Shown here: piece by piece, positions 1-64,000 of the stretch
How positions within the stretch are numbered: the first letter of the stretch is position 1
Layout of the letters: each line of letters begins with the position of its first letter
From: Shigella phage Moonfish
DNA length: 64,000 bases
Direction: 5' to 3' (one strand)
Sequence record: PQ613263
The notes under the pieces: generated by a model
What the model was told of the DNA's origin: nothing
Databases searched by the model: none
The model's input: the letters and a program-made list of their open reading frames with translations, nothing else
Program-made: the position numbers and the translations under genes

Positions 1-230
1 TAATCCTTCGCCAGTTCTGTGTGGAAGATTGTGCACGTTACGTGCAAGAGTCTGGTGACCCACTGCTTGAAGCTAACAACCGTGCAGATGCACTGAACAT
101 GGCTCAAGCTGCTGGTCACTTACGTCGTTGGCTCGACCTCGCCATTCGTATGGGCGAACGTGAAGCTGATGTTATTCTACAGGTACAAGAAGAACTCGAT
201 GTAGTTCGTGCTGAACCTGAAGACGAATAA
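1..230 (+). CDS. 3' end of an upstream late (virion) gene, partial; identity unknown (portal or neighbouring virion protein by position)
   Basis: Reading frame is open from the window edge to the stop at 228-230; same strand and codon usage as the capsid module downstream. Confidence 0.5.
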   Translation, partial: ILRQFCVEDCARYVQESGDPLLEANNRADALNMAQAAGHLRRWLDLAIRMGEREADVILQVQEELDVVRAEPEDE

Positions 231-249
231 TTAACCGGAGATATTTCCT

Positions 250-1470
250 ATGACTACGGAAGCTGCAACCACAGCTTCCGACATTCTCGCAATGTCGGAT
301 GATGAGATTCTGAATATGGAAGCCCCAGCAGTTATTGCTGAGGAAGATACTTCCACTCAGAACAACCCAGAAACCAACGGCGTACAGACTCCTGCTGAAG
401 AAGTTGACACCCCTGCTGTTGAAGACCAACCAACCGAAGAAACCTCCCCTGAAACTGAGCCAAACGAAGAAGATGCAGCAAATGCTTTAACTTCTGATAA
501 AGTTGATGATAAAGTTGTCGACACAGAAGTTGATAGTAACGGTAAGCCGATTACTAAAGCTGAACCTTCTACTGCTGAACCAGGCCAGGAACAGAAAGAA
601 GAAGGCAAACAGTCTGAAGGTCTGCCTGCTGACTTCAACTATAAGGAAGGTTATGAGAAGTTGATGGCTCCTTTTAAAGCTAACGGCAAAATGATTACTC
701 CCCGTTCACCGGAGGAGGCCATTAGCCTGATGCAGATGGGTGCTAACTATACTCGCAAGATGCAAGAACTTCAGCCGTACCGTAAGGTAATGCTGATGTT
801 ACAGAACAACGGTTTAATGGATGAGGATAAACTTTCTTACCTGATTGACCTGGATAAGAAGAATCCTGAAGCTATTAAAAAGTTGCTGAAAGACTCTGGT
901 ACAGATCCTCTGGAATTTAATCCAGATGAAGAAATTAACTACCAGGGTGGCAATCACCGTGTTACCGACACCGAAGCAGATTTTGCAACCGAAATTGACG
1001 ACTTAAAGTCTACTCAAGAAGGACAAGCTACATTAGGTGTTATCGGCTCGACGTGGGATGCTGCCAGTAAAGATGCTCTTTATCAGAATCGTGGTTTACT
1101 TCAGACTATTCACGAACAACGTGAGAATGGTATTTATGACACCATTGCTAACGAAGTGAATCGTCTTCAGATGTTAGGCCAGATTCCGGTTGGTACTCCG
1201 TTCATTCAGGCGTATAACCACGTTGGTAATCTCCTTGCACAACAGGGAGCATTTAACCAAGTGGCTAAGCCAGAACCAGTACAAGCAGTTAAGCCAGTGG
1301 TTCAGCCGGTAGTGCGTGTAGCACAACCCAAGCAGACCCTGACTAACAATGAGCAAGCTAAAGCAGCTTCCCCTAGTCGGGCTGCTACACGTAAAGCAAC
1401 ACCTATTGTAAACCCACTCGCTATGAGTGATGAAGATTTCGCTAAACTCCCAGTACCGGGTAGTCTTTAA
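250..1470 (+). CDS. virion-module protein with acidic low-complexity N-terminal third (scaffold-like?)
   Basis: 406-aa ORF with RBS-like GGAG upstream; N-terminus rich in E/D/T/P; sits immediately upstream of the major capsid gene. Confidence 0.6.
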   Translation: MTTEAATTASDILAMSDDEILNMEAPAVIAEEDTSTQNNPETNGVQTPAEEVDTPAVEDQPTEETSPETEPNEEDAANALTSDKVDDKVVDTEVDSNGKPITKAEPSTAEPGQEQKEEGKQSEGLPADFNYKEGYEKLMAPFKANGKMITPRSPEEAISLMQMGANYTRKMQELQPYRKVMLMLQNNGLMDEDKLSYLIDLDKKNPEAIKKLLKDSGTDPLEFNPDEEINYQGGNHRVTDTEADFATEIDDLKSTQEGQATLGVIGSTWDAASKDALYQNRGLLQTIHEQRENGIYDTIANEVNRLQMLGQIPVGTPFIQAYNHVGNLLAQQGAFNQVAKPEPVQAVKPVVQPVVRVAQPKQTLTNNEQAKAASPSRAATRKATPIVNPLAMSDEDFAKLPVPGSL

Positions 1471-1486
1471 ACAGGAATAAGATGAT

Positions 1487-2689
1487 ATGTTAAACTATAA
1501 CGCTCCAATTGACGGTCAGAAATCTAGTATTGATGGTGCTGGTTCCGACCAGATGAATACCTTTTACTGGCTGAAGAAGGCTATTATTCAGTCCCGTAAA
1601 GACCAGTACTTCATGCCACTGGCTAACACCATTAACATGCCGAAAAACTACGGTAAGACTGTTAAGGTGTATGAGTACGTTCCTCTGCTCGACGACAAGA
1701 ACATTAACGACCAGGGTATCGATGCTAATGGTGCTACCATCGTTAACGGTAACCTGTATGGTTCTTCTAAAGACGTTGGTAACATCACCTCTAAACTGCC
1801 TCTGCTGACAGAGAATGGTGGCCGTGTTAACCGTGTAGGCTTTACCCGCCTGTCTCGTGAAGGTTCTATTCATAAGTTCGGTTTCTTCTACGAATTTACT
1901 CAAGAGTCCCTGGACTTTGATTCTGATGACCAACTGAAAGAACACCTGTCTCGTGAACTGCTTAATGGTGCTATTCAGTTGACTGAAGCTGTTCTCCAGA
2001 AAGACTTGCTGGCTGCTGCCGGTACTGTACTGTATGCAGGTGCAGCTACCTCTGATGCTACCATCACTGGTGAAGGTGCTACCCCGTCTGTAGTTTCTTA
2101 TAAGAACCTGATGCGTCTTGACCAGATTCTTACTGAGAACCGTACCCCGACTCAGACCACTATCATCACTGGTTCCAAGCTGACTGATACCAAAGTACTT
2201 GGTGGTACTCGTGTAATGTACGTTGGTTCTGAACTGGTTCCAGAACTGAAAGCGATGAAAGACCTGTTCGGTAACAAAGCATTCATCGAAATTCAGCACT
2301 ATGCTGATGCTGGTACTCTGATGAATGGTGAAGTTGGTTGTATCGACAAGTTCCGTATTATTCAGGTTCCTGAGATGCTGCATTGGGCAGGTGCTGGTGC
2401 TGCTGCAACTACTAACCCGGGCTACCGTTCTTCTATGGTTGGTGGTGAAGAACACTACGATGTATTCCCGATGCTGGTAGTTGGTGATGACTCCTTCTCT
2501 ACCATTGGCTTCCAGACTGATGGTAAGTCTGTTAAGTTCTCCATCATGACTAAGATGCCGGGTAAAGAAACTGCTGACCGTAATGACCCATATGGTGAGA
2601 CTGGCTTCAGTTCAATCAAGTGGTACTACGGTATCCTGGTTAAACGTCCAGAGCGTCTGGCCCTGATTAAGACTGTTGCTCCTCTGTAA
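1487..2689 (+). CDS. major capsid protein (N4 gp56-like)
   Basis: 400-aa ORF with highly biased codon usage and G/T/A-rich composition typical of HK97-fold coat proteins; followed by a strong hairpin terminator; size and position match N4-like major coat protein. Confidence 0.75.
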
Positions 2690-2707
2690 TAGTCTGAAAT
2701 AAAACAA

Positions 2708-2725
2708 GGGGGACTCATGTCCCCC
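2708..2725 (+). terminator. intrinsic terminator after capsid gene
   Basis: GGGGGAC-tcat-GTCCCCC hairpin followed by T/A-rich tract. Confidence 0.6.
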
Positions 2726-2756
2726 TCTTAATAAAACTAAATGAACCACAGGAAAT

Positions 2757-3398
2757 ATGAACATGAGTATTAACGATAAACCGACCACTGACGTAGAACT
2801 GGACGTACAGGGCAACGAAGATACCGTTAACGATATTGCAATGCCTAGCGAACTTGAAGTTCTTAAGCAACGTGCAACGTTGATGAATATTAAGTTCTCT
2901 AACAACATCTCCGTTGAAAAACTCCGTGAGAAAATTGAAGCTGCACAAGCAAGCGACGAACCAGAAGTAACAGAAGCTGCTGTTAACCCACTGGGGGCTA
3001 AACAGGAAGCAGGTGCTAAGAAGATGACTCTGGGTCAGAAGATTCGTGCAGAACAGACTCGTTTGATTCGTGTACGTATCCAGAACCTTGACCCCAAGAA
3101 GAAAGACCTGCCGGGTGAGATTATCACCGTAGCTAACGAATATATGGGTACTGTACGTAAGTTTGTTCCATTCGGTGAAGTAACCGACAATGGTTATCAT
3201 ATTCCGTACTGTATTTATGAGTTCCTTAAAGAACGTAAGTTCATCAACATTACGACTCGTAAAGGTAAGAATGGCTTACCGGATATCCGTGCAACAGAAG
3301 CACGTGAGTTCTCCATTGAGGTACTGCCTCCGCTGACTGAAGCAGAATTGGCTCAACTGGCTCAAGCACAGATTGCTGCTGGTAGCCTGAACGATTAA
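2757..3398 (+). CDS. hypothetical virion protein (N4 gp55-like by synteny)
   Basis: 213-aa ORF in late operon between capsid gene and next terminator. Confidence 0.55.
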   Translation: MNMSINDKPTTDVELDVQGNEDTVNDIAMPSELEVLKQRATLMNIKFSNNISVEKLREKIEAAQASDEPEVTEAAVNPLGAKQEAGAKKMTLGQKIRAEQTRLIRVRIQNLDPKKKDLPGEIITVANEYMGTVRKFVPFGEVTDNGYHIPYCIYEFLKERKFINITTRKGKNGLPDIRATEAREFSIEVLPPLTEAELAQLAQAQIAAGSLND

Positions 3399-3419
3399 CG
3401 TATAAGCTACAGTTCAACA

Positions 3420-3456
3420 CGGCTCACTGGGGTAACTCCGTGGGCCGTTTCTTTTT
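3420..3456 (+). terminator. intrinsic terminator
   Basis: 8-bp GC-rich stem (CGGCTCAC/GTGGGCCG) followed by TTTCTTTTT. Confidence 0.5.
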
Positions 3457-3468
3457 GAACCAAGAGGA

Positions 3469-4311
3469 ATGATTATGTCTTGTTCTGCTGAGGTAGAAGC
3501 TAACCGACTCCTAGAAGAGTTAACTAAGGGTGATGACTTTACCCTTCCCGATATTGATATGTCCGGTCCTGAATGGGATATCCCAGGTGGGGATGATTCT
3601 CCAATCTTTGGTGCTATTACCAAAGTAACCAATGAATCACTTACTACCCGCGAAGTAGGTGGTAGTGGTACGTTTGATGCATTAATGGAATCTGCACACA
3701 ATCACCTTAAAGCTGAGTTTAAAGCTAATCGTATTACCGGTGGTGAGTATACCAAGGCATATATTGCTATGATGGAATCTTGCATGGGGAATGCTGTTCA
3801 GTTCTTACTTGGTCGTGACCAAGCATACTGGGCTGCTGCTATGGCACAGATTCAGGCAGTTACTGCTCGTGTTCAACTGGCAACCTCTAAAGCACAGTTT
3901 GTACTGGCTAAGATTCAGGCACTGTCCGCTAAGAGTGAATATGCTCTTACTAAGATGAAGATTGCTACTGAGTCTGAAACGTACTGTGCTGCATTGTTTA
4001 ATGCTAGTCAGATGTTACCTCAACAGCTTAAGCTGATTACAGAACAGACCGAAGCACAACGTGCACAGACTCTGGATACCCGTACTGATGGTACTGCCGT
4101 TAAAGGTTCTGTAGGTAAACAGAAAGAGTTGTACACCCAACAGATTACTTCTTACCAACGTGATGCAGAAGTTAAAGCATCTAAGCTGTTTACTGATGCA
4201 TGGATTACTCAGAAGACTATTGATGAAGGCTTGAATCCACCTAATGGTTTCACTAACGCAAGTATTGATACTATTCTGACCAAGCTGAAGTCTAACAACG
4301 GGCTGAACTAA
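3469..4311 (+). CDS. hypothetical virion protein (N4 gp54-like by synteny)
   Basis: 280-aa ORF with RBS; alpha-helical, Q/A-rich. Confidence 0.55.
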
Positions 4312-4312
4312 T

Positions 4313-6955
4313 ATGGGCTTATTCAGTGGGAAGACCAAAGTATACGTAGCATCCTCTGTCTATAACATGGCAGGGGATATACAGAAACGTCCAAACTATA
4401 TGAAGACTGTGGTCATTGGTAAGATTGTTGCTGATACAGGATTTACTATGGCAGACACTATCTCTGATAGTTATCTGAATGGACCGGGCATTCGTATGCG
4501 ACTGTTCTCCGGCTGGAGTAAGAACCACTATGACTCAGTAGTTGGTATGGCAGGTTCTTCATTAGGTGTACTAGCTAAGATTGACCCTACTGTTATAGAG
4601 GGACAAATTACCCCACCTGCTGGAGAATCTGTCTATGTTCAGGCAGCAGAGATTGGCTTTGCTGACTTTGAACAATGGTGTGACCAGTATCTTTATGAGA
4701 ATGCCCCTAGTCGAATCATGGAACGATTCGACGTAGACATTGATGAAGATACTAATGAGATTACTATGACCTCCTTAGATGGAGGTTCTACTATTACATT
4801 CACACCTACTAACTTTGAACCAGGTGCTTTGTATCTCTATGCTGATTACACATTCTATAAGTCCCCTTCTACCAATCCACCGGTAGTAGGGCCGACTACT
4901 GTCTACGATGATGAAGATGACCTACCTTCTACTTTGTTATGGACTACCGTTTCAAGTGATACTACAGCTAATACAACCAATCTTACTAAGACTATACAGA
5001 CCCATTCTGTTTACTCTGATGGCAGATCGGATGAAGATAGTACTGTTACTGAACCAAGTGTGGATAACTGGAACTCCTACGTTAAGGTTTATCGTAGAGG
5101 ATTCACTGAGAAACCCAATGATGTAACTGTAGTTGTATCTGACAGGGTAATGACCCATACAAAGTTTGGTGAGATTCAAACCAGTACTGCTGTAACTACC
5201 AATGTTGTTGATTTAGGTGGGGGTGTTACCCGTACTGACACAATCACTACAACTACAGAGACACTGGTTCGTAAGTATTCATCCCAGACTACTCGTACTG
5301 ATACTGAGATGACTGCTGTTGGTACACCTAAGCTGCTTATCTACAAGCAGAACTCCGGTAATGTTGCTCTGGATTCACTGTTTGAAACCGAGGCTACTGA
5401 TAACCGATTCTACCCATTCATCCCAATCAGGAATGATAAACAGTGGGTAGAAAATGACCCAATCTACCCGTACTGCAAGAAGGCTCTTTATAAAGCTACT
5501 GGTGGTAAACTCAATACAGTAATGACTGAGCTTAAGAAGAATGAGGACATAGGTGATATTCAATACATTTATGGCTCATTCGGTGTGTCTCTTAATACCC
5601 CAGAGGATACTGCTAAGGAATACATCTATCGTTTCTTTCAGATGGCTACTGAAGCATTCCCACCTGACCCAACCTACCCTACATTGGAAGCAGTGATTGC
5701 AGGTTATCAGGCAGCAAATGATGCAGTTGATGAATATGTAGCATGGTGGAACAGGCAGGAAGGTCAGATTGTTGGAACACCCCCTCCACTGCCAGAATAC
5801 CCAGTCATACCTAAACGAGAGTTTAGGGTACATAGTAATAAGCAGTACAAGTACGACATGACCATTGGCTGGAACTATGTATCTGAAACTACTCATTCAG
5901 GTGAAGCATGGTCTGGTGCTAAGCAGGGACAACTTCGAGCCAGATATGCAGGAGATATAACTCTTACTCGCAAGAACATACGTACAGGTGCTAACAACAA
6001 ACTGGAAGTTACTACTACGTTTTACTCTATGCAGGAGTACGAGTTACTTTGGCAGGATGGTAATGACACTTACCGTAAACTTAGAGTACTGGGTCTAAAT
6101 CACAATAACAGGGTATACAAAAATAAATCAGTAAGTATTGACGTTGCCGAAGCAATGGGTGATGCAGAAGAGAGTGGTTTCATTATTCCACTGCACACTA
6201 ACATCTACCGTTCAATGTCACTGGTTCGTAGTACCCAATTGTCTACTGCTTGCTCTTACTTAGTGATGAACTCATATAAGAAGGTTAAGCAGAAATGGTA
6301 TACATCATCTGCATTTAAGATTGTGGTTGTTGTAGTTGCTGTTGTTGTATCCGTATTCACTATGGGTGCTGGTGGTGCAGGTATTCTTGGGGCATATGGT
6401 GCAGTTGGTGCATCACTTGGTTTTGTTGGATTAGCTGCTGTAATAGTGGGTGCTGTAGCAAACGCTATTGCTGCAATGATTCTGGTATCCATCATCACTA
6501 AAGTATCCACTTCACTGTTTGGTGATAAGCTGGGCTTTATTGTTGCAGCTATTGCTTCAATGGTGGCTATGAACGTTGGTACTGCTATGTCTACTGGAAC
6601 ATCCTTATCCACCTTAGCTGGTGAGATGATGAATGCCCAAAACATCATGCAGCTTACTAGTTCAGTAGGTAATGGTATTAGTCAGTATATTAATGCATCC
6701 ACGGCTGCTACTATTCAGAAAGCAGAGAGTGTAATGCAGCAGTACAATACTGATATGATGGCAATCAATAAGCAGTATGAAGAGATGTTTGGTACTGCTG
6801 GACAGGGTGTAATTGACCCTATGCAATTTGTGTCAATGGAGTCGTTGGATTCTTTCTTATCACGTACTCTTATGACTGGTTCAGATATAGCTGACATGTC
6901 TTTAAACATGGTTGGAAGCTACTCTGATATGACTCTTAATACAGACCTTGTTTAA
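4313..6955 (+). CDS. large internal virion protein with C-terminal Gly/Ala-rich transmembrane segments (ejection/channel protein candidate)
   Basis: 880-aa ORF; residues ~660-760 are a long hydrophobic G/A/V-rich stretch (VVVVVAVVVSVFTMGAGGAGILGAYGAVGASLGFVGLAAVIVGAVANAIAAMILV...). Confidence 0.7.
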   Translation: MGLFSGKTKVYVASSVYNMAGDIQKRPNYMKTVVIGKIVADTGFTMADTISDSYLNGPGIRMRLFSGWSKNHYDSVVGMAGSSLGVLAKIDPTVIEGQITPPAGESVYVQAAEIGFADFEQWCDQYLYENAPSRIMERFDVDIDEDTNEITMTSLDGGSTITFTPTNFEPGALYLYADYTFYKSPSTNPPVVGPTTVYDDEDDLPSTLLWTTVSSDTTANTTNLTKTIQTHSVYSDGRSDEDSTVTEPSVDNWNSYVKVYRRGFTEKPNDVTVVVSDRVMTHTKFGEIQTSTAVTTNVVDLGGGVTRTDTITTTTETLVRKYSSQTTRTDTEMTAVGTPKLLIYKQNSGNVALDSLFETEATDNRFYPFIPIRNDKQWVENDPIYPYCKKALYKATGGKLNTVMTELKKNEDIGDIQYIYGSFGVSLNTPEDTAKEYIYRFFQMATEAFPPDPTYPTLEAVIAGYQAANDAVDEYVAWWNRQEGQIVGTPPPLPEYPVIPKREFRVHSNKQYKYDMTIGWNYVSETTHSGEAWSGAKQGQLRARYAGDITLTRKNIRTGANNKLEVTTTFYSMQEYELLWQDGNDTYRKLRVLGLNHNNRVYKNKSVSIDVAEAMGDAEESGFIIPLHTNIYRSMSLVRSTQLSTACSYLVMNSYKKVKQKWYTSSAFKIVVVVVAVVVSVFTMGAGGAGILGAYGAVGASLGFVGLAAVIVGAVANAIAAMILVSIITKVSTSLFGDKLGFIVAAIASMVAMNVGTAMSTGTSLSTLAGEMMNAQNIMQLTSSVGNGISQYINASTAATIQKAESVMQQYNTDMMAINKQYEEMFGTAGQGVIDPMQFVSMESLDSFLSRTLMTGSDIADMSLNMVGSYSDMTLNTDLV

Positions 6956-7412
6956 CAGGAGAATCCTCATGGATTTGTCATTCTTAACAGGCAACCAAAC
7001 CCCACAGCCAGCGGCTATGTCTTGGATGTCTAATAACAACCAGAACTTTAATACCCCAGCTATGAACTATAACCCAGGTGCTGCCATTGGTATGGGTGCA
7101 GATACAGGAGTAACCTCACCTACTTCTTTCTTGTCTGGTTCAGCTAATCAGTTGGGCATGAACGTACCTACCTTCCAACTAGGACTGGGTGCACTTGGTT
7201 CATTAGCTAATATCTATGGTGGTTTCCAGGCTAATAAGTTAGCCAAAGACCAGTTGAACTTTACTAAGAGTGTTACTAACACTAACCTGAATAACCAGAT
7301 TAAGTCTTATAACACTGCATTAGAAGACCGTGCTCGTAGTCGTGCTACAGCAGAGAACCGTGACCAGTCTTCAGCCGATGCTTACATTGCAGCTAATAAA
7401 CTAACTCGTTAA
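6948..7412 (+). CDS. small virion protein (N4 gp52-like by synteny)
   Basis: 154-aa ORF overlapping upstream stop; N/G/S-rich. Confidence 0.5.
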   Translation: MFNRRILMDLSFLTGNQTPQPAAMSWMSNNNQNFNTPAMNYNPGAAIGMGADTGVTSPTSFLSGSANQLGMNVPTFQLGLGALGSLANIYGGFQANKLAKDQLNFTKSVTNTNLNNQIKSYNTALEDRARSRATAENRDQSSADAYIAANKLTR

Positions 7413-7424
7413 TAGGAAACCATC

Positions 7425-9380
7425 ATGGCTCAAATTACATGGCGAAATGTTGACGCACCTAACTTCTCTGGAGTTGGTGACAGCATTCGCACATTTGGCA
7501 GCATGATTGGTAACGCTACCTCCGGCTTAAGTGATGCACTGGGTAATTTCCAGAACGCTGCTAAGCAGGAGGCTGGCAATGCCGTCATGATGAATGCTAT
7601 GCAATACCAAGACCCTACTGAGTATCGTAATGCTTTGGCATCTGGTGCACTGTTTCAGGGGGTTGACCCTTCTCTGGTAAACCAACGTACTCTCCAGAAT
7701 CTGGATGAGCGAGCAGGTACATTACTGGCTCAGCAAGGTCAACAGGGAACCAACGACTACAATGCTTATCGTTTTGGTCGTTTACAAGATACCAATACTG
7801 CATTGGATAATGCTTCCCCTGCTGTACGTTTACTGTCTGAGGCTTACCAGTCTGGGGACCAGAACCGTATTAATGCTGCACTGAGTCAGACTCGTGATGC
7901 ACTGTCTGCACTACCTGCCGACCAGCAACTTGAGATGATGAGTCGTCTACAGGGACAAGGTGGTCAGGCTATTAATCAAGCACAGAACCGTTTTGATTTG
8001 GGTGTGGCTCAACGTAATGATGCTGATAGTCAGGCAGCACAGGGTGTTATGGCCCAGATTACTCGTGGTGCAGAAAACCCCAATGATGCTCGTCTGTTGG
8101 CAGAAGCATATAGCAAGAATCTGTCTCCGGTTGCACAGGCACTTTTGCAGGGATTACTGGCTAATGCTTACCCAGGTGTATATGGTAATGGTGTAGGTGC
8201 TGCTTCTGCTCCGGGTACTGCTGGTACTCGTCAGGGTTCTCCTTATGATGTTACTTACCAGTTTGCTGGTACATCTACTCCTATTACTCAAATGAGTATT
8301 GGTGATGTAATTAAACACCAGGATGGTATGAAGTCTAACCAGGGTGCTTCACCTGTTGGGGCATTCCAGATTAACCAAGCTACCCTAAAAGACTTTGCTC
8401 CCAAAGTACTTGGTTCAGATTGGCAGAGCCAGCCACTTTCTCCTGAGAACCAGGATAAGATTGGTAAGGCTATCTTCGAACAGCGTAAGAATGGCAACCT
8501 TAAAGATACTTGGGCTGCACTTCCTAATGCTGGTGTCGGTGCTTATAAGGACATGTCATGGGAAGAGATTAAGCCAATCATTGCACAGGCTGAGGTTGGT
8601 GCTAATCCATTAGCTATGCGACAGACTGCACAAGGTAACCAAGCCGTATCTACTCTGGCTCAGGGTATGATTGGTACTCGTTCTATGCAGGACAATACCG
8701 GTAGCCTTAACACTGACTTCCTCGGTACTGTTACCGACAATACTCCAGTAGGTGAGATTGCTAACCGTTTGTTGGAAGGCGACTTTAAGGGTGCTGACCG
8801 AAACTGGGTACTTAACCGACTGACCGATATTTCTCAACGTGGGAATATGTCACCAGCTATGGCTGCTGCTGTTATGCAACGTTCACAGACTGGTGTTCCA
8901 GAAGGTTACATTAGTCGTGCTATTGATGCAGTTAACCCATTTATTACCAATGAAGCTGGTAATGGTATGCGTCTTAATGACCGTCAGGTAGACCAGCTAA
9001 TTGAGGGTGTACGTCGAGGTGAACCACTGGAAGGTAGTGTACGTAATCTTGGGCGTGCACAGGCAGCACAGAACATTCAGGCAGCACAGACTGCTTATGA
9101 TGCTGCTGTAGCTGCACTGACAAATACTCAGAACAAGATTAACACCGGACAAACTGGTCTTACTGCATTGTTACCTGCTCGACGGGAAGCTGTTACCAGA
9201 GCTGCTGCAATGCTCCAAGCTGCACAAGGGCAAGTTCAAGCAGACCCAGCTAACCTGGCTCCAAGAGGTTTCCAGTCACAGTCTAGTGTGGACCGGGCAC
9301 GAGCCAAGGAAGATGAAGAACGTGCTGCACGGTACTTACGTCAGGCGCAAGGTTTACCTGAGTATATGCAACCTCGCTAA
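7425..9380 (+). CDS. virion protein (N4 gp51-like by synteny), Q/A/N-rich; possible glycosidase-like central segment
   Basis: 651-aa ORF directly upstream of vRNAP; central segment GASPVGAFQINQATL weakly resembles transglycosylase motifs (unverified). Confidence 0.6.
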   Translation: MAQITWRNVDAPNFSGVGDSIRTFGSMIGNATSGLSDALGNFQNAAKQEAGNAVMMNAMQYQDPTEYRNALASGALFQGVDPSLVNQRTLQNLDERAGTLLAQQGQQGTNDYNAYRFGRLQDTNTALDNASPAVRLLSEAYQSGDQNRINAALSQTRDALSALPADQQLEMMSRLQGQGGQAINQAQNRFDLGVAQRNDADSQAAQGVMAQITRGAENPNDARLLAEAYSKNLSPVAQALLQGLLANAYPGVYGNGVGAASAPGTAGTRQGSPYDVTYQFAGTSTPITQMSIGDVIKHQDGMKSNQGASPVGAFQINQATLKDFAPKVLGSDWQSQPLSPENQDKIGKAIFEQRKNGNLKDTWAALPNAGVGAYKDMSWEEIKPIIAQAEVGANPLAMRQTAQGNQAVSTLAQGMIGTRSMQDNTGSLNTDFLGTVTDNTPVGEIANRLLEGDFKGADRNWVLNRLTDISQRGNMSPAMAAAVMQRSQTGVPEGYISRAIDAVNPFITNEAGNGMRLNDRQVDQLIEGVRRGEPLEGSVRNLGRAQAAQNIQAAQTAYDAAVAALTNTQNKINTGQTGLTALLPARREAVTRAAAMLQAAQGQVQADPANLAPRGFQSQSSVDRARAKEDEERAARYLRQAQGLPEYMQPR

Positions 9381-9398
9381 AATACTTCATACTAATAA

Positions 9399-9419
9399 AA
9401 GCCCTCCGGGGCTTTTTTC
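9399..9419 (+). terminator. intrinsic terminator
   Basis: AGCCC-tccg-GGGCT hairpin followed by TTTTTT. Confidence 0.6.
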
Positions 9420-9465
9420 TTACACTGGCTTACTGTAGAGTAGGCTTCCTATATACGATATAAGT

Positions 9466-12400
9466 TTGAACAGGAAACATGCTATGTCAACATTTGACCG
9501 TCTGGCAGGTTTCGCAGACAGCATCACTAATGCCAAGCAAGTCGATGTCTCTACTGCAACCTCTCAGAAGCAAGCTGCACAAGGGCAAAGCCCTTTCCAA
9601 TTAACCCCAGAGAATGCTTACAATCTCCAGACTGGACGTGTAGGTAATCTTGGAACTGGTGCATTCGAACCAGGTTCACTTCAGGCTGACTTCACTCAAG
9701 CCTCCCCATTAGAAATCATTAATAAGTACGGTAATGAGAAAGGTTTACAGATTCTTAATAGCCGAGCTAATGCTGCTGATGTTGTACGTCAGGACTTATC
9801 TAAACAGCGTACTAACGCAGAAGCATTTGGCGATACTCTTTCTGGTGTTGGTCTTGGTGTTGCTAATACCCTTGGGGGCATTGCTGCTCTTGGCACAGGT
9901 CTGGTCAATGATAATGCCGGGGCATCCATTGCTTCCGGGATGGATTGGCTGAATGAAGGTGTACGCAATCTCCAGTCTGATGCACTGAATGCTACCCGTA
10001 AAGTTGTTCAGAATCAGAACCAGATTTCTGCTCAAAAGAACCAGAAACTTTACGAGCAAGATATTAAGAATGGGGAGAACGATTTGGTTGCCTCCCTGTC
10101 TCGCATTGGTCGTGACGCTTTTGATTCTGTTGCTAATACACTTGATAATGGTATGGCTGCTACCGATGGACTGAGCGAAGGTGTTGGTTCCCTCTTTACT
10201 GCTGGTCCACTTATCCGTGGTGTGTCTGCATTAGGTAAAGTAATGGTTGGTGGTGATAAAGCTGTTAGGGGTATTACCTTAGCTGCTGAGTTGGGTTCAC
10301 GTCCTGCACAGGTTGCACTGTCTGCTGGTCGCGTTGCTGCACCTGCTATTGCAATCGGTGGCATGGAAGCAGGTGGTGCATACCAACAGACTGCATCTGA
10401 AATCATGAAGATGTCCCACCAAGAATTGGCAAGTAAGTCTCCTGTTTACCAACAACATATTGCTGATGGTTTACCTCCTGATGAAGCACGTCGTCAGACT
10501 GCATCTGAAACAGGTATCACTGCTGCTGGCTTAACTGCTCCAGTTGCTGCTGCTACTGGTCCACTGGTATCTCGCTTTGAACTTAACCCACTTAGAGTAG
10601 GTTCACTGGCTGGTGCTGGTTCTAATATGTTACGTGAGACTGTAGAAGAAGGTATTCAATCCGGCTTTGGTCAGTTCGCACAGAATACTGCAATCAAGGA
10701 AAATGTTGATGCATCCCGTGACACCCTCAAAGGGGTCGGTGAGCAAGCAGGGCTTGGTGCACTCTACGGCTTCGGTAGTGCTGGAGTTGCTCAAGCTCCT
10801 GGTGCAACTGTTAAAGCTGCTGGTGCTGCCACTGCTCCTGTTGTACGTACTACCCTGGCTGGTGCTTCTCTGGTTGGTAATGCATTAGCTAAAGCTGCTT
10901 CCCCTATTACTAACATTCTGGTTCAACGTGGTGAAGAAGTTGCTAAGCGTAATGAACAAGCATCCCCTGTAGCTGATGCTACGGTTAATGCTGCTGCACA
11001 AGAAGCTACTGCTCAGGCAGAACAAGCACAAGCGACTGTACAGGAAGCAGTAGATGCAATGGATATCTCTCCTGAGGAGAAGGCTGCTGCTACTCAGTAT
11101 GCTGCTGACTTAACTCAGGCAATGAACTTTGACCCTGTAGAATTGGAACAAGCTAACCCGGTAATTCGTGAAGCTGTTTCTGGTTCCACTAACCGTGTTG
11201 AAGCTATTCAGAAGATGGCTGACTTGGTTAATACAGCAGAAGACCCTAACGTTCAAATGGAAGCTGCTATCCAGATGTATGACAACATCATGTCTATGGA
11301 TAGCTTCATTAACCGTGACCCAGGTGCACTGGCTAATCTGGAACAGGGTTCACCTGCTGCTACAATCGTAGACCAGTTCTCTGGTCTGATGGCTAACGTA
11401 CAGAATACACCGAAGGTACTTCGTGCATTCCGTGCTATCCATTCCATGATTCAGGAACAGGCTGAAGCAGGTAAGCTGAAAGCTACTGAAGAAGCTAACC
11501 AAGCTCAAGCAAACAACATTGCCATGGCTGCTGACGTGTCTCCAGAAGTATTGGATGCAGATTCAGTGAACATGGTTCTGAAACATGCAAGTGAAGGTAA
11601 GATTACACTGGGGAATCGTCAACGTGCTGCCCTGCAATCTGCTGCTGCCTTGTTACAGGGTGCACGAGAGTTTGACGCTAAAGCAGAAGAACTAGGCTTA
11701 CGTCCTCAAGACATTGTTAGTAAACAAATTAAAACCGACGAGTCTCGTTCTAACGAAGGACAGTACTCTGCGTTGCAACATGCGAAACGCATTCGTTCTG
11801 CGTATAACTCTGGTAACTTCGATTTGGCTTACGCTTATCTGAGCGACTTTATGAAGTTCGCCCAGCACATGCAGAATAAGGTCGGAGCGTTGAATGAGCA
11901 TCTGATTTCTGGGAATGCGGATAAGAATAAGTCTGTTCATTATCAGGCTCTCTCGCCTTCCCGTGAATGGGTACGTAGTCGTACTGGCCTCGGTGTCAAT
12001 CCTTACGATACCAAGTCTGTTAAGTTTGCCCAGCAAGTAGGACTGGAGGCCAAAACCGTAGCTGATATTGCTAACGCACTTGCTACGGCTTACCCGGAGC
12101 TTAATGTTTCTCATGTGAAAGTTACCTCGTTGGATTCACGTCTGAACAAGCCAGCTGCCCAGGTAGTTAAAGAGTTCCGTCAAGGTGGTCTTGATGCCAC
12201 TCAGTCTCAACAGACCAATGAACCAGTGAATCAGGTTGATGAATCTCCTGCACCAGTGCAAGAGGACACTACTACTGTACAGCCTAAAGCTAAACCTGTG
12301 GTAGAAAATAAGACTGCTCCTACTAAGGAGACTAGCCCAAAAACAGAAGAAGTCTCTACTACCAAGTCTGAAACAGTAGAAGCTACCCTCACTAATGAGG

Positions 12401-15400
12401 ATACCATCCAGGAAGTAGCTGAAACCAAAACAGAAATGGAAACAGTGTTCCCCGTCTATAACAATGAAAAGACACCGAACCAGTTCCTGAAAGCATTTAC
12501 CCTACCAGAAGAACCTAAGTCTCGTACCATTGGTTCTGAGTCTCCGTTGACTGATGTTAAGCAAGCACTGTCTTCTGTTGCTCGCTTTGAAGCATTCACT
12601 CAAAAAGAAAATAACGCTCTCACAGGTGATGTGATTAAGCGTTATCAGGACTTAATGGACTTTGGTGAAACTCTGAAGACTACTTTGTCTGAACGACTGG
12701 CTAAGTTCCTTGCTAACAAAAATGTCGGTAAACGTTTTGCAGAAGGTACGGAAGCTAACCGTTGGGTAGGTGGCAAACTACTGAATATCGTTGAACAAGA
12801 TGGTGACACCTTTAAGTTCAATGACCAGTTGTTAGAGACTGCTGTGCTTGCTGGTCTGCAATGGCGACTAACTGCTACACAGAATGCTGCTGTTAAAGAC
12901 ATGAAAGACGTAGCTGCTATTACGGGTGTAGAAGCATCTCTGTTACCAGAAGGTATTCTGGCTGAGTTCGAGAATGCTCAGACTCTGGTTGAAGCTACTA
13001 ACTCACTGGCTCAGAAGATCGAATCCTACTGGGGTTTGAACCGTAACCCTAATGCACCACTGGGTTATACCAAGGGTATCCCAATGGCAATGGCTACAGA
13101 GATTCTGTCTTCCCTCATTGAGATGGGTGAAGTTAAAGAGTCTATGCTGGATGTGTCTGAGATTGACCCAGATTCCAATAAGACTGTCGGCCTGTATACC
13201 ATTGAGAAGCTGGATGACAATGATGCCATTAACAAATTCCCTACTGCTATTGAGGAAGCTGTCCTCTTAGAACCAGAAGAGAAAATGTATTTCGGTGACG
13301 ACATTCCTTCCGTGGCTCAAACTCAATTACGTAATCCTGCTGTTAAGAATACCCCGGAACAGAAAGCTGCTCTGAAAGTAGAACAGGCTACTGAGTTCCG
13401 TGTACACATGCCGATGGTTAACTTCTATGAAGCTATGGGCCGTGACAACATACTGGAATTGATGGGTGCTGGTTCTCTTAATCCTGAACTGTTGAACGTG
13501 AACACTGCTAAGTCACTGGAGGGTAAAAACCTGTCCGTGTCCATGGCATATGATTCCTTGTTTGGTGTAATCAATCAGATTAAGGAACAGGAGAATGGAC
13601 TAGATACACCTATCCACTATGGCTACAACATGACCCGTGTAGGTCGTATGCAGATGCTTGGTAAGAACAACCCACAGTCCAGCAAACTGGTACGTGAAGC
13701 AATCCTGCCAACCTTCTCTACTATTGACTTGAGTAATGAAAACAGCCAAACGTTCTCTGACTTCCAGTTAGGTCTGGCTCAGGCATTGGGTATCAAGGTT
13801 CATAATATGTCCCGTGAAGCTATGTCTGAAAAGCTGACCAAAGCTTTGGAAGGTAATCTGAAACCTGCTGTTGATATGATGGTTGAGTTTGATAAGTCTG
13901 GTCACTTACCTGCTGATGCAGTTGATATTCTGAAGACATCTCTGGGTGGCGATAAATCATTCGTAGCTCTCATGGCTCTTATGGAATATGCCCGTTACCT
14001 GAACAGTGATGACCGTGCCAACTTTAATACCCCTCTGTACGTTGAAGCCGATGGTGTAACCAACGGTCCGATTAACGCAATGGTATTAATGACTGGTGGT
14101 AAGTTCACTCCAGACTGGATTAAGAATACTGCTAAAGGTGGTTTGTTCTTCGGTAAAGCTGGTAAGACTATGAACGAACATCGTTCACAGGATGACAGTG
14201 TTGACTTGTATGAAGCATCCACCAATGGTCTGCAACAAGCATTGGGTGAATTGCGTAGTACTTACCGTAACAACGTTCCTGTTATGAGCCAGATGAACCA
14301 TCTCCAGAAGTTAATGGACCTGTTCATCAAAGACTTTAACTTGAATGAAGACGGTACTTTGGACCTGAAACGTGGTATCGCTAAAAACCCACTGACTATT
14401 ACCATCTATGGTTCTGGTGCACGTGGTATTGCTGGCAAGATGGTTAGTGCAATTACTGACACCATCTATGAACGCTTCAGTGACGTTCTGCAAGCACGTG
14501 CTGCTGACCCTAGCATTTCCCCAGCTATGGCGATGTTTGGTAAGGAGGCTGCGTCTGAGGCTGATGCTCAGGCTATGCTGGATACTTTCCTTACTTCTAT
14601 GGAAGCACTGACTGGTAATGTTCCAGTTATGCGTAAAGGCGAACTGTCTATTCAACAGGCAGAAGGTGCTCTGACTGGTAAGTTAGACCCTCAGAAGTTT
14701 ACTGTATCTGGTAATGCCTTGAAGAACCTACAAGAGAACATGCTTCACTTGTTCGTTGAACCAATGCGTACAGGTATCCGTAATACTGTTGGTGAAGGTC
14801 TGATGCACTCTACTGAGAACTTGCAGAAGGCTACTCAGATTCAGTCTCTGGTATTGCAGGATATGTTCCAACAAGCAGTACAGGCTAAACTGGCAGAAAA
14901 AGAAAATGACCCAACGTGGAAGAAGGGTGATTTCTTAACACAGAAAGAACTGAATGAAATTCAGGAATCATTATCTCCACTGGCTCCAATGATTGAGACT
15001 GGCGCACAGACTTTCTACATTGCTGGCAGTGAGAATACTGATGTTGCTAACCAAGTACTGGCTACCAACTTAGATGACCGTATGCGTGTGCCAATGAGCA
15101 TCTATGCCCCGTCACAAGCAGGTGTTGCTGGTATTCCATTTATGACCATCGGTACTGGTGATGGCATGATGATGCAGACCCTTTCTACTATGAAAGGTGC
15201 TCCGAAGAATACCCTGAAAATCTTTGATGGCATGAACATTGGTATCAATGACATCACTGATGCAAGCCGTAAAGCTAATGAGGCTGTATACACTTCCTGG
15301 CAGGGTAACCCTATCAAGAATGTTTATGACTCCTTCGCTAAGTTCATGAAGAATGTAGACTTCAGTAAACTGTCTGATGAAACCAAACAGGCTATCGCTA

Positions 15401-18400
15401 AGTCTGCTCTGGAATACGACCAGCGTGAAGGTGCTACTGATGACCTGTTACGTGTTGGTGCTGAACAGATTGAACGTAATCTGCGTAACATTGCTCTGGG
15501 TGTAGATATTCGCCATAAAGTAATGAACCAGGTACAGACTACTGTTGACCAGATGGCTGCTGTAGGTGCTCCTTATGTGAACAACGGTAAAATTTCTCTG
15601 GAAGGTCTGACTGTAGACCAGCAAGTAGCTAAGCTGAACGAACTGTTTGATGCTGAATTAATCAAGCGTCGTGATGCAGTACGTGCTGCTAAAGCAGAAC
15701 CAGTGAAAGAAGTACCGGCGATGGAGCAGGTTGGTCGTGTGCTGAAGTCTGGTGTACGTCTGCTGTCTAACACTGCTATTACTAAGCTGGCTAAAGAGAT
15801 GTCTCCTGAACAGCAAGCAGTATTGAAAGAAGTACAGAACTCCCTTGCTGCTAAAGACTACAAGGTTGTTTATGGTACTCCTGCTCAACTGGATGCTTAC
15901 GCTATTGAGAAGAACATTACTCGCCCAGCACCGGAAGATATTGAAGCTGCTGAAGCTGGTAATGCATACGGCTGGACTAACTTTGATGATAAGACCATCT
16001 ACTTAGTTACTCCTTCCTTAGAGACTCTGGTTCATGAATTGGTACATGCTTCTACTTTCGAATCTGTACTGGCTCACTATGAAGGTACTCCTAATGAAGC
16101 AGTCCAGAATATTGAAGACCTGATGAACCAGTTCCGTGCTCTGGATGTTAAGGATGAATCTCCGGCAGTACGTGAAGCATATGCTGATGCTCTCAATACC
16201 ATTAATGGTCACTTGTCTAATGGCTTTATTGAGCCAGCAATGGCTAAAGCTGCTGCACTTAATGAGTACATGGCATGGGGTTTAACCAACCGTGAACTGA
16301 TTGGTAAGCAGAAGAAAACCACTGCACTTAAGGCCATGGTTCAGTCTGTATATGAAGCAATTAAACGTCTGGTATTTGGGCGTAAGAAAGCTCCTGCTAA
16401 TGCAGATGATATGTTCTCTGGCTTACTGTTTAACTCCTCCGTAGTTATGCGTGGGCAAGCTCCTACTGCTGCTGTGGCTAAGGACACTACCTTGTTCCAT
16501 AGCAAAGCATATGGAGATAACACTCGTCTGGAAGAGTTAGGACAGACCTTCGATAAGCTGATTACTAACTACATTGGTTCAGAACCAGTACAGCAAGTAA
16601 TCCGTAAAGGTAAATTCTCTGATGCAGTAGTGAATGCAACAAAAGTAACTCGTGATGTTCAGGCTCATGGTTTCACTATGAATATGCAGGAACAGCGTCT
16701 CTTTACTAACATTGTTGCTGCACTGGCTACTGAAGCTGCTATTAGCCCAGCTGCTCTGGCTCGTGCACAGGAATACTATGCACACGTTACTAAGAACCTG
16801 ACCGTTGAAGCATTCATGGCTGACCCGGAAAGTACTAACCCTGCTGACCGTTACTACGCACAGCAGAAGTTCGATACCATCATGGGTGCTAACAATATTG
16901 AGTTTGATGCACAGGGTCGTTCTTCCTTACTGCCTACCTTCGTGGCTCTGGCAATGGTAAGTGAAGATGTACGTAACGTACTGGCTGGCATTCCTGTTAT
17001 GAAAGCAGATAAGCAATCTGGTAATACTGTTGATGCAATGCTGACTAACATTGGTACTGCTGCAATGGCTAGCCTGAATGCTCGTGTAGCAGGAGACACT
17101 AAAGCTACCAACGTGCAAGAAGGTATGGATGCACTGGCTCAGACAATCATGCAGACTAGCCTCAATGCACAGTCTTTCTACGATTCCGTTGCTACTCCTA
17201 GTGGTAATGCTATTGACCGTGCTAACCAGTATCTGGTGGACTCTATTGATGTACTGTCTACTCGTGCTTTAGATGGTGCACGTAATGTTGCAGCTAATAC
17301 CAAGAACCCATTGGTTAAAGGTGCTGCTCATGCTGCACAACTGGTAGCTGCTATTGCTACGGAGAAGAATGGTGCAATCGTAGCCGAAGGTGTTATGGCT
17401 GCAATGAACCAGGGTAAGGTATGGCAACCCTTCCATGACTTAGTTAATGACTTAACTGGTCGTACTAAGAGCAATGCTTCTGTATACGATTTAATTAAAG
17501 CAGTACGTGCACAGGTACAAGCTGACCGTCAGCAATTCCGTGAACATCTGCCTACCACTATCGCATCTAAGTTCAGCCGTAAGCTGACTAATGATGAGTG
17601 GAAAGCAATGCATACCGGCATGGGTAAAACTGATTTAGCTGTACTGCGTGACACTATGTCACTGGCTGAAATCCGTGACCTGTTGTCTGACCAGAAGATT
17701 GTTGACCGTGAAGTGAACAAGCTGGAAGCAGATTTGCAGAAACAAGCTGGGCGTAACTGGCCACTGATTAACCGTAAATCTAAGCAACTGGCTCAGTACA
17801 TGATTAACGGCACAGTTGGTAATAATCTGCTGCGTAATGCTACTGCAATCTCTCGTATGCTGGGCGAACGTCAGTCTGCACGTTCTACTGTAGATGTAGC
17901 TCAACTGGATAAACTTATTACCCTGTATGCACTGGAAGCAATGAGCAAAGCTGACCGTGAGCTGTTATCTTCCCTGGCTCAATCAGAAGTTGATGGAATG
18001 GATTTTGCTACTTCTTATCTGGTTGGACAGCGTAAAGATGAAATGGCTAAAGCTAAAACTGATAGCCGTGCAACATTGAACCAGTATAAAGGGCATATCC
18101 CTAGCGAGACTAAGCAGGGTGTTAACCTGATTGTTGCTGAAGATAGCCAGTTTGCTGATTTGATTGAGAAATCCTATGTACGTCTGGGTACTTATCAGGG
18201 TAGTTCTGCTAACCGTGGGCCAGCACGTAGCTACTACTTCGCACCAGTACAGGCACAGGCTCCATTCTCACAGGGCATCTTACAGAACGTTCGTAATACT
18301 GCTGGTGGTGTAGATCTTGGTACAGGCTTTACGATGGGTTCTATGGTAGCAGGTCGTATCACAGACAAGCCTTCAGTAGACCGTATCACTAAAGCTCTGG

Positions 18401-19836
18401 CCCGTGGTGAACGCGGTAATGAACCACTGCTGCCTGTATACGATGACAAAGGTAATGTAGTTGCATATGAGCAGTCTATAGACCCTAACATGCTGAAGCA
18501 CATTGAGGGTGAGAACCATCTTGCACGTGCAATCGGTGTATGGCGTGGTCGTCAGGTGGAAGAAGCTAAGGCTCAGCGTTTTAATGACATGCTGATAGAG
18601 AACCTGCATAGCATGTATGAGAACGACATTAAGATGTCTGCCTCCAATAAGTCCCAGTACGTGAACCTTCTTGGTTCTAAACTGGACCCAGTAACTGCTG
18701 ATGCTCTTAAGCTGATGAACAGTGAGACACGTCAGAAAGCAGAAAGCCTGTTTGGTAATGGTGAACTGTGGGTACGTCGTGACATGCTTAATGATGCTCT
18801 TGGTTATCGTGCAGCTTCTGTAGGTGATGCCTGGTCTGGTAATTCTCGTTGGTCCCCAGAAACGCTGGATACCTTCAAGAAAGCTATGTTAGGTGTGTTC
18901 GGCAATCGTGCTTATAAGTACACAATGGGAGGTGAGAACCTGGTACAGAACTTAGTTAAAGAAGCTAAGACCCTGATTGTAATTAAGTCAGTAGTCGTAC
19001 CTGCTGTTAACTTCTTGGCTAACCTTTACCAGATGGTTGCTCGTGGTGTACCAGTTAAGAACATTGCTAAGAGCATTCCACAGAAAACTGCTGAGATTAA
19101 CCAGTACCTGAAATCTCGTCTGCGTCAGGTAGATGCAGAAGCAGAATTACGTGCAGCTACCAACCCGAACCAGATTCGTAAGCTTAAGGCTGAGATTCAA
19201 TCCATCTCTGATAGCCATAAGCGTATGAGTATCTGGCCTCTGCTGGAAGCTGGTGAGTTCTCTTCAATTGCAGATGCTGGTATTGGGCGTGATGACATCC
19301 TGATTACCGAAGGTAAACTTCAGGAATATATGGATAAACTGGCTGATAAGTTGCCTAAGTCTGTACGTACTGCTGGGCGGTATGCACTCATCACTAAGGA
19401 TACTGCTCTTTTCCAGGGTATCCAGAAAACCGTTGAGTACTCTGACTTTATCGCTAAAGCAATCATCTATGATGAATTGACTCAGCGTAAAGGCAAGACT
19501 CGTGAAGAAGCACTTGGACGTGTAACTGAAGAGTTTGTTAACTATGACCGTCTGCCTGGTCGCTTCCGTGGATATATGGAAAGCGTTGGTTTAATGTGGT
19601 TCTACAACTTTAAGATTCGTTCTGCAAAAGTTGCAGTATCCATGATTCGTAATAACCCAGTACATGCAGCAATGGCTATGTTGGCTCCAGCTCCTACCAT
19701 GTTTGGTAACGTTGGTCTGCCTATTCAGGACAACGTATTTAGTATTGCTGCTAAGGGTGGGCTGGATTCTTCTTGGGGCTTTGGTCAGGGGCTGCGTGCT
19801 CACAACCTGAACCCTTGGTTGAACCTGGTAAACTAA
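9466..19836 (+). CDS. virion-encapsidated giant RNA polymerase (vRNAP, N4 gp50-like)
   Basis: Single uninterrupted 3456-aa ORF (10.4 kb) at the end of the virion gene module; a protein of this size in this position is the hallmark of N4-like phages. All antisense ORFs inside it are short. Confidence 0.9.
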   Translation: MNRKHAMSTFDRLAGFADSITNAKQVDVSTATSQKQAAQGQSPFQLTPENAYNLQTGRVGNLGTGAFEPGSLQADFTQASPLEIINKYGNEKGLQILNSRANAADVVRQDLSKQRTNAEAFGDTLSGVGLGVANTLGGIAALGTGLVNDNAGASIASGMDWLNEGVRNLQSDALNATRKVVQNQNQISAQKNQKLYEQDIKNGENDLVASLSRIGRDAFDSVANTLDNGMAATDGLSEGVGSLFTAGPLIRGVSALGKVMVGGDKAVRGITLAAELGSRPAQVALSAGRVAAPAIAIGGMEAGGAYQQTASEIMKMSHQELASKSPVYQQHIADGLPPDEARRQTASETGITAAGLTAPVAAATGPLVSRFELNPLRVGSLAGAGSNMLRETVEEGIQSGFGQFAQNTAIKENVDASRDTLKGVGEQAGLGALYGFGSAGVAQAPGATVKAAGAATAPVVRTTLAGASLVGNALAKAASPITNILVQRGEEVAKRNEQASPVADATVNAAAQEATAQAEQAQATVQEAVDAMDISPEEKAAATQYAADLTQAMNFDPVELEQANPVIREAVSGSTNRVEAIQKMADLVNTAEDPNVQMEAAIQMYDNIMSMDSFINRDPGALANLEQGSPAATIVDQFSGLMANVQNTPKVLRAFRAIHSMIQEQAEAGKLKATEEANQAQANNIAMAADVSPEVLDADSVNMVLKHASEGKITLGNRQRAALQSAAALLQGAREFDAKAEELGLRPQDIVSKQIKTDESRSNEGQYSALQHAKRIRSAYNSGNFDLAYAYLSDFMKFAQHMQNKVGALNEHLISGNADKNKSVHYQALSPSREWVRSRTGLGVNPYDTKSVKFAQQVGLEAKTVADIANALATAYPELNVSHVKVTSLDSRLNKPAAQVVKEFRQGGLDATQSQQTNEPVNQVDESPAPVQEDTTTVQPKAKPVVENKTAPTKETSPKTEEVSTTKSETVEATLTNEDTIQEVAETKTEMETVFPVYNNEKTPNQFLKAFTLPEEPKSRTIGSESPLTDVKQALSSVARFEAFTQKENNALTGDVIKRYQDLMDFGETLKTTLSERLAKFLANKNVGKRFAEGTEANRWVGGKLLNIVEQDGDTFKFNDQLLETAVLAGLQWRLTATQNAAVKDMKDVAAITGVEASLLPEGILAEFENAQTLVEATNSLAQKIESYWGLNRNPNAPLGYTKGIPMAMATEILSSLIEMGEVKESMLDVSEIDPDSNKTVGLYTIEKLDDNDAINKFPTAIEEAVLLEPEEKMYFGDDIPSVAQTQLRNPAVKNTPEQKAALKVEQATEFRVHMPMVNFYEAMGRDNILELMGAGSLNPELLNVNTAKSLEGKNLSVSMAYDSLFGVINQIKEQENGLDTPIHYGYNMTRVGRMQMLGKNNPQSSKLVREAILPTFSTIDLSNENSQTFSDFQLGLAQALGIKVHNMSREAMSEKLTKALEGNLKPAVDMMVEFDKSGHLPADAVDILKTSLGGDKSFVALMALMEYARYLNSDDRANFNTPLYVEADGVTNGPINAMVLMTGGKFTPDWIKNTAKGGLFFGKAGKTMNEHRSQDDSVDLYEASTNGLQQALGELRSTYRNNVPVMSQMNHLQKLMDLFIKDFNLNEDGTLDLKRGIAKNPLTITIYGSGARGIAGKMVSAITDTIYERFSDVLQARAADPSISPAMAMFGKEAASEADAQAMLDTFLTSMEALTGNVPVMRKGELSIQQAEGALTGKLDPQKFTVSGNALKNLQENMLHLFVEPMRTGIRNTVGEGLMHSTENLQKATQIQSLVLQDMFQQAVQAKLAEKENDPTWKKGDFLTQKELNEIQESLSPLAPMIETGAQTFYIAGSENTDVANQVLATNLDDRMRVPMSIYAPSQAGVAGIPFMTIGTGDGMMMQTLSTMKGAPKNTLKIFDGMNIGINDITDASRKANEAVYTSWQGNPIKNVYDSFAKFMKNVDFSKLSDETKQAIAKSALEYDQREGATDDLLRVGAEQIERNLRNIALGVDIRHKVMNQVQTTVDQMAAVGAPYVNNGKISLEGLTVDQQVAKLNELFDAELIKRRDAVRAAKAEPVKEVPAMEQVGRVLKSGVRLLSNTAITKLAKEMSPEQQAVLKEVQNSLAAKDYKVVYGTPAQLDAYAIEKNITRPAPEDIEAAEAGNAYGWTNFDDKTIYLVTPSLETLVHELVHASTFESVLAHYEGTPNEAVQNIEDLMNQFRALDVKDESPAVREAYADALNTINGHLSNGFIEPAMAKAAALNEYMAWGLTNRELIGKQKKTTALKAMVQSVYEAIKRLVFGRKKAPANADDMFSGLLFNSSVVMRGQAPTAAVAKDTTLFHSKAYGDNTRLEELGQTFDKLITNYIGSEPVQQVIRKGKFSDAVVNATKVTRDVQAHGFTMNMQEQRLFTNIVAALATEAAISPAALARAQEYYAHVTKNLTVEAFMADPESTNPADRYYAQQKFDTIMGANNIEFDAQGRSSLLPTFVALAMVSEDVRNVLAGIPVMKADKQSGNTVDAMLTNIGTAAMASLNARVAGDTKATNVQEGMDALAQTIMQTSLNAQSFYDSVATPSGNAIDRANQYLVDSIDVLSTRALDGARNVAANTKNPLVKGAAHAAQLVAAIATEKNGAIVAEGVMAAMNQGKVWQPFHDLVNDLTGRTKSNASVYDLIKAVRAQVQADRQQFREHLPTTIASKFSRKLTNDEWKAMHTGMGKTDLAVLRDTMSLAEIRDLLSDQKIVDREVNKLEADLQKQAGRNWPLINRKSKQLAQYMINGTVGNNLLRNATAISRMLGERQSARSTVDVAQLDKLITLYALEAMSKADRELLSSLAQSEVDGMDFATSYLVGQRKDEMAKAKTDSRATLNQYKGHIPSETKQGVNLIVAEDSQFADLIEKSYVRLGTYQGSSANRGPARSYYFAPVQAQAPFSQGILQNVRNTAGGVDLGTGFTMGSMVAGRITDKPSVDRITKALARGERGNEPLLPVYDDKGNVVAYEQSIDPNMLKHIEGENHLARAIGVWRGRQVEEAKAQRFNDMLIENLHSMYENDIKMSASNKSQYVNLLGSKLDPVTADALKLMNSETRQKAESLFGNGELWVRRDMLNDALGYRAASVGDAWSGNSRWSPETLDTFKKAMLGVFGNRAYKYTMGGENLVQNLVKEAKTLIVIKSVVVPAVNFLANLYQMVARGVPVKNIAKSIPQKTAEINQYLKSRLRQVDAEAELRAATNPNQIRKLKAEIQSISDSHKRMSIWPLLEAGEFSSIADAGIGRDDILITEGKLQEYMDKLADKLPKSVRTAGRYALITKDTALFQGIQKTVEYSDFIAKAIIYDELTQRKGKTREEALGRVTEEFVNYDRLPGRFRGYMESVGLMWFYNFKIRSAKVAVSMIRNNPVHAAMAMLAPAPTMFGNVGLPIQDNVFSIAAKGGLDSSWGFGQGLRAHNLNPWLNLVN

Positions 19837-19846
19837 AATAAAAAAA

Positions 19847-19864
19847 GCCCCTCATTAGAGGGGC
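19847..19864. terminator. bidirectional intrinsic terminator between convergent vRNAP and minus-strand genes
   Basis: GCCCCTC-atta-GAGGGGC hairpin flanked by A-run upstream and T-run downstream. Confidence 0.65.
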
Positions 19865-19871
19865 TTTACTT

Positions 19872-20108
19872 TCAGAATCTTTCAATTCGCTTATTGAGTA
19901 TGTATAGGTAGGAACCCATAGCTTGGTGTTGTAAACCGAGCAGATACTTATCCTCTGGCTCAATTTCGCGAGATTTTGGGCTGAGTAAGAAATTACCCAG
20001 AGTTTCATACTTCTCTTTGAGATTATCTCGCTCTACCAGTACACGTACTTGATGTTCTGCAAAAGATTTAGTCATGTGTTCCTCACATTTTAGGCTTACG
20101 CCCCTCAC
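19872..20108 (-). CDS. hypothetical protein
   Basis: 78-aa ORF on minus strand. Confidence 0.4.
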   Translation of the reverse strand: MRGVSLKCEEHMTKSFAEHQVRVLVERDNLKEKYETLGNFLLSPKSREIEPEDKYLLGLQHQAMGSYLYILNKRIERF

Positions 20109-20301
20109 TTGGTAATTTACCAGTCTCTTTAATCTTCTGTAGTGTTTCTTCCGTTGGGAACCACAGGAATGCGAAGTAAAGCTCTTTAGCTACGTAACGA
20201 GTTACTCCTAGTTTCTCTGCGATTTCATCGAATGAATACGTACGAACAGTATTGTTGAGAATGGCTTCACGAACAACAGAGGTAATAGATACTTGCGTCA
20301 T
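20083..20301 (-). CDS. hypothetical protein
   Basis: 72-aa ORF; overlaps the neighbouring ORF by 26 nt. Confidence 0.4.
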   Translation of the reverse strand: MTQVSITSVVREAILNNTVRTYSFDEIAEKLGVTRYVAKELYFAFLWFPTEETLQKIKETGKLPSEGRKPKM

Positions 20302-20310
20302 AATAGTTTC

Positions 20311-20826
20311 CTACATGATTATCCAGTCTTCGGCTAATATATCTGATTGTGAGGGAACCCAGGGCATAAACTCATTATCAACCGTTTTAATTCCCAACCA
20401 ATGTCGTTTCCTGCAAGTGGAATTCTCATGTTTATCCATGGACCAATATTTACTTGATACCAAGGTGATATACATTCCTTTTCCATTCCAGGCTTTACGG
20501 CTCATTCTAGAGCCAGTCTTCACAAGTTCAATTGCGCAACCAAAGGTGCAGCCTTTATCCACATTAAAGTAAGTGGACTCAAATACAGGTGCCGGTGACC
20601 AGCTAATATAGCCACGGAATTGGGGATGGTTGGGCAGGGAATCTGTATACTCGACTAAGTAACCATTCTCTGATGGGTCTTCATCTGCTGGTACATCCCA
20701 GCCACGAAGTTTGCAGTATGTTCCCTTATTCATCGGGAAACCATTTACATGCTTGGTTCCAATATAGTTAGAGAACTGAACTTTAATTTCTTCTGTCATA
20801 TCTACCTCAAACGAGAAAGCCCTCAC
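20311..20826 (-). CDS. hypothetical protein (Cys/Trp-rich)
   Basis: 171-aa ORF, coding-like composition. Confidence 0.55.
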   Translation of the reverse strand: MRAFSFEVDMTEEIKVQFSNYIGTKHVNGFPMNKGTYCKLRGWDVPADEDPSENGYLVEYTDSLPNHPQFRGYISWSPAPVFESTYFNVDKGCTFGCAIELVKTGSRMSRKAWNGKGMYITLVSSKYWSMDKHENSTCRKRHWLGIKTVDNEFMPWVPSQSDILAEDWIIM

Positions 20827-20917
20827 TAGGAGGGATTGTTTTGTTTTGGCTTCTAGAGCCTTACCACATGTCGGGTAGTTCAGTACCTTTCGGTAAAAAC
20901 TACCTTACACCTGTTTG

Positions 20918-21310
20918 TTAAATTGTGCAACCACCACCGTCACATGTGTTGTTTTCTGCAAAGGAAGCCAGTGCCTTAGCAGTCTCCTCTTTCTCATGCA
21001 GTACCTGTCGTAGCAGGTAACCTTCTAATTCCCAAATCTTATTGAATGCATTTTCATATGCATACCGACGACCTACCCACTCATCATAGATAGCTGGGTC
21101 AACACAGGCAGATACGCCTTCAACTTTGAAGCCATTTTCCAGGATGATAGTGCAATAGGTTACTAGGCTCAGATTAGCCAAATCATCTTCCGGGATTGCA
21201 GAAGGGTTAGCGAACCCAGACTTCACTGCATCAGCACCATTGAAATAGTAGACACTTTTGATTTTAGCTTCGATTGATTCTTTACTTACTGTTGCCATTA
21301 TTAGCCTCAT
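20918..21310 (-). CDS. hypothetical protein
   Basis: 130-aa ORF; true start may be the internal Met at MATVSK. Confidence 0.5.
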   Translation of the reverse strand: MRLIMATVSKESIEAKIKSVYYFNGADAVKSGFANPSAIPEDDLANLSLVTYCTIILENGFKVEGVSACVDPAIYDEWVGRRYAYENAFNKIWELEGYLLRQVLHEKEETAKALASFAENNTCDGGGCTI

Positions 21311-21467
21311 AGAGTGGTTTGAGTTTGTACTTAAACATGACTGCGTTGTTATAGGCTACGCTACCTGCAAACACCAAGGAATTACGTCCACGGTTATCCG
21401 TTACCTCATAGGCATACGGGGTTAAGATTAGGTCAATCATCTTGAATGTCCAACTAGTAATATTCAA
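21282..21467 (-). CDS. hypothetical small protein
   Basis: 61-aa ORF downstream of a hairpin. Confidence 0.35.
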   Translation of the reverse strand: MNITSWTFKMIDLILTPYAYEVTDNRGRNSLVFAGSVAYNNAVMFKYKLKPLYEANNGNSK

Positions 21468-21474
21468 ATAAAAA

Positions 21475-21494
21475 AGTCCATCCGAAGAGGGACT
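21475..21494 (-). terminator. putative terminator downstream of tRNA-like region
   Basis: AGTCC...GGACT hairpin with A/T runs on both sides. Confidence 0.4.
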
Positions 21495-21654
21495 TAGTAG
21501 CTTTTAATAGATAGCTGTATTTGAGCATTATAGTCTGCTCATACTCACACTCTTCTGTCGAAGAATATGTTTACAATACCTAGAGTGCCGGACTGTCTTA
21601 CCGGCATTGTCTTTAGAGTGCTAAGCAATCAGGACTATGTTCTCTATTAATGGG

Positions 21655-21728
21655 TGCCCACTACTGGATTTGAACCAGTGACTTTCCGATTATTAGTCGG
21701 TTGCTTTCCCCGTCTAAGCTAAGCGGGC
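21655..21728 (-). tRNA. tRNA gene (manual fold); anticodon loop CUAAUAA, anticodon AAU if numbering is canonical (Ile-type; A34 is unusual)
   Basis: Folded by hand on minus strand: acceptor GCCCGCT/AGTGGGC (one G.U), D-stem GCTT/AAGC with GG in D-loop, anticodon stem CCGA/UCGG, perfect T-arm ACTGG-TTCAAAT-CCAGT, discriminator A. Confidence 0.6.
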
Positions 21729-21929
21729 ATTGATAGGTGAGTCCTGCCAGGCTTTAACTGGCTCCTTCTTCGCAATCCTTACATACCCCTACATAATTAT
21801 TGCGTTAAGCTTTTTTGTTTAAGTTTAAGTGAAGGCGTTCTTGCTGACTCATAATTAGGTGAGGCGTTTGACGAATGACTAGTTCGTTACTACCTCGTTG
21901 TTTGCCATAAGTACCTGGCGACTTCAGGT

Positions 21930-22260
21930 AACGGGGGATGGAATCGAACCACCAGTACTAAGTCTTATTCGTGCACCAAGCACGCTAGTGGATTACTCCA
22001 CCGGAGGGAATCGAACCCCATCTACTTCACCAGACCCGTCTTAATTCTTACAATTAGTGAGAACACTTACCCTGGTTTAGGAGTTGAACCTAATTGGGGA
22101 GTAGTTTACGAACATTTTTCACTCCTTTCCCGGTAGCCAAGATAAGAGTTCTCACGAATTGGTTCCGGCGTCTGGACTCGAACCAACGAGAGAAGTAGCG
22201 ACCAACTGCACATGCCTACGTGCTACCCCGACCATTATAATAGGAGGGAGGGGACGAGTC
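21930..22260 (-). other. cluster of four additional tRNA T-arm-like motifs (GGTTCGAnTCC) at ~70-95 nt spacing; canonical cloverleaves not confirmed by hand
   Basis: Minus-strand T-arm-like stems/loops centred near 21945, 22012, 22085, 22179; one is followed by ...CGCCGGA-A-CCA; I could not pair acceptor stems or find 7-nt anticodon loops. Confidence 0.3.
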
Positions 22261-22632
22261 CTCCCTTCATACCCTATGTTACATGTAAGACCTAACATCT
22301 CGATGCTGGATGAATAGCTTAATAAACTATCCGACATTATTGGTTAATGTTGTGCTCAACACGAGCGTTAGTTGATAAGGGATCTGAAGCCTTATCCCAA
22401 AGAAACCAACCTTTGGGATATAGCCTAAGATTCAGAAATGGCCCCCATAGGAGAGGCCATTGATTAACCCGAATGTTGCTTTACATTTTCTGAGATAACC
22501 CATTCTTAAAATAGTCTGTCTGACGGATGGGGAGCTACCCCTAGCGTCAGTGCCATACGGCAAAGATTAAGTTAAGAAAGGTTATGATAGGAGTTCCTAT
22601 CTCAAAGGATTCTGACAGAACCCTTCACGATA

Positions 22633-22803
22633 TTAACTACTCTTTTTCAGTGCTTCTACTTCACCATCTTTATACCAAGCGTATGGTACTAAGACTTTGC
22701 AGCCTTCTGAATCAATGTGGAATGCTTTGTTTCCTTCAACAGGTTCTCCACCCACGAAAGAACTAACCTTTCCATTGAGCCAGTGAATAGTAAATTTGTT
22801 CAT
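22633..22803 (-). CDS. hypothetical small protein (56 aa, below track cutoff)
   Basis: ATG with weak GAGG RBS; ORF MNKFTIHWLNGKVSSFVGGEPVEGNKAFHIDSEGCKVLVPYAWYKDGEVEALKKSS read from the sequence. Confidence 0.3.
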   Translation of the reverse strand: MNKFTIHWLNGKVSSFVGGEPVEGNKAFHIDSEGCKVLVPYAWYKDGEVEALKKSS

Positions 22804-23034
22804 ATTAACCTCGTTTGAGCCAATCCCCTTCGGAGAGTATTAAAGGGGACTGGCTCGGTTGTTGTTATTCTGGCGGCTTGTCACCACCGTGTTTACCACT
22901 GCATTTCCACAGGATAATGACAGTGATGATAAAAGCTATGTATGGAGCCGACACGTCTATAATCCTGACTAGTAGTAACATCAGGACTATAAACACTACC
23001 ACACCTAGCAGCAGCTTCTGAGCCACCTACCAGA

Positions 23035-23511
23035 TTAACTACGTTTCAGGCCAGCGAACAGTGAAGGTTTCGCAGCAGGTTTCTCTGCTGGTTCTTCAAC
23101 CTTAACTTCTTCCTGCACAACTTCTTCTTGTGCTTCTGGTTCAGCTACTGCTTCTTCTTCTACAGCAACTTCTACTTCAGGTTCCGGCGTAGAACTCTCG
23201 TTCTGACCACCAGTAGAGGTCTGGGTTTCCTCTTCCTTTACCTCTTCAGCCTGAGCTTCTTCTTCTTCCTCTACAACTTCCGGTTCTACCGGACGATGTT
23301 TGGCTTCCTGAGGGTTCTTACGAGGACGACGTGTCTTCTTACCTACCAAGGGTGGAGTATCATCGTTATGATTTACCTCTTCGTTGATACCAACGGAGGC
23401 TGTACCATCTGCATTGATGACAATACTAATGTCACCAGCAAGATTGATTTGATCATCTACATAAGCCTGTACAGCAGCTTCTACTTCGGACTGGTTCAAA
23501 ATGATTTGCAT
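23035..23511 (-). CDS. acidic Glu/Pro-rich protein of unknown function
   Basis: 158-aa ORF; C-terminal two-thirds dominated by E, V, P, A repeats (…EEEEEAQAEEVKEEETQ…PEPEVEVAVEEEAVAEPEAQEE…). Confidence 0.6.
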   Translation of the reverse strand: MQIILNQSEVEAAVQAYVDDQINLAGDISIVINADGTASVGINEEVNHNDDTPPLVGKKTRRPRKNPQEAKHRPVEPEVVEEEEEAQAEEVKEEETQTSTGGQNESSTPEPEVEVAVEEEAVAEPEAQEEVVQEEVKVEEPAEKPAAKPSLFAGLKRS

Positions 23512-23512
23512 G

Positions 23513-24067
23513 TTACGCCTTTAATAATTTAATGAGGTTCTGGAAAGATGGGAGATTTACACCAGCGTGGATTGCACCGATTGCATCAGCCAAGTGCTCA
23601 TTCTTATTTAGAAGTTTGCCTTTCTTATCAGTGAGCCAGTTGGCTTCAGGATAAATGGCATGAGCAGCACGAATCATCGTGTCTTTGGATGCAGTCTTAT
23701 CACCGACCAGTGCAAGTTTGTTTTCAATTGGGGATACTTCAAAGATTGGACAACCCAATGCACGAAATGCACCGATTAATCCTACGCATACACCATAGGA
23801 CTTCATACCGTTAGCGGACTGAGAGCCTACTGGTACTTCTACGAATACTGCTTTAGCAGACCGTAACCATTCCTCACAACCAAGAAACAAATCATGAGAG
23901 GCTTGTATATCTTTGGAGTTGGTTCGAACTTGTTTGTTGTGGTCAACTTCAGTTTGAACCAGTTTAAGTTCGACCTGCTCGAAGACGCCGGACTCAATGT
24001 CCAGCATCCCACGAGCTAAACCCCAATTGCGGAGACTAATATCTGCACCAACAATTGGGATTTTCAT
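23513..24067 (-). CDS. RuvC-like Holliday junction resolvase
   Basis: 184 aa; N-terminal IVGADISLRNWGLA resembles the RuvC ILGIDPG motif; C-terminal HLADAIGAIHAG resembles the RuvC D-A-x-D-A-x-A-I signature. Confidence 0.6.
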   Translation of the reverse strand: MKIPIVGADISLRNWGLARGMLDIESGVFEQVELKLVQTEVDHNKQVRTNSKDIQASHDLFLGCEEWLRSAKAVFVEVPVGSQSANGMKSYGVCVGLIGAFRALGCPIFEVSPIENKLALVGDKTASKDTMIRAAHAIYPEANWLTDKKGKLLNKNEHLADAIGAIHAGVNLPSFQNLIKLLKA

Positions 24068-24864
24068 TATTTCTTACCGAACAGTGATTTACCACCTGCC
24101 GGAGCAGGACCAGTGTTAGCACCCGGTTTAGGAGGCAAGCCACCTTTACCATTACCACCAGCAGAACCCTTGGTCTTATCACGGGTTTTACCTTTGTTCT
24201 TTTCCAACCATGCTGTATGGAATACAGCCAGTTCTGGGGTCAGTTCTTTCTCAGCCTTCTCTGCTTCCTGAGCCTCGATGACTGTGACCAGCAGTTCCGG
24301 GTGAAACACTTTCTGAATCTCGTTTACTTCACGAGTTTCACCAGAGTCAACGTAACCGTTGTCACCTTTAACCTGCTTAGCTTCCAGAACCTTTTCCAGA
24401 GCAAAGGTAACAGTCTGACCTACCAGTTCAACTGGAACCATGACAGACTTGTTGGTTTCTGCTTTCAGGTCAAAGTCATAGACTTTAACAATCTTCTCTT
24501 CGAAGTCAGCATCCGGCAGTTCATTACCAGTAGCCATCAGCATCATGTCATTAATGACAGTGTAACCAGGCAGGAAGTATTCTTTACCGTTCTTCTCGTA
24601 AGTCGGCTTGTTGCCTTTAGCATTACCAGAAGTGAAGTACACCTGGGCACGGAACTCACCAGCATCATTTCCATCGGAACCTTTCAGGTTTTCGATGATT
24701 AACTGCATCCAGTCTGCACCGGAGTCAGCTTTACCTACGTAAGCTACTTTTACAGTACCGGTATAGATATCAGTTTCTTTGGCACCGAAGCCACCACCAC
24801 CAAGGGAGTCTTTTGCAGCTTCAACGTTTTTGGTTTTTTCTTTCAAGTTACCGAACAGTGACAT
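24067..24864 (-). CDS. single-stranded DNA-binding protein (N4-type SSB candidate)
   Basis: 265-aa ORF with Gly-rich basic C-terminus, located between resolvase and ATPase genes; size and position match N4 SSB (inference, not motif-based). Confidence 0.5.
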   Translation of the reverse strand: MSLFGNLKEKTKNVEAAKDSLGGGGFGAKETDIYTGTVKVAYVGKADSGADWMQLIIENLKGSDGNDAGEFRAQVYFTSGNAKGNKPTYEKNGKEYFLPGYTVINDMMLMATGNELPDADFEEKIVKVYDFDLKAETNKSVMVPVELVGQTVTFALEKVLEAKQVKGDNGYVDSGETREVNEIQKVFHPELLVTVIEAQEAEKAEKELTPELAVFHTAWLEKNKGKTRDKTKGSAGGNGKGGLPPKPGANTGPAPAGGKSLFGKK

Positions 24865-24905
24865 AGTATTTTTTCCTATTAAGTGATTAACAACCAGGCA
24901 AACGC

Positions 24906-25658
24906 TTAAGCGTAGTATTCAGCCAGATGGTCTAAGAGTTTTTGAGCGTCATTATCAATGTACGTCTCTGATTTATCGAACATACCCATTGGGGAACGTA
25001 AGCGTTTACCAACAGACTTCTTGGTTGGGCGAGTCTGGAATACGTGCTTATAGCCTAAGTCACGTTCTTCTTCGGTAATTTCAAGCATCTTGTTGCCATA
25101 CTTCTCCAGTTCTTTAATGTCTACACGTTCTGCGTAAACCACTGTAGAGAAGTATGCCTCAAGGCCATTATTCTTCAGGGAGCCTTTCACTGGGATGAAG
25201 GTTTTCATCACACCAGCTGCCTCGTCGAGTTCATCTTTGGCATGAGCAGTAATGATTACAGGCTTACCAAACTTAACAACTTTCTGTTGCAGCAGTACTT
25301 TAAAGAACTGTGCAAAGTCTCCCCAGGCTTTCTGGGTATTAGCAGATGGCAATACATATTGTGATTCCAACATGTCCATCATGAAGGTAGCAGAGTCGAT
25401 AATGATACCATCAACATCGTCTGCCATTTCCCCACCCGGAGATGCAACATCAAATGCTTCCCAAATCTGATATGGGTCTTCAATGTTGTAGGTGTTGAAC
25501 TTATTACGGAAAGGTAGGCGTTTACCTGCTTCAGTATTCAGATACAACCAGCGTTCCTGGTTACGAATATTACGCAGTGATGCTGATTTACCACTCGCTG
25601 AAAATCCTGCAATCAGGATTAGCTGAGTGTTCATATCATTGGAAATTTCTTCGGACAT
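24906..25658 (-). CDS. P-loop ATPase, Sak4/AAA_24-like recombination ATPase candidate
   Basis: 250 aa; Walker A GFSASGKS near N-terminus; compact RecA-like size; adjacent to SSB and nuclease genes. Confidence 0.5.
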   Translation of the reverse strand: MSEEISNDMNTQLILIAGFSASGKSASLRNIRNQERWLYLNTEAGKRLPFRNKFNTYNIEDPYQIWEAFDVASPGGEMADDVDGIIIDSATFMMDMLESQYVLPSANTQKAWGDFAQFFKVLLQQKVVKFGKPVIITAHAKDELDEAAGVMKTFIPVKGSLKNNGLEAYFSTVVYAERVDIKELEKYGNKMLEITEEERDLGYKHVFQTRPTKKSVGKRLRSPMGMFDKSETYIDNDAQKLLDHLAEYYA

Positions 25659-25714
25659 TATTTTTCCTCGTTTAGTTTAGGAGTCCTTCAAACCAAAGAA
25701 AGACTCCTGTTTGC

Positions 25715-27868
25715 TTATTTGCCAGCGTAGCGTTTAGCCACAGTGACCATTACGGTTGCATTCAATTCATCATCTGGTAATGGATTAGCCAGTTTCTTAT
25801 TGAATGAGTAGACGGATTGTTGTACTTGAGCAAAGTCCCAACCACTGTCTACTAATGCCAGTGCGTACTTAATCATTTGATTATTACGATTACCGGAGGC
25901 AATGCGATCAGCGAACCAACGCTCCAGATTGTCTAACGACTGAACTTCCTTCATCTGGTTCTGGAACTGCTCGTTCTTACTGGTACGAGGAATAAAGTCA
26001 CGCACGTCCAACAGATTCGCATCAAGGTTGTAATGATAGGAACCAGTTTCACAGGACATCCACTTCTTGGCTCGTTGGTTAGCAGACTCATCCGTTTCGA
26101 ATGGTAGCCAAGCCATAACGTTATTCATGAACTCTTTATACTCCTCAGTATCGAGGTGTAACTCATAGTTCATTGGAATAATCAGACGGAAGCGGTTCTC
26201 TTCATCAGTATGACGCTTAGTGGTATAGGTCATGAACTTATAATCCTTCATTAGTTCATGGCACGTATGCAGTGGTACTCCACCATCACAATCAATAACA
26301 ATCATGTTAAATCCTGGAATCACGTTCTCATCAGAACGATGTCCATTCTTCATGTGATGGTTCACCCAGTGCATACCGGGAGCTTGGGTTAATACATGTA
26401 GCTGGTCGAACGGTACGCGTTCACCAACATAGTCATAAGCAAAGCTTTCACTATAAGCCACCAGCATCTCATTGGTGTCAGTCTCTTTCAGAGTTTCACC
26501 ACGGAAGAACTCAATACCTTCATTGAATGTCTTCTTAATAATGATGTGCTGTTTGTAACCCCATGCTGTAGCAAGAGTCATCATCTCATTGCGAGCTGCA
26601 TTACCACTCTTATAGAACGGTAAGGACTCCAGCAAGTCAGCATGGGTTACTTCTTTCCCTACTGAAGCAATATACTTAGCCAGCTTCACATAGGCTTTTT
26701 CACGATTGAGGATTGTCTGGAATGCTGCCCCGGATTCCTCTACAAGCAGGATTGCTTGTTTGAGGTGAGCCATCTCAATGAATGAACTCTGGTCAACAAA
26801 CGCCAGTGCACCTGCTAGCTTAAGAGCTTTGAAGTAACGATGGGATATTTCAGCCTTACGAATTTCTTCGTGGTCAGCCATAGCTTCTGCTTGTTTCTCA
26901 CAATCAATTTTGTAAGTAATCAGAGCAATACCCACTGCATCTTCCACAATCATCTTAAAGCCAAACAAGTTTGGGTCAGCCAGACTATGGAAGTGGTTAG
27001 CCCACTTACCAAGAGACTGAACGTTATCCTGCTTAATCAGGTTACGGTAGATTTCTTCAGGAGTCAGTGTTGCATGTGCTCGCTTGTCTAAGTGCCCGAT
27101 GGCAAACAGGCAACGACGAGCATACCCTGTATCAAGGAAGTCATAGAACTGGTCTTCAGTTTGCCCACCATCCAGCAGCTTACTCGGAGTACCGAACAGC
27201 AGTAGGTTAGCAGGAGTTTTACCATCCAGTTCTTCGCCACGAACACTTTCAGCAGTGTTCTTGGTTAACTTCTGTTTTACTTTCCCCTGGTCATATAACT
27301 CAAGGAACAGGTTAAGTACTTCAACGTTGGCAATAAGGTTGGAACCAATCTCGTCAATCTGTAGGTTAATGCCACCACAACCAGCCATAAGCAGTTTGTG
27401 ACGGAGTTGTTTTACAGCAGGTGCTGTACCAGAGTCGAATGTGAATGGGAATGCCCCAGCACGTTTATACTCTGCTTCAACTTTATCGAACTCTTCCTGC
27501 TGGTCAGTACCCTGACGTGCAGAACGTTCGTTAGCAATCTTCCATAGACGGTCATTTGCAATGACGGGCATGGTGTCTTCCATAAAACGTTTACGGAAGC
27601 CAGTCATGAACCCGTCTTCAATGATATTTACTGAGTGACCTTTACCGAAACCAGATGTAGCCAACGCCATAGCGTAGATGTTTACTGGCAGGTCACCACG
27701 GTCTTTAGTTACGATGGTTGCACCCATGCAGGATGCCATTTTAGCCAAGAAGTAGGCTACTTCGACACGGAAGAATCCCCGGTCGTTATTCTGGGTTTTA
27801 TTGCAGAGCACATCTACGATTTCTTCAATCGCCGGATGATGCACTACTCCGGTAAGGTCAATACTCAT
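25715..27868 (-). CDS. DNA primase-like replication protein (N4 gp43-like by synteny)
   Basis: ~717-aa ORF; start probably the Met at 27868, whose ATG overlaps the upstream stop (ATGA); track ORF extends to 27925. Confidence 0.5.
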   Translation of the reverse strand: MSIDLTGVVHHPAIEEIVDVLCNKTQNNDRGFFRVEVAYFLAKMASCMGATIVTKDRGDLPVNIYAMALATSGFGKGHSVNIIEDGFMTGFRKRFMEDTMPVIANDRLWKIANERSARQGTDQQEEFDKVEAEYKRAGAFPFTFDSGTAPAVKQLRHKLLMAGCGGINLQIDEIGSNLIANVEVLNLFLELYDQGKVKQKLTKNTAESVRGEELDGKTPANLLLFGTPSKLLDGGQTEDQFYDFLDTGYARRCLFAIGHLDKRAHATLTPEEIYRNLIKQDNVQSLGKWANHFHSLADPNLFGFKMIVEDAVGIALITYKIDCEKQAEAMADHEEIRKAEISHRYFKALKLAGALAFVDQSSFIEMAHLKQAILLVEESGAAFQTILNREKAYVKLAKYIASVGKEVTHADLLESLPFYKSGNAARNEMMTLATAWGYKQHIIIKKTFNEGIEFFRGETLKETDTNEMLVAYSESFAYDYVGERVPFDQLHVLTQAPGMHWVNHHMKNGHRSDENVIPGFNMIVIDCDGGVPLHTCHELMKDYKFMTYTTKRHTDEENRFRLIIPMNYELHLDTEEYKEFMNNVMAWLPFETDESANQRAKKWMSCETGSYHYNLDANLLDVRDFIPRTSKNEQFQNQMKEVQSLDNLERWFADRIASGNRNNQMIKYALALVDSGWDFAQVQQSVYSFNKKLANPLPDDELNATVMVTVAKRYAGK

Positions 27869-28845
27869 GATGGAAAATATCTCTCTCTTTGTTTGCAAAT
27901 GGACGCGACAGGGCAATATAAACAACGTTTAACCTGCCCCTCCACGACCTTGATAGCACCCTTGCCACCTTTTTCAGCCATGAAGATACGGGCAGATGCC
28001 ATATCATCAAAGTTTTTGGTACTTCTGGCTCCAGGTACATCTACCCTAGAAGCATCAGAGAAGTATTTGAACTGTGGCTCTGTTCGCCACAACTCCTCGT
28101 CAGTACATTCGGGGATTTCCTCTTCAGGTGCATCCCAGTACTTCTCGATTAAGTGAATTTTCTCTTCCACCCAACGTTCAGTCTTCTCGGCAGACAGCAA
28201 CGGAATATCCTTATGCATAATACGATTAGCAGGATAGTTAGGATTACTGTTAGCCATGTGTTTCATGAAGTCGGTGAAGATGTAGTTAATACGGATTACA
28301 TCCTCGGTAATGATGTCGTTGTGAATCCAACGATACAAGCTGCCCTGCATCTTGTGTTCATCATCACGGGAACCAGCAACCCAAGAATAGGTTGAGGTAG
28401 ACTTGAAGTCTTGCAACAGACCTTCTGTTACGATGTCGAACTTACCACCGATAGTCCAACCCTTAACTACCTTGGTTCCACGTTGTTCAATGTAGATTGG
28501 GATAAGGTCAGGGTTAGCAGCAAAGTCTGCTTTGGTTGGGTTAATGACTACTGCATCAATGACTCGCTGAGGATAACCCAGCTTCTTCAATGCAGTCTTG
28601 TGGCCTAGCTTCCAGGCTTTCTCGATAGAATCATGTAAGCCAGTGCCCATTGATGTGGCGACGAAATCCATAACATCAATAGACTGGTCACTAAAATCTA
28701 CACGATGCTTCATGACGATTTGCTTAATAGGCTTAAGCAATGTAGTAGCAGACAGATACTTAGGATTGTCTACGTAATCATACTCGTCATGCAATAGCCA
28801 TACAGCCAGAGCCAGTGAGACATCATGATTGTTGGTTATCCTCAT
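27865..28845 (-). CDS. PD-(D/E)XK nuclease with C-terminal Cys cluster (Cas4/RecB-like exonuclease)
   Basis: 326 aa; GKFDIV...QDFKS (D...Q-x-K nuclease motifs) and C-terminal CLYCPVASIC cysteine cluster. Confidence 0.6.
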   Translation of the reverse strand: MRITNNHDVSLALAVWLLHDEYDYVDNPKYLSATTLLKPIKQIVMKHRVDFSDQSIDVMDFVATSMGTGLHDSIEKAWKLGHKTALKKLGYPQRVIDAVVINPTKADFAANPDLIPIYIEQRGTKVVKGWTIGGKFDIVTEGLLQDFKSTSTYSWVAGSRDDEHKMQGSLYRWIHNDIITEDVIRINYIFTDFMKHMANSNPNYPANRIMHKDIPLLSAEKTERWVEEKIHLIEKYWDAPEEEIPECTDEELWRTEPQFKYFSDASRVDVPGARSTKNFDDMASARIFMAEKGGKGAIKVVEGQVKRCLYCPVASICKQRERYFPS

Positions 28846-29107
28846 TGTAAGCCTTTTTTAATATGCGGTTGGCATAGTGCACAATCTTCTCTGAGTCATA
28901 CACCGAAGAGTTTCCGGGTTTACCATTACCCATACGGGCAGCAGCATTTCGCCATAGAGCTTTAAAGGCACAACCTTCATCGAAGGTCATGCCCAGTGCT
29001 TGGATAATATCCTCACACTCTGCTTGATATGGTTTTTGCTCTATCCGTTGAGGGTTCTTAACTGACACTACATAGTAGTTATTAAGACCGCCGGAGAGCT
29101 TAGTCAT
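28823..29107 (-). CDS. hypothetical protein
   Basis: 94-aa ORF. Confidence 0.45.
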   Translation of the reverse strand: MTKLSGGLNNYYVVSVKNPQRIEQKPYQAECEDIIQALGMTFDEGCAFKALWRNAAARMGNGKPGNSSVYDSEKIVHYANRILKKAYNEDNQQS

Positions 29108-29412
29108 TATTCCCCCTTAGGAACCATGTTTGCTTGGAACTCTGGTTCAGACATTAGACCCAGATTGTTAATAGACAGATAAACAATGTCTTTTAAATCA
29201 ACTGAGGTGTCGAAACGCTGGTCCAGACTAATCTTCAAGGAATGGTTGGCACGGGCCAAATCTTTGTAGGTCACATGAGGTTCGTCAGTGAGCAGCATTG
29301 TGTTCATGGTAAGCAGGGAACCATCATCAGCTTTAGGAAGCTGGAAGATTACCTGTGCTGCTACCATCCAATGATATTTTCTGACAACGGTTTCTTTAGT
29401 ACTTTTAGTCAT
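29107..29412 (-). CDS. hypothetical protein
   Basis: 101-aa ORF, start/stop overlaps with neighbours. Confidence 0.45.
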   Translation of the reverse strand: MTKSTKETVVRKYHWMVAAQVIFQLPKADDGSLLTMNTMLLTDEPHVTYKDLARANHSLKISLDQRFDTSVDLKDIVYLSINNLGLMSEPEFQANMVPKGE

Positions 29413-30317
29413 GCGAATGCCTTTTGAATTATTTGATGAACTTCTTCAGGGGTAGCGTGATTTGGAATCTCAATCTCGTTAGCCCACGTTGGGTAGAACA
29501 AGGACAGTTCCCCACCCAAACCAACTTCTGGATGAGCAATATCAGGATGGTCTTGCCAGTTAACGGCTTCAACCAAATGCTTGTTCGTGTACTGCAAGGT
29601 ATCCATGTTGTCACGAATCATGAAGTACTGAGCATCATGAATGTGAATACTAGGACGAATATCTAACCTGAACTCACTGGCTCTAACTTTACGCATAAAC
29701 TCCGAGCCAGCACGGTTATTCAGTAGGCACCAGCTTTGCCCTAAGGCATTACCAGCAGTTCTACCTTCAGCTTCTGCTTCATATGGAGTCTTACATGTCC
29801 CACGTAAAACCTGAGCCAGTAAAGGAGTACGCACTCTCAAACCAAATGCAGCAGTTACATAACCAGTCTTGGCAGCTTCGTCTAGCTTAGCCTGAACCCA
29901 AGCATCACTAACTACATAAAGGTCGTGATAACGTTTCTCTGTGAGCTTTGCTTTCTCTTCCGAGAAGCCACAGTTCTTCATTAAGCCCATATACGTACCA
30001 CCATAGGTAAGCAGGAAGGTTGGAGCCTTCGAGTCACCTCGTAATGATTTGTATTTGTGCTGGATGGAGTTGATGGATTCAACCGTATCTACAATGTCTG
30101 GCATCTGCTCACCGAAGTAAGCATACGCACGAAGACTGTGCCCATCATAACCATCGGTATATACCTTAAGTTTCTGGGGGTCTTTCGTAGTCAATGCAGA
30201 GATACGGTCTTCAAGGCTTGCAAAGTCCAGTCCACAAAATATCCAACCTGGGGGTGCTTCGAAGCATTTCTTAATCTTCTTGGCATATTTGGAACCACTA
30301 GGGATGGTCTGTAGATT
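29409..30317 (-). CDS. DNA polymerase (family A) 3' exon: polymerase palm/fingers part
   Basis: Begins in-frame with NLQTIP..., contains GLDFASLEDRI (motif A, DYSQIELR-like), KAPTFLLTYGGTYMG (motif B) and IHIHDAQY (motif C HD); joins exon 1 to restore RLSASEP-NLQTIP. Confidence 0.8.
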   Translation of the reverse strand, partial: NLQTIPSGSKYAKKIKKCFEAPPGWIFCGLDFASLEDRISALTTKDPQKLKVYTDGYDGHSLRAYAYFGEQMPDIVDTVESINSIQHKYKSLRGDSKAPTFLLTYGGTYMGLMKNCGFSEEKAKLTEKRYHDLYVVSDAWVQAKLDEAAKTGYVTAAFGLRVRTPLLAQVLRGTCKTPYEAEAEGRTAGNALGQSWCLLNNRAGSEFMRKVRASEFRLDIRPSIHIHDAQYFMIRDNMDTLQYTNKHLVEAVNWQDHPDIAHPEVGLGGELSLFYPTWANEIEIPNHATPEEVHQIIQKAFA

Positions 30318-31023
30318 CCTGATGTTCAGCATGGGTCGTTAATCCATGCCCGTCTTTCGACTGCTGCATATTCCTATGCAGAGCAGACTATATCATCACG
30401 CCAGATAGTAAGGCGTGCCATGCGCTTCCACCCACTTGAGTGTACTCTCTTTCGAGATAGTCGTTGCACCTTTCAATGCTGCGTGTAACCGAGCGTGGTC
30501 AGGAACACTTAGCAATACAAGATTATCAAAGTCGTTGTTATACGGATTCTCATCACAATGATGCACACACCAGCCTTTTGGTATTTCACTGATATTAAGT
30601 GCCTCACATACTACCACATGGTGAGCAAAAACGTGTTTACTGCCTTTGCGTGCAGTATACCAATCCGGTTTAAGTACCATTAAGTAACCTTTACTGTCGG
30701 ATACTAAACCTTTGTAGTTATGATGGTCTTTCCCAAATTTACCTAGCATGGGGTTATTTTCCCCCAGCTTGGAGCGTCGGTAAGACTTTGCATTTCTGTT
30801 TTGACGGTATTCTTTACTGTAGTTCTCCATAATATATTTAGAGACTTTTTTGTAATTAATACCTAAACGCTTTGATATTTCTGCTTGAGATAGGTCAGTA
30901 TTCTCGTACAGAGTCTTGATATCCATCATGTGCCTCCTAAGGCAGGTATGGTTGATTTGGCTCAGGATTGCCCGGTCTGGGTTTCCCCTGAATTCACATG
31001 GTTTAAATAGCCCAATTTATTTT
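30318..31023 (-). mobile_element. probable group I intron (706 nt) inside DNA polymerase gene, carrying an HNH homing endonuclease ORF
   Basis: Interrupts a conserved Pol A motif; 5' exon ends in U, intron ends in G; GGGCU 10 nt into the intron can pair with exon-end AGCCU (P1 with U.G); frame is preserved across the junction. Confidence 0.7.
30396..30929 (-). CDS. HNH homing endonuclease (intron-encoded)
   Basis: 177 aa; own RBS TAGGAGG; N-terminal HTH-like segment; C-terminal HNH motif CVHHCDENPYNNDFDNLVLLSVPDHARLH. Confidence 0.8.
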   Translation of the reverse strand: MMDIKTLYENTDLSQAEISKRLGINYKKVSKYIMENYSKEYRQNRNAKSYRRSKLGENNPMLGKFGKDHHNYKGLVSDSKGYLMVLKPDWYTARKGSKHVFAHHVVVCEALNISEIPKGWCVHHCDENPYNNDFDNLVLLSVPDHARLHAALKGATTISKESTLKWVEAHGTPYYLA

Positions 31024-32694
31024 AGGCTCTGAAGCCGATAACCTGCCGGAGACCGTGCCTCCCAAATTGAGATTACCGAACAGATAGTGCCAGCCATCCG
31101 GTCCCGGTTGGGCGTTCCTGAAAGCTGGTATAAAGCTAGTAATAATCTTATCCACGAGCTTATAGTCGATAAGAGCATTGAGCAGTTCCTTAACATCTTC
31201 ACTCTGCGTATGTGTACGCAGTGCTTTAATAGTGTCACCATCAGTAGCTGGTTGCTTGCTCTTAGTAAGACCAAGAACTGGTAAGCCAATAAAATCAAAT
31301 AACAATTTCTGTAACTGTGGACCGGAGTTAGGATTGAACTCGATGTCACAATCAGCCAATGTTACCTGCTTCTTCTTAAGCTTGGTATTCTTATCGTCTA
31401 CCCATTCCTGACGAAGCATCAGGGTGAAATTCTTCATGAGCTTAGACTCACGAATAGTTTTCAGAGCCTGGTTCCTGTCAGTTTCCATTTCCTCAGCTAC
31501 TTGGTTAACGGTTTCCATATTCATTGGCATACCGGTTAACTGCATCTGAATAATGTCTTCACAGGCAGGTTTAAAGATGTTGTTATAAACATCCAGTTGG
31601 TCATCAGCAATGAGAGTATCCCAGTGCTTCTCGTAGGTGTACCACGTACACAGTCCATCGATTAGGTTGTAGCGTAACAATTGCTCATTAGGAATAAGAC
31701 AAATGTCTTTGATATCGTCTTGAGCATAGTTACCGGCATACTCCTGAGCCTGGTCTTTCAGACTAAGGTGATTACCAGCACAACTGTTAGTAGCCAGATA
31801 AGTGATTAACTTAGTGCAGTCCCAGTTACGTAGCATGACGTTCATGCCATACAGTAGACCTTCTGTATCAATCAGGTTATCCATGAATAACTGATAGATA
31901 AGTACATACACGTCATAGCTAATGTTGTGATACATCTGCCGTTGGGTGTACTTAATGAAGAACTCACGTAACAGGTTACGGACAATATCATTTCTGTTGA
32001 TACGCCCATAAGGTGCTTCAGTAGCTCCCTTAATTGGCTCGTAGTCCACATTAAAAGCTATGCCTTGTGTCTTACTCCAACAGAATGTAATCGTTCCTAT
32101 ACCGGCGTTATAGTGCTTTAAACCGAATGATTCGATGTCTATAGCCAATGGCTTATTCATCTCCAGCAACTGGTCTAGCCAGGCTTTAATCTCTTCGGGG
32201 GTATCTGGGTAGGCCTCAAACTCAATGATTCCCTGACCTGGTTCAGCATACTGTCCACGTATGTGGTTAAGTAGTGCATCCATACCCTGAGCAATTTTAG
32301 CTCTCACTACAGGTGGGTCATAAAAGACCTGTCTGTAGTTAGGCGTATAGATAACCTTCTGCTTACCCCATACTGAGTCACAAACGTAGCCGAGGTTGGC
32401 CTCTGCTTTAGCTTCTTTAGTCAGTATTTTAAAGTAATCAGAATCGGTACAGATGACGTACTGAGTTTCTGCATCATCCAGTACTTGTTGCAGTTCCTGC
32501 TGTATGAACTCCTTAATCTCCTTTGCAGGAGTCTTCTTTTTGCCGGGGGCAGAGTGAAGTTCAAGGAAGATAAAATCTTCCATGCTTAGGTCATATGGCA
32601 GCAGGTAGGTTTTAATCATCTCCTCCCTTCGGATTTGATGACCGAGGATAGCAATAGGATATTTACCCGTATCCTGAGAGGTGATGTAACGCAT
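31024..32694 (-). CDS. DNA polymerase (family A) 5' exon: 3'-5' exonuclease and N-terminal polymerase part
   Basis: Contains Exo I LAIDIESF; ends ...TVSGRLSASEP (then KINWAI* if unspliced), i.e. truncated in the middle of the conserved RLSSSDPNLQNIP motif. Confidence 0.8.
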
Positions 32695-32703
32695 GGCTTT
32701 ACC

Positions 32704-33234
32704 TTAGAAAATCAGATGGGAAGCTGCATAGTACTCAATGGAAGGTAGAATCTTCTCATACTGCTTGATTGCTAAATCATCACCAGCAAGAGTCCAAGCT
32801 GCTTCACGAGTACGCTGTAGTCCTTTGTACTGACCAGTCTGGTCTTGAGCTACCAGACATTCAGGTAGAGCATCACGTACATCCTGATAGGACATACAAC
32901 CACGAACCAGACGATATACAGTCTGGTTCACAAGGTGTACTTCCATAATCAGACTACTGGAGGCTTTCAGATACTTGTCCATTGCTGGCCATAGTTCTGG
33001 ATTAAGTGTTAATCGTTCGCCGTAGGTTGGGGGTCTAGAAGCATTAGAACGTTGATAGAACTCCCCCTGATAAAGGAATCCAGCCGATATATCTACACCG
33101 TTGATACGGTCATTCTTATCAATGATACTGTTTAGCACACCATCAAGACGAACCAGTTCTGCTAAGAACAGGTGTTTGACTATCTCACTACTATTGGCAA
33201 CCTGACCAATAGTCGTTGAACCAATCTGAGGCAT
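32704..33234 (-). CDS. hypothetical protein
   Basis: 176-aa ORF between helicase and polymerase genes. Confidence 0.5.
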   Translation of the reverse strand: MPQIGSTTIGQVANSSEIVKHLFLAELVRLDGVLNSIIDKNDRINGVDISAGFLYQGEFYQRSNASRPPTYGERLTLNPELWPAMDKYLKASSSLIMEVHLVNQTVYRLVRGCMSYQDVRDALPECLVAQDQTGQYKGLQRTREAAWTLAGDDLAIKQYEKILPSIEYYAASHLIF

Positions 33235-33244
33235 ACACCCTCCC

Positions 33245-34555
33245 TTAAAAAGTTAGACCACCGTACTTGCTAGCAAGATTGCCATAGAACACTACACGCT
33301 TACGTGCACGGGACACAGCGACGTAAAGCAGACGGGCAACCATATCTGGTTGGCGACAGCTTGAGAGGTCATCTGCATCAATGAAGATTGTGTCGTAAGT
33401 GGAGCCTTGTGATTTATGGACGGTACATGCATGAGTAGCACGTAGGTCTGGAATGTTTTCTTTAAGACGGAAGTAAGGTTCCCAGTTCTTTTCTTTACCC
33501 AACCATTTAACCAAACGGTTAAAATAGTCTGGGTCAGTAGGAACAGGAACTTCACTTACGATACCACCATAACCAAGGTCAAGAGTACTATCACGGACTT
33601 CCAGTTCCAGGTCACCTGTAACTTTAATCATGCGAGTACTGCTATCCTGGTCGATGAGTTTAACGTCTTGCTCAATAGACAGACGGTCTTCCGCACCTAA
33701 GCGAACAGCAGAGTTAGAAACTAACTGTTCCCCGATGGAGTACTCACCCACGTAGCCTTTAGCTTCACGAATGTAGTTATTGTAATTAATAACTTGGTCA
33801 TTGGTGTAAGCAACAATACGGCTATTAGTAGGTTGAGTGAAGTGACTGAGAACCAGTTTCTCCATCTCTTCCCCCTGTACCCAGTCAATGATGCCTGGAA
33901 TACATTTAATAGGAAGGAAGCCTGTCTTACCTTCCACCGTATCACGCAATTGCTGGTGCAATGCTTTGAGTTCTGGTGTATCGGTACGCATCTGTTCAGT
34001 CAGATAGTGTGTTGGTATATTACCTGCATACACCGGAGACTTATTCTCTTTAACAGGTAGAAGCTGAGAAGCATCACCTACGAATACCAGTTTGCACTGG
34101 TGAGTACCTTCACGAGCATACTTAAGTAACTGACGGTCAATCATGGATGCTTCATCTACGAAGATGATTTTATTCTTCTTAATATTGAATGATTTGGATG
34201 GTACGACATTAGCCTCACCAGTCTTAAAATCATTCTTAACAATCAGACCCTGAAAGGAGTGATAGGTAGAGGTTGGACGTCCAGTAGCTTGAGCTAGAAC
34301 TTCAGCAGCTTTGTTCGTGGTCGCTGTCATGACAACTTCGTTATACAGAGGCTTGGTCCCCATCAGAGAACAGGTTTCCATATATGCAGGCATAGTGTCA
34401 TCAATTAGGTGCGACATCAGGAATGTCTTACCAGTTCCTCCAGGTCCACTGATCCCGAACTCTGTGGCATTAGGGTCGAGCAGGAAGTCGAAGAACTCCT
34501 TCGCAACCGCTTCTTGCCCCTGGTTCAATGGGGCTTTGGTAGGTTTGGAAAACAT
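33245..34555 (-). CDS. SF1 DNA helicase (Dda/RecD-like)
   Basis: 436 aa; Walker A GPGGTGKTF, DEAS Walker B (IFVDEASM), C-terminal HKSQGSTYD helicase motif. Confidence 0.75.
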   Translation of the reverse strand: MFSKPTKAPLNQGQEAVAKEFFDFLLDPNATEFGISGPGGTGKTFLMSHLIDDTMPAYMETCSLMGTKPLYNEVVMTATTNKAAEVLAQATGRPTSTYHSFQGLIVKNDFKTGEANVVPSKSFNIKKNKIIFVDEASMIDRQLLKYAREGTHQCKLVFVGDASQLLPVKENKSPVYAGNIPTHYLTEQMRTDTPELKALHQQLRDTVEGKTGFLPIKCIPGIIDWVQGEEMEKLVLSHFTQPTNSRIVAYTNDQVINYNNYIREAKGYVGEYSIGEQLVSNSAVRLGAEDRLSIEQDVKLIDQDSSTRMIKVTGDLELEVRDSTLDLGYGGIVSEVPVPTDPDYFNRLVKWLGKEKNWEPYFRLKENIPDLRATHACTVHKSQGSTYDTIFIDADDLSSCRQPDMVARLLYVAVSRARKRVVFYGNLASKYGGLTF

Positions 34556-34571
34556 TTAAATCTCCAGTAAA

Positions 34572-34589
34572 AAACCCTCCGTAGAGGGT
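34572..34589 (-). terminator. putative intrinsic terminator
   Basis: ACCCTC-cgta-GAGGGT hairpin with T-run on the minus strand. Confidence 0.4.
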
Positions 34590-35050
34590 TAGACGTATGG
34601 TTTGAGGTTAGGCTTGGTGTAATGTGGGCCTTTCATTACTTTCATATTTTCATTGAAGATGGGATTACCGTCTTCGCCGAACTTAGAATAGTTTGAGCGA
34701 TTGACTTCAGCTAATGCTCCAGGGACATTCATCCCAAGGAAAGTACCGACGCCAGTTGCTGTAACAATCTGGTCAGCCAGAGCGTCCAGCAGTTCCACTC
34801 GGTCTTTAACCATAATACCCCCATCCTTTTTGATGAGGTTACCTACGTGGTCAATGGCTTCACTTAAGAAGCCCATCTTAGTAGCTAACTCTGGGTCAGC
34901 GTTAGTGAGAGCATTAAGCATCTCTGCTACTTCTTCCAGGTGACAGCCCACCTGGGTACTAATGTTCTTACTCGTCGGATTCTCCACTGCCTTCTTGAAC
35001 CAGGCTTCGGTTCTTGCCAGCGTACAAACGGATGAACTTGTCATGCTCAC
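34589..35050 (-). CDS. MazG-like all-alpha NTP pyrophosphohydrolase candidate
   Basis: 153 aa; HLEEVAEM and ELLDALADQ acidic helix motifs typical of MazG/HisE-like NTP-PPases (pattern-based). Confidence 0.45.
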   Translation of the reverse strand: MSMTSSSVCTLARTEAWFKKAVENPTSKNISTQVGCHLEEVAEMLNALTNADPELATKMGFLSEAIDHVGNLIKKDGGIMVKDRVELLDALADQIVTATGVGTFLGMNVPGALAEVNRSNYSKFGEDGNPIFNENMKVMKGPHYTKPNLKPYV

Positions 35051-35393
35051 TCTCTTGGTTAAGGTGGCGATTATTATATGCCTCCAGAATCAAGTCTCTT
35101 ATGTATGAGCGAATCTCATACTTAGGACCAACTTGTTCTGAAAGCCAATCAGCCACATGGGTTGGTAATGGACGGAGTACATTCTCCATGAACGTCCGAC
35201 GTGTGTCGGCTGGTTCAATGTTTAAAGAACGCAATCGCAAAGTAACCGTAGTGGGGTGAACCCCCAACGTCTTAGCGATAGTTGCGAGGGACAGTCCAAC
35301 AGCATTCATACGAATGATGTCTTCATCAGTTGCTTTGCGATTAACTCTGTAAACTTTACTCATAGTACATTTCCTCTTCAAATTTACCCTCAC
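34968..35393 (-). CDS. HTH DNA-binding protein
   Basis: 141 aa (likely start at MSKVYRV); helix-turn-helix-like LSLATIAKTLGVHPTTV. Confidence 0.45.
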   Translation of the reverse strand: MRVNLKRKCTMSKVYRVNRKATDEDIIRMNAVGLSLATIAKTLGVHPTTVTLRLRSLNIEPADTRRTFMENVLRPLPTHVADWLSEQVGPKYEIRSYIRDLILEAYNNRHLNQESEHDKFIRLYAGKNRSLVQEGSGESDE

Positions 35394-35425
35394 TTTATTA
35401 TAAGTGAGGGCATTTGAACAGGCTA

Positions 35426-37459
35426 TTACTTAACGGCTTTGACCAGTTTGGTAGCTAACTTAGCTTCTTCTTCAGTCAGTCCCATTGCAGTGAATGACTT
35501 CTTAGCATGGCGCTTATAGTCTTGCAGAGCATGGCCTTTCTGATAGTCAGGATATGACTCATCATTCAGGATACTACGCAGGTTATCAGCGTGTTTGCTA
35601 TTGGCAGGTGCTTTAGCCACTGGAGCTTTAGCAACCTTAATCGGTTTGCCAACAGGCTTACAGGAGCAGGTTGCACGTACATCAGCAATCTTAGCAACAA
35701 CATCATTGCCAACATCGAATGCAGCCCAAGGCTTACGAGCTTTTCCACGTAACTCTACCAGCAGGTCAGCAGCAGCTAACTTATCTTCCGGGGTAGTTGC
35801 ATTAAGGAACTCTTTAACCAGTTCCTGGATTTGTTCTTTCACAGTCGGAGCCTTCTTAATAACAGGTTTAAGGTCAGTAGCCTTCACTGGTTCAGAAGCT
35901 ACAGCTTCATTCAGTGACTCTTCCATATTCAGTGCTTCTTTATTAGCAACAGTACGGAATTGTTCTACGGAACCAGATGATAGATTGGTGTATTTGAGGT
36001 TAGTACCATAATGACCACCAACCATAACAAGTGTGGTAGGTGAGCTGTGGTTCCCAACGATAGCATCGTTAAGCAATTTCTTGCCTACTTCTGTTTTAGA
36101 CAGGTAGATACCTTTATTAACGTTACTACGTTCCTCTTCTGGCAGTTCAGCAATAATGTGATACGCAGCTACACGCATCTTATTGGTGTTGTATTCAGGA
36201 ACAGCAAATACATCTTCCGGTGCTACTTTACCGAGGATAGTTACATCACCGCCGAAGGTGCGGATATAGCTCATGGATGCTACATGCAGACCATTGGAGC
36301 AGTCCTGACGGCGGTCAGGGTCTACCAGGTCTTCACGTATCTGTACTTTACATCCTACCCATTGACGGATGTTGCCTGAGTGACAGTCAACGAATACACG
36401 TTTACCGTCTTCTGTACCTTTATACTTAAGGCGTTTCAGGAACAGGATTGAACCATCATCAGCAATAGGTAGTTCAGCAGTTTCCATGAACTTCATCAGG
36501 TCTTCCACTGAATGCAGACGGTCTTTAATAACTGGAGCCAGACGTTCAAGGAACTTAGTAAATCCCTTGTAGTCTTTCAACTTGGCAGACTGACGCAGGT
36601 GACGTTGTAGGTTCTCAACTCCAGGGATAACCCCATCGTTGGTAACAGCAACAACCACTTCATCTTCCTTCACATCAGTGTGGAAGTTGGCGTCATCGGT
36701 ACAAATAGCCCCCAATGCAGTTAGCTTCTCAGAAGCAGCAGCCAGTTTATCCTGGTTCGTAACTTTATCCTCTTCTACGTAAGGTAGAGGGGTTTCCTCA
36801 CGATTGGTAAATACAATTTGTACGCCTTTGATGTTCCGGGCTTGTTTAGCAAACTCACCCATTTCATCATCAGATACCCCACGAATTGCAATAGGCCATT
36901 CCTGTGCAAGAATGTTGTTGGTGTGGTAATAACCCCAACCCAACACATCGTTAATAAAACGAACCAGTGCAGTATGGTTATGGTCTTTATCCCAGCCGGT
37001 AACCCACATCAGATTGTCGCGTTTGTCACGCCAACCCTCTGATACAGTTACTACTGGTTCATTAGCCTGTACAGCCAGGAAGGTATCCATAGCTTTTGAC
37101 ACCAACGTCTTGGTAGGACTGCCCAGCTTAATATCTGAAATGATACGAGTAGGTGGAACACCTGTACCATCTTCGAAGAACTCTTTGAGTTTAGCTTTTG
37201 CTACCTTGAAGAAACGGACGAATCCGTTAGTATTCTTCTCTGCTTCCAGATACTCGATACGTAGGCTTACTTCTGGTGCAATGTTTACTTCTATTTGGTC
37301 CAGGATAGTACCCAGACCTTTGGTTTGTGCTTCGGATACAATGCGAGCAACCCGAGGGTCGCTCTGGGGATATACAACCGTGGAGCCATCAGGCTTCCAC
37401 AATGTGAGGTTACGACTGTCAACTGCCAGTGCGATGATAGAAATCAGCTCGATTTTCAT
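35426..37459 (-). CDS. rIIB-like protein (by position next to rIIA-like gene)
   Basis: 677-aa ORF immediately downstream of the rIIA-like gene; call rests on synteny only. Confidence 0.4.
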   Translation of the reverse strand: MKIELISIIALAVDSRNLTLWKPDGSTVVYPQSDPRVARIVSEAQTKGLGTILDQIEVNIAPEVSLRIEYLEAEKNTNGFVRFFKVAKAKLKEFFEDGTGVPPTRIISDIKLGSPTKTLVSKAMDTFLAVQANEPVVTVSEGWRDKRDNLMWVTGWDKDHNHTALVRFINDVLGWGYYHTNNILAQEWPIAIRGVSDDEMGEFAKQARNIKGVQIVFTNREETPLPYVEEDKVTNQDKLAAASEKLTALGAICTDDANFHTDVKEDEVVVAVTNDGVIPGVENLQRHLRQSAKLKDYKGFTKFLERLAPVIKDRLHSVEDLMKFMETAELPIADDGSILFLKRLKYKGTEDGKRVFVDCHSGNIRQWVGCKVQIREDLVDPDRRQDCSNGLHVASMSYIRTFGGDVTILGKVAPEDVFAVPEYNTNKMRVAAYHIIAELPEEERSNVNKGIYLSKTEVGKKLLNDAIVGNHSSPTTLVMVGGHYGTNLKYTNLSSGSVEQFRTVANKEALNMEESLNEAVASEPVKATDLKPVIKKAPTVKEQIQELVKEFLNATTPEDKLAAADLLVELRGKARKPWAAFDVGNDVVAKIADVRATCSCKPVGKPIKVAKAPVAKAPANSKHADNLRSILNDESYPDYQKGHALQDYKRHAKKSFTAMGLTEEEAKLATKLVKAVK

Positions 37460-37463
37460 CAGA

Positions 37464-40127
37464 TTAATTACCTTTCAGTTTATTTAGACGATTACGGTAG
37501 AGGGACTTAAACCCAGGAATATCATCTGGATGTTTCTTGAGATACCTGACTAAGCTAGTCAAGTCCAGGTTTTGCAGGATGTCATCCTTATTCCAGCTAT
37601 AACAAAATAAAGCTTTGTACTTGCTGAGTATTTCGTAATGTTTATGATTACGTGGGTTAGTCATTGTCATGTATGGCACTAAGTCTTCCTCTGACTTAAT
37701 GTAACCCATTTCAATGAGCTTCCTCTCTTTACTCCGATGATTTCTTAGGAAATCATACGCCCATTCATACTCTGGATTAAAAATCAGATTTTGTAGTGGT
37801 TTGAATGTTAGACCAAGAATACCGAGGATTTCCCAATACTCTCTGTCATCCAATCCTATGTACTCAGTAATACCAATACGCTGTTCAGTGACATACTTCT
37901 TGAATCCCTTACTGGAAATAACAGACATCAATTCACTGAGTCGAATATCGTCAATGTGAATAGCACCACGTCGTTTAGCCTTGTTAACTTCGATTTGATT
38001 GCGACAGACAACAGTTTCTGCTTTCATCTCATCGGACAACTCATACCATTTCCACATGGTTCCAATCCGGGCATTATCTGGTCTACCAGAACTAACCTGA
38101 TTGGCTAGTACGTAGTACTTAGGCTGTTCCACTTCAACGAAACCAGATTTCTCATGGTAGATTGGGTCAGCAAACTCCTTCTGGATATACGGTTTATATA
38201 TCCGATCTCCATTTTCATCTCGTACAAGAGTAGTACCTAGTACTGCATTCAATGAAATTAGAGCATTGGTTTTACCCCCTGCTTTGGTTTTATTGTCAGC
38301 TAGTGTCTTAGCTCGATTCTCGGCAGCTATCCTAGCTTGCTCCTTACGGAAGTTAGTTGGTTTGTCCCACTCATTGTATTGAGTAAGGTCAATTACCCGA
38401 TAACCCATAGCAGTGAATTTAGCTACAGCCTCCTCTGCTGCACCCTTCTTAGAACTAACGTTGTCCCACTCATTGTATTGAGTAAGGTCAATTACCCGAT
38501 AACCCATAGCAGTGAATTTAGCTACAGCCTCCTCTGCTGCACCCTTCTTAGAACTAACGACGTGAACAAAAGCTGTACGCTCCAGGTCACCTCGGTTGTA
38601 CTCAGGGAAGTATGAGAAAGAGTCTGCACAATCAGATAAACGGCGAGTAACTACAACGTTCTTGGTAGTGAATATACCAATACCTAGATGGGAGTGATAA
38701 TCCACCTTAAAGTAATCAGTAAGTTTACCTTTCACCAGTTTGGTACAGCTACCCTGGTTCATTATGTAACCTGACCACTTAATACCAGTAGCTTTTAAAG
38801 CAGCAATCTGAGGTAAGTGCAGATGGCGATATACGAATCCCTGGAATGGATAGCGTGTACCATTTGCACGAGTATGCTTAAGAGCACTTATAGCCTTACT
38901 ATACAGTTTTTTAAGACCTGCATATTCAGGACGAGCTAGTAATGCTTTATTGGATAAATTACGCCAGTGTTTGATGTGGTGCTTGCGTTGCTTAGCCCAT
39001 AAACTAGAGGACATATAGCGTTGAACAATAGGGTCTGTAACAGCAAGTAGGAAAGGTGGATACCTCCAGAAGCAGGAAGAAGCTTTAGAAGCATATTCTT
39101 CAATCTGCTTAATAGCTTCAGGAATCTTAGCCTTAATCTCTTTCTCCATACGGTCTACTAAATCTACACATAGAGCAGTAATACCATCGTCGGTTAACTT
39201 CTGGTTAGACAGGGTTTCTCGACTAGGAGCAATAGCTAAGGTATCCGGTGCAGCCTGAACTACTAAATTAGAAGCACCAATGATGTTCATAAAGTTGAGA
39301 ATAAGACCTACAGCTTCTTCACTAGCTGGGCTGGATACTATTGGGTACATTACATTACCGTAACGAATAAAGATGTTACTGCTACCCATATAGTTTTGAT
39401 ACCAGCTATCAGACATATCATATGAACCAGGTTTAAATGACATACCTAACGTAGGTAATAAAGTGTAGTCACCTTGTAGAATACTATTACCCGTTTCTTC
39501 ACGAGTGAGTTTGGGGGTACTAAGCTCAGCCTTAATTTCACCGTTAAACACAATAGATTTGATGTAGTGAATAAAGGTACTTACGTCGTGTTTACCTAGC
39601 TGGAATTTAACTTCCAGACCGGATTCCTCAGTAGGAATACCAGTAACGATAGGAACAATACCTGGTTTACCATCATTCTCTATTGCAGCTTTAGCTACGT
39701 TATATACCGACATCTTTCCTTGGTTCCACGAAGTAACCTGGAAGCTATCTGTATAAGCGAATGGGGACTTACATCCCAGACCAAATCCACCAGTAACACT
39801 ACTGTTGGACTTCTTGGTAGATGCACCATAGACACCATAAATGGAACCAATGAGTTCATCTGGGATACCGTTACCAAAGTCACGGAAGGTAATAAAGTTG
39901 TCTGTATCAATAGTAATACGGATAGGAGTATCAGTCTTACCTGCTTCAATATGAGCATCCCAACTGTTACAGATAGTCTCACGGACTACTGCCAGAGTAG
40001 GATTGTTATATAGGGAAGTACTTAATACGTGAAAGAATGCCGGGTCATCAGAGATGCCAAAGGCGATTGCTTCTTTACCACCCAGTGTCGCTGAAGTGGC
40101 TGATTGATTAGTATCTGCAACTAACAT
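37464..40127 (-). CDS. rIIA: rIIA-like protein with N-terminal GHKL (histidine-kinase-like) ATPase fold
   Basis: 887 aa; N-box ETICNSWDA, G1 box FRDFGNGIPDE, G2 box GGFGLG; contains an in-frame 33-aa tandem duplication. Confidence 0.7.
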   Translation of the reverse strand: MLVADTNQSATSATLGGKEAIAFGISDDPAFFHVLSTSLYNNPTLAVVRETICNSWDAHIEAGKTDTPIRITIDTDNFITFRDFGNGIPDELIGSIYGVYGASTKKSNSSVTGGFGLGCKSPFAYTDSFQVTSWNQGKMSVYNVAKAAIENDGKPGIVPIVTGIPTEESGLEVKFQLGKHDVSTFIHYIKSIVFNGEIKAELSTPKLTREETGNSILQGDYTLLPTLGMSFKPGSYDMSDSWYQNYMGSSNIFIRYGNVMYPIVSSPASEEAVGLILNFMNIIGASNLVVQAAPDTLAIAPSRETLSNQKLTDDGITALCVDLVDRMEKEIKAKIPEAIKQIEEYASKASSCFWRYPPFLLAVTDPIVQRYMSSSLWAKQRKHHIKHWRNLSNKALLARPEYAGLKKLYSKAISALKHTRANGTRYPFQGFVYRHLHLPQIAALKATGIKWSGYIMNQGSCTKLVKGKLTDYFKVDYHSHLGIGIFTTKNVVVTRRLSDCADSFSYFPEYNRGDLERTAFVHVVSSKKGAAEEAVAKFTAMGYRVIDLTQYNEWDNVSSKKGAAEEAVAKFTAMGYRVIDLTQYNEWDKPTNFRKEQARIAAENRAKTLADNKTKAGGKTNALISLNAVLGTTLVRDENGDRIYKPYIQKEFADPIYHEKSGFVEVEQPKYYVLANQVSSGRPDNARIGTMWKWYELSDEMKAETVVCRNQIEVNKAKRRGAIHIDDIRLSELMSVISSKGFKKYVTEQRIGITEYIGLDDREYWEILGILGLTFKPLQNLIFNPEYEWAYDFLRNHRSKERKLIEMGYIKSEEDLVPYMTMTNPRNHKHYEILSKYKALFCYSWNKDDILQNLDLTSLVRYLKKHPDDIPGFKSLYRNRLNKLKGN
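38362..38559. repeat. perfect 2 x 99-bp tandem duplication inside the rIIA-like gene
   Basis: 38362-38460 and 38461-38559 are identical base for base; encodes duplicated NVSSKKGAAEEAVAKFTAMGYRVIDLTQYNEWD. Confidence 0.9.
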
Positions 40128-40154
40128 TTATTTACTCTCCAGTTTAAATGTTGC

Positions 40155-40346
40155 TTAAAGTAGTACTTGTTTACACTTATCAAAAATAGCTTTACGTAGT
40201 TCAGCTTCTTCCAGCGGTTCATCATTGGGGTGATGACCCAATGGACTGTTTTGAAAAGCATTCATTAGGAATAAGACTTGATATTCTGTTAAGCCATTGA
40301 TCTGAATGCTATACGTTTTCTCTGAGGCGATATTTACATTAACCAT
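40155..40346 (-). CDS. hypothetical small protein
   Basis: 63-aa ORF. Confidence 0.35.
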   Translation of the reverse strand: MVNVNIASEKTYSIQINGLTEYQVLFLMNAFQNSPLGHHPNDEPLEEAELRKAIFDKCKQVLL

Positions 40347-40671
40347 TACGTTTACTTGCCATTGCTTGTAGGACGAATACAGCTATATCACTTGCAGTGT
40401 CATCAGTAAGTTCCTCCACTGAATAGTGACTTTCACCATCAAGTTCACCATTTTGCCATTCATCCAGCATACGCTGCACTTCAGCTAATCCAGCCTGTAT
40501 CATTTTCTTGCTTGGTTCCAGCCATAATTTACGTTCCTCTGCCAGTGCAGCAATGCACATACACAGTGAAGCGATGTTAGCCGGACAAGCAGCAATATCA
40601 CCAGTGAGAGCTATCTCACTTAAAGGTTTAGCTTCCCCAGTTTGGGCCAGTATAACTTCAGGATTAATCAC
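40339..40671 (-). CDS. hypothetical protein
   Basis: 110-aa ORF. Confidence 0.45.
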   Translation of the reverse strand: MINPEVILAQTGEAKPLSEIALTGDIAACPANIASLCMCIAALAEERKLWLEPSKKMIQAGLAEVQRMLDEWQNGELDGESHYSVEELTDDTASDIAVFVLQAMASKRNG

Positions 40672-40909
40672 GGATTTGCTCCAGGTTATGAGTAGGAATA
40701 GGGAAGAACGGATAGTCCCCAGTAGGGTCTAAGGTTACGGACACATGATGAATACCAGTAATCTGGGACATGCTGAGAGCAGTGTCGAAATCATCCTGTG
40801 TACAGGCATAAACAACATCACCTTTATTGACTTGTGGATCCATTACAGGTGTGTCTTTGATACGGTATTTAGCAGGCATATGCCCCCCTAAAAGGGTTAA
40901 TAGAATCAA
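40664..40909 (-). CDS. hypothetical protein
   Basis: 81-aa ORF. Confidence 0.45.
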   Translation of the reverse strand: MILLTLLGGHMPAKYRIKDTPVMDPQVNKGDVVYACTQDDFDTALSMSQITGIHHVSVTLDPTGDYPFFPIPTHNLEQIRD

Positions 40910-40913
40910 AAAA

Positions 40914-40933
40914 AGACCTCCCGGAGGAGGTCT
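40914..40933 (-). terminator. intrinsic terminator (minus strand)
   Basis: AGACCTCC-cgga-GGAGGTCT 8-bp hairpin with T7 run on the minus strand. Confidence 0.55.
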
Positions 40934-40938
40934 TAGGT

Positions 40939-41175
40939 TTACTTACTATTTCTCCCAAAGAAGCGTATTACACGTTCCTTTGCTTCATCCTGCTCCTTAA
41001 TGGCTACATAATCTCGTGCATAGTAATACACACACCATAAGCCAAGAACACATGCAGAAAAACGGGCTACTACGAAGAACATCTCTTCCAGGCTCTGTGC
41101 ACCATGTAGTGCAAATACAAATTCCAGAACCAGGATGATACTTATAATCATTGCTTGGATAGCTAAACGTTTCAT
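40939..41175 (-). CDS. small membrane protein
   Basis: 78 aa with two hydrophobic helices. Confidence 0.5.
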   Translation of the reverse strand: MKRLAIQAMIISIILVLEFVFALHGAQSLEEMFFVVARFSACVLGLWCVYYYARDYVAIKEQDEAKERVIRFFGRNSK

Positions 41176-42116
41176 TCTGTAATTGTTTCTCCTGGGATTA
41201 ACTTACGGAATTGGATGAAATCTAGCAGGTTGCCTGAATACAGATTACCTTCACGGTCCATAGAGGTAACACCCTGTTCCCAGGTTAATGGGTTCTGGTT
41301 GTTAATGAACTTATCACCGAATAGCATAGGAGTTGCTTGGTGTTCAGTAGGGGATGCATGAATAGGTTGGTCTTCGACTAACTTAGCAAACAATCCCAAG
41401 TCCTCTTCAATAGTAGAAGGGCGGCCTTCGAAATTGTTGTAAGAAGCACGAGCACAACGAGCAGCACTTACTTTAAGAAGTAAGCCATACACTTCTTCAC
41501 GACTTGGCTCATCACGAGTAATTCGTTGATGTTTGCAGTAATTATAAGCCCCGACACGATCAATATGAGCAATATACGGTAAATGCCATTCCCCTTGTGG
41601 GAGTGCTCTTGGAGTGCTTTCATTATGAGCCTTACGCATTGCTTGAGCCAGTTCACGAATCTCCGGTTGGGCATCTTCATGGTCACGCAGTCCATAGAAG
41701 TTAGTCCAGCTAGTTGAAGTTACCACTACACGAATATGTGTGAATGGTTCCAGAATACGGTTAACAATCTGCTTATGTACTTGCCCACGACGCAGCATTT
41801 CTGCATAGGTAGCAGCACTGGACGCAGCCTGGTTCCAGATAAAGATTGCATCACTACGTTGGTCTTCGGACAATTCTTCAAATGCCTGCATCCCTTTCTG
41901 GTTCTTACCCCAGTGACTTGGCATCACTGGTTCATTACGAACCTGTTCGATGAACTTAGAAGTAGGGATAGCACGACTACTTGAAGCGTTGCGGTTAAAC
42001 ACACGGTGGGTCATAAACTCACTGTGAATGAATCGGGGATAGACCAATTCAAAGGTAGTAATACGAGTACCCGTTGCATGATGAACGGAATCTGCAATGA
42101 CAGTTGCCTTAATCAT
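41172..42116 (-). CDS. thyX: flavin-dependent thymidylate synthase ThyX
   Basis: 314 aa; ThyX signature THRVFNRNASSSRAIP (RHR...S....S.R). Confidence 0.75.
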   Translation of the reverse strand: MIKATVIADSVHHATGTRITTFELVYPRFIHSEFMTHRVFNRNASSSRAIPTSKFIEQVRNEPVMPSHWGKNQKGMQAFEELSEDQRSDAIFIWNQAASSAATYAEMLRRGQVHKQIVNRILEPFTHIRVVVTSTSWTNFYGLRDHEDAQPEIRELAQAMRKAHNESTPRALPQGEWHLPYIAHIDRVGAYNYCKHQRITRDEPSREEVYGLLLKVSAARCARASYNNFEGRPSTIEEDLGLFAKLVEDQPIHASPTEHQATPMLFGDKFINNQNPLTWEQGVTSMDREGNLYSGNLLDFIQFRKLIPGETITE

Positions 42117-42559
42117 TAGAATGACCTTAGATAGTTGGTAATACCACTACGGTTTTCTGTAATCTTCTTGGCCTGAACATATACCAGCTTAAACTCACTA
42201 CGGGGTAGTTCCTGTAATACTGCTATACCTTCAGTAAGAGCCACAGAACACGCTACAGCGGTTTCTTTTTTAAAGGAGTACAAGTCTTCATACAAGAGGG
42301 CTTCATACTCTTTACGGAGCATACAGAGAGCATCTCTTGCCTTATCACTTACTTCTTTTGAACCAGCAGACATAGCTAAACTGTATATGATAAAGACTTG
42401 TTCAAAAACAAAGTCCAGTAATCTATCAGGGTTGTTAGTACCCATGAATAATTTTGTTGTGTAGGAACGGGCTTTACGGTTGAGTACATACTCATCCTCT
42501 ATACCTTTCTTATAAAGAACGGGGCTTCGTTCCCTTTTCCGTAGGAATGGAATACGCAT
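42116..42559 (-). CDS. hypothetical protein
   Basis: 147-aa ORF. Confidence 0.5.
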   Translation of the reverse strand: MRIPFLRKRERSPVLYKKGIEDEYVLNRKARSYTTKLFMGTNNPDRLLDFVFEQVFIIYSLAMSAGSKEVSDKARDALCMLRKEYEALLYEDLYSFKKETAVACSVALTEGIAVLQELPRSEFKLVYVQAKKITENRSGITNYLRSF

Positions 42560-42586
42560 TAGTAAATCTTTCTTAGTAAATAAAAA

Positions 42587-42607
42587 AGCCCACGGGTTAG
42601 GTGGGCT
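42587..42607 (-). terminator. intrinsic terminator (minus strand)
   Basis: AGCCCAC...GTGGGCT hairpin with T-run on the minus strand. Confidence 0.5.
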
Positions 42608-42687
42608 TGGGTTAGGAGAAGGATAAGCAATGATCTGGAAGTAACTTCCACAAATAGCCCTACTAGAGGGCTATACAGGTAAGTTGC

Positions 42688-42894
42688 TTATTCAGCTTCT
42701 GCTTCAGGCTTAGCTCCAGACAGTGCTTTAGCTACATTACGACGAACAGAGTCGTAACCTACTTCAGTTCGTAGAAGAGAGCCGTCAACAAAAGCAATAT
42801 CTGCTTTTCCGTCATCGCTGCATTGTACTGTTACTACGTTTGCTGCAACTACTGTAAACTTACGACCATTTGCTTTGGTAGTGAATACTGACAT
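42688..42894 (-). CDS. hypothetical small protein
   Basis: 68-aa ORF. Confidence 0.45.
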   Translation of the reverse strand: MSVFTTKANGRKFTVVAANVVTVQCSDDGKADIAFVDGSLLRTEVGYDSVRRNVAKALSGAKPEAEAE

Positions 42895-42903
42895 GTTGTT
42901 TCC

Positions 42904-43410
42904 TTATTTACTGCTTCTCGCAGCTACTGGTTTGTTTTCCTGGTTATTGTACTTGCCTGTGTATGTGGCAGGTTCTTGAACCAGATGAAATAATACTTGA
43001 GCTATCCCGGAACCAGCCGGGATATGTAATTTCTTACGTCCGTGATAGACCAGTTCAAGGGTAAGATACCCTTTCCATCCTGGTTCAATCACGGTATTGA
43101 ACACTGATAATGCACGTCTTGCCCATGTAGACTTATCGTGAACGATTGCTACACAGGATGGGGACATGTTGAACTTCTCAATGGCTGAAGCCAATGCGAA
43201 CTTACCGAGATGGTGTGATACCTGTTTTCCATCAATGATTTTCACCATTGGAATCAACCCAAATAAGCGATAGAAGGTAATATCTTGTTTGATACGAATA
43301 TCATAACCAGCTTCACCCAACCCATAGCTTACACCATGCTCGGATACCTTACGGTCTGGGACATCCAGTAATTGAGAGGAACGATATAGGGAATTACCGT
43401 TAACAACCAT
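42904..43410 (-). CDS. dCTP deaminase / dUTPase-superfamily enzyme
   Basis: 168 aa; IEPGWKGYLTLELVYHG...IPAGSGIAQVLF matches the Dcd/dUTPase beta-jellyroll signature. Confidence 0.6.
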   Translation of the reverse strand: MVVNGNSLYRSSQLLDVPDRKVSEHGVSYGLGEAGYDIRIKQDITFYRLFGLIPMVKIIDGKQVSHHLGKFALASAIEKFNMSPSCVAIVHDKSTWARRALSVFNTVIEPGWKGYLTLELVYHGRKKLHIPAGSGIAQVLFHLVQEPATYTGKYNNQENKPVAARSSK

Positions 43411-44585
43411 TATTTCATTCCTTTAGGGATATGAACTACCTCCCCAAAAGGTACGGTAGCACTAGGATTATTCAGAACACACCATATGATAGGGATATCA
43501 AATGGTAATTCCTCCATTGGATGAACATACATATCGGAGAATATGATTGCAGCGGTTGGCTTATTCTTAATAATCCAATCCCGTACTGGCACAAGACTTG
43601 TACCACCACGGCCCGTAATCTTAATCTCTTCAAAAGTATCTTCTTCAGTGATGTCTATTTCTTCTTGGATAATATCGTCGAAGGTAATTAAGGACATCTT
43701 CTTAGGATTGAACTGGCTCTTAACGTAGGCAACCTCAGAGTTAAAACGCAGAGAGTCAGCACTACTAATAGAACCAGATACATCCTCAAAGTAAGCTAAG
43801 TGTCGTAAGCGTCCTTCATCATCTTCCAGGGATGGTAGATAGATGTCAGTGAAACGACGGTTAGGTCTGGCCCACGTATAACGTGAGTCATCAATGTCAG
43901 TGAAGAAATCCATCAAGACTTCCTGCCATGGAACTACTGGCTTAAGGAATTGGGTAATAACCTCTTCCATATGACCAGCACCCTTACCAGGCATTGTTCC
44001 ACCAGCCATCTTCTGGCTTTGCATCGCACGTACTACGTTGTTGACAACAGCACCCTGGGACTGCCCCGGAGTGGGAGCTTTCATGTCGCCAGCAAGACCT
44101 GCTCCAGCACCCCCTGACGGCTGCTGCCTTTTCTGAGGGTTCTTCATCAGGTCATCGTAGATGTCTTCTTCAACCCATCCTTTGTATTGAGGGTCTTTGC
44201 AAATACCTTCGTCGATACCAGTGAACTTGTAACCATCTTCCTCTAACTGAAGATTAATGAAGTGGTCACATGCCTGGTTCCAGACTTCTGGGTCACGGCT
44301 TCCACATCGGATGCCATGCAGATATGCCACATGCCAGAGTTCGTGCATTAATACGGTTTCTCTGGCATCTGGACACATCCAGACAAAGAAATCGGGATTG
44401 AAATGGAGTTCTATCCCATCAGTACATGCAGTGGGACAATCCTCACGTCTCCATGAGAATTTAAGGCTACACAGCAATGAACCAAAAAACGCTGCGCTGC
44501 GTCCAAGAAATGCGTTGGCTTGTATTCTATCGTACTCCCTCATTAACTGTTCATCAGTGAGGGTATGTGAAGGTATGTTATTCAT
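43410..44585 (-). CDS. VWA-domain protein with N-terminal HExxH metallopeptidase-like domain (MoxR partner)
   Basis: 391 aa; HELWH zinc-binding-like motif; MIDAS-like D-x-S-G-S (EDVSGSIS). Confidence 0.55.
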   Translation of the reverse strand: MNNIPSHTLTDEQLMREYDRIQANAFLGRSAAFFGSLLCSLKFSWRREDCPTACTDGIELHFNPDFFVWMCPDARETVLMHELWHVAYLHGIRCGSRDPEVWNQACDHFINLQLEEDGYKFTGIDEGICKDPQYKGWVEEDIYDDLMKNPQKRQQPSGGAGAGLAGDMKAPTPGQSQGAVVNNVVRAMQSQKMAGGTMPGKGAGHMEEVITQFLKPVVPWQEVLMDFFTDIDDSRYTWARPNRRFTDIYLPSLEDDEGRLRHLAYFEDVSGSISSADSLRFNSEVAYVKSQFNPKKMSLITFDDIIQEEIDITEEDTFEEIKITGRGGTSLVPVRDWIIKNKPTAAIIFSDMYVHPMEELPFDIPIIWCVLNNPSATVPFGEVVHIPKGMK

Positions 44586-44679
44586 TAAGATGCTCCATGA
44601 TTAGGGTGATAGCCATACAGTTTTTCAGCTGCTTTTCTAGCGTCTATGGCATCCTGCTTTTCAGCAAAAGTGCCTAAAC

Positions 44680-45033
44680 TTACCAGATGGAATCTCGTTT
44701 ATGCCAGTACACCCCAGTTACTCCACTGGAATTAGTTACACGTTTCTTTTGGTTTCTACTGTTAGTTTTGCTGTCCACCAACCTAAAGTTACTTAATAGA
44801 TTGTTAACCCTATTATGGTCTATGTGGTCAACCTGCATTCCCTTTGGTATAGGTCCATTGTGCATTTCCCATATGACACGATGCACTTTGTAGCTTTTGC
44901 ACTTATAGTTAAAACACAGATACCCATCACCATTTAAAGAGCCAACCCTGCCCCCAGCAATGGCCCTTGAGGACAATGTAACTTTCCAGAATAGCTCACC
45001 ATTTTCATAAACGAGTATGTCATTCCAGTTCAT
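44680..45033 (-). CDS. free-standing HNH endonuclease (HNH_3-like) with truncated AP2-like tail
   Basis: 117 aa; GYLCF...HRVIWEMHNGPIPKGMQVDHIDHNRVNNLLSNFRLV; C-terminal GVTGVYWHKR AP2-like start then stop. Confidence 0.7.
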   Translation of the reverse strand: MNWNDILVYENGELFWKVTLSSRAIAGGRVGSLNGDGYLCFNYKCKSYKVHRVIWEMHNGPIPKGMQVDHIDHNRVNNLLSNFRLVDSKTNSRNQKKRVTNSSGVTGVYWHKRDSIW

Positions 45034-45036
45034 AGA

Positions 45037-46089
45037 TTATCCGTGAATGTAACGAGAGATATTGGCAGCAGCCTTACGCCATTCAGGGGTAGCCTGAATT
45101 TCTGGTAATGCTCTACCTACTGTACGGAAGTACAGAATCTTATGAGTGAACGTTTTAAAGCGTTCAATGTACTGAAGAACATCAGCGAAGTTTTCTTCAG
45201 TAGTTTTGTTAGCCAGATGGTTAACGGTAGCCCAACACAGGTTGTTATCTTCCGGTAGTGCACAGCCCATAGGGTCTTTGACTACTTTCTCAATCGTAAT
45301 CATACGATTGTATACCTGAGTGAACTGAACAAATTCTGTAGCCTTACCAGCAGTAACGTGGCCTGCATAATAGATAGAATCTTCATCAGGCAGAGCACCT
45401 TCTGGTCGGTTCTTGAGGTCTTTATTAACAAAGTCCCAGGTACGAGGGCAACAGAATGTTTTGTTCTTGTGGGCAGGATCGAAGTCATGCAGATAACCAG
45501 GGTTAGCATGTAAGAATGCAACCAGACGCTCGTCCCATTCCTGTGGAATCATTACGTCTTCAACAAAGATGTCGAAGTTAAGTTCCATTTCGAAGTGGAC
45601 AACTCGAGACTGCATTGCAGTACCTAGTGGGTTAACAATGGCACGGTCAGTAGCTTTGTTACCAGCACAGACAATCATCACATTAGGGTGAAGTTTTTTC
45701 TGACCAGTCATGCGGTCAAGAATTAGTTTGTATGCAGCAGCTACTACTTCTTTCTTAGCTGAGTTGAACTCATCAAGGAACAGGAGCCATCCATTGTAAC
45801 CTTCAGGGATTTCATCCCCTTCAATTGGGAACAAGTCAGCGAATGGAATAAACTCTGCACGGTCACCATTACGGAATGGTAGACCTGATAGGTCTTCTGG
45901 GGCAGAAGTAGACAGACGATGGTCAATCAGCTTCATACCAAATTCATCTGCAACAGAACGAATAATTGCAGATTTACCCATGCCTGGTGATGAAGTCAGG
46001 AACGGTACGTTACCTGCTTGTAAGGCACGGATAATAAAGTTACGGGCTTGACGTGTGTTACATACAGTCAAGGAGTCAATGCTTGCCAT
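45037..46089 (-). CDS. MoxR-like AAA+ ATPase
   Basis: 350 aa; Walker A SPGMGKS, Walker B LLFLDEFN. Confidence 0.7.
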   Translation of the reverse strand: MASIDSLTVCNTRQARNFIIRALQAGNVPFLTSSPGMGKSAIIRSVADEFGMKLIDHRLSTSAPEDLSGLPFRNGDRAEFIPFADLFPIEGDEIPEGYNGWLLFLDEFNSAKKEVVAAAYKLILDRMTGQKKLHPNVMIVCAGNKATDRAIVNPLGTAMQSRVVHFEMELNFDIFVEDVMIPQEWDERLVAFLHANPGYLHDFDPAHKNKTFCCPRTWDFVNKDLKNRPEGALPDEDSIYYAGHVTAGKATEFVQFTQVYNRMITIEKVVKDPMGCALPEDNNLCWATVNHLANKTTEENFADVLQYIERFKTFTHKILYFRTVGRALPEIQATPEWRKAAANISRYIHG

Positions 46090-46123
46090 TTACTTACTCT
46101 CCTAAAGGTAATGGAATTACTAA

Positions 46124-46453
46124 TTAAGATTTAACACAAGGGTATGCTTTATTAACGGCGTAGCTCATGATTGCGAATGAGGACTGCATCGATAATACTT
46201 CAGGGTCATACACAATTACTCGCGCTACACGATCGGTGATGCTTCCGTACTTCATTCCTTCCGGGATACAGTTTTCAGTACTATCCCCATACAATTGAAC
46301 CATGCCAGAGAAGTAACCTTGTAGGAAATGCCTACCAGCGTCATTGTGGTAAGCTTGTGCAGCCTTAATAAGGTTATCTGCTGAGCCAGATGCCTTAGCA
46401 GAAAAGGACAGAGCTGACAAAGCTACTACAGCAACAGCAATTAAAGTTTTCAT
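46124..46453 (-). CDS. secreted/periplasmic protein with signal peptide
   Basis: 109 aa; N-terminal MKTLIAVAVVALSALSFSAKASG. Confidence 0.5.
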   Translation of the reverse strand: MKTLIAVAVVALSALSFSAKASGSADNLIKAAQAYHNDAGRHFLQGYFSGMVQLYGDSTENCIPEGMKYGSITDRVARVIVYDPEVLSMQSSFAIMSYAVNKAYPCVKS

Positions 46454-46639
46454 TTAGTTACCTTTTAACTCGTTGAGTTGAAGTACTCCGGTAGGGGTTA
46501 ATGACCACCCAAGACCAGCATTGAACTGTACTAAGCCCAGTTTCTTAAGAGACTGTGCGGTTTTGTTATTACGGTTGCTGGTGGCAGAACCACCTTGAAC
46601 CATGCGAAGGAATATTACTTGGGACTGGGTAAGTTTCAT
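46454..46639 (-). CDS. hypothetical small protein
   Basis: 61-aa ORF with start/stop overlap to neighbours. Confidence 0.4.
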   Translation of the reverse strand: MKLTQSQVIFLRMVQGGSATSNRNNKTAQSLKKLGLVQFNAGLGWSLTPTGVLQLNELKGN

Positions 46640-46824
46640 TTCTTCTCCGGTACGAACTGTATTACACAGCTTTGGTTACGAGGGATATTCAATTCACATT
46701 CATGCTTGAGGGTTTGTGTTACAGAAATTGGAATAGAACCAAAGTAGGTATTAGAAATAGCTACAATTCCTGCACCAATTAACCCTCCTAACATGAACGA
46801 GAATAATGAAAGCTCTTTATACAT
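46636..46824 (-). CDS. small membrane protein
   Basis: 62 aa; hydrophobic helix FSFMLGGLIGAGIVAISNTYF. Confidence 0.45.
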   Translation of the reverse strand: MYKELSLFSFMLGGLIGAGIVAISNTYFGSIPISVTQTLKHECELNIPRNQSCVIQFVPEKK

Positions 46825-46856
46825 TTCCTGGCTCCAGTTTGTTTAAGTCAAAAAAA

Positions 46857-46879
46857 GACCTCCCTTCAATAGGGAGGCC
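46857..46879 (-). terminator. intrinsic terminator (minus strand)
   Basis: CCTCCC...GGGAGG hairpin with T7 run on the minus strand. Confidence 0.5.
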
Positions 46880-46929
46880 AAACTTGAGGGTTTCATGTCA
46901 GGGTTTGTAACCCCAAATAAGGGATACCC

Positions 46930-47511
46930 TTACTCTTCAACAGTATCAGCGTAGTAGCCTACAGCCAGCAATGAGGTATCTTCTACCGTGGTTCCATTAG
47001 CATCAGTAACAATCACTTTATAAGTACCAGCAGAAGCAGCTGTTACGTTACTAAGGGTCAATGTTGCAGTAGCAGCAGATGCGTTATCGCCAGAATCAAT
47101 ATCAGCGAATACTGCACCATCAGTGTCTGCTTTGAATTGCCACTTATAAGTAAATGGTGCTTTACCACCTGCTACATCAATATGCCAGTTAATATCTTCA
47201 CCTTCGATGGCAGAGATTACACGAGGCAGTTTGGTAGCAATAGTCAGTCGTGGAGTAGCTTTCATATCAATAGAGATAGACTGCATATCCACGATGTTGT
47301 CAGGCCAGAAGCCTTCTTCAGCAGGGTTTTTAGCAGATCGTTTATACAACAGGTCACGTACACCGTGATAAATAACCAAGCTATCAGGGTAAGTGGCATC
47401 TGGATGTTCAAAAGTACCTACTTCCACGGAACCACCTGGAACACTGCCACCTGAATCAAGCACGGTAGCAACGTTGGTAGTTTTATTAAACGCAATCTTT
47501 AGGGTTGGCAT
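46930..47511 (-). CDS. Ig-like domain protein, capsid decoration protein candidate (N4 gp17-like position)
   Basis: 193 aa; C-terminal Ig-like signature (FTYKWQFK...GTYKVIVTDANG); gene sits right after the RNAP II genes. Confidence 0.5.
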   Translation of the reverse strand: MPTLKIAFNKTTNVATVLDSGGSVPGGSVEVGTFEHPDATYPDSLVIYHGVRDLLYKRSAKNPAEEGFWPDNIVDMQSISIDMKATPRLTIATKLPRVISAIEGEDINWHIDVAGGKAPFTYKWQFKADTDGAVFADIDSGDNASAATATLTLSNVTAASAGTYKVIVTDANGTTVEDTSLLAVGYYADTVEE

Positions 47512-47567
47512 GTATGTATCCTCTTGAGTAAATATGCCTAATCATTATGAAGGCTGATAAAAAAGAA

Positions 47568-47587
47568 AGCCACCCTTGAGGGTGGCT
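47568..47587 (-). terminator. intrinsic terminator (minus strand)
   Basis: AGCCACCC-ttga-GGGTGGCT hairpin with T-run on the minus strand. Confidence 0.55.
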
Positions 47588-47804
47588 AGTTGTTGATGTG
47601 GTAAATCCAGTAAGCTATCCAACCGGCTAATACAAAGCATCCGGCAGAGTACGCCCCATAGTAGCAATAGGCAAACTTGGATTTATGAGCGTTAACCATA
47701 GTGAGTATTACAATAGCAGATAAAACTATCAGTACGGTTTTAGTAATAACATCATAGATGTCTGGCATGTTGACTACCTCCAAGCAAAAAATAAAAGGCC
47801 TCAC
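47586..47804 (-). CDS. small membrane protein
   Basis: 72 aa with two hydrophobic segments. Confidence 0.45.
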   Translation of the reverse strand: MRPFIFCLEVVNMPDIYDVITKTVLIVLSAIVILTMVNAHKSKFAYCYYGAYSAGCFVLAGWIAYWIYHINN

Positions 47805-47822
47805 ACCCGAAGGTATGAGGCC
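47797..47822 (-). terminator. intrinsic terminator after RNAP II 3' exon
   Basis: GGCCTCA...TGAGGCC hairpin with TTTTATTTTTT on the minus strand. Confidence 0.5.
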
Positions 47823-47828
47823 AGTTTA

Positions 47829-47861
47829 TTAACTTAATGCATAATCCGTTTCAAGAATGTC
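47829..47861 (-). CDS. RNAP II large subunit, 3' mini-exon encoding the C-terminal foot (D)ILETDYALS
   Basis: Closely resembles the T7 RNAP C-terminus RDILESDFAFA; exact 3' junction inferred. Confidence 0.55.
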   Translation of the reverse strand, partial: DILETDYALS

Positions 47862-48988
47862 CTGCCAGAGGCTGTCATCCAGCTTACCCGCAGAGAACTC
47901 TTGTCCCAGTACCTGAGATAGGATGAAGCCCAGCAAGTCACTCTTAGCAATGTCAGATAGAATCTGATTGTACTGACGACGTAGGTCATTACCATAGTTA
48001 GGATGACAACGAAAACCATTAGTTAAACGAGTCGTTAGCTCGCCCTTACCTTCCATGATTAACATGAAAGCCATATGTAGCATCTGCTTGTTTACGAGCA
48101 AGCATTGCCTCCTCAAGTGTGTCGTACGTACCCAGACCGATCTGTTTGCGATTGACTGTGATGTGTGCCTGAAATCTACCAGAAGGCAGTATTCTCACAC
48201 CGTTCACTTTGCTTGAAGTATTACTAGATAAACTCATATTCATCTGGTTCTGTCTGCTGGTTACATTTCTCAAATTAGACCAACGATTGTCGTTTCTAGT
48301 ATGATTGATGTGGTCCACCTGGTTAGGTGTTTCCCCAGTTTCCATTATCCAGATTATTCGATGTAGTAAGTACTCTTTGCGGCCCAGGCTAACGGATAGA
48401 TACCCTTCTTTGTGAGGATACCCCACAATTGTTCCGGCTAACCCACTGGCAGAGTCATAACGATGAGTCACTAGCCCACTATCCCTGTCATACCTTAAAA
48501 CCTTCTGCAAAGATTCTTGGGTAATATTACCCAAGTTTATTATTAGGTTTTTACAGGTAGAGCATAGATGACCTATTGGACTCTTTCTAGCATCATAGAA
48601 GTTACAAACAAACTCATTAGAGCATTGCTTGCAACTACAGATAGCTGTGTACTTACCAGTTTTACGTAATATTTGAGAGTTATCTAACATATGGATTCCT
48701 TAGTAATTTTGCATACAATTTCAGATTGTATCCTAACCAAGGAAGTAAGTCTCCAATTTTCACTGGAGTATCGGACTATATCATCACCCACTAATCAGTG
48801 GGGCAAGGCGCTTGGGTGGTCACTTGACTCACCTACTCTACTCACATACGAAATGCTTTCGATAGTCTCTGAACCTTCCCTCATAGAGGGCTTGGCTGCT
48901 GATTGGCATATCCATAGGACTTAGCTTTCCAGCAATTCACCTTGTTTTCGACACGGATTACTCCGTGAAGGATCATTTATGTTTAATC
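47862..48988 (-). mobile_element. probable group I intron (~1.1 kb) in RNAP II large-subunit gene, carrying an HNH-AP2 endonuclease ORF
   Basis: Upstream ORF stops right after ...VLTVHD, 9-10 codons short of a T7-like C-terminus that is encoded 1.1 kb downstream in frame-compatible position; splice after caU with intron ending caG satisfies U/G group I rules. Confidence 0.55.
48046..48690 (-). CDS. HNH endonuclease with AP2 DNA-binding domain (intron-encoded)
   Basis: 214 aa; own AAGGAA RBS; HNH_3-like GYLSVSL...HRIIWIMETGETPNQVDHINHTRNDNRWSNLR; C-terminal AP2-like GVRILPSGRFQAHI...GTYDTLEEA. Confidence 0.8.
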   Translation of the reverse strand: MLDNSQILRKTGKYTAICSCKQCSNEFVCNFYDARKSPIGHLCSTCKNLIINLGNITQESLQKVLRYDRDSGLVTHRYDSASGLAGTIVGYPHKEGYLSVSLGRKEYLLHRIIWIMETGETPNQVDHINHTRNDNRWSNLRNVTSRQNQMNMSLSSNTSSKVNGVRILPSGRFQAHITVNRKQIGLGTYDTLEEAMLARKQADATYGFHVNHGR

Positions 48989-50014
48989 ATGTACAGTCAA
49001 TACAGGGAATGGCTTCTTAGGTAAAGTGTCCAGCATGTCTGCTACTACCTGACGGTCAACCATAGCAATAGTGCCTGGGTCGAGATAGTCGATAATAGAC
49101 ATAGATAAGAATCCAGACTTCTCGTAGTGTTCCCACAAGGTCTGTACCATTTCCATGTTACCTTCAATCTCCCCATACTCTGCTGGGCCTGTGTCGCAGA
49201 GTTCACGAACAGCAGCAACCAGGTTAGCATCGAAGTTACAACGACGCAGCATCTCGCGTACCACCATCCCATCAATAGAGTGGGTGATGTTAGCAGAGAG
49301 CATACGAGTCTTCTCTTCAGTACCCTGAACCATGCGGGTAATGTCGAATGGTTTACCTAAGAAGTTAACAGTCTGTACTTCTGGAACCATGACCTTAATG
49401 ACGGCATGGAAGTTGTCAGACAATACCCATACGTAACGGTTAGCATCCGGGTTACCACATTGCAGTAAGAACTTGTTCAATGCCCAAGGCCCACTAGCAA
49501 CAGTTTCCATTACATTCTCAAAAGTCTTGAGACGGATACCCTCACCGAATACTTCTTTAGGCTTAGCTTCTGAACCGTAGAATGCAGTCATAACTGCCTG
49601 CTTAGTGTCACTACGCTTAATACGAGATGCTTCACCAAGGATGTCCAACATCTTGTGATAGATAACTGTATAAGCATCACGACGTAATGGCTTACCGTTT
49701 TCACCCATGTAGTTAACTACGTTACACAGTTCAGCAGCAGAACGGTCACCAGTCAGGCAAGCCAGTAACTGCAAGCCTGATGATGTAGCATCCAGAGCTA
49801 CGGCATAGCCAATAGGCTTACCGGCTTTCATATCTTTCCATGCGTTTACACCTGCATAGAACAATGCGGATTCTTCAGCTTCATCTACCAGATTAAGCAG
49901 GTTAGCTTCGTTTTCATCGAACCAGCTAATACGTTCATCCCATGTTTTCTTATCCAGACCCATGTTATTCGCAATATCAATCTTTAAATATTCTTTCGCT
50001 GTGAAAAGCTGCAT
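48989..50014 (-). CDS. phage RNAP II large subunit (N4 gp16-like, T7-like catalytic half), 5' exon
   Basis: LDATSSGLQLLA (T7 motif A FDGSCSGIQHFSA), KQAVMTAFYGS (motif B), ITHSIDG (T7 H784 region), RELCDTG (motif C). Confidence 0.8.
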
Positions 50015-50015
50015 C

Positions 50016-50597
50016 TTAAGCTCCTAGTTTCCACGTATAGCCATATGCTTGTGCATATGTACCAATAATTGATTGTTTAATGTTTGATGGTATTCCATTT
50101 ACACTGCGTGCTGCTGCACTCAGTGAATGGAATGTCTGGATGTAAATACCATCCAGTGTGTATTGCTCTACAGGGATAGCAGATTTGGTATTAATACCGT
50201 TGATTGCATCAGAGTAATACCTTCTTACATTGGCGTTTACCGTAACAACACGAATGTTATCCAGTGAGTAACCTTTATAGTCATCCAGCCTGTCAAGGCT
50301 TGGCTTCAGGTTGGTTGGGTAATCCTCTATTACCCATTTATCATACAGAGTGTGAAACTCTTTCTTTGATAACACCCATTGTTCTAGTTCCTCTTTAGTA
50401 AAAGTAACAGGATTAAACCCTTTCTTCTTGGTTCTGCTTACGCAACCGGAGTACATTTGATTAATGACTCCTTGTTTGGAATGGATAAAACGTTTCACAC
50501 AGTCTTTACAGTCTGCTCTTACACCCTGTTTACCTGTGGACTGTTTATTGAACATGTCCAGAGGCAAGTTCTGCTTACATACTGAACATGTCTTCAT
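50016..50597 (-). CDS. homing-endonuclease-like protein (Cys4 zinc ribbon + C-terminal NUMOD1-like DNA-binding motif), free-standing between RNAP II subunit genes
   Basis: 193 aa; CSVCK...CKDC; C-terminal FHSLSAAARSVNGIPSNIKQSI...GYTWK resembles DNA-binding tails of GIY-YIG/HNH homing endonucleases; no catalytic motif identified. Confidence 0.45.
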   Translation of the reverse strand: MKTCSVCKQNLPLDMFNKQSTGKQGVRADCKDCVKRFIHSKQGVINQMYSGCVSRTKKKGFNPVTFTKEELEQWVLSKKEFHTLYDKWVIEDYPTNLKPSLDRLDDYKGYSLDNIRVVTVNANVRRYYSDAINGINTKSAIPVEQYTLDGIYIQTFHSLSAAARSVNGIPSNIKQSIIGTYAQAYGYTWKLGA

Positions 50598-50598
50598 A

Positions 50599-51417
50599 TT
50601 AATCCTCGTTTACTAACTCTTTATCTGCGAACTCTATAACTGCCTTATTGTAAGAGGTTCCCGCATAGTTAATATGGTATCCACATGCATATGTTCTTCC
50701 CCTCTTATCAAATTTATGTGCTAGTGAGAAGTTATTACCTTCTTTGGTCACTAACTCCATTACTTCCTTAGCTGTACGGCTGTACTTCTCAAAGGCTTTA
50801 ACTCGTTTCTCATAGTCCTGACGGGTTTCACCCTCTTTGGGTTTATCCATGTTAGGACGAGAGTCTTTTACATAGTTGGCAACGTCCCAGTTAATACAGA
50901 GTCGTTGGTTGTTCATACGGTTAATGTGGTCAAGGCAGACGTCCATCTCATGATGGTTCTTCTTGAGGATGATTGAGCCTTTAGATTCATAGTAGCCAGT
51001 GTCCCGATTAGTCAGGACTGGCTTAGGCTTACTGACGATAGGTAATGGATACTGGAATGCCTCCAGTTCCATCTGAACATCTTCACTAATCTCATAAATA
51101 ACACCGAACTTGTCGATGGTAGGGTCATAGTTGAAGCAGTCATTCTCTGCCATCTTATACAGACAGTCAGCGATATACTGAGCGTCATCTGAGTGACTCA
51201 TGAGAGAGCCAATCATAGTCTGAATGTCAGCACGTTTATGTAGGGCAATCTGCACCATTGCATCAATGAGCAGCTTATAATCAATTTCTAAATAGGCGGC
51301 GAATGCCTTAAAGTCAATTTCTTTGGAGTCCTCAAATTCCTTCCTCATGCGAGGGAGTAATTGGTTTTTGTTGAAAAGGATTTCAAGTTGCTTCTGATGT
51401 TCAATAGATGAGTACAT
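50599..51417 (-). CDS. phage RNAP II small subunit (N4 gp15-like, T7-like N-terminal half)
   Basis: 272 aa; KFDKRGRTYA matches the T7 RNAP DWRGRVYA motif; RBS AGGAG; directly upstream of the large subunit. Confidence 0.7.
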   Translation of the reverse strand: MYSSIEHQKQLEILFNKNQLLPRMRKEFEDSKEIDFKAFAAYLEIDYKLLIDAMVQIALHKRADIQTMIGSLMSHSDDAQYIADCLYKMAENDCFNYDPTIDKFGVIYEISEDVQMELEAFQYPLPIVSKPKPVLTNRDTGYYESKGSIILKKNHHEMDVCLDHINRMNNQRLCINWDVANYVKDSRPNMDKPKEGETRQDYEKRVKAFEKYSRTAKEVMELVTKEGNNFSLAHKFDKRGRTYACGYHINYAGTSYNKAVIEFADKELVNED

Positions 51418-51450
51418 CGCATATTCTCCTAAATGTTATTAATAACCAAA

Positions 51451-51465
51451 AGCTGCGGAGCAGCT
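51451..51465 (-). promoter_or_regulatory. conserved GGA-triloop hairpin, candidate vRNAP-type early promoter
   Basis: AGCTGC-GGA-GCAGCT (6-bp stem, 3-nt loop) ~40 nt upstream of the RNAP II small-subunit start; identical 17-mer recurs at 54508-54524. Confidence 0.45.
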
Positions 51466-51470
51466 ATTAC

Positions 51471-51851
51471 CTAAAAGGTTCCCCAGTAGATATAGTCATC
51501 TCCCAGGATAGGTTTCCAGGCTTCGTCAAACATGACGTTGCCTGTAGCATTTGCAAACATAGGGGCAATGTCCTTGTCTTCATAACCAGCCAGTCCACAA
51601 CCAATGCGTGTTACTTTAAAGTCCCACTCTGGGTGTGCTGCTGCATACAGGATGAATGCTGCTACAAATTTCTCAATATCCTCTAAGGACATAGTCTTGA
51701 TTGACTGGTTTTTGGTTGGGATTGCATAGCTGCAACCATAATGGCCTACGCCCATACCCCAACGAGCACCGTGCTTCTTATATGCAACTTTCGCTGCACC
51801 AGCACCGTGACGGCCTGCTAAATTACTACCGAATACTAATATCTCTTTCAT
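51471..51851 (-). CDS. hypothetical protein with Gly-rich loop after first beta-strand (Rossmann/SLOG- or macro-like?)
   Basis: 126 aa; ILVFGSNLAGRHGAGAAKVA motif. Confidence 0.45.
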   Translation of the reverse strand: MKEILVFGSNLAGRHGAGAAKVAYKKHGARWGMGVGHYGCSYAIPTKNQSIKTMSLEDIEKFVAAFILYAAAHPEWDFKVTRIGCGLAGYEDKDIAPMFANATGNVMFDEAWKPILGDDYIYWGTF

Positions 51852-51855
51852 GCTA

Positions 51856-52176
51856 TTAATCCTTTGGTTTAAGAACTTGGAATGCGAACACAGGACGTTT
51901 ACTACGCCACTGGTTCATAGCTAGTTCACTAGCAGGAGAGCCATCATGTAAGTCATATATGAATGTAATCATATACTCTGGTTCCTCTGGGAAGTTCTCT
52001 GTAGAGAACGGTAGACCTGCTTCTTTTAATACAGGAACCAGTGGTGATTCAGCTGCACAATAAATAATGAACTTTTCGCTGAATGCTTTACTGGTCTGAG
52101 ATACGTAATCAATATTACGCATCATCTTATCGACATCAGTAAATGTATTATCATGTACTACTACGATGTTATTCAC
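51856..52176 (-). CDS. hypothetical protein
   Basis: 106-aa ORF. Confidence 0.45.
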   Translation of the reverse strand: MNNIVVVHDNTFTDVDKMMRNIDYVSQTSKAFSEKFIIYCAAESPLVPVLKEAGLPFSTENFPEEPEYMITFIYDLHDGSPASELAMNQWRSKRPVFAFQVLKPKD

Positions 52177-52430
52177 TCTACTTTCTCCAGGGTTAGATAT
52201 ACTGTATTCATTTGAGGCACATAATCACAAAAACCAATTTCCTCTTGTCTGCCACTAGACTTCCAAATACAGTTTTCAGTTAGTTTAGGCTTTCTACTAA
52301 ATCCAATTAGTGAGGCATTCTTACTCTTCTGAGGACGAGGTAATAAGGCTACATATTTAACCCATAATGGGACTTCAATAGTTTGTCCCATATAGTTAAA
52401 TGATTTAGTTACAGGGAATGTAATAATCAC
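52173..52430 (-). CDS. hypothetical protein
   Basis: 85-aa ORF. Confidence 0.4.
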   Translation of the reverse strand: MIITFPVTKSFNYMGQTIEVPLWVKYVALLPRPQKSKNASLIGFSRKPKLTENCIWKSSGRQEEIGFCDYVPQMNTVYLTLEKVE

Positions 52431-52790
52431 TTAGTACCTCACCACTATTACTTTCTTATTATTTAACCGAGTCATGATATCAATCATGTGTTTGGTTCCT
52501 TTTGACTTACCATCCCAGAATGCTACAAGAGTATCTGCGAAATTAGCCATTTCAGTATTACGTACATAACCTGCACGCTTACCTAATCTGTCCCAGTCAG
52601 CAGGAAATTCATGTATTATCATCCCTGCCTCTTTCCAGAGATTATATGCTGTAATGTCTGCTCCTCTAGCCATACCACATACAAGTTCAGGTGAATCAGT
52701 TATTTCACCAGATTCTACTAGCTTCTGTAATTCAGCAATCATGCGATTAGTGTCAATGAAGTCACGTCCACCAGCTACAATTAGTCTCAT
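52431..52790 (-). CDS. SLOG-superfamily (DUF2493-like) nucleotide-binding protein
   Basis: 119 aa; IVAGGRDF ... GMARGAD ... FWDGKSKGT pattern characteristic of DUF2493/SLOG proteins (pattern-based). Confidence 0.5.
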   Translation of the reverse strand: MRLIVAGGRDFIDTNRMIAELQKLVESGEITDSPELVCGMARGADITAYNLWKEAGMIIHEFPADWDRLGKRAGYVRNTEMANFADTLVAFWDGKSKGTKHMIDIMTRLNNKKVIVVRY

Positions 52791-53008
52791 TTCTGATACC
52801 CCTGAATATAGTTAATACGGCGAATACGTTGAGTAGATGCCTTAACAGCCATCTGATGATTTTCTTCTTTGTGCTGATTTTCCAGCACCTTAGCCCATTC
52901 TTCCTGGTTCCGTTGTTTCTGTAATATACGACTACAACGTTTATGATTGGCAACTCCACGTCCTTTCTTACAGACTGGGCATATACCATAATCGTTTGAG
53001 TACATCAT
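52787..53008 (-). CDS. small Cys/His-containing basic protein (zinc-ribbon-like)
   Basis: 73 aa; CPVCKK...HKRC. Confidence 0.4.
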   Translation of the reverse strand: MMYSNDYGICPVCKKGRGVANHKRCSRILQKQRNQEEWAKVLENQHKEENHQMAVKASTQRIRRINYIQGYQK

Positions 53009-53313
53009 TGGCTTAAAGCCTCCATTAATATTTTACGAATAACGTTAACATCAGATTCAGTACCAATTAAACCAACAGGTTTCTTTGTACTATCTGTGAC
53101 AAAGGATGCAATCCTTTCCATCTCTGCTGTAATTAATTTGTCACCACTAATAAGACGATTACGAAGGTAAGCCTCATAAGCTACCTCTATATCTTCTACT
53201 GTGGTTCTTTCATTACGAGTGAATGGATTACTTAATGGGAAGGGTAAATGTACCCGTATATTCCTGTCAGCTACCTTAGCTAAGTGAGGGAGTATACATA
53301 CTATTTCATTCAA
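53005..53313 (-). CDS. hypothetical protein
   Basis: 102-aa ORF. Confidence 0.45.
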   Translation of the reverse strand: MNEIVCILPHLAKVADRNIRVHLPFPLSNPFTRNERTTVEDIEVAYEAYLRNRLISGDKLITAEMERIASFVTDSTKKPVGLIGTESDVNVIRKILMEALSQ

Positions 53314-53512
53314 GATTCTTTCTCCTATTTAAATACATATCTAAACTATTCAAGAATAAAAAATAGGAGCCTCCTATTGGAGGACTCCTTACTATTTGAT
53401 ACATGGGTGATTGAAGGTAACAATCTTACGTACTGGTTCAGATGTCTGTTGCTTAGCAGCCAGACGCCCTTTCATCTTTTGTACGTCAGCTTTGGTTCCC
53501 ATGATTAATGAC

Positions 53513-53686
53513 TTACGCATGTTTAGTACTCCACATAAAGTTATAAGGTTTACCGTTACGTACAATTCTTACAGCCATTTGATAACCATTGATTTGTACA
53601 ACACCATAGTGTCTCTTTTGGTCACCAGTCTGGTTCCGTCTGAAGATACACTCTTCAATAGCATCATTGATATTAGTGAACATCAT
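53513..53686 (-). CDS. hypothetical small protein (57 aa, below track cutoff)
   Basis: AGAGGA RBS then ATGATG; its stop overlaps the start of a further 41-aa ORF (53395-53520). Confidence 0.3.
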   Translation of the reverse strand: MMFTNINDAIEECIFRRNQTGDQKRHYGVVQINGYQMAVRIVRNGKPYNFMWSTKHA

Positions 53687-53871
53687 TGGTTCCTCTTTGC
53701 AAACTCTTCTGCTTGTTGCTTGTAGTACTGAGTCATTGCTTTCTTGTGTTTAACACTAGCAATGAGACACTCGATAGTAACGAATGGCAGCTTAGCAATA
53801 AGCAGCCACTTTTGACGTAACTTCCAGCCTAGAAAGTAGAAGATTACACAGAAAGCGATGAAGTCTAACAT
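53683..53871 (-). CDS. small membrane protein
   Basis: 62 aa; hydrophobic N-terminus FIAFCVIFYFLGW. Confidence 0.35.
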   Translation of the reverse strand: MLDFIAFCVIFYFLGWKLRQKWLLIAKLPFVTIECLIASVKHKKAMTQYYKQQAEEFAKRNQ

Positions 53872-53982
53872 GGTTATTTCCTCTTCTAAGATAGCTCTAA
53901 TGGGATAGGTTTTAATTTTAGACCCCCTTCGTCGAAAGAGGCGTAAAAGTTAAACTTAGCTTATCGCATAGTTAAAATAAAA

Positions 53983-54002
53983 GGACTCCCCGAAGGGAGT
54001 CC
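53983..54002 (-). terminator. intrinsic terminator (minus strand)
   Basis: GGACTCCC-cgaa-GGGAGTCC hairpin with T-run on the minus strand. Confidence 0.55.
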
Positions 54003-54011
54003 AGTTGTTGA

Positions 54012-54398
54012 TTAGAAAGTCAGTTTACGAGCATATTTATTCTCATCGGCAGGAATAGATTCTTCCTGAGCCTTCACGCGTCTTAACTGAACTTGCAGGT
54101 TAATGATACCTTCTTCACCTGGTTCCAGGTTCTGAGCATATTCGATTAACTGTTCCAGCAAATCGTTCTGTGCACAACGCATAGCACGGAAGTCAGCATT
54201 GCTGCTATTAGTAGGCAGTGCTTCCTGAGTATCCAGTGGAATACCAGTAGGCAGAGAGATGAATTTCTCATCATCAGAGCCTTCATTAGCAACATAACCA
54301 ATGTTCAGCCAGAACTGAGCCTTAGGCTTAGCAGCTTTAGTTTCAGCAGTGGTAGCAGCAACGTTAGATTGACCGAAAGTGAATTTTTGAATAGACAT
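54012..54398 (-). CDS. hypothetical early protein
   Basis: Likely start at MSIQKF (GGAG RBS 8 nt upstream); the longer track ORF (to 54497) would begin inside the promoter-proximal leader. Confidence 0.5.
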
Positions 54399-54508
54399 TT
54401 TGTACTCTCCAGATAAATGATTGTTTGATTGATGGGTTTGTCTGTCGGTGACTAAACCCAAGAAAAGACTTAGGATTTCAATGATTAGTGGATGCATTTA
54501 CGTCCTCA

Positions 54509-54523
54509 AGCTGCGGAGCAGCT
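54509..54523 (-). promoter_or_regulatory. conserved GGA-triloop hairpin, candidate vRNAP-type early promoter
   Basis: AGCTGC-GGA-GCAGCT, identical to the element at 51451-51465 including one flanking A on each side. Confidence 0.45.
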
Positions 54524-54527
54524 ACTT

Positions 54528-54731
54528 TCAGACCGACTGCAATACTGACTTATCGTGAGGTAAGTCCTCAAGGGAGTTGAATACTTCTTCTGTGCTATCC
54601 AATCGGATACCAATGGATGGATCTTCAACCATTACACAGTTGTAATCAGTTGATTCATTTACTTTTTGTAACTCAAATCCACCATGTACAAAGAACTTTT
54701 CACCATCTTTAACGTCAACAAATGTAGCCAT
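54528..54731 (-). CDS. hypothetical small protein
   Basis: 67-aa ORF. Confidence 0.4.
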   Translation of the reverse strand: MATFVDVKDGEKFFVHGGFELQKVNESTDYNCVMVEDPSIGIRLDSTEEVFNSLEDLPHDKSVLQSV

Positions 54732-54785
54732 TTTATTACTCCAGTAGTTATAGGGATACCCAATAGAAGCGGAGCTTCTTGGTTT

Positions 54786-55139
54786 TTAAGACAAGCGTTT
54801 AAGTAATTCTGCCTTAGCAGACTCATACTCTTGTTTAGCTTTAGTGAGGTCAATGGTTGACTCACCCCAGTGAAGGATATCTATTGTATAGGTTGTAAGA
54901 ACATCGACTGCATCTTCGAAGCGAGCCAGTAGTTCTTCCTTATCAGGACCATCGAATTGTTCCCATTGCCATACATAACCGGATAACTTAACTGTTTCCC
55001 CTTTCTCAAAGTAAGGTTCTTCTCCAAATAGGAAAGTAGAATCTTCAGTTAATCGGATATGTTCTCCTTCCAATTCTCCTACGATAATTGTTCCAATAGG
55101 GATGTCAGAATTACCCCTGATACAACGGAATTTAGTCAT
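54786..55139 (-). CDS. hypothetical early protein
   Basis: 117-aa ORF. Confidence 0.5.
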   Translation of the reverse strand: MTKFRCIRGNSDIPIGTIIVGELEGEHIRLTEDSTFLFGEEPYFEKGETVKLSGYVWQWEQFDGPDKEELLARFEDAVDVLTTYTIDILHWGESTIDLTKAKQEYESAKAELLKRLS

Positions 55140-55200
55140 GATTTTCTATCCTAGAAGTAGATAGTTATCTACTTAGTCTATCTATCTAATGTTTATAAAA

Positions 55201-55220
55201 GGAGACTCCGAAGAGCCTCC
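55201..55220 (-). terminator. putative terminator/attenuator hairpin
   Basis: GGAGACTC-cgaa-GAGCCTCC imperfect hairpin; weak T-run. Confidence 0.35.
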
Positions 55221-55232
55221 ATATTTGATTTA

Positions 55233-55553
55233 CTATTTAGTCAGGATGTCGATTACTTTTGAATATTCTGCGTTATAGATACGAGCGTTCTCTGAATCTT
55301 TGCAGAATTCTTCGATACTTTTCTTACGCATAGTCTCGTTCATAGCTGTTTCTTCAGCTAATTTGTTTACGAATGTATGCATTTCTAATTTAGTACGGAT
55401 GGCTTGTTTCTCTGCCATAGTAGATACATATGAATTAAGCATACCTACTGCTTTAGTAGCTGTGCCGAATGTATCTGCAACAGTAGTAGCAGCTGAGTTA
55501 ACAGTACCCAGTAAAGTTCCTGCGGTCATACGTACAGTAGCGGTAGTAGTCAT
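55233..55553 (-). CDS. hypothetical early protein
   Basis: 106-aa ORF downstream of the hairpin at 55596-55610. Confidence 0.5.
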   Translation of the reverse strand: MTTTATVRMTAGTLLGTVNSAATTVADTFGTATKAVGMLNSYVSTMAEKQAIRTKLEMHTFVNKLAEETAMNETMRKKSIEEFCKDSENARIYNAEYSKVIDILTK

Positions 55554-55595
55554 GATGATAGCTCCAATAGTTGATGATAGGACGACATGTCCATA

Positions 55596-55610
55596 ACATG
55601 CGGAGCATGT
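55596..55610 (-). promoter_or_regulatory. GGA-triloop hairpin, candidate vRNAP-type early promoter
   Basis: ACATGC-GGA-GCATGT (6-bp stem, 3-nt loop, same C-GGA-G core) ~45 nt upstream of the 55553 start. Confidence 0.45.
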
Positions 55611-55711
55611 GTAACGTGTAAGGTGGGGTAGGGTAGTGGCTACAGGGTCAACATACCGGGGGGGATGGTTGAGTGTAAGGGTGTAGCCCCAGCCACACCA
55701 CTAAAGCTGAA

Positions 55712-55820
55712 CATAGCTATGATGAAATCCCTAAGAAAAAATATGAGAAGTACTTTCCCTATGCGACTACTGCTAGACATAGCTATCAACATTTTGACAT
55801 GCAAAAATATCATAGCTATC
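55712..55820. repeat. three copies of palindrome CATAGCTAT(G/C) phased 66 and 33 bp apart
   Basis: Copies at 55712-55721, 55778-55787, 55811-55820 in a 267-bp intergenic region upstream of the 55596 hairpin. Confidence 0.5.
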
Positions 55821-56147
55821 TCACTTATAAGCAGCTAAATAGGAGGGAGCATACACCAGGAATATGGATTGAAGGGTATCGCTCGATGTGAAGGTAAGGG
55901 TGTACTTATCAGTGTTCACATGCCAGGGGGAATGTACATATGTAGACCAGGGTAATTCCTTTCCTGGTTCCTGAAGTTTTACAATAACTTTCCTGCCTAG
56001 TATTAGAGCCAGACCTTTCACTTCATGAAGGGTTTGCTCATCTGGTACTAGGATAATAGGAGTGAGTCTACCTGGTTCGAGGTCTTGTAAGGTTGTATGG
56101 GCAGTGGGATTGGGTCCACCAGCATAACCTATCTTAGTGAGTTTCAT
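55821..56147 (-). CDS. small early protein, member of paralogous family (ILVPDEQ..HE..GL motif)
   Basis: 108 aa; core IILVPDEQTLHEVKGLALILG shared with 56848, 57456, 57736, 58336 ORFs. Confidence 0.5.
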   Translation of the reverse strand: MKLTKIGYAGGPNPTAHTTLQDLEPGRLTPIILVPDEQTLHEVKGLALILGRKVIVKLQEPGKELPWSTYVHSPWHVNTDKYTLTFTSSDTLQSIFLVYAPSYLAAYK

Positions 56148-56150
56148 TTG

Positions 56151-56528
56151 TTATACCCCGTAATCTATCTTAACCAGTCTACCTTTGTAGTAACCAAAGT
56201 TCTTAGGGAAGGCATCATACTCAAAGAACTCTTTACCGAGTGGCTGTGGTTCATTGGCTGCATCTAAGTATAGCTTCTCTAACTCTACCCAGAATAAACC
56301 AGTATGTTTCACAGGCTTAGCCCTGTGCATGATTAGAACCAGACCAAATCTATTAGAGTACTTGATTGGGCATAGGAACTTATTGTTGTAATCCTTCCAC
56401 TGTCCTTCAGTTAGATTGCTTAACATACCTTGTACGAAGTGTTTCCATGTAGAGAGGATAGGGAACTTAATTGCGTAATGACGAGTGAGTATTACCCATC
56501 TGGTTCCACCGGAGCGTATTAGTTTCAT
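56151..56528 (-). CDS. hypothetical early protein with kinase-like Gly-loop/AIK and C-terminal DYG motifs (speculative)
   Basis: 125 aa; SGGTRWVILTRHYAIKFP ... HRAKP ... KIDYGV. Confidence 0.45.
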   Translation of the reverse strand: MKLIRSGGTRWVILTRHYAIKFPILSTWKHFVQGMLSNLTEGQWKDYNNKFLCPIKYSNRFGLVLIMHRAKPVKHTGLFWVELEKLYLDAANEPQPLGKEFFEYDAFPKNFGYYKGRLVKIDYGV

Positions 56529-56851
56529 TTGGTAGCCTTGAATTGTGGTAACTGATTAAGAAGACTATCCATGTAGTAGCAGTATGCCTCGGAGGATTCG
56601 TCATTAATTGGAAGACCAATGAATCCAAAGGTATAAATGCAGAAGTGATTAAGCTCATGAACCAAGGTTATCTTACTATCATCAAATATACCCATAAGCA
56701 CAAAGTTGTCCGCTATGTAGCAGGTTTTTCCTTTAAGGGTTGTTTCCTTTTCTGGTTCAGTACCACGGTATGCTTTATGCTTCTTAGAGAATGTAGCCCA
56801 GTCATATACTACTTCTAACTGTACTGGATAGGGGGATGTGTTTAGTTTCAT
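56525..56851 (-). CDS. small HExxH-motif protein (mini-zincin candidate)
   Basis: 108 aa; VHELNHF followed by acidic ESSEAY. Confidence 0.45.
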   Translation of the reverse strand: MKLNTSPYPVQLEVVYDWATFSKKHKAYRGTEPEKETTLKGKTCYIADNFVLMGIFDDSKITLVHELNHFCIYTFGFIGLPINDESSEAYCYYMDSLLNQLPQFKATK

Positions 56852-57132
56852 TGTCTTTCCTTATAGATTAGGGTGTTATCCTCGAAGGATAGAATGTACT
56901 TGTCTGTATTGAGATACCAAGGACTGAAGCTCCCCTGCCAGGACATAGGTGCACTTGGTTCAAGTAGATGTACTTCTGCTTTCTTATTGTATAAGAAAAG
57001 TAATCCTTGTAGTTCATACAAGGACTGTTCGTCTGGAACCAGGATAAGTATATCAGCATCCATGCGAGCTACTTCTTTATGGTGGGAGCAAACATTTCCG
57101 AATTCTCCTGAATAATTTTTATAGATAACCAT
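56848..57132 (-). CDS. small early protein, paralogous family member
   Basis: 94 aa; ILILVPDEQSLYELQGLLFLY ... SPWYLNTDKYILSF parallels the 55821 ORF. Confidence 0.5.
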   Translation of the reverse strand: MVIYKNYSGEFGNVCSHHKEVARMDADILILVPDEQSLYELQGLLFLYNKKAEVHLLEPSAPMSWQGSFSPWYLNTDKYILSFEDNTLIYKERQ

Positions 57133-57452
57133 TAGCAGCTCCCGTCGCTAGATAAATATGAGGTAGAAGGATAGAGGGTAATGAGTCTACCAGTAAGAGT
57201 AGTAGCTACCATAGGTTCGCTGGAGGAGTAGATGTATACCCTCTTACCTTCTGGTATCTCAATAGAGGTATCTATCTTAACAAAGTTAATAGGTACACCT
57301 AACATTAGACAAGAACCAATGAACTCATCTGCTTCCTCACTGGGTTCATAATAGACAGTGACACCATCCAGTTTACCTTCGAAGAAATCCCTCTTAGTTA
57401 GACCAGGCCATCTAATGTTAGAACTGTATGCAGCTAATGTGTAGAAGTGCAT
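57132..57452 (-). CDS. hypothetical early protein (possibly distant member of same family)
   Basis: 106-aa ORF. Confidence 0.45.
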   Translation of the reverse strand: MHFYTLAAYSSNIRWPGLTKRDFFEGKLDGVTVYYEPSEEADEFIGSCLMLGVPINFVKIDTSIEIPEGKRVYIYSSSEPMVATTLTGRLITLYPSTSYLSSDGSC

Positions 57453-57455
57453 AGC

Positions 57456-57770
57456 TTACTTCCTTACATAGTAATAACGGTATTCGTCATTCTCATAACG
57501 ACTAACCCATTGGTAGTCATCAGACACCAACATATATGGGATAGGGTCACCTGCACTGTAGTCGGTATAGACAGAAGGAGGAACAATGCATACAACCTTA
57601 CGGGCATTACCTGCTAAGAAGAGTTGACCCCTTACTTCGTGATAATCTTCTAAAGTAGGAACCAGGATTACTTGGTGAGGATTACTGTTCATGACTTCTT
57701 CTAAAGTGAAGTCAGTTGTGTACAGTAACTTCTCTTTAGTAAAACTGAGGACGGTCATTATGAATTTCAT
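57456..57770 (-). CDS. small early protein, paralogous family member
   Basis: 104 aa; VILVPTLEDYHEVRGQLFLAG. Confidence 0.5.
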   Translation of the reverse strand: MKFIMTVLSFTKEKLLYTTDFTLEEVMNSNPHQVILVPTLEDYHEVRGQLFLAGNARKVVCIVPPSVYTDYSAGDPIPYMLVSDDYQWVSRYENDEYRYYYVRK

Positions 57771-58134
57771 GATGGATTCTCCTTCCTTTGGGAAGAGGTC
57801 TGAAGTAAATGGAAAGTGTTTTATTAAATACGTTATGGTCAGCTATCAATTCCCAACCATCAATCTTATAGAAGCGTACACCGGGAAAGAATGTAGTGAA
57901 GTCACTATACTTAGTGAGGTCATACACCCTTGGTTCAGTAAGTATCTCGGTATTGAGTTGCAGGTTGGATAAGAAAAAAGAACCAATAACTTCATGGGAC
58001 TCTTCACAATCAGGTAAGAAGACTTGCTGCCATGGAGCAATGAACTTACTTACTGCTTCTGGTTCTCCTAAGAGATAAGGCTCCTGCCCTCGTAGTACTC
58101 CGGTAATATCAAAATCAAAACAGTAGATGCTCAT
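57736..58134 (-). CDS. small early protein, paralogous family member
   Basis: 132 aa; VFLPDCEESHEVIGSFFLSN; GGAGG RBS. Confidence 0.5.
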   Translation of the reverse strand: MSIYCFDFDITGVLRGQEPYLLGEPEAVSKFIAPWQQVFLPDCEESHEVIGSFFLSNLQLNTEILTEPRVYDLTKYSDFTTFFPGVRFYKIDGWELIADHNVFNKTLSIYFRPLPKGRRIHHEIHNDRPQFY

Positions 58135-58160
58135 AATTGCATACCTCCAGAAAAAGAAAT

Positions 58161-58186
58161 GGGGTAGAGCCTCTCGACTCTACCCC
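58161..58186 (-). terminator. hairpin plus T-run (terminator/attenuator) in early region
   Basis: GGGGTAGAG...CTCTACCCC 9-bp stem followed on the minus strand by ATTTCTTTTT, immediately before the RBS of the 58134 gene. Confidence 0.5.
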
Positions 58187-58242
58187 TTACCGTTTTCAAT
58201 CACGGGTCAGTTCATCCCCCTAGGTACTTATGTACCATTAGA

Positions 58243-58255
58243 CCTACGGAGTAGG
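58243..58255 (-). promoter_or_regulatory. GGA-triloop hairpin (fourth copy of the C-GGA-G hairpin class)
   Basis: CCTAC-GGA-GTAGG 5-bp stem, 3-nt loop. Confidence 0.35.
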
Positions 58256-58335
58256 AAAGGAGCCGGGGAACCCTGACTGTAGAAGTTATTAACTCTTTAC
58301 GAGTACCGCCACTGTCTACTAGGCGGTATGACTAA

Positions 58336-58626
58336 TCACATCATCTCCGTCATCCGAACGCTATCTTTGCTTCGTTTGATGGAGACACTATGAGGTAATT
58401 TTGTGAAGAACACAATAGCAGAAATAGCTTTTTCTAAAGAGTAACTTTTTGCAGGTTCTTTGACGGTAACCCCTGAAACGTTTTCAAGGAGGAGTATACC
58501 GGACAACTCGTGGTATTCCTGCTCGGTCGTGGTAATGATGATATCTCCTGGCAGGAACCCAGCCTTCTTGTGGTCAAGTTCTACATATCCGTCAAAGGTA
58601 TCATCGCTTTTGGTAAATAGTCTCAA
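58336..58626 (-). CDS. small early protein, paralogous family member (TTG start)
   Basis: 96 aa; IIITTTEQEYHELSGILLLEN; AGGAG RBS 9 nt upstream of a TTG start. Confidence 0.45.
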   Translation of the reverse strand: MRLFTKSDDTFDGYVELDHKKAGFLPGDIIITTTEQEYHELSGILLLENVSGVTVKEPAKSYSLEKAISAIVFFTKLPHSVSIKRSKDSVRMTEMM

Positions 58627-58797
58627 GGTAGTACTCCTTGGGGAATAAGGTCATCGGAACATTACATACTATTTAGTATCATGAACTTTTTCTATATCAT
58701 GACTAAAGTGTAACTGTATGGTATGGTTTCTTCAAGGGGTATCTCACCCCAAGAAAAGAATCTTCGTTAATAGACATAACTTTGTAGAGAGATAAGT

Positions 58798-59487
58798 ATG
58801 AGTGAGCTAACTAAGCAGCAGATCATTAATGCCTTACCTGCTAACTTCAAAAACAGTGTGACCCAGGAGTTAGTAGATACAATTAACAACATAACCCAAG
58901 ACCAACTGGTTGCTGAGTCCTTCCGTGAAAACTTCATCTCTTACTCTGGTGTTATGAAAGAGGGTAAGTTTAAGACACAGGACTACATGAATGCAGTTCA
59001 GTATGTGACTTACAAGCACATGGGCTACTCAAATAAAGAAGCCTACTTTAAAACATTCCCCAACCGACAAGCAGAACTTGTAGCACGGGGAACCAGTGAG
59101 AAAGATATTAGTGCTTATGTATCTGCTTATCACAGGGGTAAGTTAGTTAACCTCATCATGGAACAAAGTTTGGTTCCAGTGTGGATTGTGAACCAGGACA
59201 ATTATCAGAAGGCAATCAATGTTCAGGTTGAACTGATGACTACAGCAGCAAGTGAGAAAGTAAGATGTGATGCAGCTAACTCTATCCTTACTCACTTAGC
59301 TAAACCAAAAGACCAGGTGACTAATATCAACCTGGACTTGAGGGAGAACTCTGGGTTGACTGACCTCAAGGCAACACTTGCTGCATTAGCTGAACAACAA
59401 ATTAATGCAATCAATAGTGGTGTACCTACTAAAGAGATTGCTGGTTCTAAACTAGTACGTGCAGATGAGGACATTACAGATGTCTGA
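58798..59487 (+). CDS. first gene of late operon; terminase small-subunit candidate (positional)
   Basis: 229-aa ORF immediately upstream of and overlapping the terminase large-subunit gene. Confidence 0.4.
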   Translation: MSELTKQQIINALPANFKNSVTQELVDTINNITQDQLVAESFRENFISYSGVMKEGKFKTQDYMNAVQYVTYKHMGYSNKEAYFKTFPNRQAELVARGTSEKDISAYVSAYHRGKLVNLIMEQSLVPVWIVNQDNYQKAINVQVELMTTAASEKVRCDAANSILTHLAKPKDQVTNINLDLRENSGLTDLKATLAALAEQQINAINSGVPTKEIAGSKLVRADEDITDV

Positions 59488-61069
59488 GTTAATTAAACAG
59501 GAACTAGATGAATGGCTAGACCAGGTGGACTACTCCCACCTTAATTCTTCTAACTATGTTCCCAGTCAGTTCGCTCTTACCTTTGCCAACTTTATTAAGT
59601 TGGTTAATGGCAAAGAAGGGGAATCCAACAAAACACCTCCGGTTCACCTGAAGATGCTGGATAAGATGATTAGTCCGAACCAGTATGTAGTTAACCTATG
59701 CTTCCGTGGTGCTGGTAAGACTGCTGTGTTCATGGAATACTTTACCTTGTTCTTAGCAGTGTTTGGTCACTTGCCAAGTCTAGGTAAGGTAGAAGGAATG
59801 ATTTACGTATCTGACTCAATGGATAACGGTGCTAAGTCTGCACGTAAGAACATTGAGTTTCGATACAAGAACAGTGAGTTCCTTCAGCAATGGATACCTG
59901 AAGCTACCTTTACGGATAACCTATTAGAGTTCCGTAATGCAGAGGGTCATCGACTGGGTGTTAAGTTGTTTGGTGCTAAGACTGGTCTTCGCGGTACGAA
60001 GATATATGGTAAGCGTCCTACACTCTGTGTACTGGATGACTTGATTAGTGATGGTGATGCTAACTCTAAGACAAGCATGGAAGCTATTAAGGATACTGTT
60101 TATAAAGGTGTGAACCATGCCCTTGACCCGACACGTCGTAAAGTAATCTTCAATGGTACTCCCTTTAATAAGGAAGACATTATCATTGAGGCAGTTGAGT
60201 CTGGTGCATGGGATGTCAACGTATGGCCTGTGTGTGAGAAGTTCCCCTGTAGTGAGGAGGAGTTCCAGGGTGCATGGGATGATCGTTTCTCTTACGACTA
60301 CATCAAAGCCCAGTACGATATGGCAGTTAAGACCGGTAAGCTGGCTGGCTTCTATCAGGAACTCATGCTTCGCATTAGTTCTGAGGATGAACGTCTTGTA
60401 CAAGATAGCGAAATTAAATGGTACAGCAGACAGCAACTATTAAAGATGAAGTCTTGCTACAACTATTACATTACAACTGACTTTGCTACTTCGGAGAAAC
60501 AGACCAGTGACTACAGTGTCATATCAGTTTGGGCTTATAGTTCTAATGGAGATTGGTTCTGGGTTGATGGTGTGGCTAATCGTCAGCTTATGGATAAAAA
60601 CTTTGACGACTTGTTCCGTCTGGTTCAAGAGTACCGACCACAAAACGTTGGTGTTGAAGTCACGGGACAACAAGGTGGATTCATTTCCCTTCTTCAAAAA
60701 GAAATGATTAACCGTAACGTCTTCTTTAACTTTGCATCCTCTGAGGGTGGTAAGCCGGGCATACGTCCTGTAACCTCTAAGCTGTCACGCTTTAACCTGG
60801 TAGTTCCATGGTTCAAGGTTGGTAAGATGTACTTCCCGGAAGAGTTGAGAGATACAACTATTATGGGTCTGTTCATGGGCCAGCTTAAACTAGCTACCAT
60901 TAATGGAATCAAAGGTAAGGATGACTGTATTGATACTATCTCCATGCTGGGTTATCTAAATCCCTGGAAACCACAAGCCGGTATGACTATGGTGGATAAC
61001 AAGGGCGACCCGATGTGGGACGAGGAAGAAGAAGATAGTGTTAACCCACTACGTTCATACATTGTGTGA
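59459..61069 (+). CDS. terminase large subunit
   Basis: 536 aa; N-terminal ATPase with Walker A CFRGAGKTAV and Walker B-like CVLDDLISDGD; C-terminal nuclease-like region. Confidence 0.75.
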   Translation: MQMRTLQMSELIKQELDEWLDQVDYSHLNSSNYVPSQFALTFANFIKLVNGKEGESNKTPPVHLKMLDKMISPNQYVVNLCFRGAGKTAVFMEYFTLFLAVFGHLPSLGKVEGMIYVSDSMDNGAKSARKNIEFRYKNSEFLQQWIPEATFTDNLLEFRNAEGHRLGVKLFGAKTGLRGTKIYGKRPTLCVLDDLISDGDANSKTSMEAIKDTVYKGVNHALDPTRRKVIFNGTPFNKEDIIIEAVESGAWDVNVWPVCEKFPCSEEEFQGAWDDRFSYDYIKAQYDMAVKTGKLAGFYQELMLRISSEDERLVQDSEIKWYSRQQLLKMKSCYNYYITTDFATSEKQTSDYSVISVWAYSSNGDWFWVDGVANRQLMDKNFDDLFRLVQEYRPQNVGVEVTGQQGGFISLLQKEMINRNVFFNFASSEGGKPGIRPVTSKLSRFNLVVPWFKVGKMYFPEELRDTTIMGLFMGQLKLATINGIKGKDDCIDTISMLGYLNPWKPQAGMTMVDNKGDPMWDEEEEDSVNPLRSYIV

Positions 61070-61075
61070 GGAACC

Positions 61076-61786
61076 ATGCAGAAATTATCGGAAGTATACC
61101 GTGGCTTGGCACTAAGTACATTGAAGGGTACTGGCTCAGTCACGGATGATAGATTAGGTATTGAACCAGATAGTAAGCCGGAGATACTGGCAGCTATTAA
61201 TGAAGGACTGGTACGACTGCATAGTCGTTTCCCCCTTAAGACTAATAGCTGCATTGTGGAGATGAAGGAAGGACGTACTGATTATCCCTTACAATCAAAG
61301 TATGCTTACTCCAAGTTTACTAAGCCTACTCTTGAGATTCAGTATCCCTACATCATGGATGGGTTCATGAAACCTTTCCAGGATGATGTTATTAAAATCT
61401 TAAATGTGTTTGATAACTCTGGGAATCGACGTAGACTGAACGACGATTCAGACCCCCGTGCTATCTTCACCCCACGGCCGGATACTATTCAGTGTATGCG
61501 ACCTCGACACTTCGAGGCACTTAATGTAACGTATCAAGCTAAGCACCCAGTGCTTACGGGTGATGAAGAACAGGAAGTTGATTTAGCTGATACGCTGATG
61601 ACAGCACTTCATAACTGGGTGGGTTATCGTTACCACACTGGTTTGAATACTCCTGAAGCTAACGCTAAGGCAGCTGAGTATCTGCAAACGTATGAAAGCA
61701 TCTGTGGTGAGGTTGTTGATTACGACCTGGCTAATGGAAGTATTTCAATTACCGAAACTAAATTTGAACAACGAGGATGGCGATGA
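61076..61786 (+). CDS. virion structural protein (N4 gp67-like by synteny)
   Basis: 236-aa ORF following terminase. Confidence 0.5.
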   Translation: MQKLSEVYRGLALSTLKGTGSVTDDRLGIEPDSKPEILAAINEGLVRLHSRFPLKTNSCIVEMKEGRTDYPLQSKYAYSKFTKPTLEIQYPYIMDGFMKPFQDDVIKILNVFDNSGNRRRLNDDSDPRAIFTPRPDTIQCMRPRHFEALNVTYQAKHPVLTGDEEQEVDLADTLMTALHNWVGYRYHTGLNTPEANAKAAEYLQTYESICGEVVDYDLANGSISITETKFEQRGWR

Positions 61787-62913
61787 ACGCACATACCCCC
61801 TTTGATGCAAACCAGGATTGGACCAATCCTTACTGCCAGAACAGTTCTAATGACCCAATGGTAGATGCATTACTAGGTAATGCTTATCACGTGGTTCGTA
61901 CTGTCTACTGTAACTTGGGTAATCTGAAACTTATCTATGATTTACTGAACCAGTATGGAATGGTTCTGGGTGTACAGTCTGAAGCAGAACTTAAGGCTTT
62001 AACTACTAAGGCTACCTTCGCCCGTATCTATGACAAGACCCCTGCTGGTGACCGTCGGGTTACGGACTACTTGTACGTGGAGGATGATCGTACTGGTATC
62101 ATCCCTGACGATACTGCTGCTACTGGGTCGTGGATTAAAGTAGCAACATCTAGCCGGGAGGATGGTAATAACGGTAATGCGTCTACATATGTAGTTTGGG
62201 GATACACTGCTACCGGTGGTGAAAATACCATTACAGTCCCAACTGATACGGTAGGTGTAGCCTTCATAACCGTGGATGGATTTACTCAAACAAATGGCAA
62301 GGGTTACAGCTTTAATGCTGAGTCTGGTGTAGTTACTCTAGCCCAATCATTGGAAGCCGGCGAAGAAGTTCTAATGTTTCTTACAGGTATGCCTGCTGTA
62401 CCGGATACCCTTAGTATTGATAACTGGCATGTAGTCAACTGGCTCTACAATCAGGGTGCTGCTGTTGGTGGTGAGCAGGTTATTAATATCCCGTTCATAT
62501 TTGCTGATGTATCAGCAGTCTACGTAAATGGTTCACGTTTATATAAGAATCTCGCCAGTAAGTCTTACGAAGTTGATGTACCTAACCAAAGGATTTTCCT
62601 AACAGAACCATTGGTAACAGATGACAGGGTTATTCTTACTATTGGTGGTACAGAAGAAACTATTCAGTTATCTGACAGAACTTTGCAAGAAGTTGCTCGT
62701 GGATTTAACCTGAAGGATTCAGAGGTTATTCTGGATAGTGACCATACAACTTTTCTTAATGACAAGAAAGTTGTGTATGTTAGTAATCAGCAGAAGTCCT
62801 ATAAGTTACCGACCCTCCCTCCTAATGTAAGTATTGCTGGTATAGTTGGTGACCAACTAACCTATGTTCCTGGGAACATTACTGTTACCTTGCTCCCTAT
62901 TACTATCATCTAG
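61777..62913 (+). CDS. virion/tail structural protein (N4 gp66-like by synteny)
   Basis: 378-aa ORF, T/V/G-rich beta-like composition. Confidence 0.5.
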   Translation: MAMNAHTPFDANQDWTNPYCQNSSNDPMVDALLGNAYHVVRTVYCNLGNLKLIYDLLNQYGMVLGVQSEAELKALTTKATFARIYDKTPAGDRRVTDYLYVEDDRTGIIPDDTAATGSWIKVATSSREDGNNGNASTYVVWGYTATGGENTITVPTDTVGVAFITVDGFTQTNGKGYSFNAESGVVTLAQSLEAGEEVLMFLTGMPAVPDTLSIDNWHVVNWLYNQGAAVGGEQVINIPFIFADVSAVYVNGSRLYKNLASKSYEVDVPNQRIFLTEPLVTDDRVILTIGGTEETIQLSDRTLQEVARGFNLKDSEVILDSDHTTFLNDKKVVYVSNQQKSYKLPTLPPNVSIAGIVGDQLTYVPGNITVTLLPITII

Positions 62914-62973
62914 TAACTCATCCCCCTTTCTCACAATTGAAAAGGGGCTTCCTAGAAAAACAATGAGGTTTAT

Positions 62974-64000
62974 ATGAACGAAATGTTCTCACAAGGTGGT
63001 AAAGGTTCAACCGGAATCTTAACCAATAAACAAGCAGTAGCCCGACACTTTGGGGTTAAGCAATCAGAGGTTGTTTACTTCTCAGTAGGTGCTGTGCTTA
63101 CTGGTTACAAAGTCATTTATGACAAAGAGACGCAGCGTGCTTACTCATTACCTGCTAATATTGGTTCAGGGGTTACTGCTGTAAGCCTTAGTCCTGCCGG
63201 GGTATTAGTACACTCTGCTGGTAACGTGGATTTGGGTGCACTAGCTGTTGTCCGTGAAGAATATGTAACCTTACCCGGTTCATTTGATACCGGTGTAACT
63301 GTTAATGCTAAGAATGAACTAGTTGTCTTTACTGATGGTAAATACCGTTGGGATGGTGCATTACCTAAAGATGTTTCTGCTGGTTCAACGCCTGAATCAT
63401 CTGGGGATGTTGGTATTGGTGCGTGGTTACCCGTATATCAAAAAGGGCTGTTACATCTCCTTAGCAGTGATGAAGGGTTTGATGCCGTTTCTGGTAAAAT
63501 CGATTTACCAGGGGCTGTCAAACAGTCATTAAAAAAAGCTCTCTCTGTAAGGGTAAATATTATTAGTTTTGGTGCAGATCCTACTGGCATTACGGATAGT
63601 TCCGACGCAATACAGGCGGCTATTGATGCTGTTTACGCACTTGGGGGTGGTGAGGTATTTATACCTAAATCTACCGGAAGTGCAGGTAATCAGGGCATAG
63701 GCTACCTGGTAACAAAATCTATAATGCTCAAGCCATTTGTTAATCTAAGAGGTGAGGGTATCAACTCGTGTCTTAAAGCCAACACTGATCTCGGTAAAGG
63801 TCTGTTGGTTCTGATGCATGGCGGCGGGATATCTGGTCGTTATTTATATAATTTCCGCTTGCAGGGAAACGGCACTGGTATAGGTATTGGTACAGATATT
63901 GAATCCACTGCTGAGGCAGAACAGCAAATTTACGGTTTCGATATCCAGGGTGTTTGTGCTGAGTTGTTTGAAATAGGAATGCAGTTACAGGGGTTGTGGC
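62974..64000 (+). CDS. tail spike/fibre protein with pectate-lyase-like beta-helix domain, 5' partial (runs off window)
   Basis: ATG at 62974 with GAGG RBS; frame open for 342 codons to the window end (absent from track because it has no stop); ISFGADPTGITDSSDAIQAAIDAVYALGGGEVFIP is the classic N-terminal signature of pectate-lyase-fold phage depolymerases. Confidence 0.65.
   Translation, partial: MNEMFSQGGKGSTGILTNKQAVARHFGVKQSEVVYFSVGAVLTGYKVIYDKETQRAYSLPANIGSGVTAVSLSPAGVLVHSAGNVDLGALAVVREEYVTLPGSFDTGVTVNAKNELVVFTDGKYRWDGALPKDVSAGSTPESSGDVGIGAWLPVYQKGLLHLLSSDEGFDAVSGKIDLPGAVKQSLKKALSVRVNIISFGADPTGITDSSDAIQAAIDAVYALGGGEVFIPKSTGSAGNQGIGYLVTKSIMLKPFVNLRGEGINSCLKANTDLGKGLLVLMHGGGISGRYLYNFRLQGNGTGIGIGTDIESTAEAEQQIYGFDIQGVCAELFEIGMQLQGLW

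Follow-up and report, generated by a model that had tools for sequence, protein, structure and literature searches.

In the 64,000-nt stretch of Shigella phage Moonfish DNA analysed here (sequence record PQ613263; the window), the part that corresponds to the right end of the phage genome carries an accessory operon of eight genes, named A to H in order of coordinate, six of which (H, G, F, E, D and A) belong, by sequence comparison, to the family of N4 gp70/gp71 and of G7C gp70, gp71, gp71.1 and gp71.2 (Table 1). The window comes from a Gamaleyavirus, i.e. a G7C-like (N4-like) coliphage of the Schitoviridae. The identity, homology and position of the array as the N4 gp70/gp71 paralogue set can be stated with high confidence. 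As to how the array may work, our preferred reading, to which we assign a probability of roughly 45%, combines expression controlled by a conserved RNA leader with a role of the paralogues as host-directed binding proteins.

Table 1. Features of the right-end array of the window and of its boundaries
Feature	Coordinates	Strand	Basis
Candidate sigma-70-type promoter for gp70 (H)	58707..58735	-	Conserved position in relatives
H, gp70 orthologue, 96 aa, TTG start, first gene	58336..58626	-	Family HMM E 5.3e-22
Structured non-coding leader and terminator between gp70 and gp71	58151..58335	-	Conservation, covariation
G, gp71 orthologue, 132 aa, family member	57736..58134	-	Family HMM E 2.6e-24
F, G7C gp71.1 orthologue, 104 aa, family member	57456..57770	-	Family HMM E 1.1e-25
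E, G7C gp71.2 orthologue, 106 aa, divergent sixth member	57132..57452	-	hhalign, intermediate sequence
D, 94-aa family member, closest paralogue of A	56848..57132	-	A-D 46% identity
C, 108-aa gene, unrelated to the family, inside the operon	56525..56851	-	phrog_1365
B, 125-aa basic protein (pI 9.7), unrelated to the family, inside the operon	56151..56528	-	phrog_4301
A, 108-aa family member, last array gene	55821..56147	-	Family HMM E 2.2e-24
Boundary markers outside the array: terminal-repeat start and first hairpin promoter	55596..55695	-	Record alignment, hairpin scan

The earlier note had singled out five small ORFs (A, D, F, G and H) as a tandem array of diverged paralogues, and this was borne out by BLASTP, profile-profile and leave-one-out HMM comparison. 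All five ORFs were confirmed at their coordinates, every one on the minus strand; the shared core I(I/L)LVP(D/T)E..HE..G..L reads in them as had been described, and the second block is present as SPWHVNTDKYTLTF in A and SPWYLNTDKYILSF in D. Pairwise alignment and HMM comparison placed the similarity well beyond chance. In BLASTP the A-D pair (46% identity) scored 59 bits and the remaining pairs 22–28 bits. Profile-profile comparison of orthologue alignments with hhalign connected A with D (E 6e-20), D with H (1.4e-7), D with F (2.8e-6), A with H (1.8e-5) and F with G (2.1e-5), with every E value against unrelated neighbours (C, gp1, gp2 and others) at 0.05 or above. When HMMs were built from four window members and searched against the 372 six-frame ORFs of the window, the held-out fifth was the best non-training match every time (D 1.8e-13, A 1.7e-10, F 1.9e-8, H 1.7e-5, G 4.5e-3), the runner-up ORF having an E value of at least 0.026 in every run. 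A seed HMM made from the five window ORFs only matched N4 gp70 at 4.7e-8 and N4 gp71 at 2.2e-5, and a broader family HMM recovered A, D, F, G and H at E values of 1e-22 to 1e-25.

Profile comparison further identifies E as a divergent member, adding a sixth to the five noted previously. The E subfamily aligned with the family over the same core with an hhalign E value of 1.4e-4 (YEPSEEADEFIGSCLMLG versus LVPDEQTLHEVKGLALILG), and an intermediate sequence was found in the metagenomic phage L068, where the ORF L068_6965-7276 was matched by the E-subfamily HMM at 8.6e-6 and is itself a family member at 8.5e-12. No relation of C or B to the family was found with hhalign. C carries a HELNH (HExxH) motif and had no match in Pfam, NCBIfam or PDB; for B, the PDB search gave no match and Pfam returned DUF3440 below threshold only. 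Direct DNA repeats within the array were limited to short, chance-level matches, and the duplications are therefore old.

The core motif had not been recognised in the earlier note, and indeed no characterised family was matched in Pfam, NCBIfam, PDB sequences or PDB folds. Pfam families exist for N4 gp1, gp2 and gp8, and none for gp70 or gp71. N4 gp70/gp71 and G7C gp70-71.2 are hypothetical in every database, the annotation of relatives going no further than 'similar to N4 gp70' for H and 'similar to N4 gp71' for G7C gp71. A search of PHROGs with the array genes gave unknown-function PHROGs only (H, phrog_7213; G, phrog_9160; F, phrog_11661 and weakly phrog_16338; D, phrog_16338), and the family as a whole is split over five unrelated-looking PHROGs (7213, 9160, 11661, 12099 and 16338). 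A search for related loci with a single-protein query yielded 9 loci, and an exhaustive search of 1.84 billion (1.84e9) representative proteins only 29 clusters at 50% identity; at 90% identity there were 328 clusters, all without names and all on ~70-kb contigs. We found no description of the gp70/gp71 family as one superfamily, and a literature search covering N4, G7C and Gamaleyavirus work, transcriptomics and genome-wide screens retrieved nothing on gp70 or gp71 and no infection time-course RNA mapping for N4 or G7C.

The family members, α/β proteins of ~95–135 aa, were found in Schitoviridae only, without exception in the interval from the terminase genes to the right terminal repeat. The array of the window likewise occupies this interval, next to the divergent terminase small-subunit gene, and is transcribed towards the terminus, and the order terL, terS, divergent gp70, leader and terminator, gp71, further members and terminal repeat/gp1 is fixed, as checked in N4, G7C, PhAPEC7, Bas96, KP8, JWAlpha, L068 and L069. 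Within this frame the content is variable, the copy number ranging from 2 (N4) to 7 (L068). D, C, B and A are gained or lost between close relatives, D being present in Bas96, L007 and L013 and absent from G7C and PhAPEC7, and no orthologue of B was found in the other Gamaleyavirus loci fetched. Divergence is fast as well: dN/dS values in the family (0.09–0.52) are about ten times higher than those of the terminase (0.007–0.03), with 0.11–0.23 for G. The fastest-diverging member is H (gp70), with 57–66% amino acid identity to other Gamaleyaviruses and a dN/dS of 0.23–0.43, between phages whose terminases are 98–99% identical. The description of an expanded, diversifying family was thus upheld, both in the copy number and content that differ among related phages and in the rate of evolution relative to core genes. 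The last array gene, A, ends in ...PSYLAAYK*, encoded in a conserved segment that precedes the terminal repeat, and the last ~125 nt before the repeat are alignable between the window and G7C. Similar C-termini are found in G7C gp71.2 (...PSSYLTAYK*) and N4 gp71 (...IPAYK*); that G7C gp71.2 carries the C-terminal tail of A is expected under recombination between copies.

Upstream of gp70, within the divergent terS/gp70 control region (58627-58797; 95–98% identical to G7C and PhAPEC7), an element composed of TTGAAG (58735-58730), a 17-nt spacer and TACACT (58712-58707) looks like a sigma-70-like promoter, its activity being inferred from sequence. With 8 of the 12 consensus positions it is a weak match, under the threshold of the scan, and the pattern TTG(A/C)AG or TTGATA, 17 nt, TA(C/G)ACT recurs at the corresponding position in G7C, N4, KP8, L015 and the Achromobacter phage JWAlpha. 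No convincing promoter motif shared among minus-strand intergenic regions was found. One candidate, ATGATATAG, overlaps the gp70 promoter region and also occurs upstream of two middle-region operons, so that the array may instead be transcribed by RNAPII. All three of its occurrences are upstream of operons, but it was not convincing as a shared promoter motif, since two of the sites follow GC hairpins that are missing at the gp70 site, and N4 does not have the motif. The H gene itself has an AAGGAG ribosome-binding site 7 nt before its start codon.

The remaining array genes are separated from gp70 by a 200-nt structured leader comprising five hairpin stems, one of which closes a two-hairpin junction, and ending in a strong intrinsic terminator (stem 58186-58161, T-run to about 58151) that lies 17 nt before the G start codon. 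The leader is 98–99% identical at the nucleotide level to those of G7C and PhAPEC7, the corresponding values being 75% for the H gene and 83–86% for the G gene, and it folds with an MFE z of -3.6. The fold contains 43 pairs (97.7% paired), and 8 pairs show compensatory changes, compared with 1.8 in shuffles (0 of 500 reach the observed number) and 0–1 in slid controls. The same layout is found in N4, KP8, JWAlpha, L068 and L069, the leader and terminator being conserved from coliphages to Achromobacter phages. An Rfam search of the leader gave no match apart from a chance-level mir-279 on the other strand (E 0.81). Downstream of the leader the genes follow closely, F and G overlapping by 35 nt, with an identical 35-nt overlap in G7C.

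On the basis of this anatomy, gp70 would be transcribed from the conserved weak sigma-70-like promoter and not from a virion-RNA-polymerase hairpin promoter, and the transcript would then enter the structured leader with its strong terminator. The genes from G to A are tightly packed, translationally coupled in this model, and leave no space for a separate promoter; they would be made only by terminator read-through, and the leader would therefore set the quantity of the paralogue set that is produced. We put this expression model at about even odds. A stable small RNA derived from a 3'-UTR, or a site acting at the level of DNA, would be an equally good reading of the leader. For the proteins, we tentatively propose that they are fast-evolving, non-enzymatic binding modules, each modulating a different host macromolecule in host interaction or counter-defence, and that the set would grow more diverse as copies are duplicated, diverge rapidly and recombine with one another, so that members are added and deleted. 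A host-takeover or anti-defence role for the array is plausible. The most far-reaching version, a Schitoviridae-specific and structurally new class of small effectors, its dosage set by an undescribed RNA leader/terminator whose conditional read-through would deploy host-targeting binders after the last DNA has entered, strikes us as improbable in all its parts together.

Anti-defence genes are usually common to unrelated phages, and the gp70/gp71 family is not; that it is confined to Schitoviridae, at a syntenic position that does not change, makes a freely exchanged anti-defence gene somewhat less likely. The best-surviving alternative is a lineage-specific housekeeping or regulatory role, in which the family would act on N4-type machinery and not on the host. 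The proteins might work with terminase in processing genome ends or in packaging, might protect the ends of the linear, terminally redundant genome or serve its replication, or might help to complete DNA entry or to switch between the three RNA polymerases. Gp70, leader and gp71 were present in all Schitoviridae lineages examined, an Achromobacter phage among them, and always adjoin the terminase genes and the genome terminus. This universality, together with a family and fold found nowhere else, is as compatible with such a role as with a host-directed one, if not more so. Conservation of the control region and leader moreover greatly exceeds that of the proteins, a pattern suggestive of a core regulatory circuit, and the last array gene overlaps the conserved segment beside the terminal repeat. 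Set against this, gp70 is the fastest-diverging member (57–66% identity, dN/dS up to 0.43), unusual for a partner of core machinery, and the copy number varies from 2 to 7, with members gained and lost between close relatives. We consider the housekeeping role unlikely, if a serious contender.

The ORFs had also been described as early, a label for which no support was found. Synteny with G7C, N4, PhAPEC7, KP8 and JWAlpha identifies the array as the right-end cluster (N4 gp70-72; G7C gp70-71.2). When the G7C, N4 and KP8 records are aligned with the window, each has its left terminus at position ~55695, the inferred start of the terminal repeat and physical left genome end, and the whole array lies upstream of this point in its reading direction. 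Promoters of the virion RNA polymerase have a 5–7 bp stem with a 3-nt loop and GGA or GAA on the template strand; canonical hairpins (xxxxGC-TCC-GCxxxx) were found at four sites (55610-55596, 54779-54765, 54523-54509 and 51465-51451), all at or below 55610, and no array gene lies downstream of such a left-end promoter. The first of them, ACATGC-TCC-GCATGT, precedes gp1 (55233-55553); equivalents of N4 P1 and P2 are present in the window, and early promoters are annotated at the same places in KP8. An early host-takeover or anti-defence arsenal, read by the injected virion RNA polymerase as soon as the cell is infected, would accord with the small, diverged tandem paralogues of variable content, which resemble known takeover and anti-defence islands, with an orientation like that of the early genes, into which the array runs across the concatemer junction, and with the resistance of N4 and Gamaleyavirus to restriction-modification systems, reported with its means unexplained (PMC11990801). 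The left terminus and all four canonical hairpins nevertheless lie downstream of the array, and a search of the early regions at the left ends of G7C, N4 and KP8 gave no family members. The sole TCC-loop hairpin within the array (58255-58243) was rejected as a virion-RNA-polymerase promoter because its loop is not conserved (CTA in L022, TACT in L029) and its stem covaries, as an RNA stem would. Promoters of this type have furthermore been argued to be constrained to the left end, the first to enter the cell (PMC4496689). Since the right end enters the cell last, the array products would not be immediate-early, and we regard an early arsenal as quite improbable.

The AlphaFold (AF2) model of A (pLDDT 85.9, pTM 0.78) predicts three N-terminal strands, a helix, about five more strands and a short C-terminal helix. 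Among BFVD models it matched those of A-, D-, F- and gp71-type proteins as well as KP8, Achromobacter and Zuri proteins (TM 0.5–0.96, probability 0.95–1.0), pointing to a predicted α/β fold of ~100 aa common to the family. A PDB fold search with the model found no relative, the structural matches being uncharacterised proteins of N4-like phages only. The model of E is of low confidence (pLDDT 61.5), with a predicted β-α-β core in register with A as the only part shared. Small metal-dependent enzymes using D/E...HE...E residues of the core were considered, since H41, E42 and E60 (A numbering) hardly vary in a Gamaleyavirus-dominated alignment and lie at a strand-helix junction of the confident A model. 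The HE dyad is replaced, however, in D (YE) and in most gp70-type proteins (DY, AY, YE, NR and HQ), and it is lacking in the members of JWAlpha; a catalytic HE dyad was rejected on this variable conservation. Family-wide conservation is confined to a hydrophobic strand, a proline, an acidic helix cap, a helix glycine and an E-P turn, no catalytic residue is conserved throughout the family, and no enzyme family or fold was matched, which makes an enzymatic function very improbable. DNA mimicry of the Ocr/ArdA anti-restriction type likewise found no support, the proteins not being strongly acidic (pI 4.7–8.0, net charge -6 to +1) and having no match in Pfam, NCBIfam or PDB. A chance motif or non-coding ORFs, in favour of which there is nothing but the shortness of the ORFs, can be dismissed in view of leave-one-out E values down to 1.8e-13, intact orthologues in dozens of genomes with dN/dS below 1 and a confident AF2 model.

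The N4-like phages form a large family that is used in therapy and follows an unusual programme with three polymerases; to our knowledge, no function has ever been assigned to the short ORFs clustered at their right end. Most of these ORFs now appear as one fast-evolving superfamily with a fold absent from the PDB, universal in and exclusive to the lineage, and a set of 'hypothetical proteins' becomes a defined module of one promoter, one RNA element and 2–7 putative paralogous binders. If host defences or host machinery are targeted, this would help to explain the reported restriction resistance and the host range; if phage machinery is targeted, it would bear on the finishing and packaging of terminally redundant N4 genomes.

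The closest known counterparts are gp70 and gp71 of N4 and gp70, gp71, gp71.1 and gp71.2 of G7C, with which the array shares family, right-end position, orientation and the gp70-leader/terminator-gp71 layout. The array of the window is the largest among the isolates examined, with six members and two unrelated inserts compared with two members in N4 and four in G7C. The leader can be compared to the put RNA of HK022 (cited in PMC4496689) and to riboswitch and attenuator leaders, in which a cis-acting RNA controls terminator read-through in an operon. It resembles these as a conserved multi-hairpin RNA that includes an intrinsic terminator and is located between the promoter-proximal gene and the rest of the operon, and differs in having no sequence or Rfam relationship to them, the control of read-through being deduced from anatomy. 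Phage host-takeover and anti-defence islands, e.g. clustered anti-CRISPR and anti-defence loci or the host-takeover module of the B. subtilis phage SPO1, usually combine unrelated families. The array, in contrast, is built mostly from copies of one fold, occurs in a single phage family only and in unvarying synteny, is located at the last-entering end without the early promoter type, and its members have hypothetical targets; with these islands it nonetheless shares the tandem arrangement of small genes, rapid divergence, presence/absence variation and a location near a genome end.

The array of small minus-strand genes, labelled H to A from the terminase side, was confirmed to contain six paralogues, which correspond to the N4 gp70/gp71 superfamily. 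The five ORFs that an earlier note had described as paralogous are all present where it placed them, on the minus strand (A, D, F, G and H), and their relationship proved significant by BLASTP, profile-profile comparison and leave-one-out HMMs. By BLASTP, A and D aligned at 59 bits with 46% identity, and the remaining pairs at 22-28 bits. Profiles built from orthologue alignments gave E-values of 6e-20 (A-D), 1.4e-7 (D-H), 2.8e-6 (D-F), 1.8e-5 (A-H) and 2.1e-5 (F-G), whereas neighbouring genes outside the family, among them C, gp1 and gp2, all gave E >= 0.05. When an HMM was built from four window members, the fifth was always the best non-training match among 372 six-frame ORFs (E 1.8e-13 to 4.5e-3). 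E is a sixth, divergent member, counted as such because its subfamily aligned with the family over the same core (hhalign E 1.4e-4), because the E-subfamily HMM matched a metagenomic protein (L068_6965-7276; 8.6e-6) that is itself a clear family member (8.5e-12), and because its predicted strand-helix-strand core, in a poor model (pLDDT 61.5), is in register with that of A. An HMM seeded from the window ORFs alone matched N4 gp70 (4.7e-8) and gp71 (2.2e-5). The members are spread over five PHROGs groups, each of unknown function, and the family had no match in Pfam or NCBIfam. A search of 5.8 billion proteins returned 328 clusters, all unnamed or 'hypothetical' and typically on ~70-kb contigs; HMMER, run exhaustively over 1.84 billion representatives, yielded only 29 clusters at E <= 1e-3, falling into gp70-like, gp71-like, gp71.1-like and A/D-like subfamilies.

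Features of the gp70/gp71 array and its surroundings (window positions unless a related locus is named)
Feature	Position	Strand	Remarks
H	58336-58626	minus	gp70 of G7C and N4 (annotated relatives)
Structured non-coding leader	58151-58335	minus	about 185-200 nt; between H (gp70) and G (gp71)
G	57736-58134	minus	gp71 of G7C and N4 (annotated relatives)
F	57456-57770	minus	G7C gp71.1 (annotated relatives)
E	57132-57452	minus	G7C gp71.2 (annotated relatives)
D	56848-57132	minus	family member
C	56525-56851	minus	insert outside family
B	56151-56528	minus	insert outside family
A	55821-56147	minus	family member
Virion-RNA-polymerase promoter hairpins	55610-55596, 54779-54765, 54523-54509, 51465-51451		hairpin scan
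terS/gp70 control region	58627-58797; L003 4895-5056; L017 3564-3738; L018 7800-7941		L003, L017 and L018 are related loci

The inserted genes C and B showed no profile-profile relation to the family. C carries a HELNH (HExxH) metalloprotease-like motif, belongs to phrog_1365 and is found in many relatives including KP8, with no match in Pfam or the PDB. B encodes a basic protein of 125 aa (pI 9.7, phrog_4301) whose motifs YAIKFP ... DAFPKN ... KIDYG resemble, by eye, a minimal protein-kinase-like fold, and had no orthologue among the other Gamaleyavirus loci compared.

The AlphaFold2 model of A, based on a 69-sequence alignment (pLDDT 85.9, pTM 0.78), is predicted to begin with three strands and a helix, followed by five more strands and, last, a short helix. 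Against the PDB, the best Foldseek match had an E-value of 0.16 and a TM-score of 0.26, and a sequence profile search gave no match. Matches in BFVD were only to uncharacterised N4-like phage proteins, several per phage, from PhAPEC7/5, phiG17, EC1-UPM, OLB145, KP8 (4 hits), the Achromobacter phages JWAlpha, JWDelta and Axy, and Pseudomonas phage Zuri (4 hits). The reading of the ORFs as a paralogous, diversifying family unrecognised by these databases stands; their designation as 'early' does not, given a position at the right genome end, and their role as a host-takeover or anti-defence arsenal is putative.

The window is a circularly permuted and reverse-complemented segment of a Gamaleyavirus, a G7C-like N4-like podophage (Schitoviridae, Enquatrovirinae), and 60 phage records, including G7C relatives, PhAPEC5/7, Bp4, phiG17 and Bas96, matched 55500-59000 at 80-90% identity (megablast). 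In the gene map, late genes and the 3456-aa virion RNA polymerase occupy the plus strand at 250-19836, followed by a long block of minus-strand genes (20311-58626) and the plus-strand terminase genes from 58798 onward. A single tRNA-Ile gene (21651-21729, minus), whose anticodon AAT is unusual, lies in a 684-nt inter-ORF gap of the minus-strand block. In G7C, gp70 to gp71.2 stop just short of the 1160-bp right terminal repeat and the left end opens with gp1 and gp2, and N4 and KP8 share this right-end layout. In each of the G7C, N4 and KP8 records the left terminus aligns to window position ~55695, 125 nt downstream of A, which would place the physical left genome end (the start of the terminal repeat) at about 55695. 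The hairpin scan found four canonical virion-RNA-polymerase promoters (xxxxGC-TCC-GCxxxx), with a 6-bp stem ending in GC and a template-strand loop GGA, all of them at or beyond the gp1 side. They match N4 P1/P2 and the early promoters annotated in KP8; such promoters have been argued to be confined to the left end, the first to enter (PMC4496689). The array lies upstream of this terminus and of all four hairpins, and when the left-end regions of G7C, N4 and KP8 were searched with the family HMM, no member was found there. The common right-end order is terL, terS, a divergent gp70-like gene, a ~200-250-nt gap with a terminator, a gp71-like gene and 0-5 more genes of ~100 aa, then the terminal repeat and gp1. 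HMM-positive members number five in KP8, six plus an E-like seventh in the metagenomic phage L068, five in contig L067 and two in L069; Achromobacter phage JWAlpha, of another subfamily, has two, with the strand-Pro-helix-Gly motif in 5/5 right-end genes.

The gp70-gp71 leader shares 98-99% identity with its counterparts in G7C and PhAPEC7, against 75% for the flanking H and 83-86% for G, genes with a dS of 0.6-1.1. It folds into a multi-hairpin RNA (z = -3.6), for which a five-sequence alignment gave 8 helices comprising 43 pairs, 97.7% of cells being paired. Eight of these pairs carry compensatory changes, whereas shuffles gave 1.8 (0/500) and slid controls 0-1. At its end, only 17 nt upstream of the G start codon, stands a strong terminator (stem 58186-58161 followed by a T-run) that keeps its position between lineages and differs in sequence. 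Equivalents of the leader are present in N4, KP8 and JWAlpha as well as in metagenomic phages. It had no match in Rfam and is a candidate read-through control element or stable small RNA. The junctions from G to A are overlaps of 35, 1, 4 and 4 nt or 3-nt gaps; as this tight packing leaves no room for promoters, G to A would form one translationally coupled unit dependent on read-through of the terminator.

Upstream of H, the 171-nt divergent terS-H region is 95-98% identical to those of G7C and PhAPEC7 and contains TTGAAG (58735-58730), a 17-nt spacer and TACACT (58712-58707) directed at H. The hexamers and their spacing are common to G7C, N4, KP8, the related locus L015 and JWAlpha, pointing to a putative weak sigma-70-type promoter, which scored under the promoter-scan threshold. 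The terS/gp70 region and gp70 5'-UTR are kept at the nucleotide level even between N4, KP8 and JWAlpha, far above the conservation of the proteins (e.g. TTAGACTTTAG...TTAGTCTCCTTnCAAnTAGTAAGnCAGAG...CCTATTGCC), and a GGGGTGAGATACCCC hairpin adjoins the -35-like hexamer. The motif ATGATATAG occurs exactly three times (30388-30396, 48776-48784 and 58692-58700, minus; 0.72 expected), always intergenic and upstream of minus-strand operons, and may represent a promoter motif of the middle (RNAPII) class; two of its copies come directly after GC-rich hairpins.

Across orthologues in 13 related loci, dN/dS was 0.23-0.43 for H, 0.11-0.23 for G, 0.14-0.27 for F, 0.25-0.42 for E, 0.44-0.52 for D and 0.09-0.24 for A, compared to 0.007-0.03 for the terminase subunits of the same Gamaleyavirus genomes. 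H, G, F and E are retained in all complete Gamaleyavirus loci examined, and D, C, B and A vary in presence. The C-terminus of G7C gp71.2 (...PSSYLTAYK*) is the tail of A, and the ~125 nt that directly precede the terminal repeat (window 55696-55830; 7690-7760 in the related locus L004), common to the window and G7C, encode the ...SYL(A/T)AYK* of the array's last gene, A in the former and gp71.2 in the latter; N4 gp71 likewise ends in AYK. Such a tail and shared segment are the expected remnant of inter-copy recombination deleting the intervening genes, and suggest recombination between paralogues together with a site acting in cis where the repeat begins. The array contains no long DNA repeats, and its duplications are therefore old.

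No catalytic residues are conserved across the family, its invariant features being a hydrophobic strand, a Pro residue, an acidic helix cap, a Gly within a helix, and an E-P turn, and we interpret the proteins as putative non-enzymatic binding modules. We favour host proteins as their targets, with a probability of about 0.4, because of the fast divergence and copy-number variation. Binding to N4-type machinery at the genome end is only somewhat less likely, and would suit a family that is universal, lineage-restricted and fixed in synteny. N4 and Gamaleyavirus are reported to withstand restriction-modification systems through unknown means (PMC11990801), and the late-entering position of the array genes makes them poor candidates for this resistance. 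A catalytic HE dyad was rejected, being replaced in D, most gp70-type proteins and the JWAlpha members, as was DNA mimicry, the proteins being mildly acidic to neutral.

Our literature search found no paper on gp70 or gp71, and the KP8 paper notes only a variable group of short ORFs without known function (PMC6950046). Databases already list the array genes as hypothetical proteins; new here are their unification into a single family, a fold without known relatives, the lineage-wide synteny and the conserved RNA leader.

What the first reader, a model, noticed from the sequence alone, without database searches (positions are those of the whole stretch)
56525..56851. 108-aa early protein with an HExxH motif (mini-zincin candidate)
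It contains VHELNHF followed ~25 residues later by an acidic ESSEAY segment, the spacing seen in minimal gluzincins. A tiny early-expressed putative metalloprotease embedded in the paralog array is a plausible host-factor or defence-protein-cleaving effector.
Basis: partly seen in the sequence, partly recalled or inferred. Interest (0 to 1): 0.55.

Follow-up and report, generated by a model that had tools for sequence, protein, structure and literature searches.

The report
Tiny phage zinc-protease-like protein family
This 108-residue phage protein belongs to a large, unstudied family of very small phage proteins (it includes gene hkcC of the classic phage P22) that all keep the metal-binding and catalytic residues of a zinc protease, so it is probably a miniature protease whose target is unknown.

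Summary
The ORF is real: 56525..56851, minus strand, 108 aa, in an N4-like Gamaleyavirus. It carries HELNH at residues 65-69 and ESSEAY at residues 85-90. It belongs to PHROG 1365 (function unknown), a family with at least 552 clusters at 50% identity, mostly 100-130 aa. In 155 distant members H65, E66, H69 and E88 never change, and Y92, G41 and Y8 almost never do. The signature is HExxH-x18-E-x3-[Y/F].

Members occur in unrelated phages (P22/HK620 HkcC, epsilon34 gp70, Vi1-like, Jersey-like and T7-like phages) at varying genome positions, with no constant partner gene and no domain fusions.

The protein fails the tests for the named mini-zincin (HExxHxxGxxD), minigluzincin, SprT and ImmA/IrrE families.

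Best reading: a stand-alone, glutamate-type zinc hydrolase, probably a peptidase, carried as a mobile accessory gene.

The "early" and "defence-cleaving effector" claims are not shown. The four canonical N4-type early promoters found in the window all lie downstream of the gene.

The parts
56525..56851 (-). ORF of 108 aa (12.5 kDa, pI 5.9, no hydrophobic segment): the HExxH protein, a member of PHROG 1365
56858..56862 (-). AAGGA ribosome-binding site 7-11 nt upstream of the ATG. The ATG overlaps the stop of the upstream paralog gene (ATGA at 56848-56851).
   Evidence: read directly from the sequence
56645..56659 (-). Codons for H65-E66-L-N-H69 (HExxH): putative zinc ligands H65 and H69 and general base E66, on predicted helix 60-78
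   Evidence: Invariant in 150/150 and 155/155 distant homologues; helix from model
56576..56590 (-). Codons for E88-A-Y-C-Y92 (E-x3-Y) at the start of predicted helix 87-98: putative third metal ligand E88 and near-invariant Y92
   Evidence: E88 invariant; Y92 kept in 149/150; spacing exactly 18 residues in 143/155 members
56687..56731 (-). Codons for residues 41-55, a predicted beta-hairpin (strands 41-47 and 50-55) starting at near-invariant G41. The family profile aligns it to the substrate-binding edge strand and the following strand of astacins.
56525..56528 (-). ATGA overlap of the stop codon with the start of the downstream 125-aa kinase-like gene (translational coupling)

Best explanation
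The gene encodes a stand-alone, cytoplasmic, minimal glutamate-type zincin-like metallohydrolase, most likely an endopeptidase.

Proposed mechanism (inferred): H65 and H69 on one helix and E88 at the start of the next helix hold a zinc ion. E66 activates the zinc-bound water. Y92, one helical turn after E88, and possibly Y8, help to position or stabilise the transition state. The beta-hairpin that starts at G41 provides the edge strand that binds a peptide substrate.

The gene is a freely exchangeable accessory gene of PHROG 1365, which also contains P22/HK620 HkcC. It works without a dedicated partner gene and acts on a specific protein in the infected cell. Whether that target is a host or defence protein or a phage protein is not known.

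Shown: the ORF, its membership of the family, the invariant residues, the confident model and its element order, and the variable genomic context.
Inferred: metal binding, catalysis, peptide substrate and cellular role.
For: ORF and translation signals.

Family size and identity: PHROG 1365 at E 4e-26; 103 close homologues; 552 representatives of 50% identity clusters at E <= 1e-3, mostly 100-130 aa. P22/HK620 HkcC, epsilon34 gp70, Possum gp098, KpS110 gp113 and phiEap-2 gp50 all map to the same PHROG.

Conservation: H65, E66, H69 and E88 are invariant; Y92 149/150, G41 142/150, Y8 137/150. HExxH-x18-E-x3-[YF] occurs in all 155 distant members.

Structure: the AF2 model from 149 sequences has pLDDT 95.3 and pTM 0.87, with strand 11-15, helix 18-29, strands 41-47 and 50-55, helix 60-78 (HExxH) and helix 87-98 (E88, Y92).

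- Pfam: 16 of 149 members touch SprT-like and 7 touch DUF4344; single members touch astacin, M4, M10 and M76.
- PDB profile hits: BMP1/tolloid astacins (E 0.036-0.05, aligned over strand-strand-helix), M35, myroilysin, M3B and Spartan.

The 19-residue distance from H69 to E88 is close to thermolysin's H146-to-E166 (my own knowledge, established).

Accessory behaviour: different genome positions in different phages and no shared neighbour; no domain fusions.

Against: No Pfam, NCBIfam or PADLOC model reaches threshold.

Profile-profile comparison with a (shallow) SprT family alignment matches only the 14 columns around HExxH, probability 35%.

I could not read model coordinates, so I have not verified that E88 lies next to H65/H69. 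In the DSSP string E88 is at the very start of its helix while H69 is 9 residues from the end of its helix, so the 8-residue loop must fold back along the helix.

The known minimal zincins themselves have no demonstrated activity (PMC3890501). No experiment exists for any member; P22 hkcC is listed as 'unknown function' (PMC2629481).
Confidence: 0.6

Rival explanations
1. It is a metal-dependent hydrolase built on an HExxH site, but not a peptidase. For example it could be a small nuclease or RNA-processing enzyme of the YbeY type, an amidase acting on a non-protein substrate, or another HExxH enzyme class.
Confidence: 0.15
2. It is a metal-binding but catalytically silent small protein that acts stoichiometrically, as a binder or inhibitor of a host or phage protein or as a self-inhibited 'zymogen-like' mini-zincin. 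The solved minimal zincins likewise have no detected activity.
For: No peptidase activity could be detected for the mini-Glu-zincin, and the Acel_2062 mini-zincin is unproven as an enzyme (PMC3890501). The protein is very small, with little room for a substrate cleft. Many phage accessory proteins are stoichiometric inhibitors (general knowledge).
Against: E66, the general base and not a metal ligand, is invariant in 155/155 members spanning identities down to about 20%. That is hard to explain without catalysis. Y92 and G41 are also near-invariant.
Confidence: 0.15
3. One reading: an early-expressed effector that cleaves a host factor or an anti-phage defence protein.
For: The gene sits about 2 kb from the genome's left end, on the strand of the early genes, among small accessory ORFs. 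Family members sit in accessory or moron-type positions: next to sieA in the P22 immI region, and next to an integrase in a T7-like element. The distribution among relatives looks patchy, and there are frameshifted copies (P0102, P0103).
Against: The four canonical vRNAP promoter hairpins (GCGGAGC) are at 55596, 54765, 54509 and 51451, all downstream of the gene. The conserved ATGTCCATA-plus-hairpin is also downstream of the gene in Bp4 and KP8. The only hairpin upstream (58243) has a TAG loop in Bp4. In Possum the homologue lies between terS and terL, and in P22/HK620 it follows gene 16 on the late-gene strand, so early expression is not a family trait. There is no PADLOC hit and no target evidence. 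The literature searches found no characterized member.
Confidence: 0.3
4. It is a chance HExxH in a spurious or non-functional ORF.
For: HExxH is a short motif, and small phage ORFs are often over-called.
Against: There are full-length homologues in over 100 phage records and 552 clusters. Four catalytic-type residues are invariant. The model has pLDDT 95, and the ORF has an RBS and coupled start and stop codons.
Confidence: 0.01

Closest known systems
Minigluzincins (proabylysin/projannalysin, provisional MEROPS M95; PDB 4JIU)
   Same: Soluble single-domain proteins of about 105-110 residues with HExxH and a glutamate as third ligand on the following helix. They have the same order of elements as I recall it and as summarised in PMC3890501: strand, backing helix, strands, active-site helix, Glu helix.
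Mini-zincins (Acel_2062 / DUF1025, PF06262, provisional M94)
   Same: Minimal zincin-like domain of about 110-130 aa. A tyrosine is proposed to stabilise the active site (PMC3890501).
   Different: Those are Asp-zincin-like with HExxHxxGxxD. Here the sequence after HExxH is FCIYTF, with no Gly or Asp at those positions in the family. There is no Pfam match.
ImmA/IrrE (MEROPS M78; CapP, PDB 7t5t)
SprT-like / Spartan / Wss1 (PF10263)
   Same: The most frequent weak Pfam hit (16 of 149 members; best E 0.0028). Spartan is among the PDB profile hits. The catalytic module is of similar size.
   Different: All hits are below the gathering score. hhalign gives probability 35% over only 14 columns. The third ligand there is His and a zinc ribbon follows; neither is present here.
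Thermolysin-type gluzincins (M4, M3, M13)
   Different: Those are large multi-domain enzymes whose Glu helix carries E-x3-D. Here the position four residues after the Glu is Tyr/Phe, and the whole protein is 108 aa.

Membership tests
PHROG 1365 (phage protein family, unknown function) | Significant match to the family profile over its full length | tested here: met
   E 4.1e-26, residues 1-105 on profile positions 6-116 of 127. P22/HK620 HkcC, epsilon34 gp70 and others hit the same PHROG.
Zincin metallopeptidases (clan MA), Glu-zincin type | HExxH on an alpha-helix, conserved in the family | tested here: met
   H65, E66 and H69 invariant in 155/155 members; located in predicted helix 60-78.
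Zincin metallopeptidases (clan MA), Glu-zincin type | Third metal ligand (Glu) on the next helix, about 20 or more residues downstream | tested here: inconclusive
   E88 is invariant, sits 19 residues after H69, and starts helix 87-98.
Zincin metallopeptidases (clan MA), Glu-zincin type | Zincin fold recovered by structure comparison | tested here: inconclusive
Zincin metallopeptidases (clan MA), Glu-zincin type | Zinc binding and peptide-bond hydrolysis | not testable with these tools
   Needs biochemistry.
Mini-zincin (Acel_2062/DUF1025, PF06262) | HExxHxxGxxD motif and a match to PF06262 | tested here: not met
   The sequence is HELNHFCIYTF. Family columns at +3 and +6 after the second His are not Gly or Asp. 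No Pfam hit.
Minigluzincins (M95, proabylysin) | Detectable sequence or structural similarity to 4JIU/4JIX | tested here: not met
SprT-like (PF10263) | Pfam gathering score; His as third ligand; C-terminal zinc ribbon | tested here: not met
   Best member E 0.0028, and 13-17 bits in the hits where bit scores were shown, against a cut-off of 25.6. hhalign probability 35% over 14 columns. No conserved third His and no Cys-rich tail.
ImmA/IrrE (M78, PF06114) | Pfam match; cognate HTH repressor gene adjacent | tested here: not met
N4-type early (vRNAP-transcribed) gene | Located downstream of a vRNAP hairpin promoter (GC-rich heptamer, loop 5'G...3'A; PMC4496689) | tested here: not met
   GCGGAGC hairpins are at 55596, 54765, 54509 and 51451, all downstream of the gene. 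The upstream hairpin at 58243 lacks the heptamer and has a TAG loop in Bp4. Actual timing needs RNA data.

The most novel reading that the evidence does not exclude
PHROG 1365 (including P22 HkcC) is a previously unrecognised, phage-specific family of the smallest autonomous zinc endopeptidases. It has its own HExxH-x18-E-x3-Y active site and a fold variant with no close solved neighbour. Its members are portable single-gene weapons that cut a conserved bacterial protein, such as an immune sensor or effector or a regulator, in Enterobacteria and beyond.
Probability: 0.25. Interest if true: 0.75.

Novelty: new variant of a known kind. Interest (0 to 1): 0.5.

Why it matters
If it is active, this would be one of the smallest self-sufficient metalloproteases known, and it is carried by many unrelated phages of clinically important hosts (E. 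coli, Salmonella, Klebsiella).

Proteolytic counter-defence or host take-over by phages is poorly documented, so a one-gene, roughly 110-residue protease with a specific target would be a new tool and possibly a new mechanism.

The family includes hkcC of phage P22 and HK620, which has been listed as 'unknown' for two decades. P22 genetics therefore makes the question directly testable.

Even if the target proves mundane, assigning a probable enzymatic class to a PHROG with hundreds of clusters improves phage genome annotation.

Tried and rejected
- Pfam, NCBIfam and PADLOC scans of the protein, of a family consensus sequence and of 149 members gave nothing at threshold.
- Single-sequence and profile searches of PDB sequences gave only sub-threshold hits.
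- Profile-profile comparison with E. coli SprT alone and with 120 SprT homologues aligned only the motif. That SprT alignment was shallow (all at least 75% identical), so this is a weak test.
With three single representatives it found nothing in viral contigs, so I could not do the planned systematic neighbour-gene analysis. I relied on about a dozen individual contexts instead.
- The second homologous-protein run with the deep alignment added few new proteins.
- A search for domain fusions in the longest members found only low-complexity tails.
- I considered peptide deformylase (no conserved Cys ligand, wrong spacing), YbeY (no H-x3-H-x5-H) and metzincin/aspzincin (no conserved Gly, His or Asp after HExxH). 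I rejected all three on the column statistics.
- Literature searches for HkcC, PHROG 1365, phage HExxH anti-defence proteins and accessory-gene screens found no characterised member.
- No plasmid-borne homologue was found.
- I considered the idea that the neighbouring 125-aa gene is a functional partner and rejected it. That gene occurs on its own in T4-like and jumbo phages and is absent next to the KP8 homologue.

Full report
**What the window is.** The region 55500-58500 matches N4-like coliphages of the genus Gamaleyavirus (G7C/Bp4 group, Schitoviridae) at 83-88% identity over 52-68% of its length. The terminase genes start at 58798 on the plus strand. A run of small minus-strand genes starts at 58626. 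In this circularly permuted representation, that corresponds to the left end of an N4-type genome.

**The observation.** The ORF listing gives an ATG-started ORF at 56525..56851 on the minus strand, 108 aa. Its sequence is MKLNTSPYPVQLEVVYDWATFSKKHKAYRGTEPEKETTLKGKTCYIADNFVLMGIFDDSKITLVHELNHFCIYTFGFIGLPINDESSEAYCYYMDSLLNQLPQFKATK.
- HELNH is at residues 65-69 and ESSEAY at 85-90.
- An AAGGA Shine-Dalgarno sequence lies 7-11 nt upstream of the ATG. The ATG overlaps the stop of the upstream gene, and the stop overlaps the ATG of the downstream gene, as ATGA in both cases.
- The protein is 12.5 kDa with pI 5.9 and no hydrophobic segment, so it is presumably cytoplasmic.
- Only three HExxH motifs occur in 39,246 residues of long stop-free stretches of the window. 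The other two lie in the virion RNA polymerase C1 subdomain and in a DUF2201_N putative metallopeptidase/VWA protein.

**The family.** The protein hits PHROG 1365 (unknown function) at E 4e-26, and nothing in Pfam, NCBIfam or PADLOC.
- The 5.8-billion-protein search returned 103 proteins, all at least 53% identical and apparently Gamaleyavirus-like where contig size or source names indicate; every one that carries a source name is called 'hypothetical protein'.
- A profile search of 1.84 billion cluster representatives found 552 clusters at E <= 1e-3, mostly 100-130 aa.
- tblastn against annotated phages shows members in Schitoviridae (Gamaleyavirus, KP8, Possum), Jersey-like phiEap-2, Vi1-like Ackermannviridae of 157 kb, P22-like phages (epsilon34 gp70, ST64T Orf-129, and HkcC of P22 and HK620), Pseudomonas, Serratia and Achromobacter podophages and one Enterococcus phage. 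They are nearly always annotated 'hypothetical protein'.
- All of these map to PHROG 1365.
- PGAP calls the prophage copies in 131 of 5,426 complete E. coli genomes 'hypothetical protein'.
- The epsilon34 genome paper lists P22 hkcC as a gene of unknown function (PMC2629481). My literature searches found no characterised member.

**Conservation.** In an alignment of the query with 148 cluster representatives (19-60% identity to the query), exactly four columns are invariant: H65, E66, H69 and E88. Y8, G41 and Y92 are at least 90% conserved.
- Every one of 155 distant members has HExxH followed by E-x3-[Y/F]. The gap between the second His and the Glu is exactly 18 residues in 143 of them, with a range of 15-19.
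- The translated P22/HK620, epsilon34, Possum and KpS110 proteins show the same signature.
- The invariance of E66 is the strongest argument for catalysis, because E66 would be the general base rather than a metal ligand.

**Structure.** A first AF2 model from 42 close homologues had pLDDT 86. A second model from the 149-sequence alignment had pLDDT 95.3 and pTM 0.87. Its elements are strand 11-15, helix 18-29, strands 41-47 and 50-55, helix 60-78 carrying HExxH, and helix 87-98 starting at E88 with Y92 one turn later. This is the order of elements of a minimal zincin: backing helix, a sheet with an edge strand just before the active-site helix, then a 'glutamate helix'.

Structure comparison does not confirm the fold.
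- Foldseek gave a best E of 0.83.
- I could not obtain coordinates, so the proximity of E88 to the two histidines is unverified.

The fold test is therefore inconclusive: compatible with a divergent zincin, but not demonstrated.

**Remote sequence similarity.** No family reaches a curated threshold, but the weak hits point in one direction.
- Of 149 members, 16 touch Pfam SprT-like (best E 0.0028) and 7 touch DUF4344 'putative metallopeptidase'. Single members touch astacin, M4, M10, M76 and M50B.
- The family profile against PDB sequences retrieves BMP1/tolloid astacins (E 0.036-0.05), an M35 peptidase, myroilysin, an M3B peptidase, Spartan and the HExxH C1 subdomain of N4 vRNAP (PMC13434306).
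- The astacin alignment covers 40 profile columns. It places G41 and strand 41-47 on the astacin edge strand, strand 50-55 on the next strand, and the HExxH helix on the active-site helix.
- Profile-profile comparison with 120 enterobacterial SprT sequences aligned only 14 columns, at probability 35%.

**Membership.** The protein is not a member of the named mini-zincin family, which is defined by HExxHxxGxxD and PF06262 (PMC3890501). The residues after HExxH are FCIYTF, and the family columns show no Gly or Asp there. It shows no detectable relationship to the minigluzincins, which are absent. It fails the SprT and ImmA/IrrE criteria: no third His, no zinc ribbon, no Pfam hit and no adjacent HTH gene. 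It works like a Glu-zincin on paper, but it belongs to none of the described families.

**Genomic context.** Here the gene sits in an array of six paralogous small ORFs (55821-58626) that share an ILVPDEQxxHEVxG...EP core. It lies between paralogs 1 and 2, together with a 125-aa gene. That 125-aa gene is an independent mobile gene, found alone in T4-like and jumbo phages and twice annotated as a Ser/Thr kinase. It is missing next to the KP8 homologue.

Family members elsewhere lie in many different places:
- between terS and terL in Possum;
- after the lysis cassette in epsilon34;
- between gene 16/sieA and orf59a/mnt, on the late-gene strand, in P22, HK620 and Phi75;
- between DNA polymerase and helicase in phiEap-2;
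- after SbcCD-like nuclease genes in KpS110;
- next to an integrase in a T7-like contig;
- in a block of unannotated small genes, downstream of replication-type genes (DnaB helicase, RecA-dependent nuclease) and upstream of ClpP and lysozyme genes, in a P22-like contig.

No neighbour is shared, and the longest members carry only low-complexity tails. This is the behaviour of an autonomous accessory gene. Frameshifted or truncated copies exist (P0102, P0103).

- On the template (plus) strand I find four such hairpins with the heptamer GCGGAGC: at 55596-55610, 54765-54779, 54509-54523 and 51451-51465. These are the only four GCGGAGC in the 64-kb window on that strand, and there are none on the other strand.
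- All four are downstream of the HExxH gene in the direction of transcription.
- The first of them, with its ATGTCCATA leader, is conserved just downstream of the homologous gene in Bp4 and KP8.
- The only GGA-loop hairpin upstream (58243) lacks the heptamer. It reads TAG in Bp4 and is followed by a strong terminator.

The gene's expression class is therefore not established. 'Early' is a guess from position.

**Most likely mechanism.** I commit to a stand-alone Glu-zincin-like zinc hydrolase, most probably an endopeptidase, acting in the cytoplasm on a specific protein (confidence 0.6). A host or defence target (about 0.3) is compatible with the accessory-gene behaviour but is untested. The alternatives are a non-peptidase HExxH hydrolase (0.15) and a non-catalytic metal-binding binder, as may be the case for the known mini-zincins, whose activity has never been shown (0.15).

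**Novelty and score.** The kind of thing, a zincin-type metalloenzyme, is known. This family is not described or annotated as such in any library or paper I could search. It has its own signature (HExxH-x18-E-x3-Y plus an N-terminal P-Y-P), has no significant solved neighbour, and includes a gene of phage P22. I rate it a new variant of a known kind, with interest 0.5. It is moderately surprising, well supported as a conserved enzyme-like family, and directly testable. It currently has no activity, no target and no confirmed fold.

Noticed in passing
window 56151-56528 (-): The 125-aa ORF translationally coupled to the HExxH gene (PHROG 4301) has kinase-like motifs: YAIKFP, then DAFPKNFG, then KIDYG. 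It occurs at 27-76% identity in T4-like, jumbo and other phages. Two records (Kosakonia Kc263, Erwinia AH04) annotate it as a Ser/Thr kinase. At 125 aa it would be an unusually small kinase-like protein. The only Pfam hit is a weak one to DUF3440 (E 0.0014).
   Followed up: partly
window 55596-55610, 54765-54779, 54509-54523, 51451-51465 (+ strand = template): Four perfect 6-bp-stem, GGA-loop hairpins share the heptamer GCGGAGC. These are the only four GCGGAGC on this strand in the window, and there are none on the other strand. They match the published description of N4 virion-RNA-polymerase early promoters. The first, with an ATGTCCATA leader, is conserved in Bp4 and KP8. The eight minus-strand ORFs from 55821 to 58626, between the genome's left end and the first of these promoters, have no assigned promoter.
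   Followed up: partly
window 58135-58335 (transcribed strand -): A non-coding stretch of about 190 nt between the first and second left-end genes is 95% identical to phage Bp4, far more conserved than the flanking genes. It folds better than all 200 shuffles (z = -3.6) and ends in an 11-bp GC-rich terminator with a U-run. It has no Rfam or tRNA/tmRNA match. It may be a phage small RNA or a regulatory leader.
   Followed up: partly
window 55821-58626 (-): An array of six divergent paralogous small ORFs (94-132 aa) shares an ILVPDEQxxHEVxG...EP...D.Y core. Two are in PHROG 16338 and the others are in PHROGs 12099, 11661, 9160 and 7213. All have unknown function.
   Followed up: partly
window 9466-19836 (+), HExxH near 16033; window 43410-44585 (-) and 45037-46089 (-): The phage has two other HExxH proteins. 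One is the 3456-aa virion RNA polymerase, whose HELVH falls where the N4 vRNAP C1 subdomain HExxH lies. The other is a DUF2201_N putative metallopeptidase plus VWA protein, which lies near an AAA ATPase gene (one small ORF between them).
   Followed up: partly
L012 2501-2866 (P22virB-3, OQ031658.1 13861-14226): The hkcC ORF is annotated in HK620 and Phi75. In this P22 record it has no CDS and only promoter and terminator features lie over it. In Phi75 the sieA CDS is drawn long enough to overlap it on the opposite strand. The annotation of this locus is inconsistent between records.
   Followed up: no
hits H41 (OY978778.1) and H1 (OY979416.1): One Klebsiella phage record labels the HExxH homologue 'tail length tape measure protein'. 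Another labels the small left-end genes 'DNA primase | exonuclease'. These look like annotation-transfer errors.
   Followed up: no
P0102 (70 aa) and P0103 (91 aa), close homologues: These are truncated or frameshifted copies of the gene; P0103 diverges right after 'HE'. This suggests the gene is dispensable in some Gamaleyavirus genomes.
   Followed up: no

Follow-up and report, generated by a model that had tools for sequence, protein, structure and literature searches.

The minus-strand ORF at 56151..56528 of the window (the whole 64,000-nucleotide stretch of DNA analysed here) encodes a 125-aa protein that, judging from structure predictions, very probably has a kinase-like ATP-binding fold cut right after the DFG motif. 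What is new is an extreme stand-alone kinase core that ends at DFG, is widespread in phages and lies outside the curated domain libraries searched. In the models, this mini-kinase retains the whole N-lobe (five strands and an αC-like helix) together with a remnant of the C-lobe, namely an αE-like helix, the catalytic loop, the β7-β8 hairpin and the DFG-type Asp. We propose that it is an autonomous, radically shortened PKL domain acting as a phosphotransferase, with protein as the most likely substrate, a reading to which we give slightly less than an even chance.

The first-pass annotation, made from the sequence alone, had described a 125-aa early protein with a kinase-like glycine loop and an AIK lysine, flagged as a speculative mini-kinase. 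ORF calling and translation reproduced its ORF and the strings that it quoted, at the positions given: the ORF is complete, starts with ATG and specifies a protein of 14.8 kDa (pI 9.7) with the termini MKLIRSGGTRWVILTRHYAIKFP...LVKIDYGV, in which SGGTRWVILTRHYAIKFP occupies residues 6-23, HRAKP residues 68-72 and DYG residues 122-124. The gene and its upstream junction are as follows:

56151..56528, minus strand: complete mini-kinase ORF, a stand-alone kinase-like domain of PHROG 4301.
56525..56528, minus strand: ATGA overlap between the stop codon of the upstream HExxH ORF and the mini-kinase start, read from the sequence.

The TGA of the upstream ORF (56525..56851, the HExxH gene) overlaps the mini-kinase ATG, suggesting translational coupling of the two within one operon, and the downstream ORF (55821..56147) begins 3 nt past the mini-kinase stop; the overlap and the short gap together place the gene in a tightly packed minus-strand operon. 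Its GC content is the same as that of its neighbours, so base composition shows no sign of recent acquisition.

The window derives from an N4-like coliphage of the Gamaleyavirus/G7C group; it encodes a 3,456-aa vRNAP ORF and a terminase, and its nearest record is that of phage phi G17 (86% DNA identity across 66% of a 3-kb probe). The position of the mini-kinase gene was determined by mapping the small ORFs of the window onto phage N4, which gave the homologues listed here together with the promoter-type cores:

58798-59487, plus strand: N4 gp69 homologue (78% identity).
58336-58626, minus strand: N4 gp70 homologue (38% identity, E 7.5e-24).
57736-58134, minus strand: N4 gp71 homologue (27% identity, E 2e-7).
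55233-55553, minus strand: N4 gp1 homologue (66% identity).
54012-54497, minus strand: N4 gp2 homologue (66% identity).
50599-51417, minus strand: homologue of RNAPII subunit gp15 (65% identity).
48983-50014, minus strand: homologue of RNAPII subunit gp16 (67% identity).
55600, 54769, 54513 and 51455, plus strand: GCGGAGC cores, from a heptamer scan.

The mini-kinase gene is thus located between the gp71-like gene and the gp1-like gene. In N4, the gp70/gp71 cluster consists of small rightward genes at the far right of the linear genome, and in several GenBank records that share the N4 orientation the distance from the end of the HExxH homologue to the right end of the record is 0.1-1.1 kb. Between the gp70-like and gp71-like genes of the window there are a strong terminator-like hairpin (58186..58161) and a weaker hairpin, CCTAC-GGA-GTAGG (58243-58255). 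The early promoters of the N4 virion RNA polymerase form hairpins that have a GC-rich heptamer with its centre at -11 and a loop of 3 nt, and are located only at the genome's left end, the first to be injected (PMC4496689). The four vRNAP-type GCGGAGC cores in the window are all on the plus strand, the template for the leftward genes. Those at 55600, 54769 and 54513 lie within perfect 6-bp inverted repeats directly upstream of the gp1-like gene, a 67-aa ORF (54528..54731) and the gp2-like gene, respectively, and the stems at 54765-54779 and 54509-54523 have cores identical to those of the hairpins that N4 carries upstream of gp2 and gp15. Since the mini-kinase gene, placed with the gp70/gp71 cluster, is upstream (in the sense of transcription) of all four cores, the label "early protein" is not established.

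The protein belongs to PHROG 4301, a family listed as of "unknown function" (E 9.1e-31, residues 1-124 aligned with profile positions 39-167 of 225), and divergent as well as longer homologues fall in the same PHROG. There are 44 close homologues with at least 55% identity, and an exhaustive HMM search covering 1.84 billion cluster representatives returned 1,012 clusters (50% identity) at E<=1e-3, 417 of them at E<=1e-10. Nearly all members come from phages and are 110-135 aa long, with a median of 125 aa and an interquartile range of 121-132 aa. By tblastn the family was found in 101 phage records, including T4-like, T1-like (Drexlerviridae), rV5-like, FelixO1-like, Seuratvirus and jumbo phages of Escherichia, Erwinia, Klebsiella, Aeromonas, Pseudomonas and Edwardsiella. 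No bacterial or archaeal homologue appeared in 185,579 species genomes, a search that used patterns of close relatives only and is a weak test of a "phage-only" distribution. We found no paper on the family, on PHROG 4301 or on phage "mini-kinases" in the literature.

The copies in N4-like, T4-like and T1-like phages share 73-76% identity, which points to recent exchange across phage types. Within the Gamaleyaviruses the gene is sporadic, being present in phi G17 and missing from Bas96, and the HExxH gene is widespread among Gamaleyaviruses that lack the mini-kinase; comparison of two homologue searches indicates that most phages with the HExxH neighbour seem to be without it. Neither the upstream HExxH gene nor the downstream gene is kept beside the homologues in six other phage contexts and three metagenomic contigs, no neighbour recurs across the N4-like, T4-like, T1-like, rV5-like and jumbo-phage contexts, and no conserved partner gene or fusion partner was found in any context examined. 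The mini-kinase gene moves alone, as a single-gene accessory cassette swapped among unrelated lytic phages.

The first-pass annotation had made its suggestion depend on a kinase-like fold in structure predictions and on motifs shared among homologues. An AF2 model built from an alignment of close homologues (pLDDT 90.1, pTM 0.79) has the element order β(2-6), β(10-14), β(18-23), helix (28-42), β(55-58), β(65-68), helix (76-90), short helix (99-103), β(111-114) and β(117-120), and an independent AF2 model of the divergent subfamily member P0061, built from its own alignment (pLDDT 92.0), has an identical order. The N-lobe that characterizes the PKL fold, a five-stranded antiparallel sheet with one helix (αC) between β3 and β4, is present. 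In Foldseek searches against the PDB, the top 50 matches were all protein kinases (probability 0.84-1.0), with E values no better than 2.5e-3 and query-normalised TM scores of 0.44-0.59; the structural neighbours include the smallest PKL proteins, Bud32 (3en9/8unk), Rio1/2 and OspG. Against BFVD there were 23 viral matches at E<1e-3; the best (E 3e-9, TMq 0.76) was to Ralstonia phage RP12, whose protein is named "Protein kinase domain-containing protein", and many of the others were uncharacterised phage proteins of 130-220 aa. Both AF2 models and both Foldseek searches therefore give a kinase-like fold. The elements of the protein are as follows:

56493..56513, minus strand: predicted β1-turn-β2 nucleotide-binding loop, S6-G7-G8-T9-R10-W11-V12 (conservation; AF2 strands 2-6 and 10-14).
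56466..56474, minus strand: β3 AxK motif, A19-I20-K21, with the VAIK-type lysine (conservation; AF2 strand 18-23).
56403..56447, minus strand: αC-like helix, residues 28-42 (AF2 helix and conservation), with the E41 codon at 56406-56408.
56313..56330, minus strand: end of β5 and hinge, M67 followed by H68-R69-A70-K71-P72 (conservation; AF2 strand 65-68).
56259..56303, minus strand: αE-like helix, residues 76-90, before the catalytic loop (AF2).
56193..56219, minus strand: predicted catalytic loop, Y104-D105-A-F-P-K109-N110-F111-G112 (conservation, spacing and alignment register).
56157..56165, minus strand: DFG equivalent, D122-Y123-G124, presumed to bind Mg, followed by V125 and the stop codon.

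Conservation was counted in an alignment of 122 diverse members. G7, R10, K21 and E41 are invariant (122/122), and V12, P23, G34, N38, G112 and D122 are conserved in about 98% or more. The Gly-loop has the consensus G-x-[TS]-R-x-V, with T or S at position 9 in 114/122 and V12, which corresponds to the Gly-loop valine of kinases, in 120/122; in place of GxGxxG it has a single invariant Gly (G7) and an invariant Arg (R10) without Hanks equivalent. The alanine position of the AxK motif is occupied by Ala in 97 members and Val in 24 (121/122). In the αC-like helix, E41 (122/122) is accompanied by G34 (121), N38 (119) and F31 (111); E41 is presumed to be the salt-bridge partner of K21, and the two residues are 20 apart (19 in PKA), in keeping with the β3 lysine-αC glutamate pair of PKL proteins. 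At the other end of the protein, D122 is present in 121 members (99%), Y123 in 111 (91%) and G124 in 103 (84%). The Gly of the Gly-loop, the Lys of AxK and the DYG picked out by the first-pass annotation are thus kept across the family, so that its mini-kinase suggestion stands as regards fold and conserved motifs. It had also cited HRAKP as a kinase motif, and this assignment has to be given up: HRAKP is not the HRD loop but a variable hinge that follows the gatekeeper position M67 (105/122, 86%), in which H68 (also P, K, E or R) and K71 vary and only R69 is kept (Arg in 95, Lys in 22). The catalytic loop lies further downstream, at Y104-G112.

The motif spacing, which had been called atypical, is close to that of PKA: 14 residues from G to K (20 in PKA), 20 from K to E (19), 64 from E to D (75), 5 from D to N (5) and 12 from N to D (13). 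D122 is located at N110 + 12, within the 12-14 residues after Asn expected of a DFG-type Asp, and the loop lines up in register with the HSDLKPANF segment of TTK and the YRDLKPENL segment of PKA. Its consensus is [D/E]-x-K-x-x-[N/S]-F-G, with D63/E57 at position 105 (an acidic residue in 120/122), K93 at 107 and N75/S45 at 110. The pairs at positions 105 and 110 were DN in 63 members, ES in 45, EN in 10 and DS in none (Fisher P 3e-23, without correction for phylogeny), a covariation suggesting that the two positions work together. Two subfamilies can accordingly be recognised, D-x-K-x-x-N (SDAKPENFGY...VKIDYG) and E-x-K-x-x-S (VENKxDSFGW...VAVDYG); the strict D-x-x-x-x-N is found in the query (D105...N110) and in 63/122 members, the E/S form being a variant. 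In the query branch, which has D-A-F-P-K-N, the lysine is at D+4 instead of D+2, where it occurs in 93/122. Tyrosine kinases have the Arg of HRDLAARN at D+4, but this likeness is a parallel and not evidence of Tyr specificity.

At the level of sequence, no method gave a significant match to kinases. Searches of Pfam, NCBIfam, PADLOC and PDB sequences with the single protein and with the family profiles stayed below threshold, Pkinase was matched neither by the query nor by any of the 122 members even when E<=1 to 10 was allowed, and none of the 121 matches from a profile search of 5.8 billion proteins had a precomputed Pfam domain. The only recurrent Pfam signal was sub-threshold, to DUF3440 (7/23 close members, best E 4.5e-4); PIP49_C, the kinase domain of FAM69, is reached by three members at E about 1e-3, and ABC1 by two. 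When family profiles were compared with all PDB sequences, the kinase TTK/Mps1 ranked first, with E only 0.13-0.5; the segment flpvDaKpeNFGylngrlvkiDYG aligns to TTK with catalytic loop and DFG exactly in register, and with the profile of the D-type subfamily helix 76-90 also aligns with αE of TTK (E 0.13, non-significant alone). In hhalign comparisons with five Hanks kinases (PKA, CDK2, p38, PknB and Src), the segment from the catalytic loop to DFG gave P values of 0.025 (whole family) and 0.009 (D-type). Three longer homologues, Kc263 gp027 (267 aa), AH04_186 (163 aa) and pEa_SNUABM_5 gp070 (133 aa), were independently labelled Ser/Thr kinases by GenBank submitters, and none of the three has a Pfam kinase match. 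We therefore assign the family to the PKL proteins because of the predicted fold and the full ordered set of catalytic residues, and not because of one significant sequence score.

These scores also bear on an improbable alternative, namely that the protein is a trimmed ligase of the SAICAR-synthetase/ATP-grasp type that works via an acyl-phosphate and resembles kinases through a shared ancient ATP-binding core. E. coli PurC gave a 23-residue alignment with a score similar to those of kinases (E 0.12), and hhalign with single sequences returned non-significant local matches of similar score for kinase and PurC alike; PurC, however, was never among the PDB matches of the family profiles. SAICAR synthetase (PurC), considered along with the wider ATP-grasp/PIPK assemblage, has 237 aa with an extra subdomain and lacks the AxK/αC-Glu pair, and neither a match to its family (PF01259) nor its three-subdomain architecture of about 240 aa was found in the mini-kinase.

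Under the phosphotransferase reading, Mg-ATP would be bound in the cleft beneath the G7-x-T9-R10 loop, with K21, held by E41, placing the α and β phosphates and D122 and N110 holding Mg. D105 would serve as the base, and the γ-phosphate, neutralised by K109 (K107 in most relatives) and R10, would then be passed to a hydroxyl. As far as can be judged from the alignment, all residue classes for Mg-ATP binding and transfer are kept and all parts that hold a peptide are missing; on this basis the chances that the mini-kinase transfers phosphate to a substrate appear to be about even. One finding counts against an active kinase: in half of the family Glu and Ser replace the catalytic Asp and Asn, and Glu and Ser at these positions are unusual for active Hanks kinases.

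As to the acceptor, D-x-K-x-x-N is the signature of Hanks-type Ser/Thr kinases, and a protein hydroxyl is therefore the most likely one; that protein is the substrate is nevertheless a tentative assignment, held at clearly less than even confidence. A kinase for small molecules or nucleic acids, acting on a nucleotide, a signalling molecule, a sugar or an RNA 2'/5'-OH in the manner of APH/choline kinases or the archaeal RNA kinase Ark1, seems quite unlikely: PKL kinases of small molecules have H-G-D-x-x-x-x-N without the D+2 lysine, whereas D-x-K-x-x-N is the majority form in this family, and no metabolic or RNA-repair neighbour recurs.

In 91/122 members the protein ends at most one residue past the Gly of DYG, and only 16 have more than 10 extra residues; truncation is thus the norm of the family and not an artefact of the query ORF. 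The part after DFG (activation segment and αF-αI) is missing in about 80% of members, and a minority of homologues have 10-140 extra C-terminal residues. Since there is no activation segment, P+1 loop or αF-αI, the substrate site would be open or completed by self-association or by a host partner, and an open site would suggest low specificity. We know of no active kinase without αF, the helix that anchors both hydrophobic spines, and this likewise counts against an active enzyme. That such a half kinase is active alone or as a homo-oligomer, as a portable low-specificity phosphorylation weapon of phages, is a doubtful proposal.

If the missing half were supplied in trans, the mini-kinase would be one part of a split kinase whose C-lobe is given by another phage protein or by homodimerisation. 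That about 80% of members are truncated exactly at the DFG boundary, that a minority has 10-140 additional residues and that the genes are tightly packed and translationally coupled with their neighbours would agree with this, but the adjoining genes are unrelated in every context examined and no Pfam kinase family is matched by the C-terminal extensions of the longer homologues, which makes a split kinase highly improbable, marginally more so than the ligase.

The loss of every substrate-binding element is also compatible with a nucleotide-dependent switch, an ATPase or a pseudokinase that binds a host protein and blocks or redirects it without phosphorylation. The smallest PKL proteins (Bud32, Rio1/2 and OspG) are mainly ATPases or partner-dependent, Bud32 in KEOPS and the RIO kinases on the ribosome working by binding or switching, and these proteins are among the structural neighbours of the mini-kinase; moreover, the face where αF would pack is exposed and would favour a partner. 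We nevertheless consider such a switch unlikely, although less so than a small-molecule kinase, since the acid at the base position (120/122) and the D+2 Lys (93/122) are needed for phosphotransfer and not for binding alone, and no conserved partner gene was found.

As a phosphotransferase, the mini-kinase may be deployed for host takeover or counter-defence, modifying host or phage proteins as T7 gp0.7 does; an anti-defence role, proposed by analogy, is rather unlikely. If active, the family would i) define the minimal catalytic unit of the kinase fold, of about 120 residues where the smallest characterised members have 170-270, ii) include the smallest PKL enzyme known, showing that phosphotransfer can do without the αF-centred helical C-lobe, which is regarded as an obligatory scaffold for the spines of kinases, and iii) stand beside T7K/JSS1_004, which to our knowledge are the only phage kinases so far tied to counter-defence, as a second class that is unrelated to them and far more widespread. 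If inactive, it would still show, as a clean case from nature, how much of the kinase fold can be cut away without loss of stability. A large PHROG of "unknown function" would gain a testable annotation, and the 15-kDa kinase core is a possible scaffold for engineering.

Among known systems, the small kinase-fold proteins OspG/NleH, Bud32/PRPK, RIO and Ark1/ArkI have 170-270 aa and keep αF and part of the helical C-lobe, whereas the mini-kinase family (110-135 aa) ends at DFG; no sequence similarity to these proteins was detected. Like the mini-kinase, T7 gp0.7 (T7K) and JSS1_004 are phage-encoded accessory proteins with a kinase fold, and the phage kinases T7K and JSS1_004 (the latter of a Salmonella phage) exert broad anti-defence by phosphorylation (PMC13645617). 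T7K differs in that its kinase domain has about 240 aa and in carrying a DPV motif as well as a shut-off domain. Kinship with T7 gp0.7 was rejected, as hhalign gave no meaningful alignment and the query matches only phrog_4301. In the jumbo coliphage CRJP21, tblastn located two separate genes, one distantly T7K-like (318791-319300) and the other a mini-kinase (322474-322821), so that in this phage the "jumbophage T7K homologues" of PMC13645617 differ from the mini-kinase.

The Hanks Ser/Thr kinases (PF00069; PknB, PKA and TTK/Mps1) are the top structural and profile neighbours. They share with the mini-kinase the N-lobe topology, the Gly and Val of the Gly-loop and the AxK Lys, and with its family the αC Glu, the gatekeeper Met, D-x-K-x-x-N and D-[FY]-G at near-identical spacing. 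The mini-kinase differs from them in having less than half their length, in lacking the activation segment, APE, αF-αI and the His-Arg of HRD, and in having one Gly and an invariant Arg in the Gly-loop, with half of its family carrying E-x-K-x-x-S.

The 125-aa mini-kinase ORF (window 56151–56528, minus strand), whose predicted kinase-like fold ends at a DFG-type motif, is surrounded by a tandem family of six small paralogous proteins (94–132 aa), all encoded on the minus strand, among the copies of which it is inserted together with a gene encoding an HExxH protein:

55821–56147, minus strand: paralogue array member
56525–56851, minus strand: HExxH ORF of 108 aa (PHROG 1365, unknown function), directly upstream of the mini-kinase
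56848–57132, minus strand: paralogue array member
57132–57452, minus strand: paralogue array member
57456–57770, minus strand: paralogue array member
57736–58134, minus strand: paralogue array member, homologue of N4 gp71
58336–58626, minus strand: paralogue array member, homologue of N4 gp70

The six proteins have in common the motif ..ILVPDEQ..HE(V/L).G..L......EP, in which E42, G45 and P61 are invariant. Since two of them are the N4 gp70 and gp71 homologues, the pair found at the right end of N4 has been expanded in Moonfish. The inserted PHROG 1365 protein contains the sequence LVHELNHF, and its residues H65, E66, H69 and E88 are invariant across homologues of 30–47% identity encoded by N4-like phages and by members of the Guernseyvirinae and Ackermannviridae. 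E88 lies 19 residues past the second His, an HExxH...E arrangement which, judged from sequence, would resemble that of a very small gluzincin-type metallopeptidase. This gene is found in most Gamaleyaviruses, with or without the mini-kinase.

Residues 18–76 of the mini-kinase, a stretch spanning the predicted N-lobe elements b3, aC, b4 and b5, gave a sub-threshold match to the Pfam family DUF3440 (E 1.4e-3), which recurs in 7 of 23 close homologues (best E 4.5e-4). A few longer family members (P0166 and P0192) carry, before the mini-kinase domain, N-terminal hydrophobic segments resembling transmembrane helices, suggesting that some versions may be membrane-anchored. Genes of the family (PHROG 4301) also occur in larger phages, with 2–3 copies per genome in some Aeromonas and Shewanella jumbo phages. 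In jumbo coliphages of the 121Q/G17 group, one lies about 3 kb from a distant gene resembling the T7 gp0.7 kinase; in phage vB_EcoM_CRJP21 (OQ708376.1) these occupy 322474–322821 and 318791–319300, respectively. In the T4-like phage vB_EcoM_G4507 (locus L005), the mini-kinase (2501–2881) is located in a variable stretch flanked by an internal-protein (ipI-like) gene and a tRNA gene cluster, along with several further small genes annotated only as hypothetical.

Hairpins were present both within the array and to its left, where the GCGGAGC cores also lie:

58243–58255: hairpin with a 5-bp stem and GGA loop (CCTAC-GGA-GTAGG)
58161–58186, minus strand: hairpin of 11 pairs (7 GC) with a T-run after it, a strong terminator-like structure that separates the gp70-like gene from the gp71-like gene
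55596–55610, plus strand: GCGGAGC hairpin directly upstream of the gp1-like gene
54765–54779, plus strand: GCGGAGC hairpin directly upstream of a 67-aa ORF
54509–54523, plus strand: GCGGAGC hairpin directly upstream of the gp2-like gene
51455–51461, plus strand: fourth GCGGAGC core, upstream of the gp15-like gene

The order of the first two is odd, with a promoter-like hairpin upstream of a terminator-like one. All four GCGGAGC cores in the window are on the plus strand, the template strand of the leftward genes, and three are embedded in perfect hairpins with a 6-bp stem and GGA loop. These sites are probably the virion-RNAP promoters of Moonfish (PMC4496689), and the stem cores of two of the hairpins are the same as those of the N4 hairpins at N4 positions 557–573 and 4546–4562.

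Follow-up and report, generated by a model that had tools for sequence, protein, structure and literature searches.

The divergent gp69|gp70 spacer of an N4-like Shigella phage as a probable internal control region, with a predicted genome end 2.9 kb away

The divergent junction and its flanking genes

The window analysed here is a stretch of 64,000 nucleotides from Shigella phage Moonfish (PQ613263), and the feature under study is the spacer at 58627-58797, from which the homologues of N4 genes gp70 (minus strand) and gp69 (plus strand) diverge. With the ORF ends at 58626 and 58798, the spacer is exactly 171 bp long; it is AT-rich and near-invariant within Gamaleyavirus. Its GC content is 35.1% compared with 43.5% for the window, within the lowest 1.7% of all 171-bp windows. 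The region around it was matched in 66 phage records, nearly all of them G7C-like.

On the plus strand, the spacer is followed by the gp69 homologue (58798-59487, 229 aa; PHROG 2109, E=1e-105), which opens the rightward late packaging operon and in some relatives bears the annotation small terminase. When the PDB was searched with this protein sequence there was no hit, so no relative of solved structure was found. The large terminase, homologous to N4 gp68, lies at 59459-61069 (plus strand); it scores 22.8 bits for Pfam Terminase_6C against a cut-off of 22.6, and relatives are annotated alike. It is followed by an adaptor-family ORF at 61076-61786 (plus strand), whose match is just below the family cut-off.

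On the minus strand, the gp70 homologue (58336-58626, 96 aa; PHROG 7213, E=5e-35) has the sequence AAGGAG followed 7 nt on by a TTG start codon. Its N-terminal half is about 60% identical to that of the five relatives aligned. A strong intrinsic terminator, with an 11-bp stem containing 7 G-C pairs and then a T run, is found after the gene at 58161-58186 (minus strand) and is also annotated in PhAPEC5. The gp70 homologue is probably a single-gene transcription unit.

The rest of the window shows what kind of phage this is. A 3456-aa ORF at 9466-19836 (plus strand) is within the size range of the giant virion RNA polymerase (RNAP) of N4-like phages (about 3500 aa) and falls under the "virion RNA polymerase" annotations of relatives; the major capsid protein and others were matched likewise. 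Alignments of the first 25 kb to 24-32N, phi G17, PhAPEC5 and Mimir124 cover 95-98% of that length at 92-94% identity. The window thus belongs to a G7C-like N4-like coliphage (Schitoviridae, Enquatrovirinae, Gamaleyavirus), in reversed orientation with respect to the N4 reference. It begins in the virion structural block with the capsid and virion RNAP genes, carries a minus-strand gene block from about 20.3 kb to 58.6 kb, resumes plus-strand genes from 58.8 kb and ends inside a gp66-like tail gene. Since its start and end lie about 7 kb apart in relatives, the unit length should be about 71 kb. A single tRNA-Ile (anticodon AAT) was located at 21651-21729 (minus strand); three tRNAs, with tRNA-Ile (AAT) among them, are reported for relatives of the UE type (PMC11927229).

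Eight ORFs make up a right-end cluster that runs from 58626 down to 55821, all of them in PHROG families of unknown function. Besides the gp70 homologue, they are the gp71 homologue (57736-58134, named from annotated relatives), the homologues of G7C gp71.1 and gp71.2, and ORFs of 94, 108, 125 and 108 aa, these seven together occupying 55821-58134 on the minus strand. About 1.3 kb of the cluster (55850-57150) is extra when compared with G7C. It was found that five of the eight ORFs (gp70, gp71, gp71.1, the 94-aa ORF and a 108-aa ORF) are paralogous, with pairwise BLAST E values from 1e-4 to 1e-17 and a shared motif of the type ILVPDEQxxHExxGxxFL, and they constitute a tandemly duplicated family. 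A Pfam search of the right-end ORFans gave nothing above the cut-off. In the extra 1.3-kb segment, the 125-aa ORF at 56151-56528 (minus strand) matches only the C-terminal part of PHROG 4301 (positions 39-167 of 225), and its hit to DUF3440 stays below threshold. The gene may be truncated or a fragment.

Between gp70 and gp71 there is a conserved structured non-coding region at 58135-58335 (minus strand), which includes the terminator. It is 95% identical to relatives as against 71-84% for the flanking genes, and its consensus fold has 10 pairs with compensatory changes. The fold contains a CCGCC-N11-GGCGG hairpin, present in N4 too, and a GGTAC/GTACC hairpin that has become GATAC/GTATC by compensatory change, with the terminator next to it. 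An Rfam scan of 53500-59500 at E<=1 returned no match. This region may represent either a small RNA or an extended, structured 3'UTR.

Virion RNAP promoters and the early region

The early promoters of N4 consist of a 5-7 bp stem with a 3-nt loop and a GC-rich heptamer centred at -11, together with a template purine at -11, G at -10, G at -8 and C at +1, and they are confined to the left end, which is the first DNA to enter the cell (PMC4496689). A scan of the window for perfect hairpins of this kind found four sites, all on the minus strand between 55610 and 51465, all with the core GC-tcc-GC (GCTCCGC), 6-bp stems and G at +1. The count of four is to be compared with a mean of 0.01 in 300 first-order Markov simulations, and the heptamer occurs nowhere else on the minus strand of the window. 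When the same pattern was applied to the first 6 kb of N4, exactly three sites were returned (nt 90, 559 and 4548), while G7C gave four. All four sites of the window follow every N4 rule, and their number is that of G7C rather than the three of N4 P1-P3.

The outermost site, ACATGC-tcc-GCATGT at 55596-55610 (minus strand), is taken as P1, with a predicted +1 G at 55592. Counted from the left end mapped in the next section, the hairpin would occupy nt 88-102, as in Gamaleyavirus phages, and its +1 would be nt 105, compared with 107 in N4 and 105-106 in G7C, Mimir124 and 24-32N. Its stem is CATGC/GCATG where both N4 and G7C have GTTGC/GCAAC, which is a compensatory change. The second site, AGAAGC-tcc-GCTTCT (54765-54779, minus strand; predicted +1 54761), has a stem, GAAGC/GCTTC, identical to that of N4 P2. 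The remaining two share the sequence AGCTGC-tcc-GCAGCT: one lies upstream of the gp2 homologue (54509-54523, minus strand; predicted +1 54505), and the other, the equivalent of N4 P3, lies upstream of the RNAPII subunit genes (51451-51465, minus strand; predicted +1 51447).

Between 55700 and 58800, spacer included, no GCTYCGC heptamer was found on the minus strand. A hairpin with a tcc loop does occur at 58255, in the gp70-gp71 region, and was rejected as a virion RNAP promoter: it has neither the -8G nor the +1C, and Bp4, Mimir124 and 24-32N carry cta as the loop. As P1 is the first promoter and this interval holds none, early transcription is predicted to begin at about 55592 and not at 58626. 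The first true early gene is the gp1 homologue at 55233-55553 (minus strand); PF26891 (Phage_N4_Gp1) is assigned to an identical protein encoded on other contigs, and the terminator scan placed an intrinsic terminator after the gene at 55220-55201 (minus strand). The true early region, comprising gp1, gp2 and the RNAPII subunits, does not begin until about 55600, after the first virion RNAP promoter. Our proposal is that the injected virion RNAP would start early transcription at P1, 105 nt inside the left end, and at the three hairpins further in.

These results separate the claims that the original prediction had made about the genes. It had described minus- and plus-strand genes diverging across an A/T-rich spacer of 171 bp, and the ORF ends and composition agree with it. 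Its description of the plus-strand genes as late is borne out by their packaging and structural functions, with Terminase_6C above the cut-off and the adaptor match just below it; the window indeed starts and ends within late genes; and the assignment to the N4 type agrees with the giant virion RNAP ORF and the genome similarity to Gamaleyavirus. The description of the minus-strand genes at the spacer as early, on the other hand, is not supported. They are homologues of N4 gp70 and gp71 and of G7C gp71.1 and gp71.2, plus four ORFans, which form the right-end cluster. Early-class genes in N4 are the leftmost ones, downstream of a virion RNAP promoter, whereas the genes from 58626 to 55821 lie upstream of both the left end and P1. 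Being homologous to right-end genes and upstream of P1, they are not part of the early region.

For their timing, the Pseudomonas phage LUZ7 offers an analogy, as transcription of its right-end ORFans takes place at the middle stage (PMC9163698). Both the LUZ7 cluster (gp87-gp115) and that of the window consist of small right-end genes whose function is unknown, encoded on the same strand as early and middle genes and located past the start of the late operons; the two clusters have no sequence relation, and that of the window is far smaller. By this analogy, the right-end cluster is probably expressed at the middle rather than the early stage. Counting k-mers on the minus strand for a recurring middle-promoter motif yielded nothing informative.

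Genome ends and the terminal repeat

The left end of related genomes maps by homology to a single place in the window. N4 nt 4-411 align to 55691-55296 with 76% identity, and G7C nt 6-456 align to 55690-55242 with 92% identity, while the right-end unique DNA of G7C just before its right-hand repeat (71670-71753) aligns to 55849-55766. In base-level alignments, position 1 of the record corresponds to 55696 for 24-32N and Mimir124, 55695 for G7C and 55694 for N4, and the first 29 nt of the 24-32N left end, GTGGCTGGGGCTACACCCTTACACTCAAC, are identical in the window. A search with 54300-56200 found about 17 distinct isolates whose records start or end at 55694-55696, and many of the isolates matching this segment hold it twice, as their own terminal repeat. 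For several of these relatives the ends are known from experiment or reads. The ends of G7C were checked by Sanger run-off (cited in PMC11640937), the left end of Mimir124 obtained by PhageTerm agrees with G7C (PMC11640937), and PhageTerm gave a terminal repeat of 401 bp for four UE phages, UE-S5a/b and UE-M3/M6 (PMC11927229; also PMC11640937). N4 has repeats of 390-440 bp (Ohmori 1988, as cited in PMC3715699).

In 24-32N and Mimir124, the two copies of the repeat are 402 bp long and identical. The window has an identical copy of their inner boundary, TTCTGCAAAGATT|CAGAG, at 55295. We predict from the homology to the ends of relatives that a direct terminal repeat is present at 55295-55696 (minus strand), with its inner boundary at 55295 if it is of the 402-bp type, in which case it would end inside the gp1 homologue; the exact length is the least certain point of this prediction. 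Gamaleyavirus phages such as G7C, Mimir124, the UE phages and 24-32N have the repeat at both ends, in contrast to the one copy in the assembly of the window, where the segment is found once and right-end and left-end DNA are contiguous across it. A collapsed, circularised assembly or a concatemer junction would have this appearance, and we take the single copy to result from the assembler having merged the two copies and closed the genome into a circle. The Logan contigs of SRR32252115, which encode identical gp70-like and 108-aa proteins, run through 55696 to about 55572 with no stop at the terminus, and other contigs of about 70 kb are permuted likewise and are uninformative on the ends.

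Just outside the repeat, the right-end unique non-coding DNA (55697-55820, minus strand), part of whose sequence is conserved in N4, contains the palindrome ATAGCTAT three times (55712-55721, 55778-55787 and 55811-55820), always within 125 bp outside the predicted cut site. Relatives have two copies; a 48-bp insertion in the window, just outside the cut site, adds the third. Just inside the end, the window and N4 both have a 7-bp inverted repeat, GGCTACA...TGTAGCC. The palindromes and this inverted repeat are candidate terminase recognition signals.

We account for these observations by an internal position of the spacer. The region 58627-58797 would be a gp69|gp70 control region and not the site of a genome end, and the left physical end would be at 55696 (+/-2), read on the minus strand. 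Together with the promoter model, we assign this reading a probability of about 0.85, judged from homology and motif positions. Points that weigh against it are the 1160-bp repeat of G7C, the 48-bp insertion by the cut site, the 1.3 kb of genes that G7C lacks, and the weakness of the sigma-70 matches and of the leader fold described below.

The original prediction was correct in regarding the assembly as circularly permuted with its repeat collapsed, since right-end unique and left-end homologous DNA are contiguous and the repeat region is present once, but it had placed the ends at or near the spacer, which is 2.9 kb and eight genes away from the position at 55694-55696. A location of the physical ends and the collapsed repeat within or beside the spacer, as the border of early and late genes, is suggested by the divergence of the two transcription directions there on the circular map, by its AT-rich composition and by the records of nithesis, AN24P2 and Moo19, which are linearised at or near it. 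These origins are arbitrary, however: nithesis opens at the gp69 ATG, and the Moo19 paper contains no end determination. Moreover, N4, G7C, Mimir124, the UE phages and 24-32N all have their ends at the equivalent of 55694-55696, there is no virion RNAP promoter near the spacer, and the flanking minus-strand genes gp70 and gp71 are right-end genes in N4 and G7C, so that we find ends at the spacer hardly credible. A different question is whether the same left end (about 55696) goes with a longer repeat of about 1.1-1.2 kb, reaching to about 54530 before the gp2 homologue and including the second hairpin promoter. G7C is annotated with 1160-bp repeats whose two copies are identical in its record, and the window is divergent from both G7C and N4 over 54520-55241, where the boundary is not fixable by homology. 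Nevertheless, the repeats of Mimir124, the four UE phages and 24-32N, the closest relatives with read-based ends, are 401-402 bp, that of Bp4 is about 411 bp and that of N4 falls in the range given above (PMC3715699), and the window matches the 402-bp boundary sequence exactly. A long repeat is therefore possible though doubtful, and the short one is preferred.

Record origins in the genus are inconsistent. Apart from the 17 or so isolates opened at the true end, the nithesis record begins at the gp69 start codon, AN24P2 inside the spacer, Moo19 near gp70, and others elsewhere. Moo19 was considered as a counter-example to the end position and dismissed on the ground that its paper reports no determination of ends. 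Bp4 is labelled circular and circularly permuted, yet its record apparently has the repeat of about 411 bp at both ends.

Role of the spacer and comparison with related phages

The spacer is 93-100% identical in about 58 records. Across five aligned relatives, 58650-58797 is 96-100% identical, and N4 and Klebsiella N4-like phages retain about 80% identity over the gp69-proximal half (58703-58797). The late promoters of N4 are weakly sigma-70-like and require N4SSB (PMC4496689, PMC9163698). A strict sigma-70 scan with a threshold of 9/12 found no site in the spacer. A relaxed scan found a candidate weak late promoter with an extended -10 element, ATGACT-17-TGgTATGGT at 58699-58727 (plus strand), which matches at 8/12 positions plus the TG and has a predicted start at about 58734. 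All the aligned Gamaleyavirus sequences retain its TG-n-TAnnnT element. The best minus-strand candidate in the relaxed scan, TAGAAA-17-TAGTAT, lies about 33 nt before the gp70 start.

At the predicted start of the rightward transcript there is a motif, CAAGGGGT-N5-ACCCCAAGAAAAGAAT, at 58733-58761 (plus strand), which forms a 5-bp GGGGT/ACCCC hairpin and is found a single time in the window, where chance would give 0. A block in common with N4 extends from CTAAAGT through the GGGGT-N5-ACCCC hairpin to AAGAAAAGAATC; the stem and the block downstream match from the window to N4, where the loop is one base shorter. The stem is invariant among the sequences aligned, with no covariation, and the predicted gp69 5' leader is no more stably folded than its shuffled versions (z=0.24). 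The hairpin is probably the 5' end of the gp69 mRNA.

Judging from motif matches and conservation, the spacer most likely comprises weak host-type promoters placed back to back and a conserved 5' hairpin; both the sigma-70 promoters and the transcript ends are predictions. Rightward, a weak host sigma-70 late promoter would start at about 58734 a transcript of gp69, the large terminase and the downstream virion genes, which would open with the GGGGT/ACCCC hairpin. Leftward, the spacer would drive gp70 alone, and that transcript would be closed by the terminator at 58186-58161.

The position beside the terminase genes invites the proposal that the spacer is a replication origin, or the recognition site for packaging by gp69 and the terminase, as in many pac-type phages. 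Its identity, at 96-100% over 58650-58797 in the five relatives and 93-100% over its whole length across the genus, is above that of the neighbouring gp70; the hairpin block is unchanged in N4 except for the loop; and the composition is AT-rich. The spacer, however, has no iterons or long repeats (one 8-bp repeat is present twice), in phages with exact terminal repeats the cut is made at the concatemer junction, the site of other conserved palindromes, and the conservation is strongest in the gp69-proximal half, as expected of a promoter with its leader. We regard an origin or packaging site in the spacer as quite improbable. It is also unlikely that the spacer together with the 58135-58335 region represents an undescribed cis element or small RNA of Enquatrovirinae; if true, it would mean an element for packaging recognition or the start of replication by the terminase genes, or a regulatory RNA derived from the 3'UTR of the gp70 transcript.

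For an internal control region, which is the preferred reading, the practical value lies in annotation. The genome should be re-opened at 55696 on the minus strand instead of at the divergent junction, and its far end should receive an additional repeat of about 0.4 kb. Divergence of transcription does not mark the genome end in N4-like phages, and a variable cluster of small right-end genes lies between the two. The architecture of the junction is already documented for N4, G7C and relatives, so that the finding is an ordinary one and the current view of N4 biology is unchanged.

When compared with N4 (NC_008720), the gp69-gp70 region of nt 68895-69054 has the same flanking genes and the same divergent arrangement, with a spacer of 160 bp against 171 bp in the window. 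In the N4 record, gp69 runs leftward and ends at 68894, and gp70, gp71 and gp72 run rightward to 70076 of 70153 bp, the junction being internal, at 1.1 kb from the right end. Upstream of gp69, both phages have the block CTAAAGT...GGTTTCT.CAAGGGGT..ACCCCAAGAAAAGAATC, whereas the gp70-proximal half of the spacer is not alignable to N4. The G7C junction occupies 70041-70225, ahead of an annotated terminal repeat that starts at 71758; the distance from the gp69|gp70 junction to the right end is about 2.3 kb in Mimir124 and about 2.7 kb in 24-32N. In every relative examined the junction is thus 1.1-2.7 kb inside the right end, and the number of right-end genes that follow it is three in N4 and 4 in G7C compared with eight in the window.
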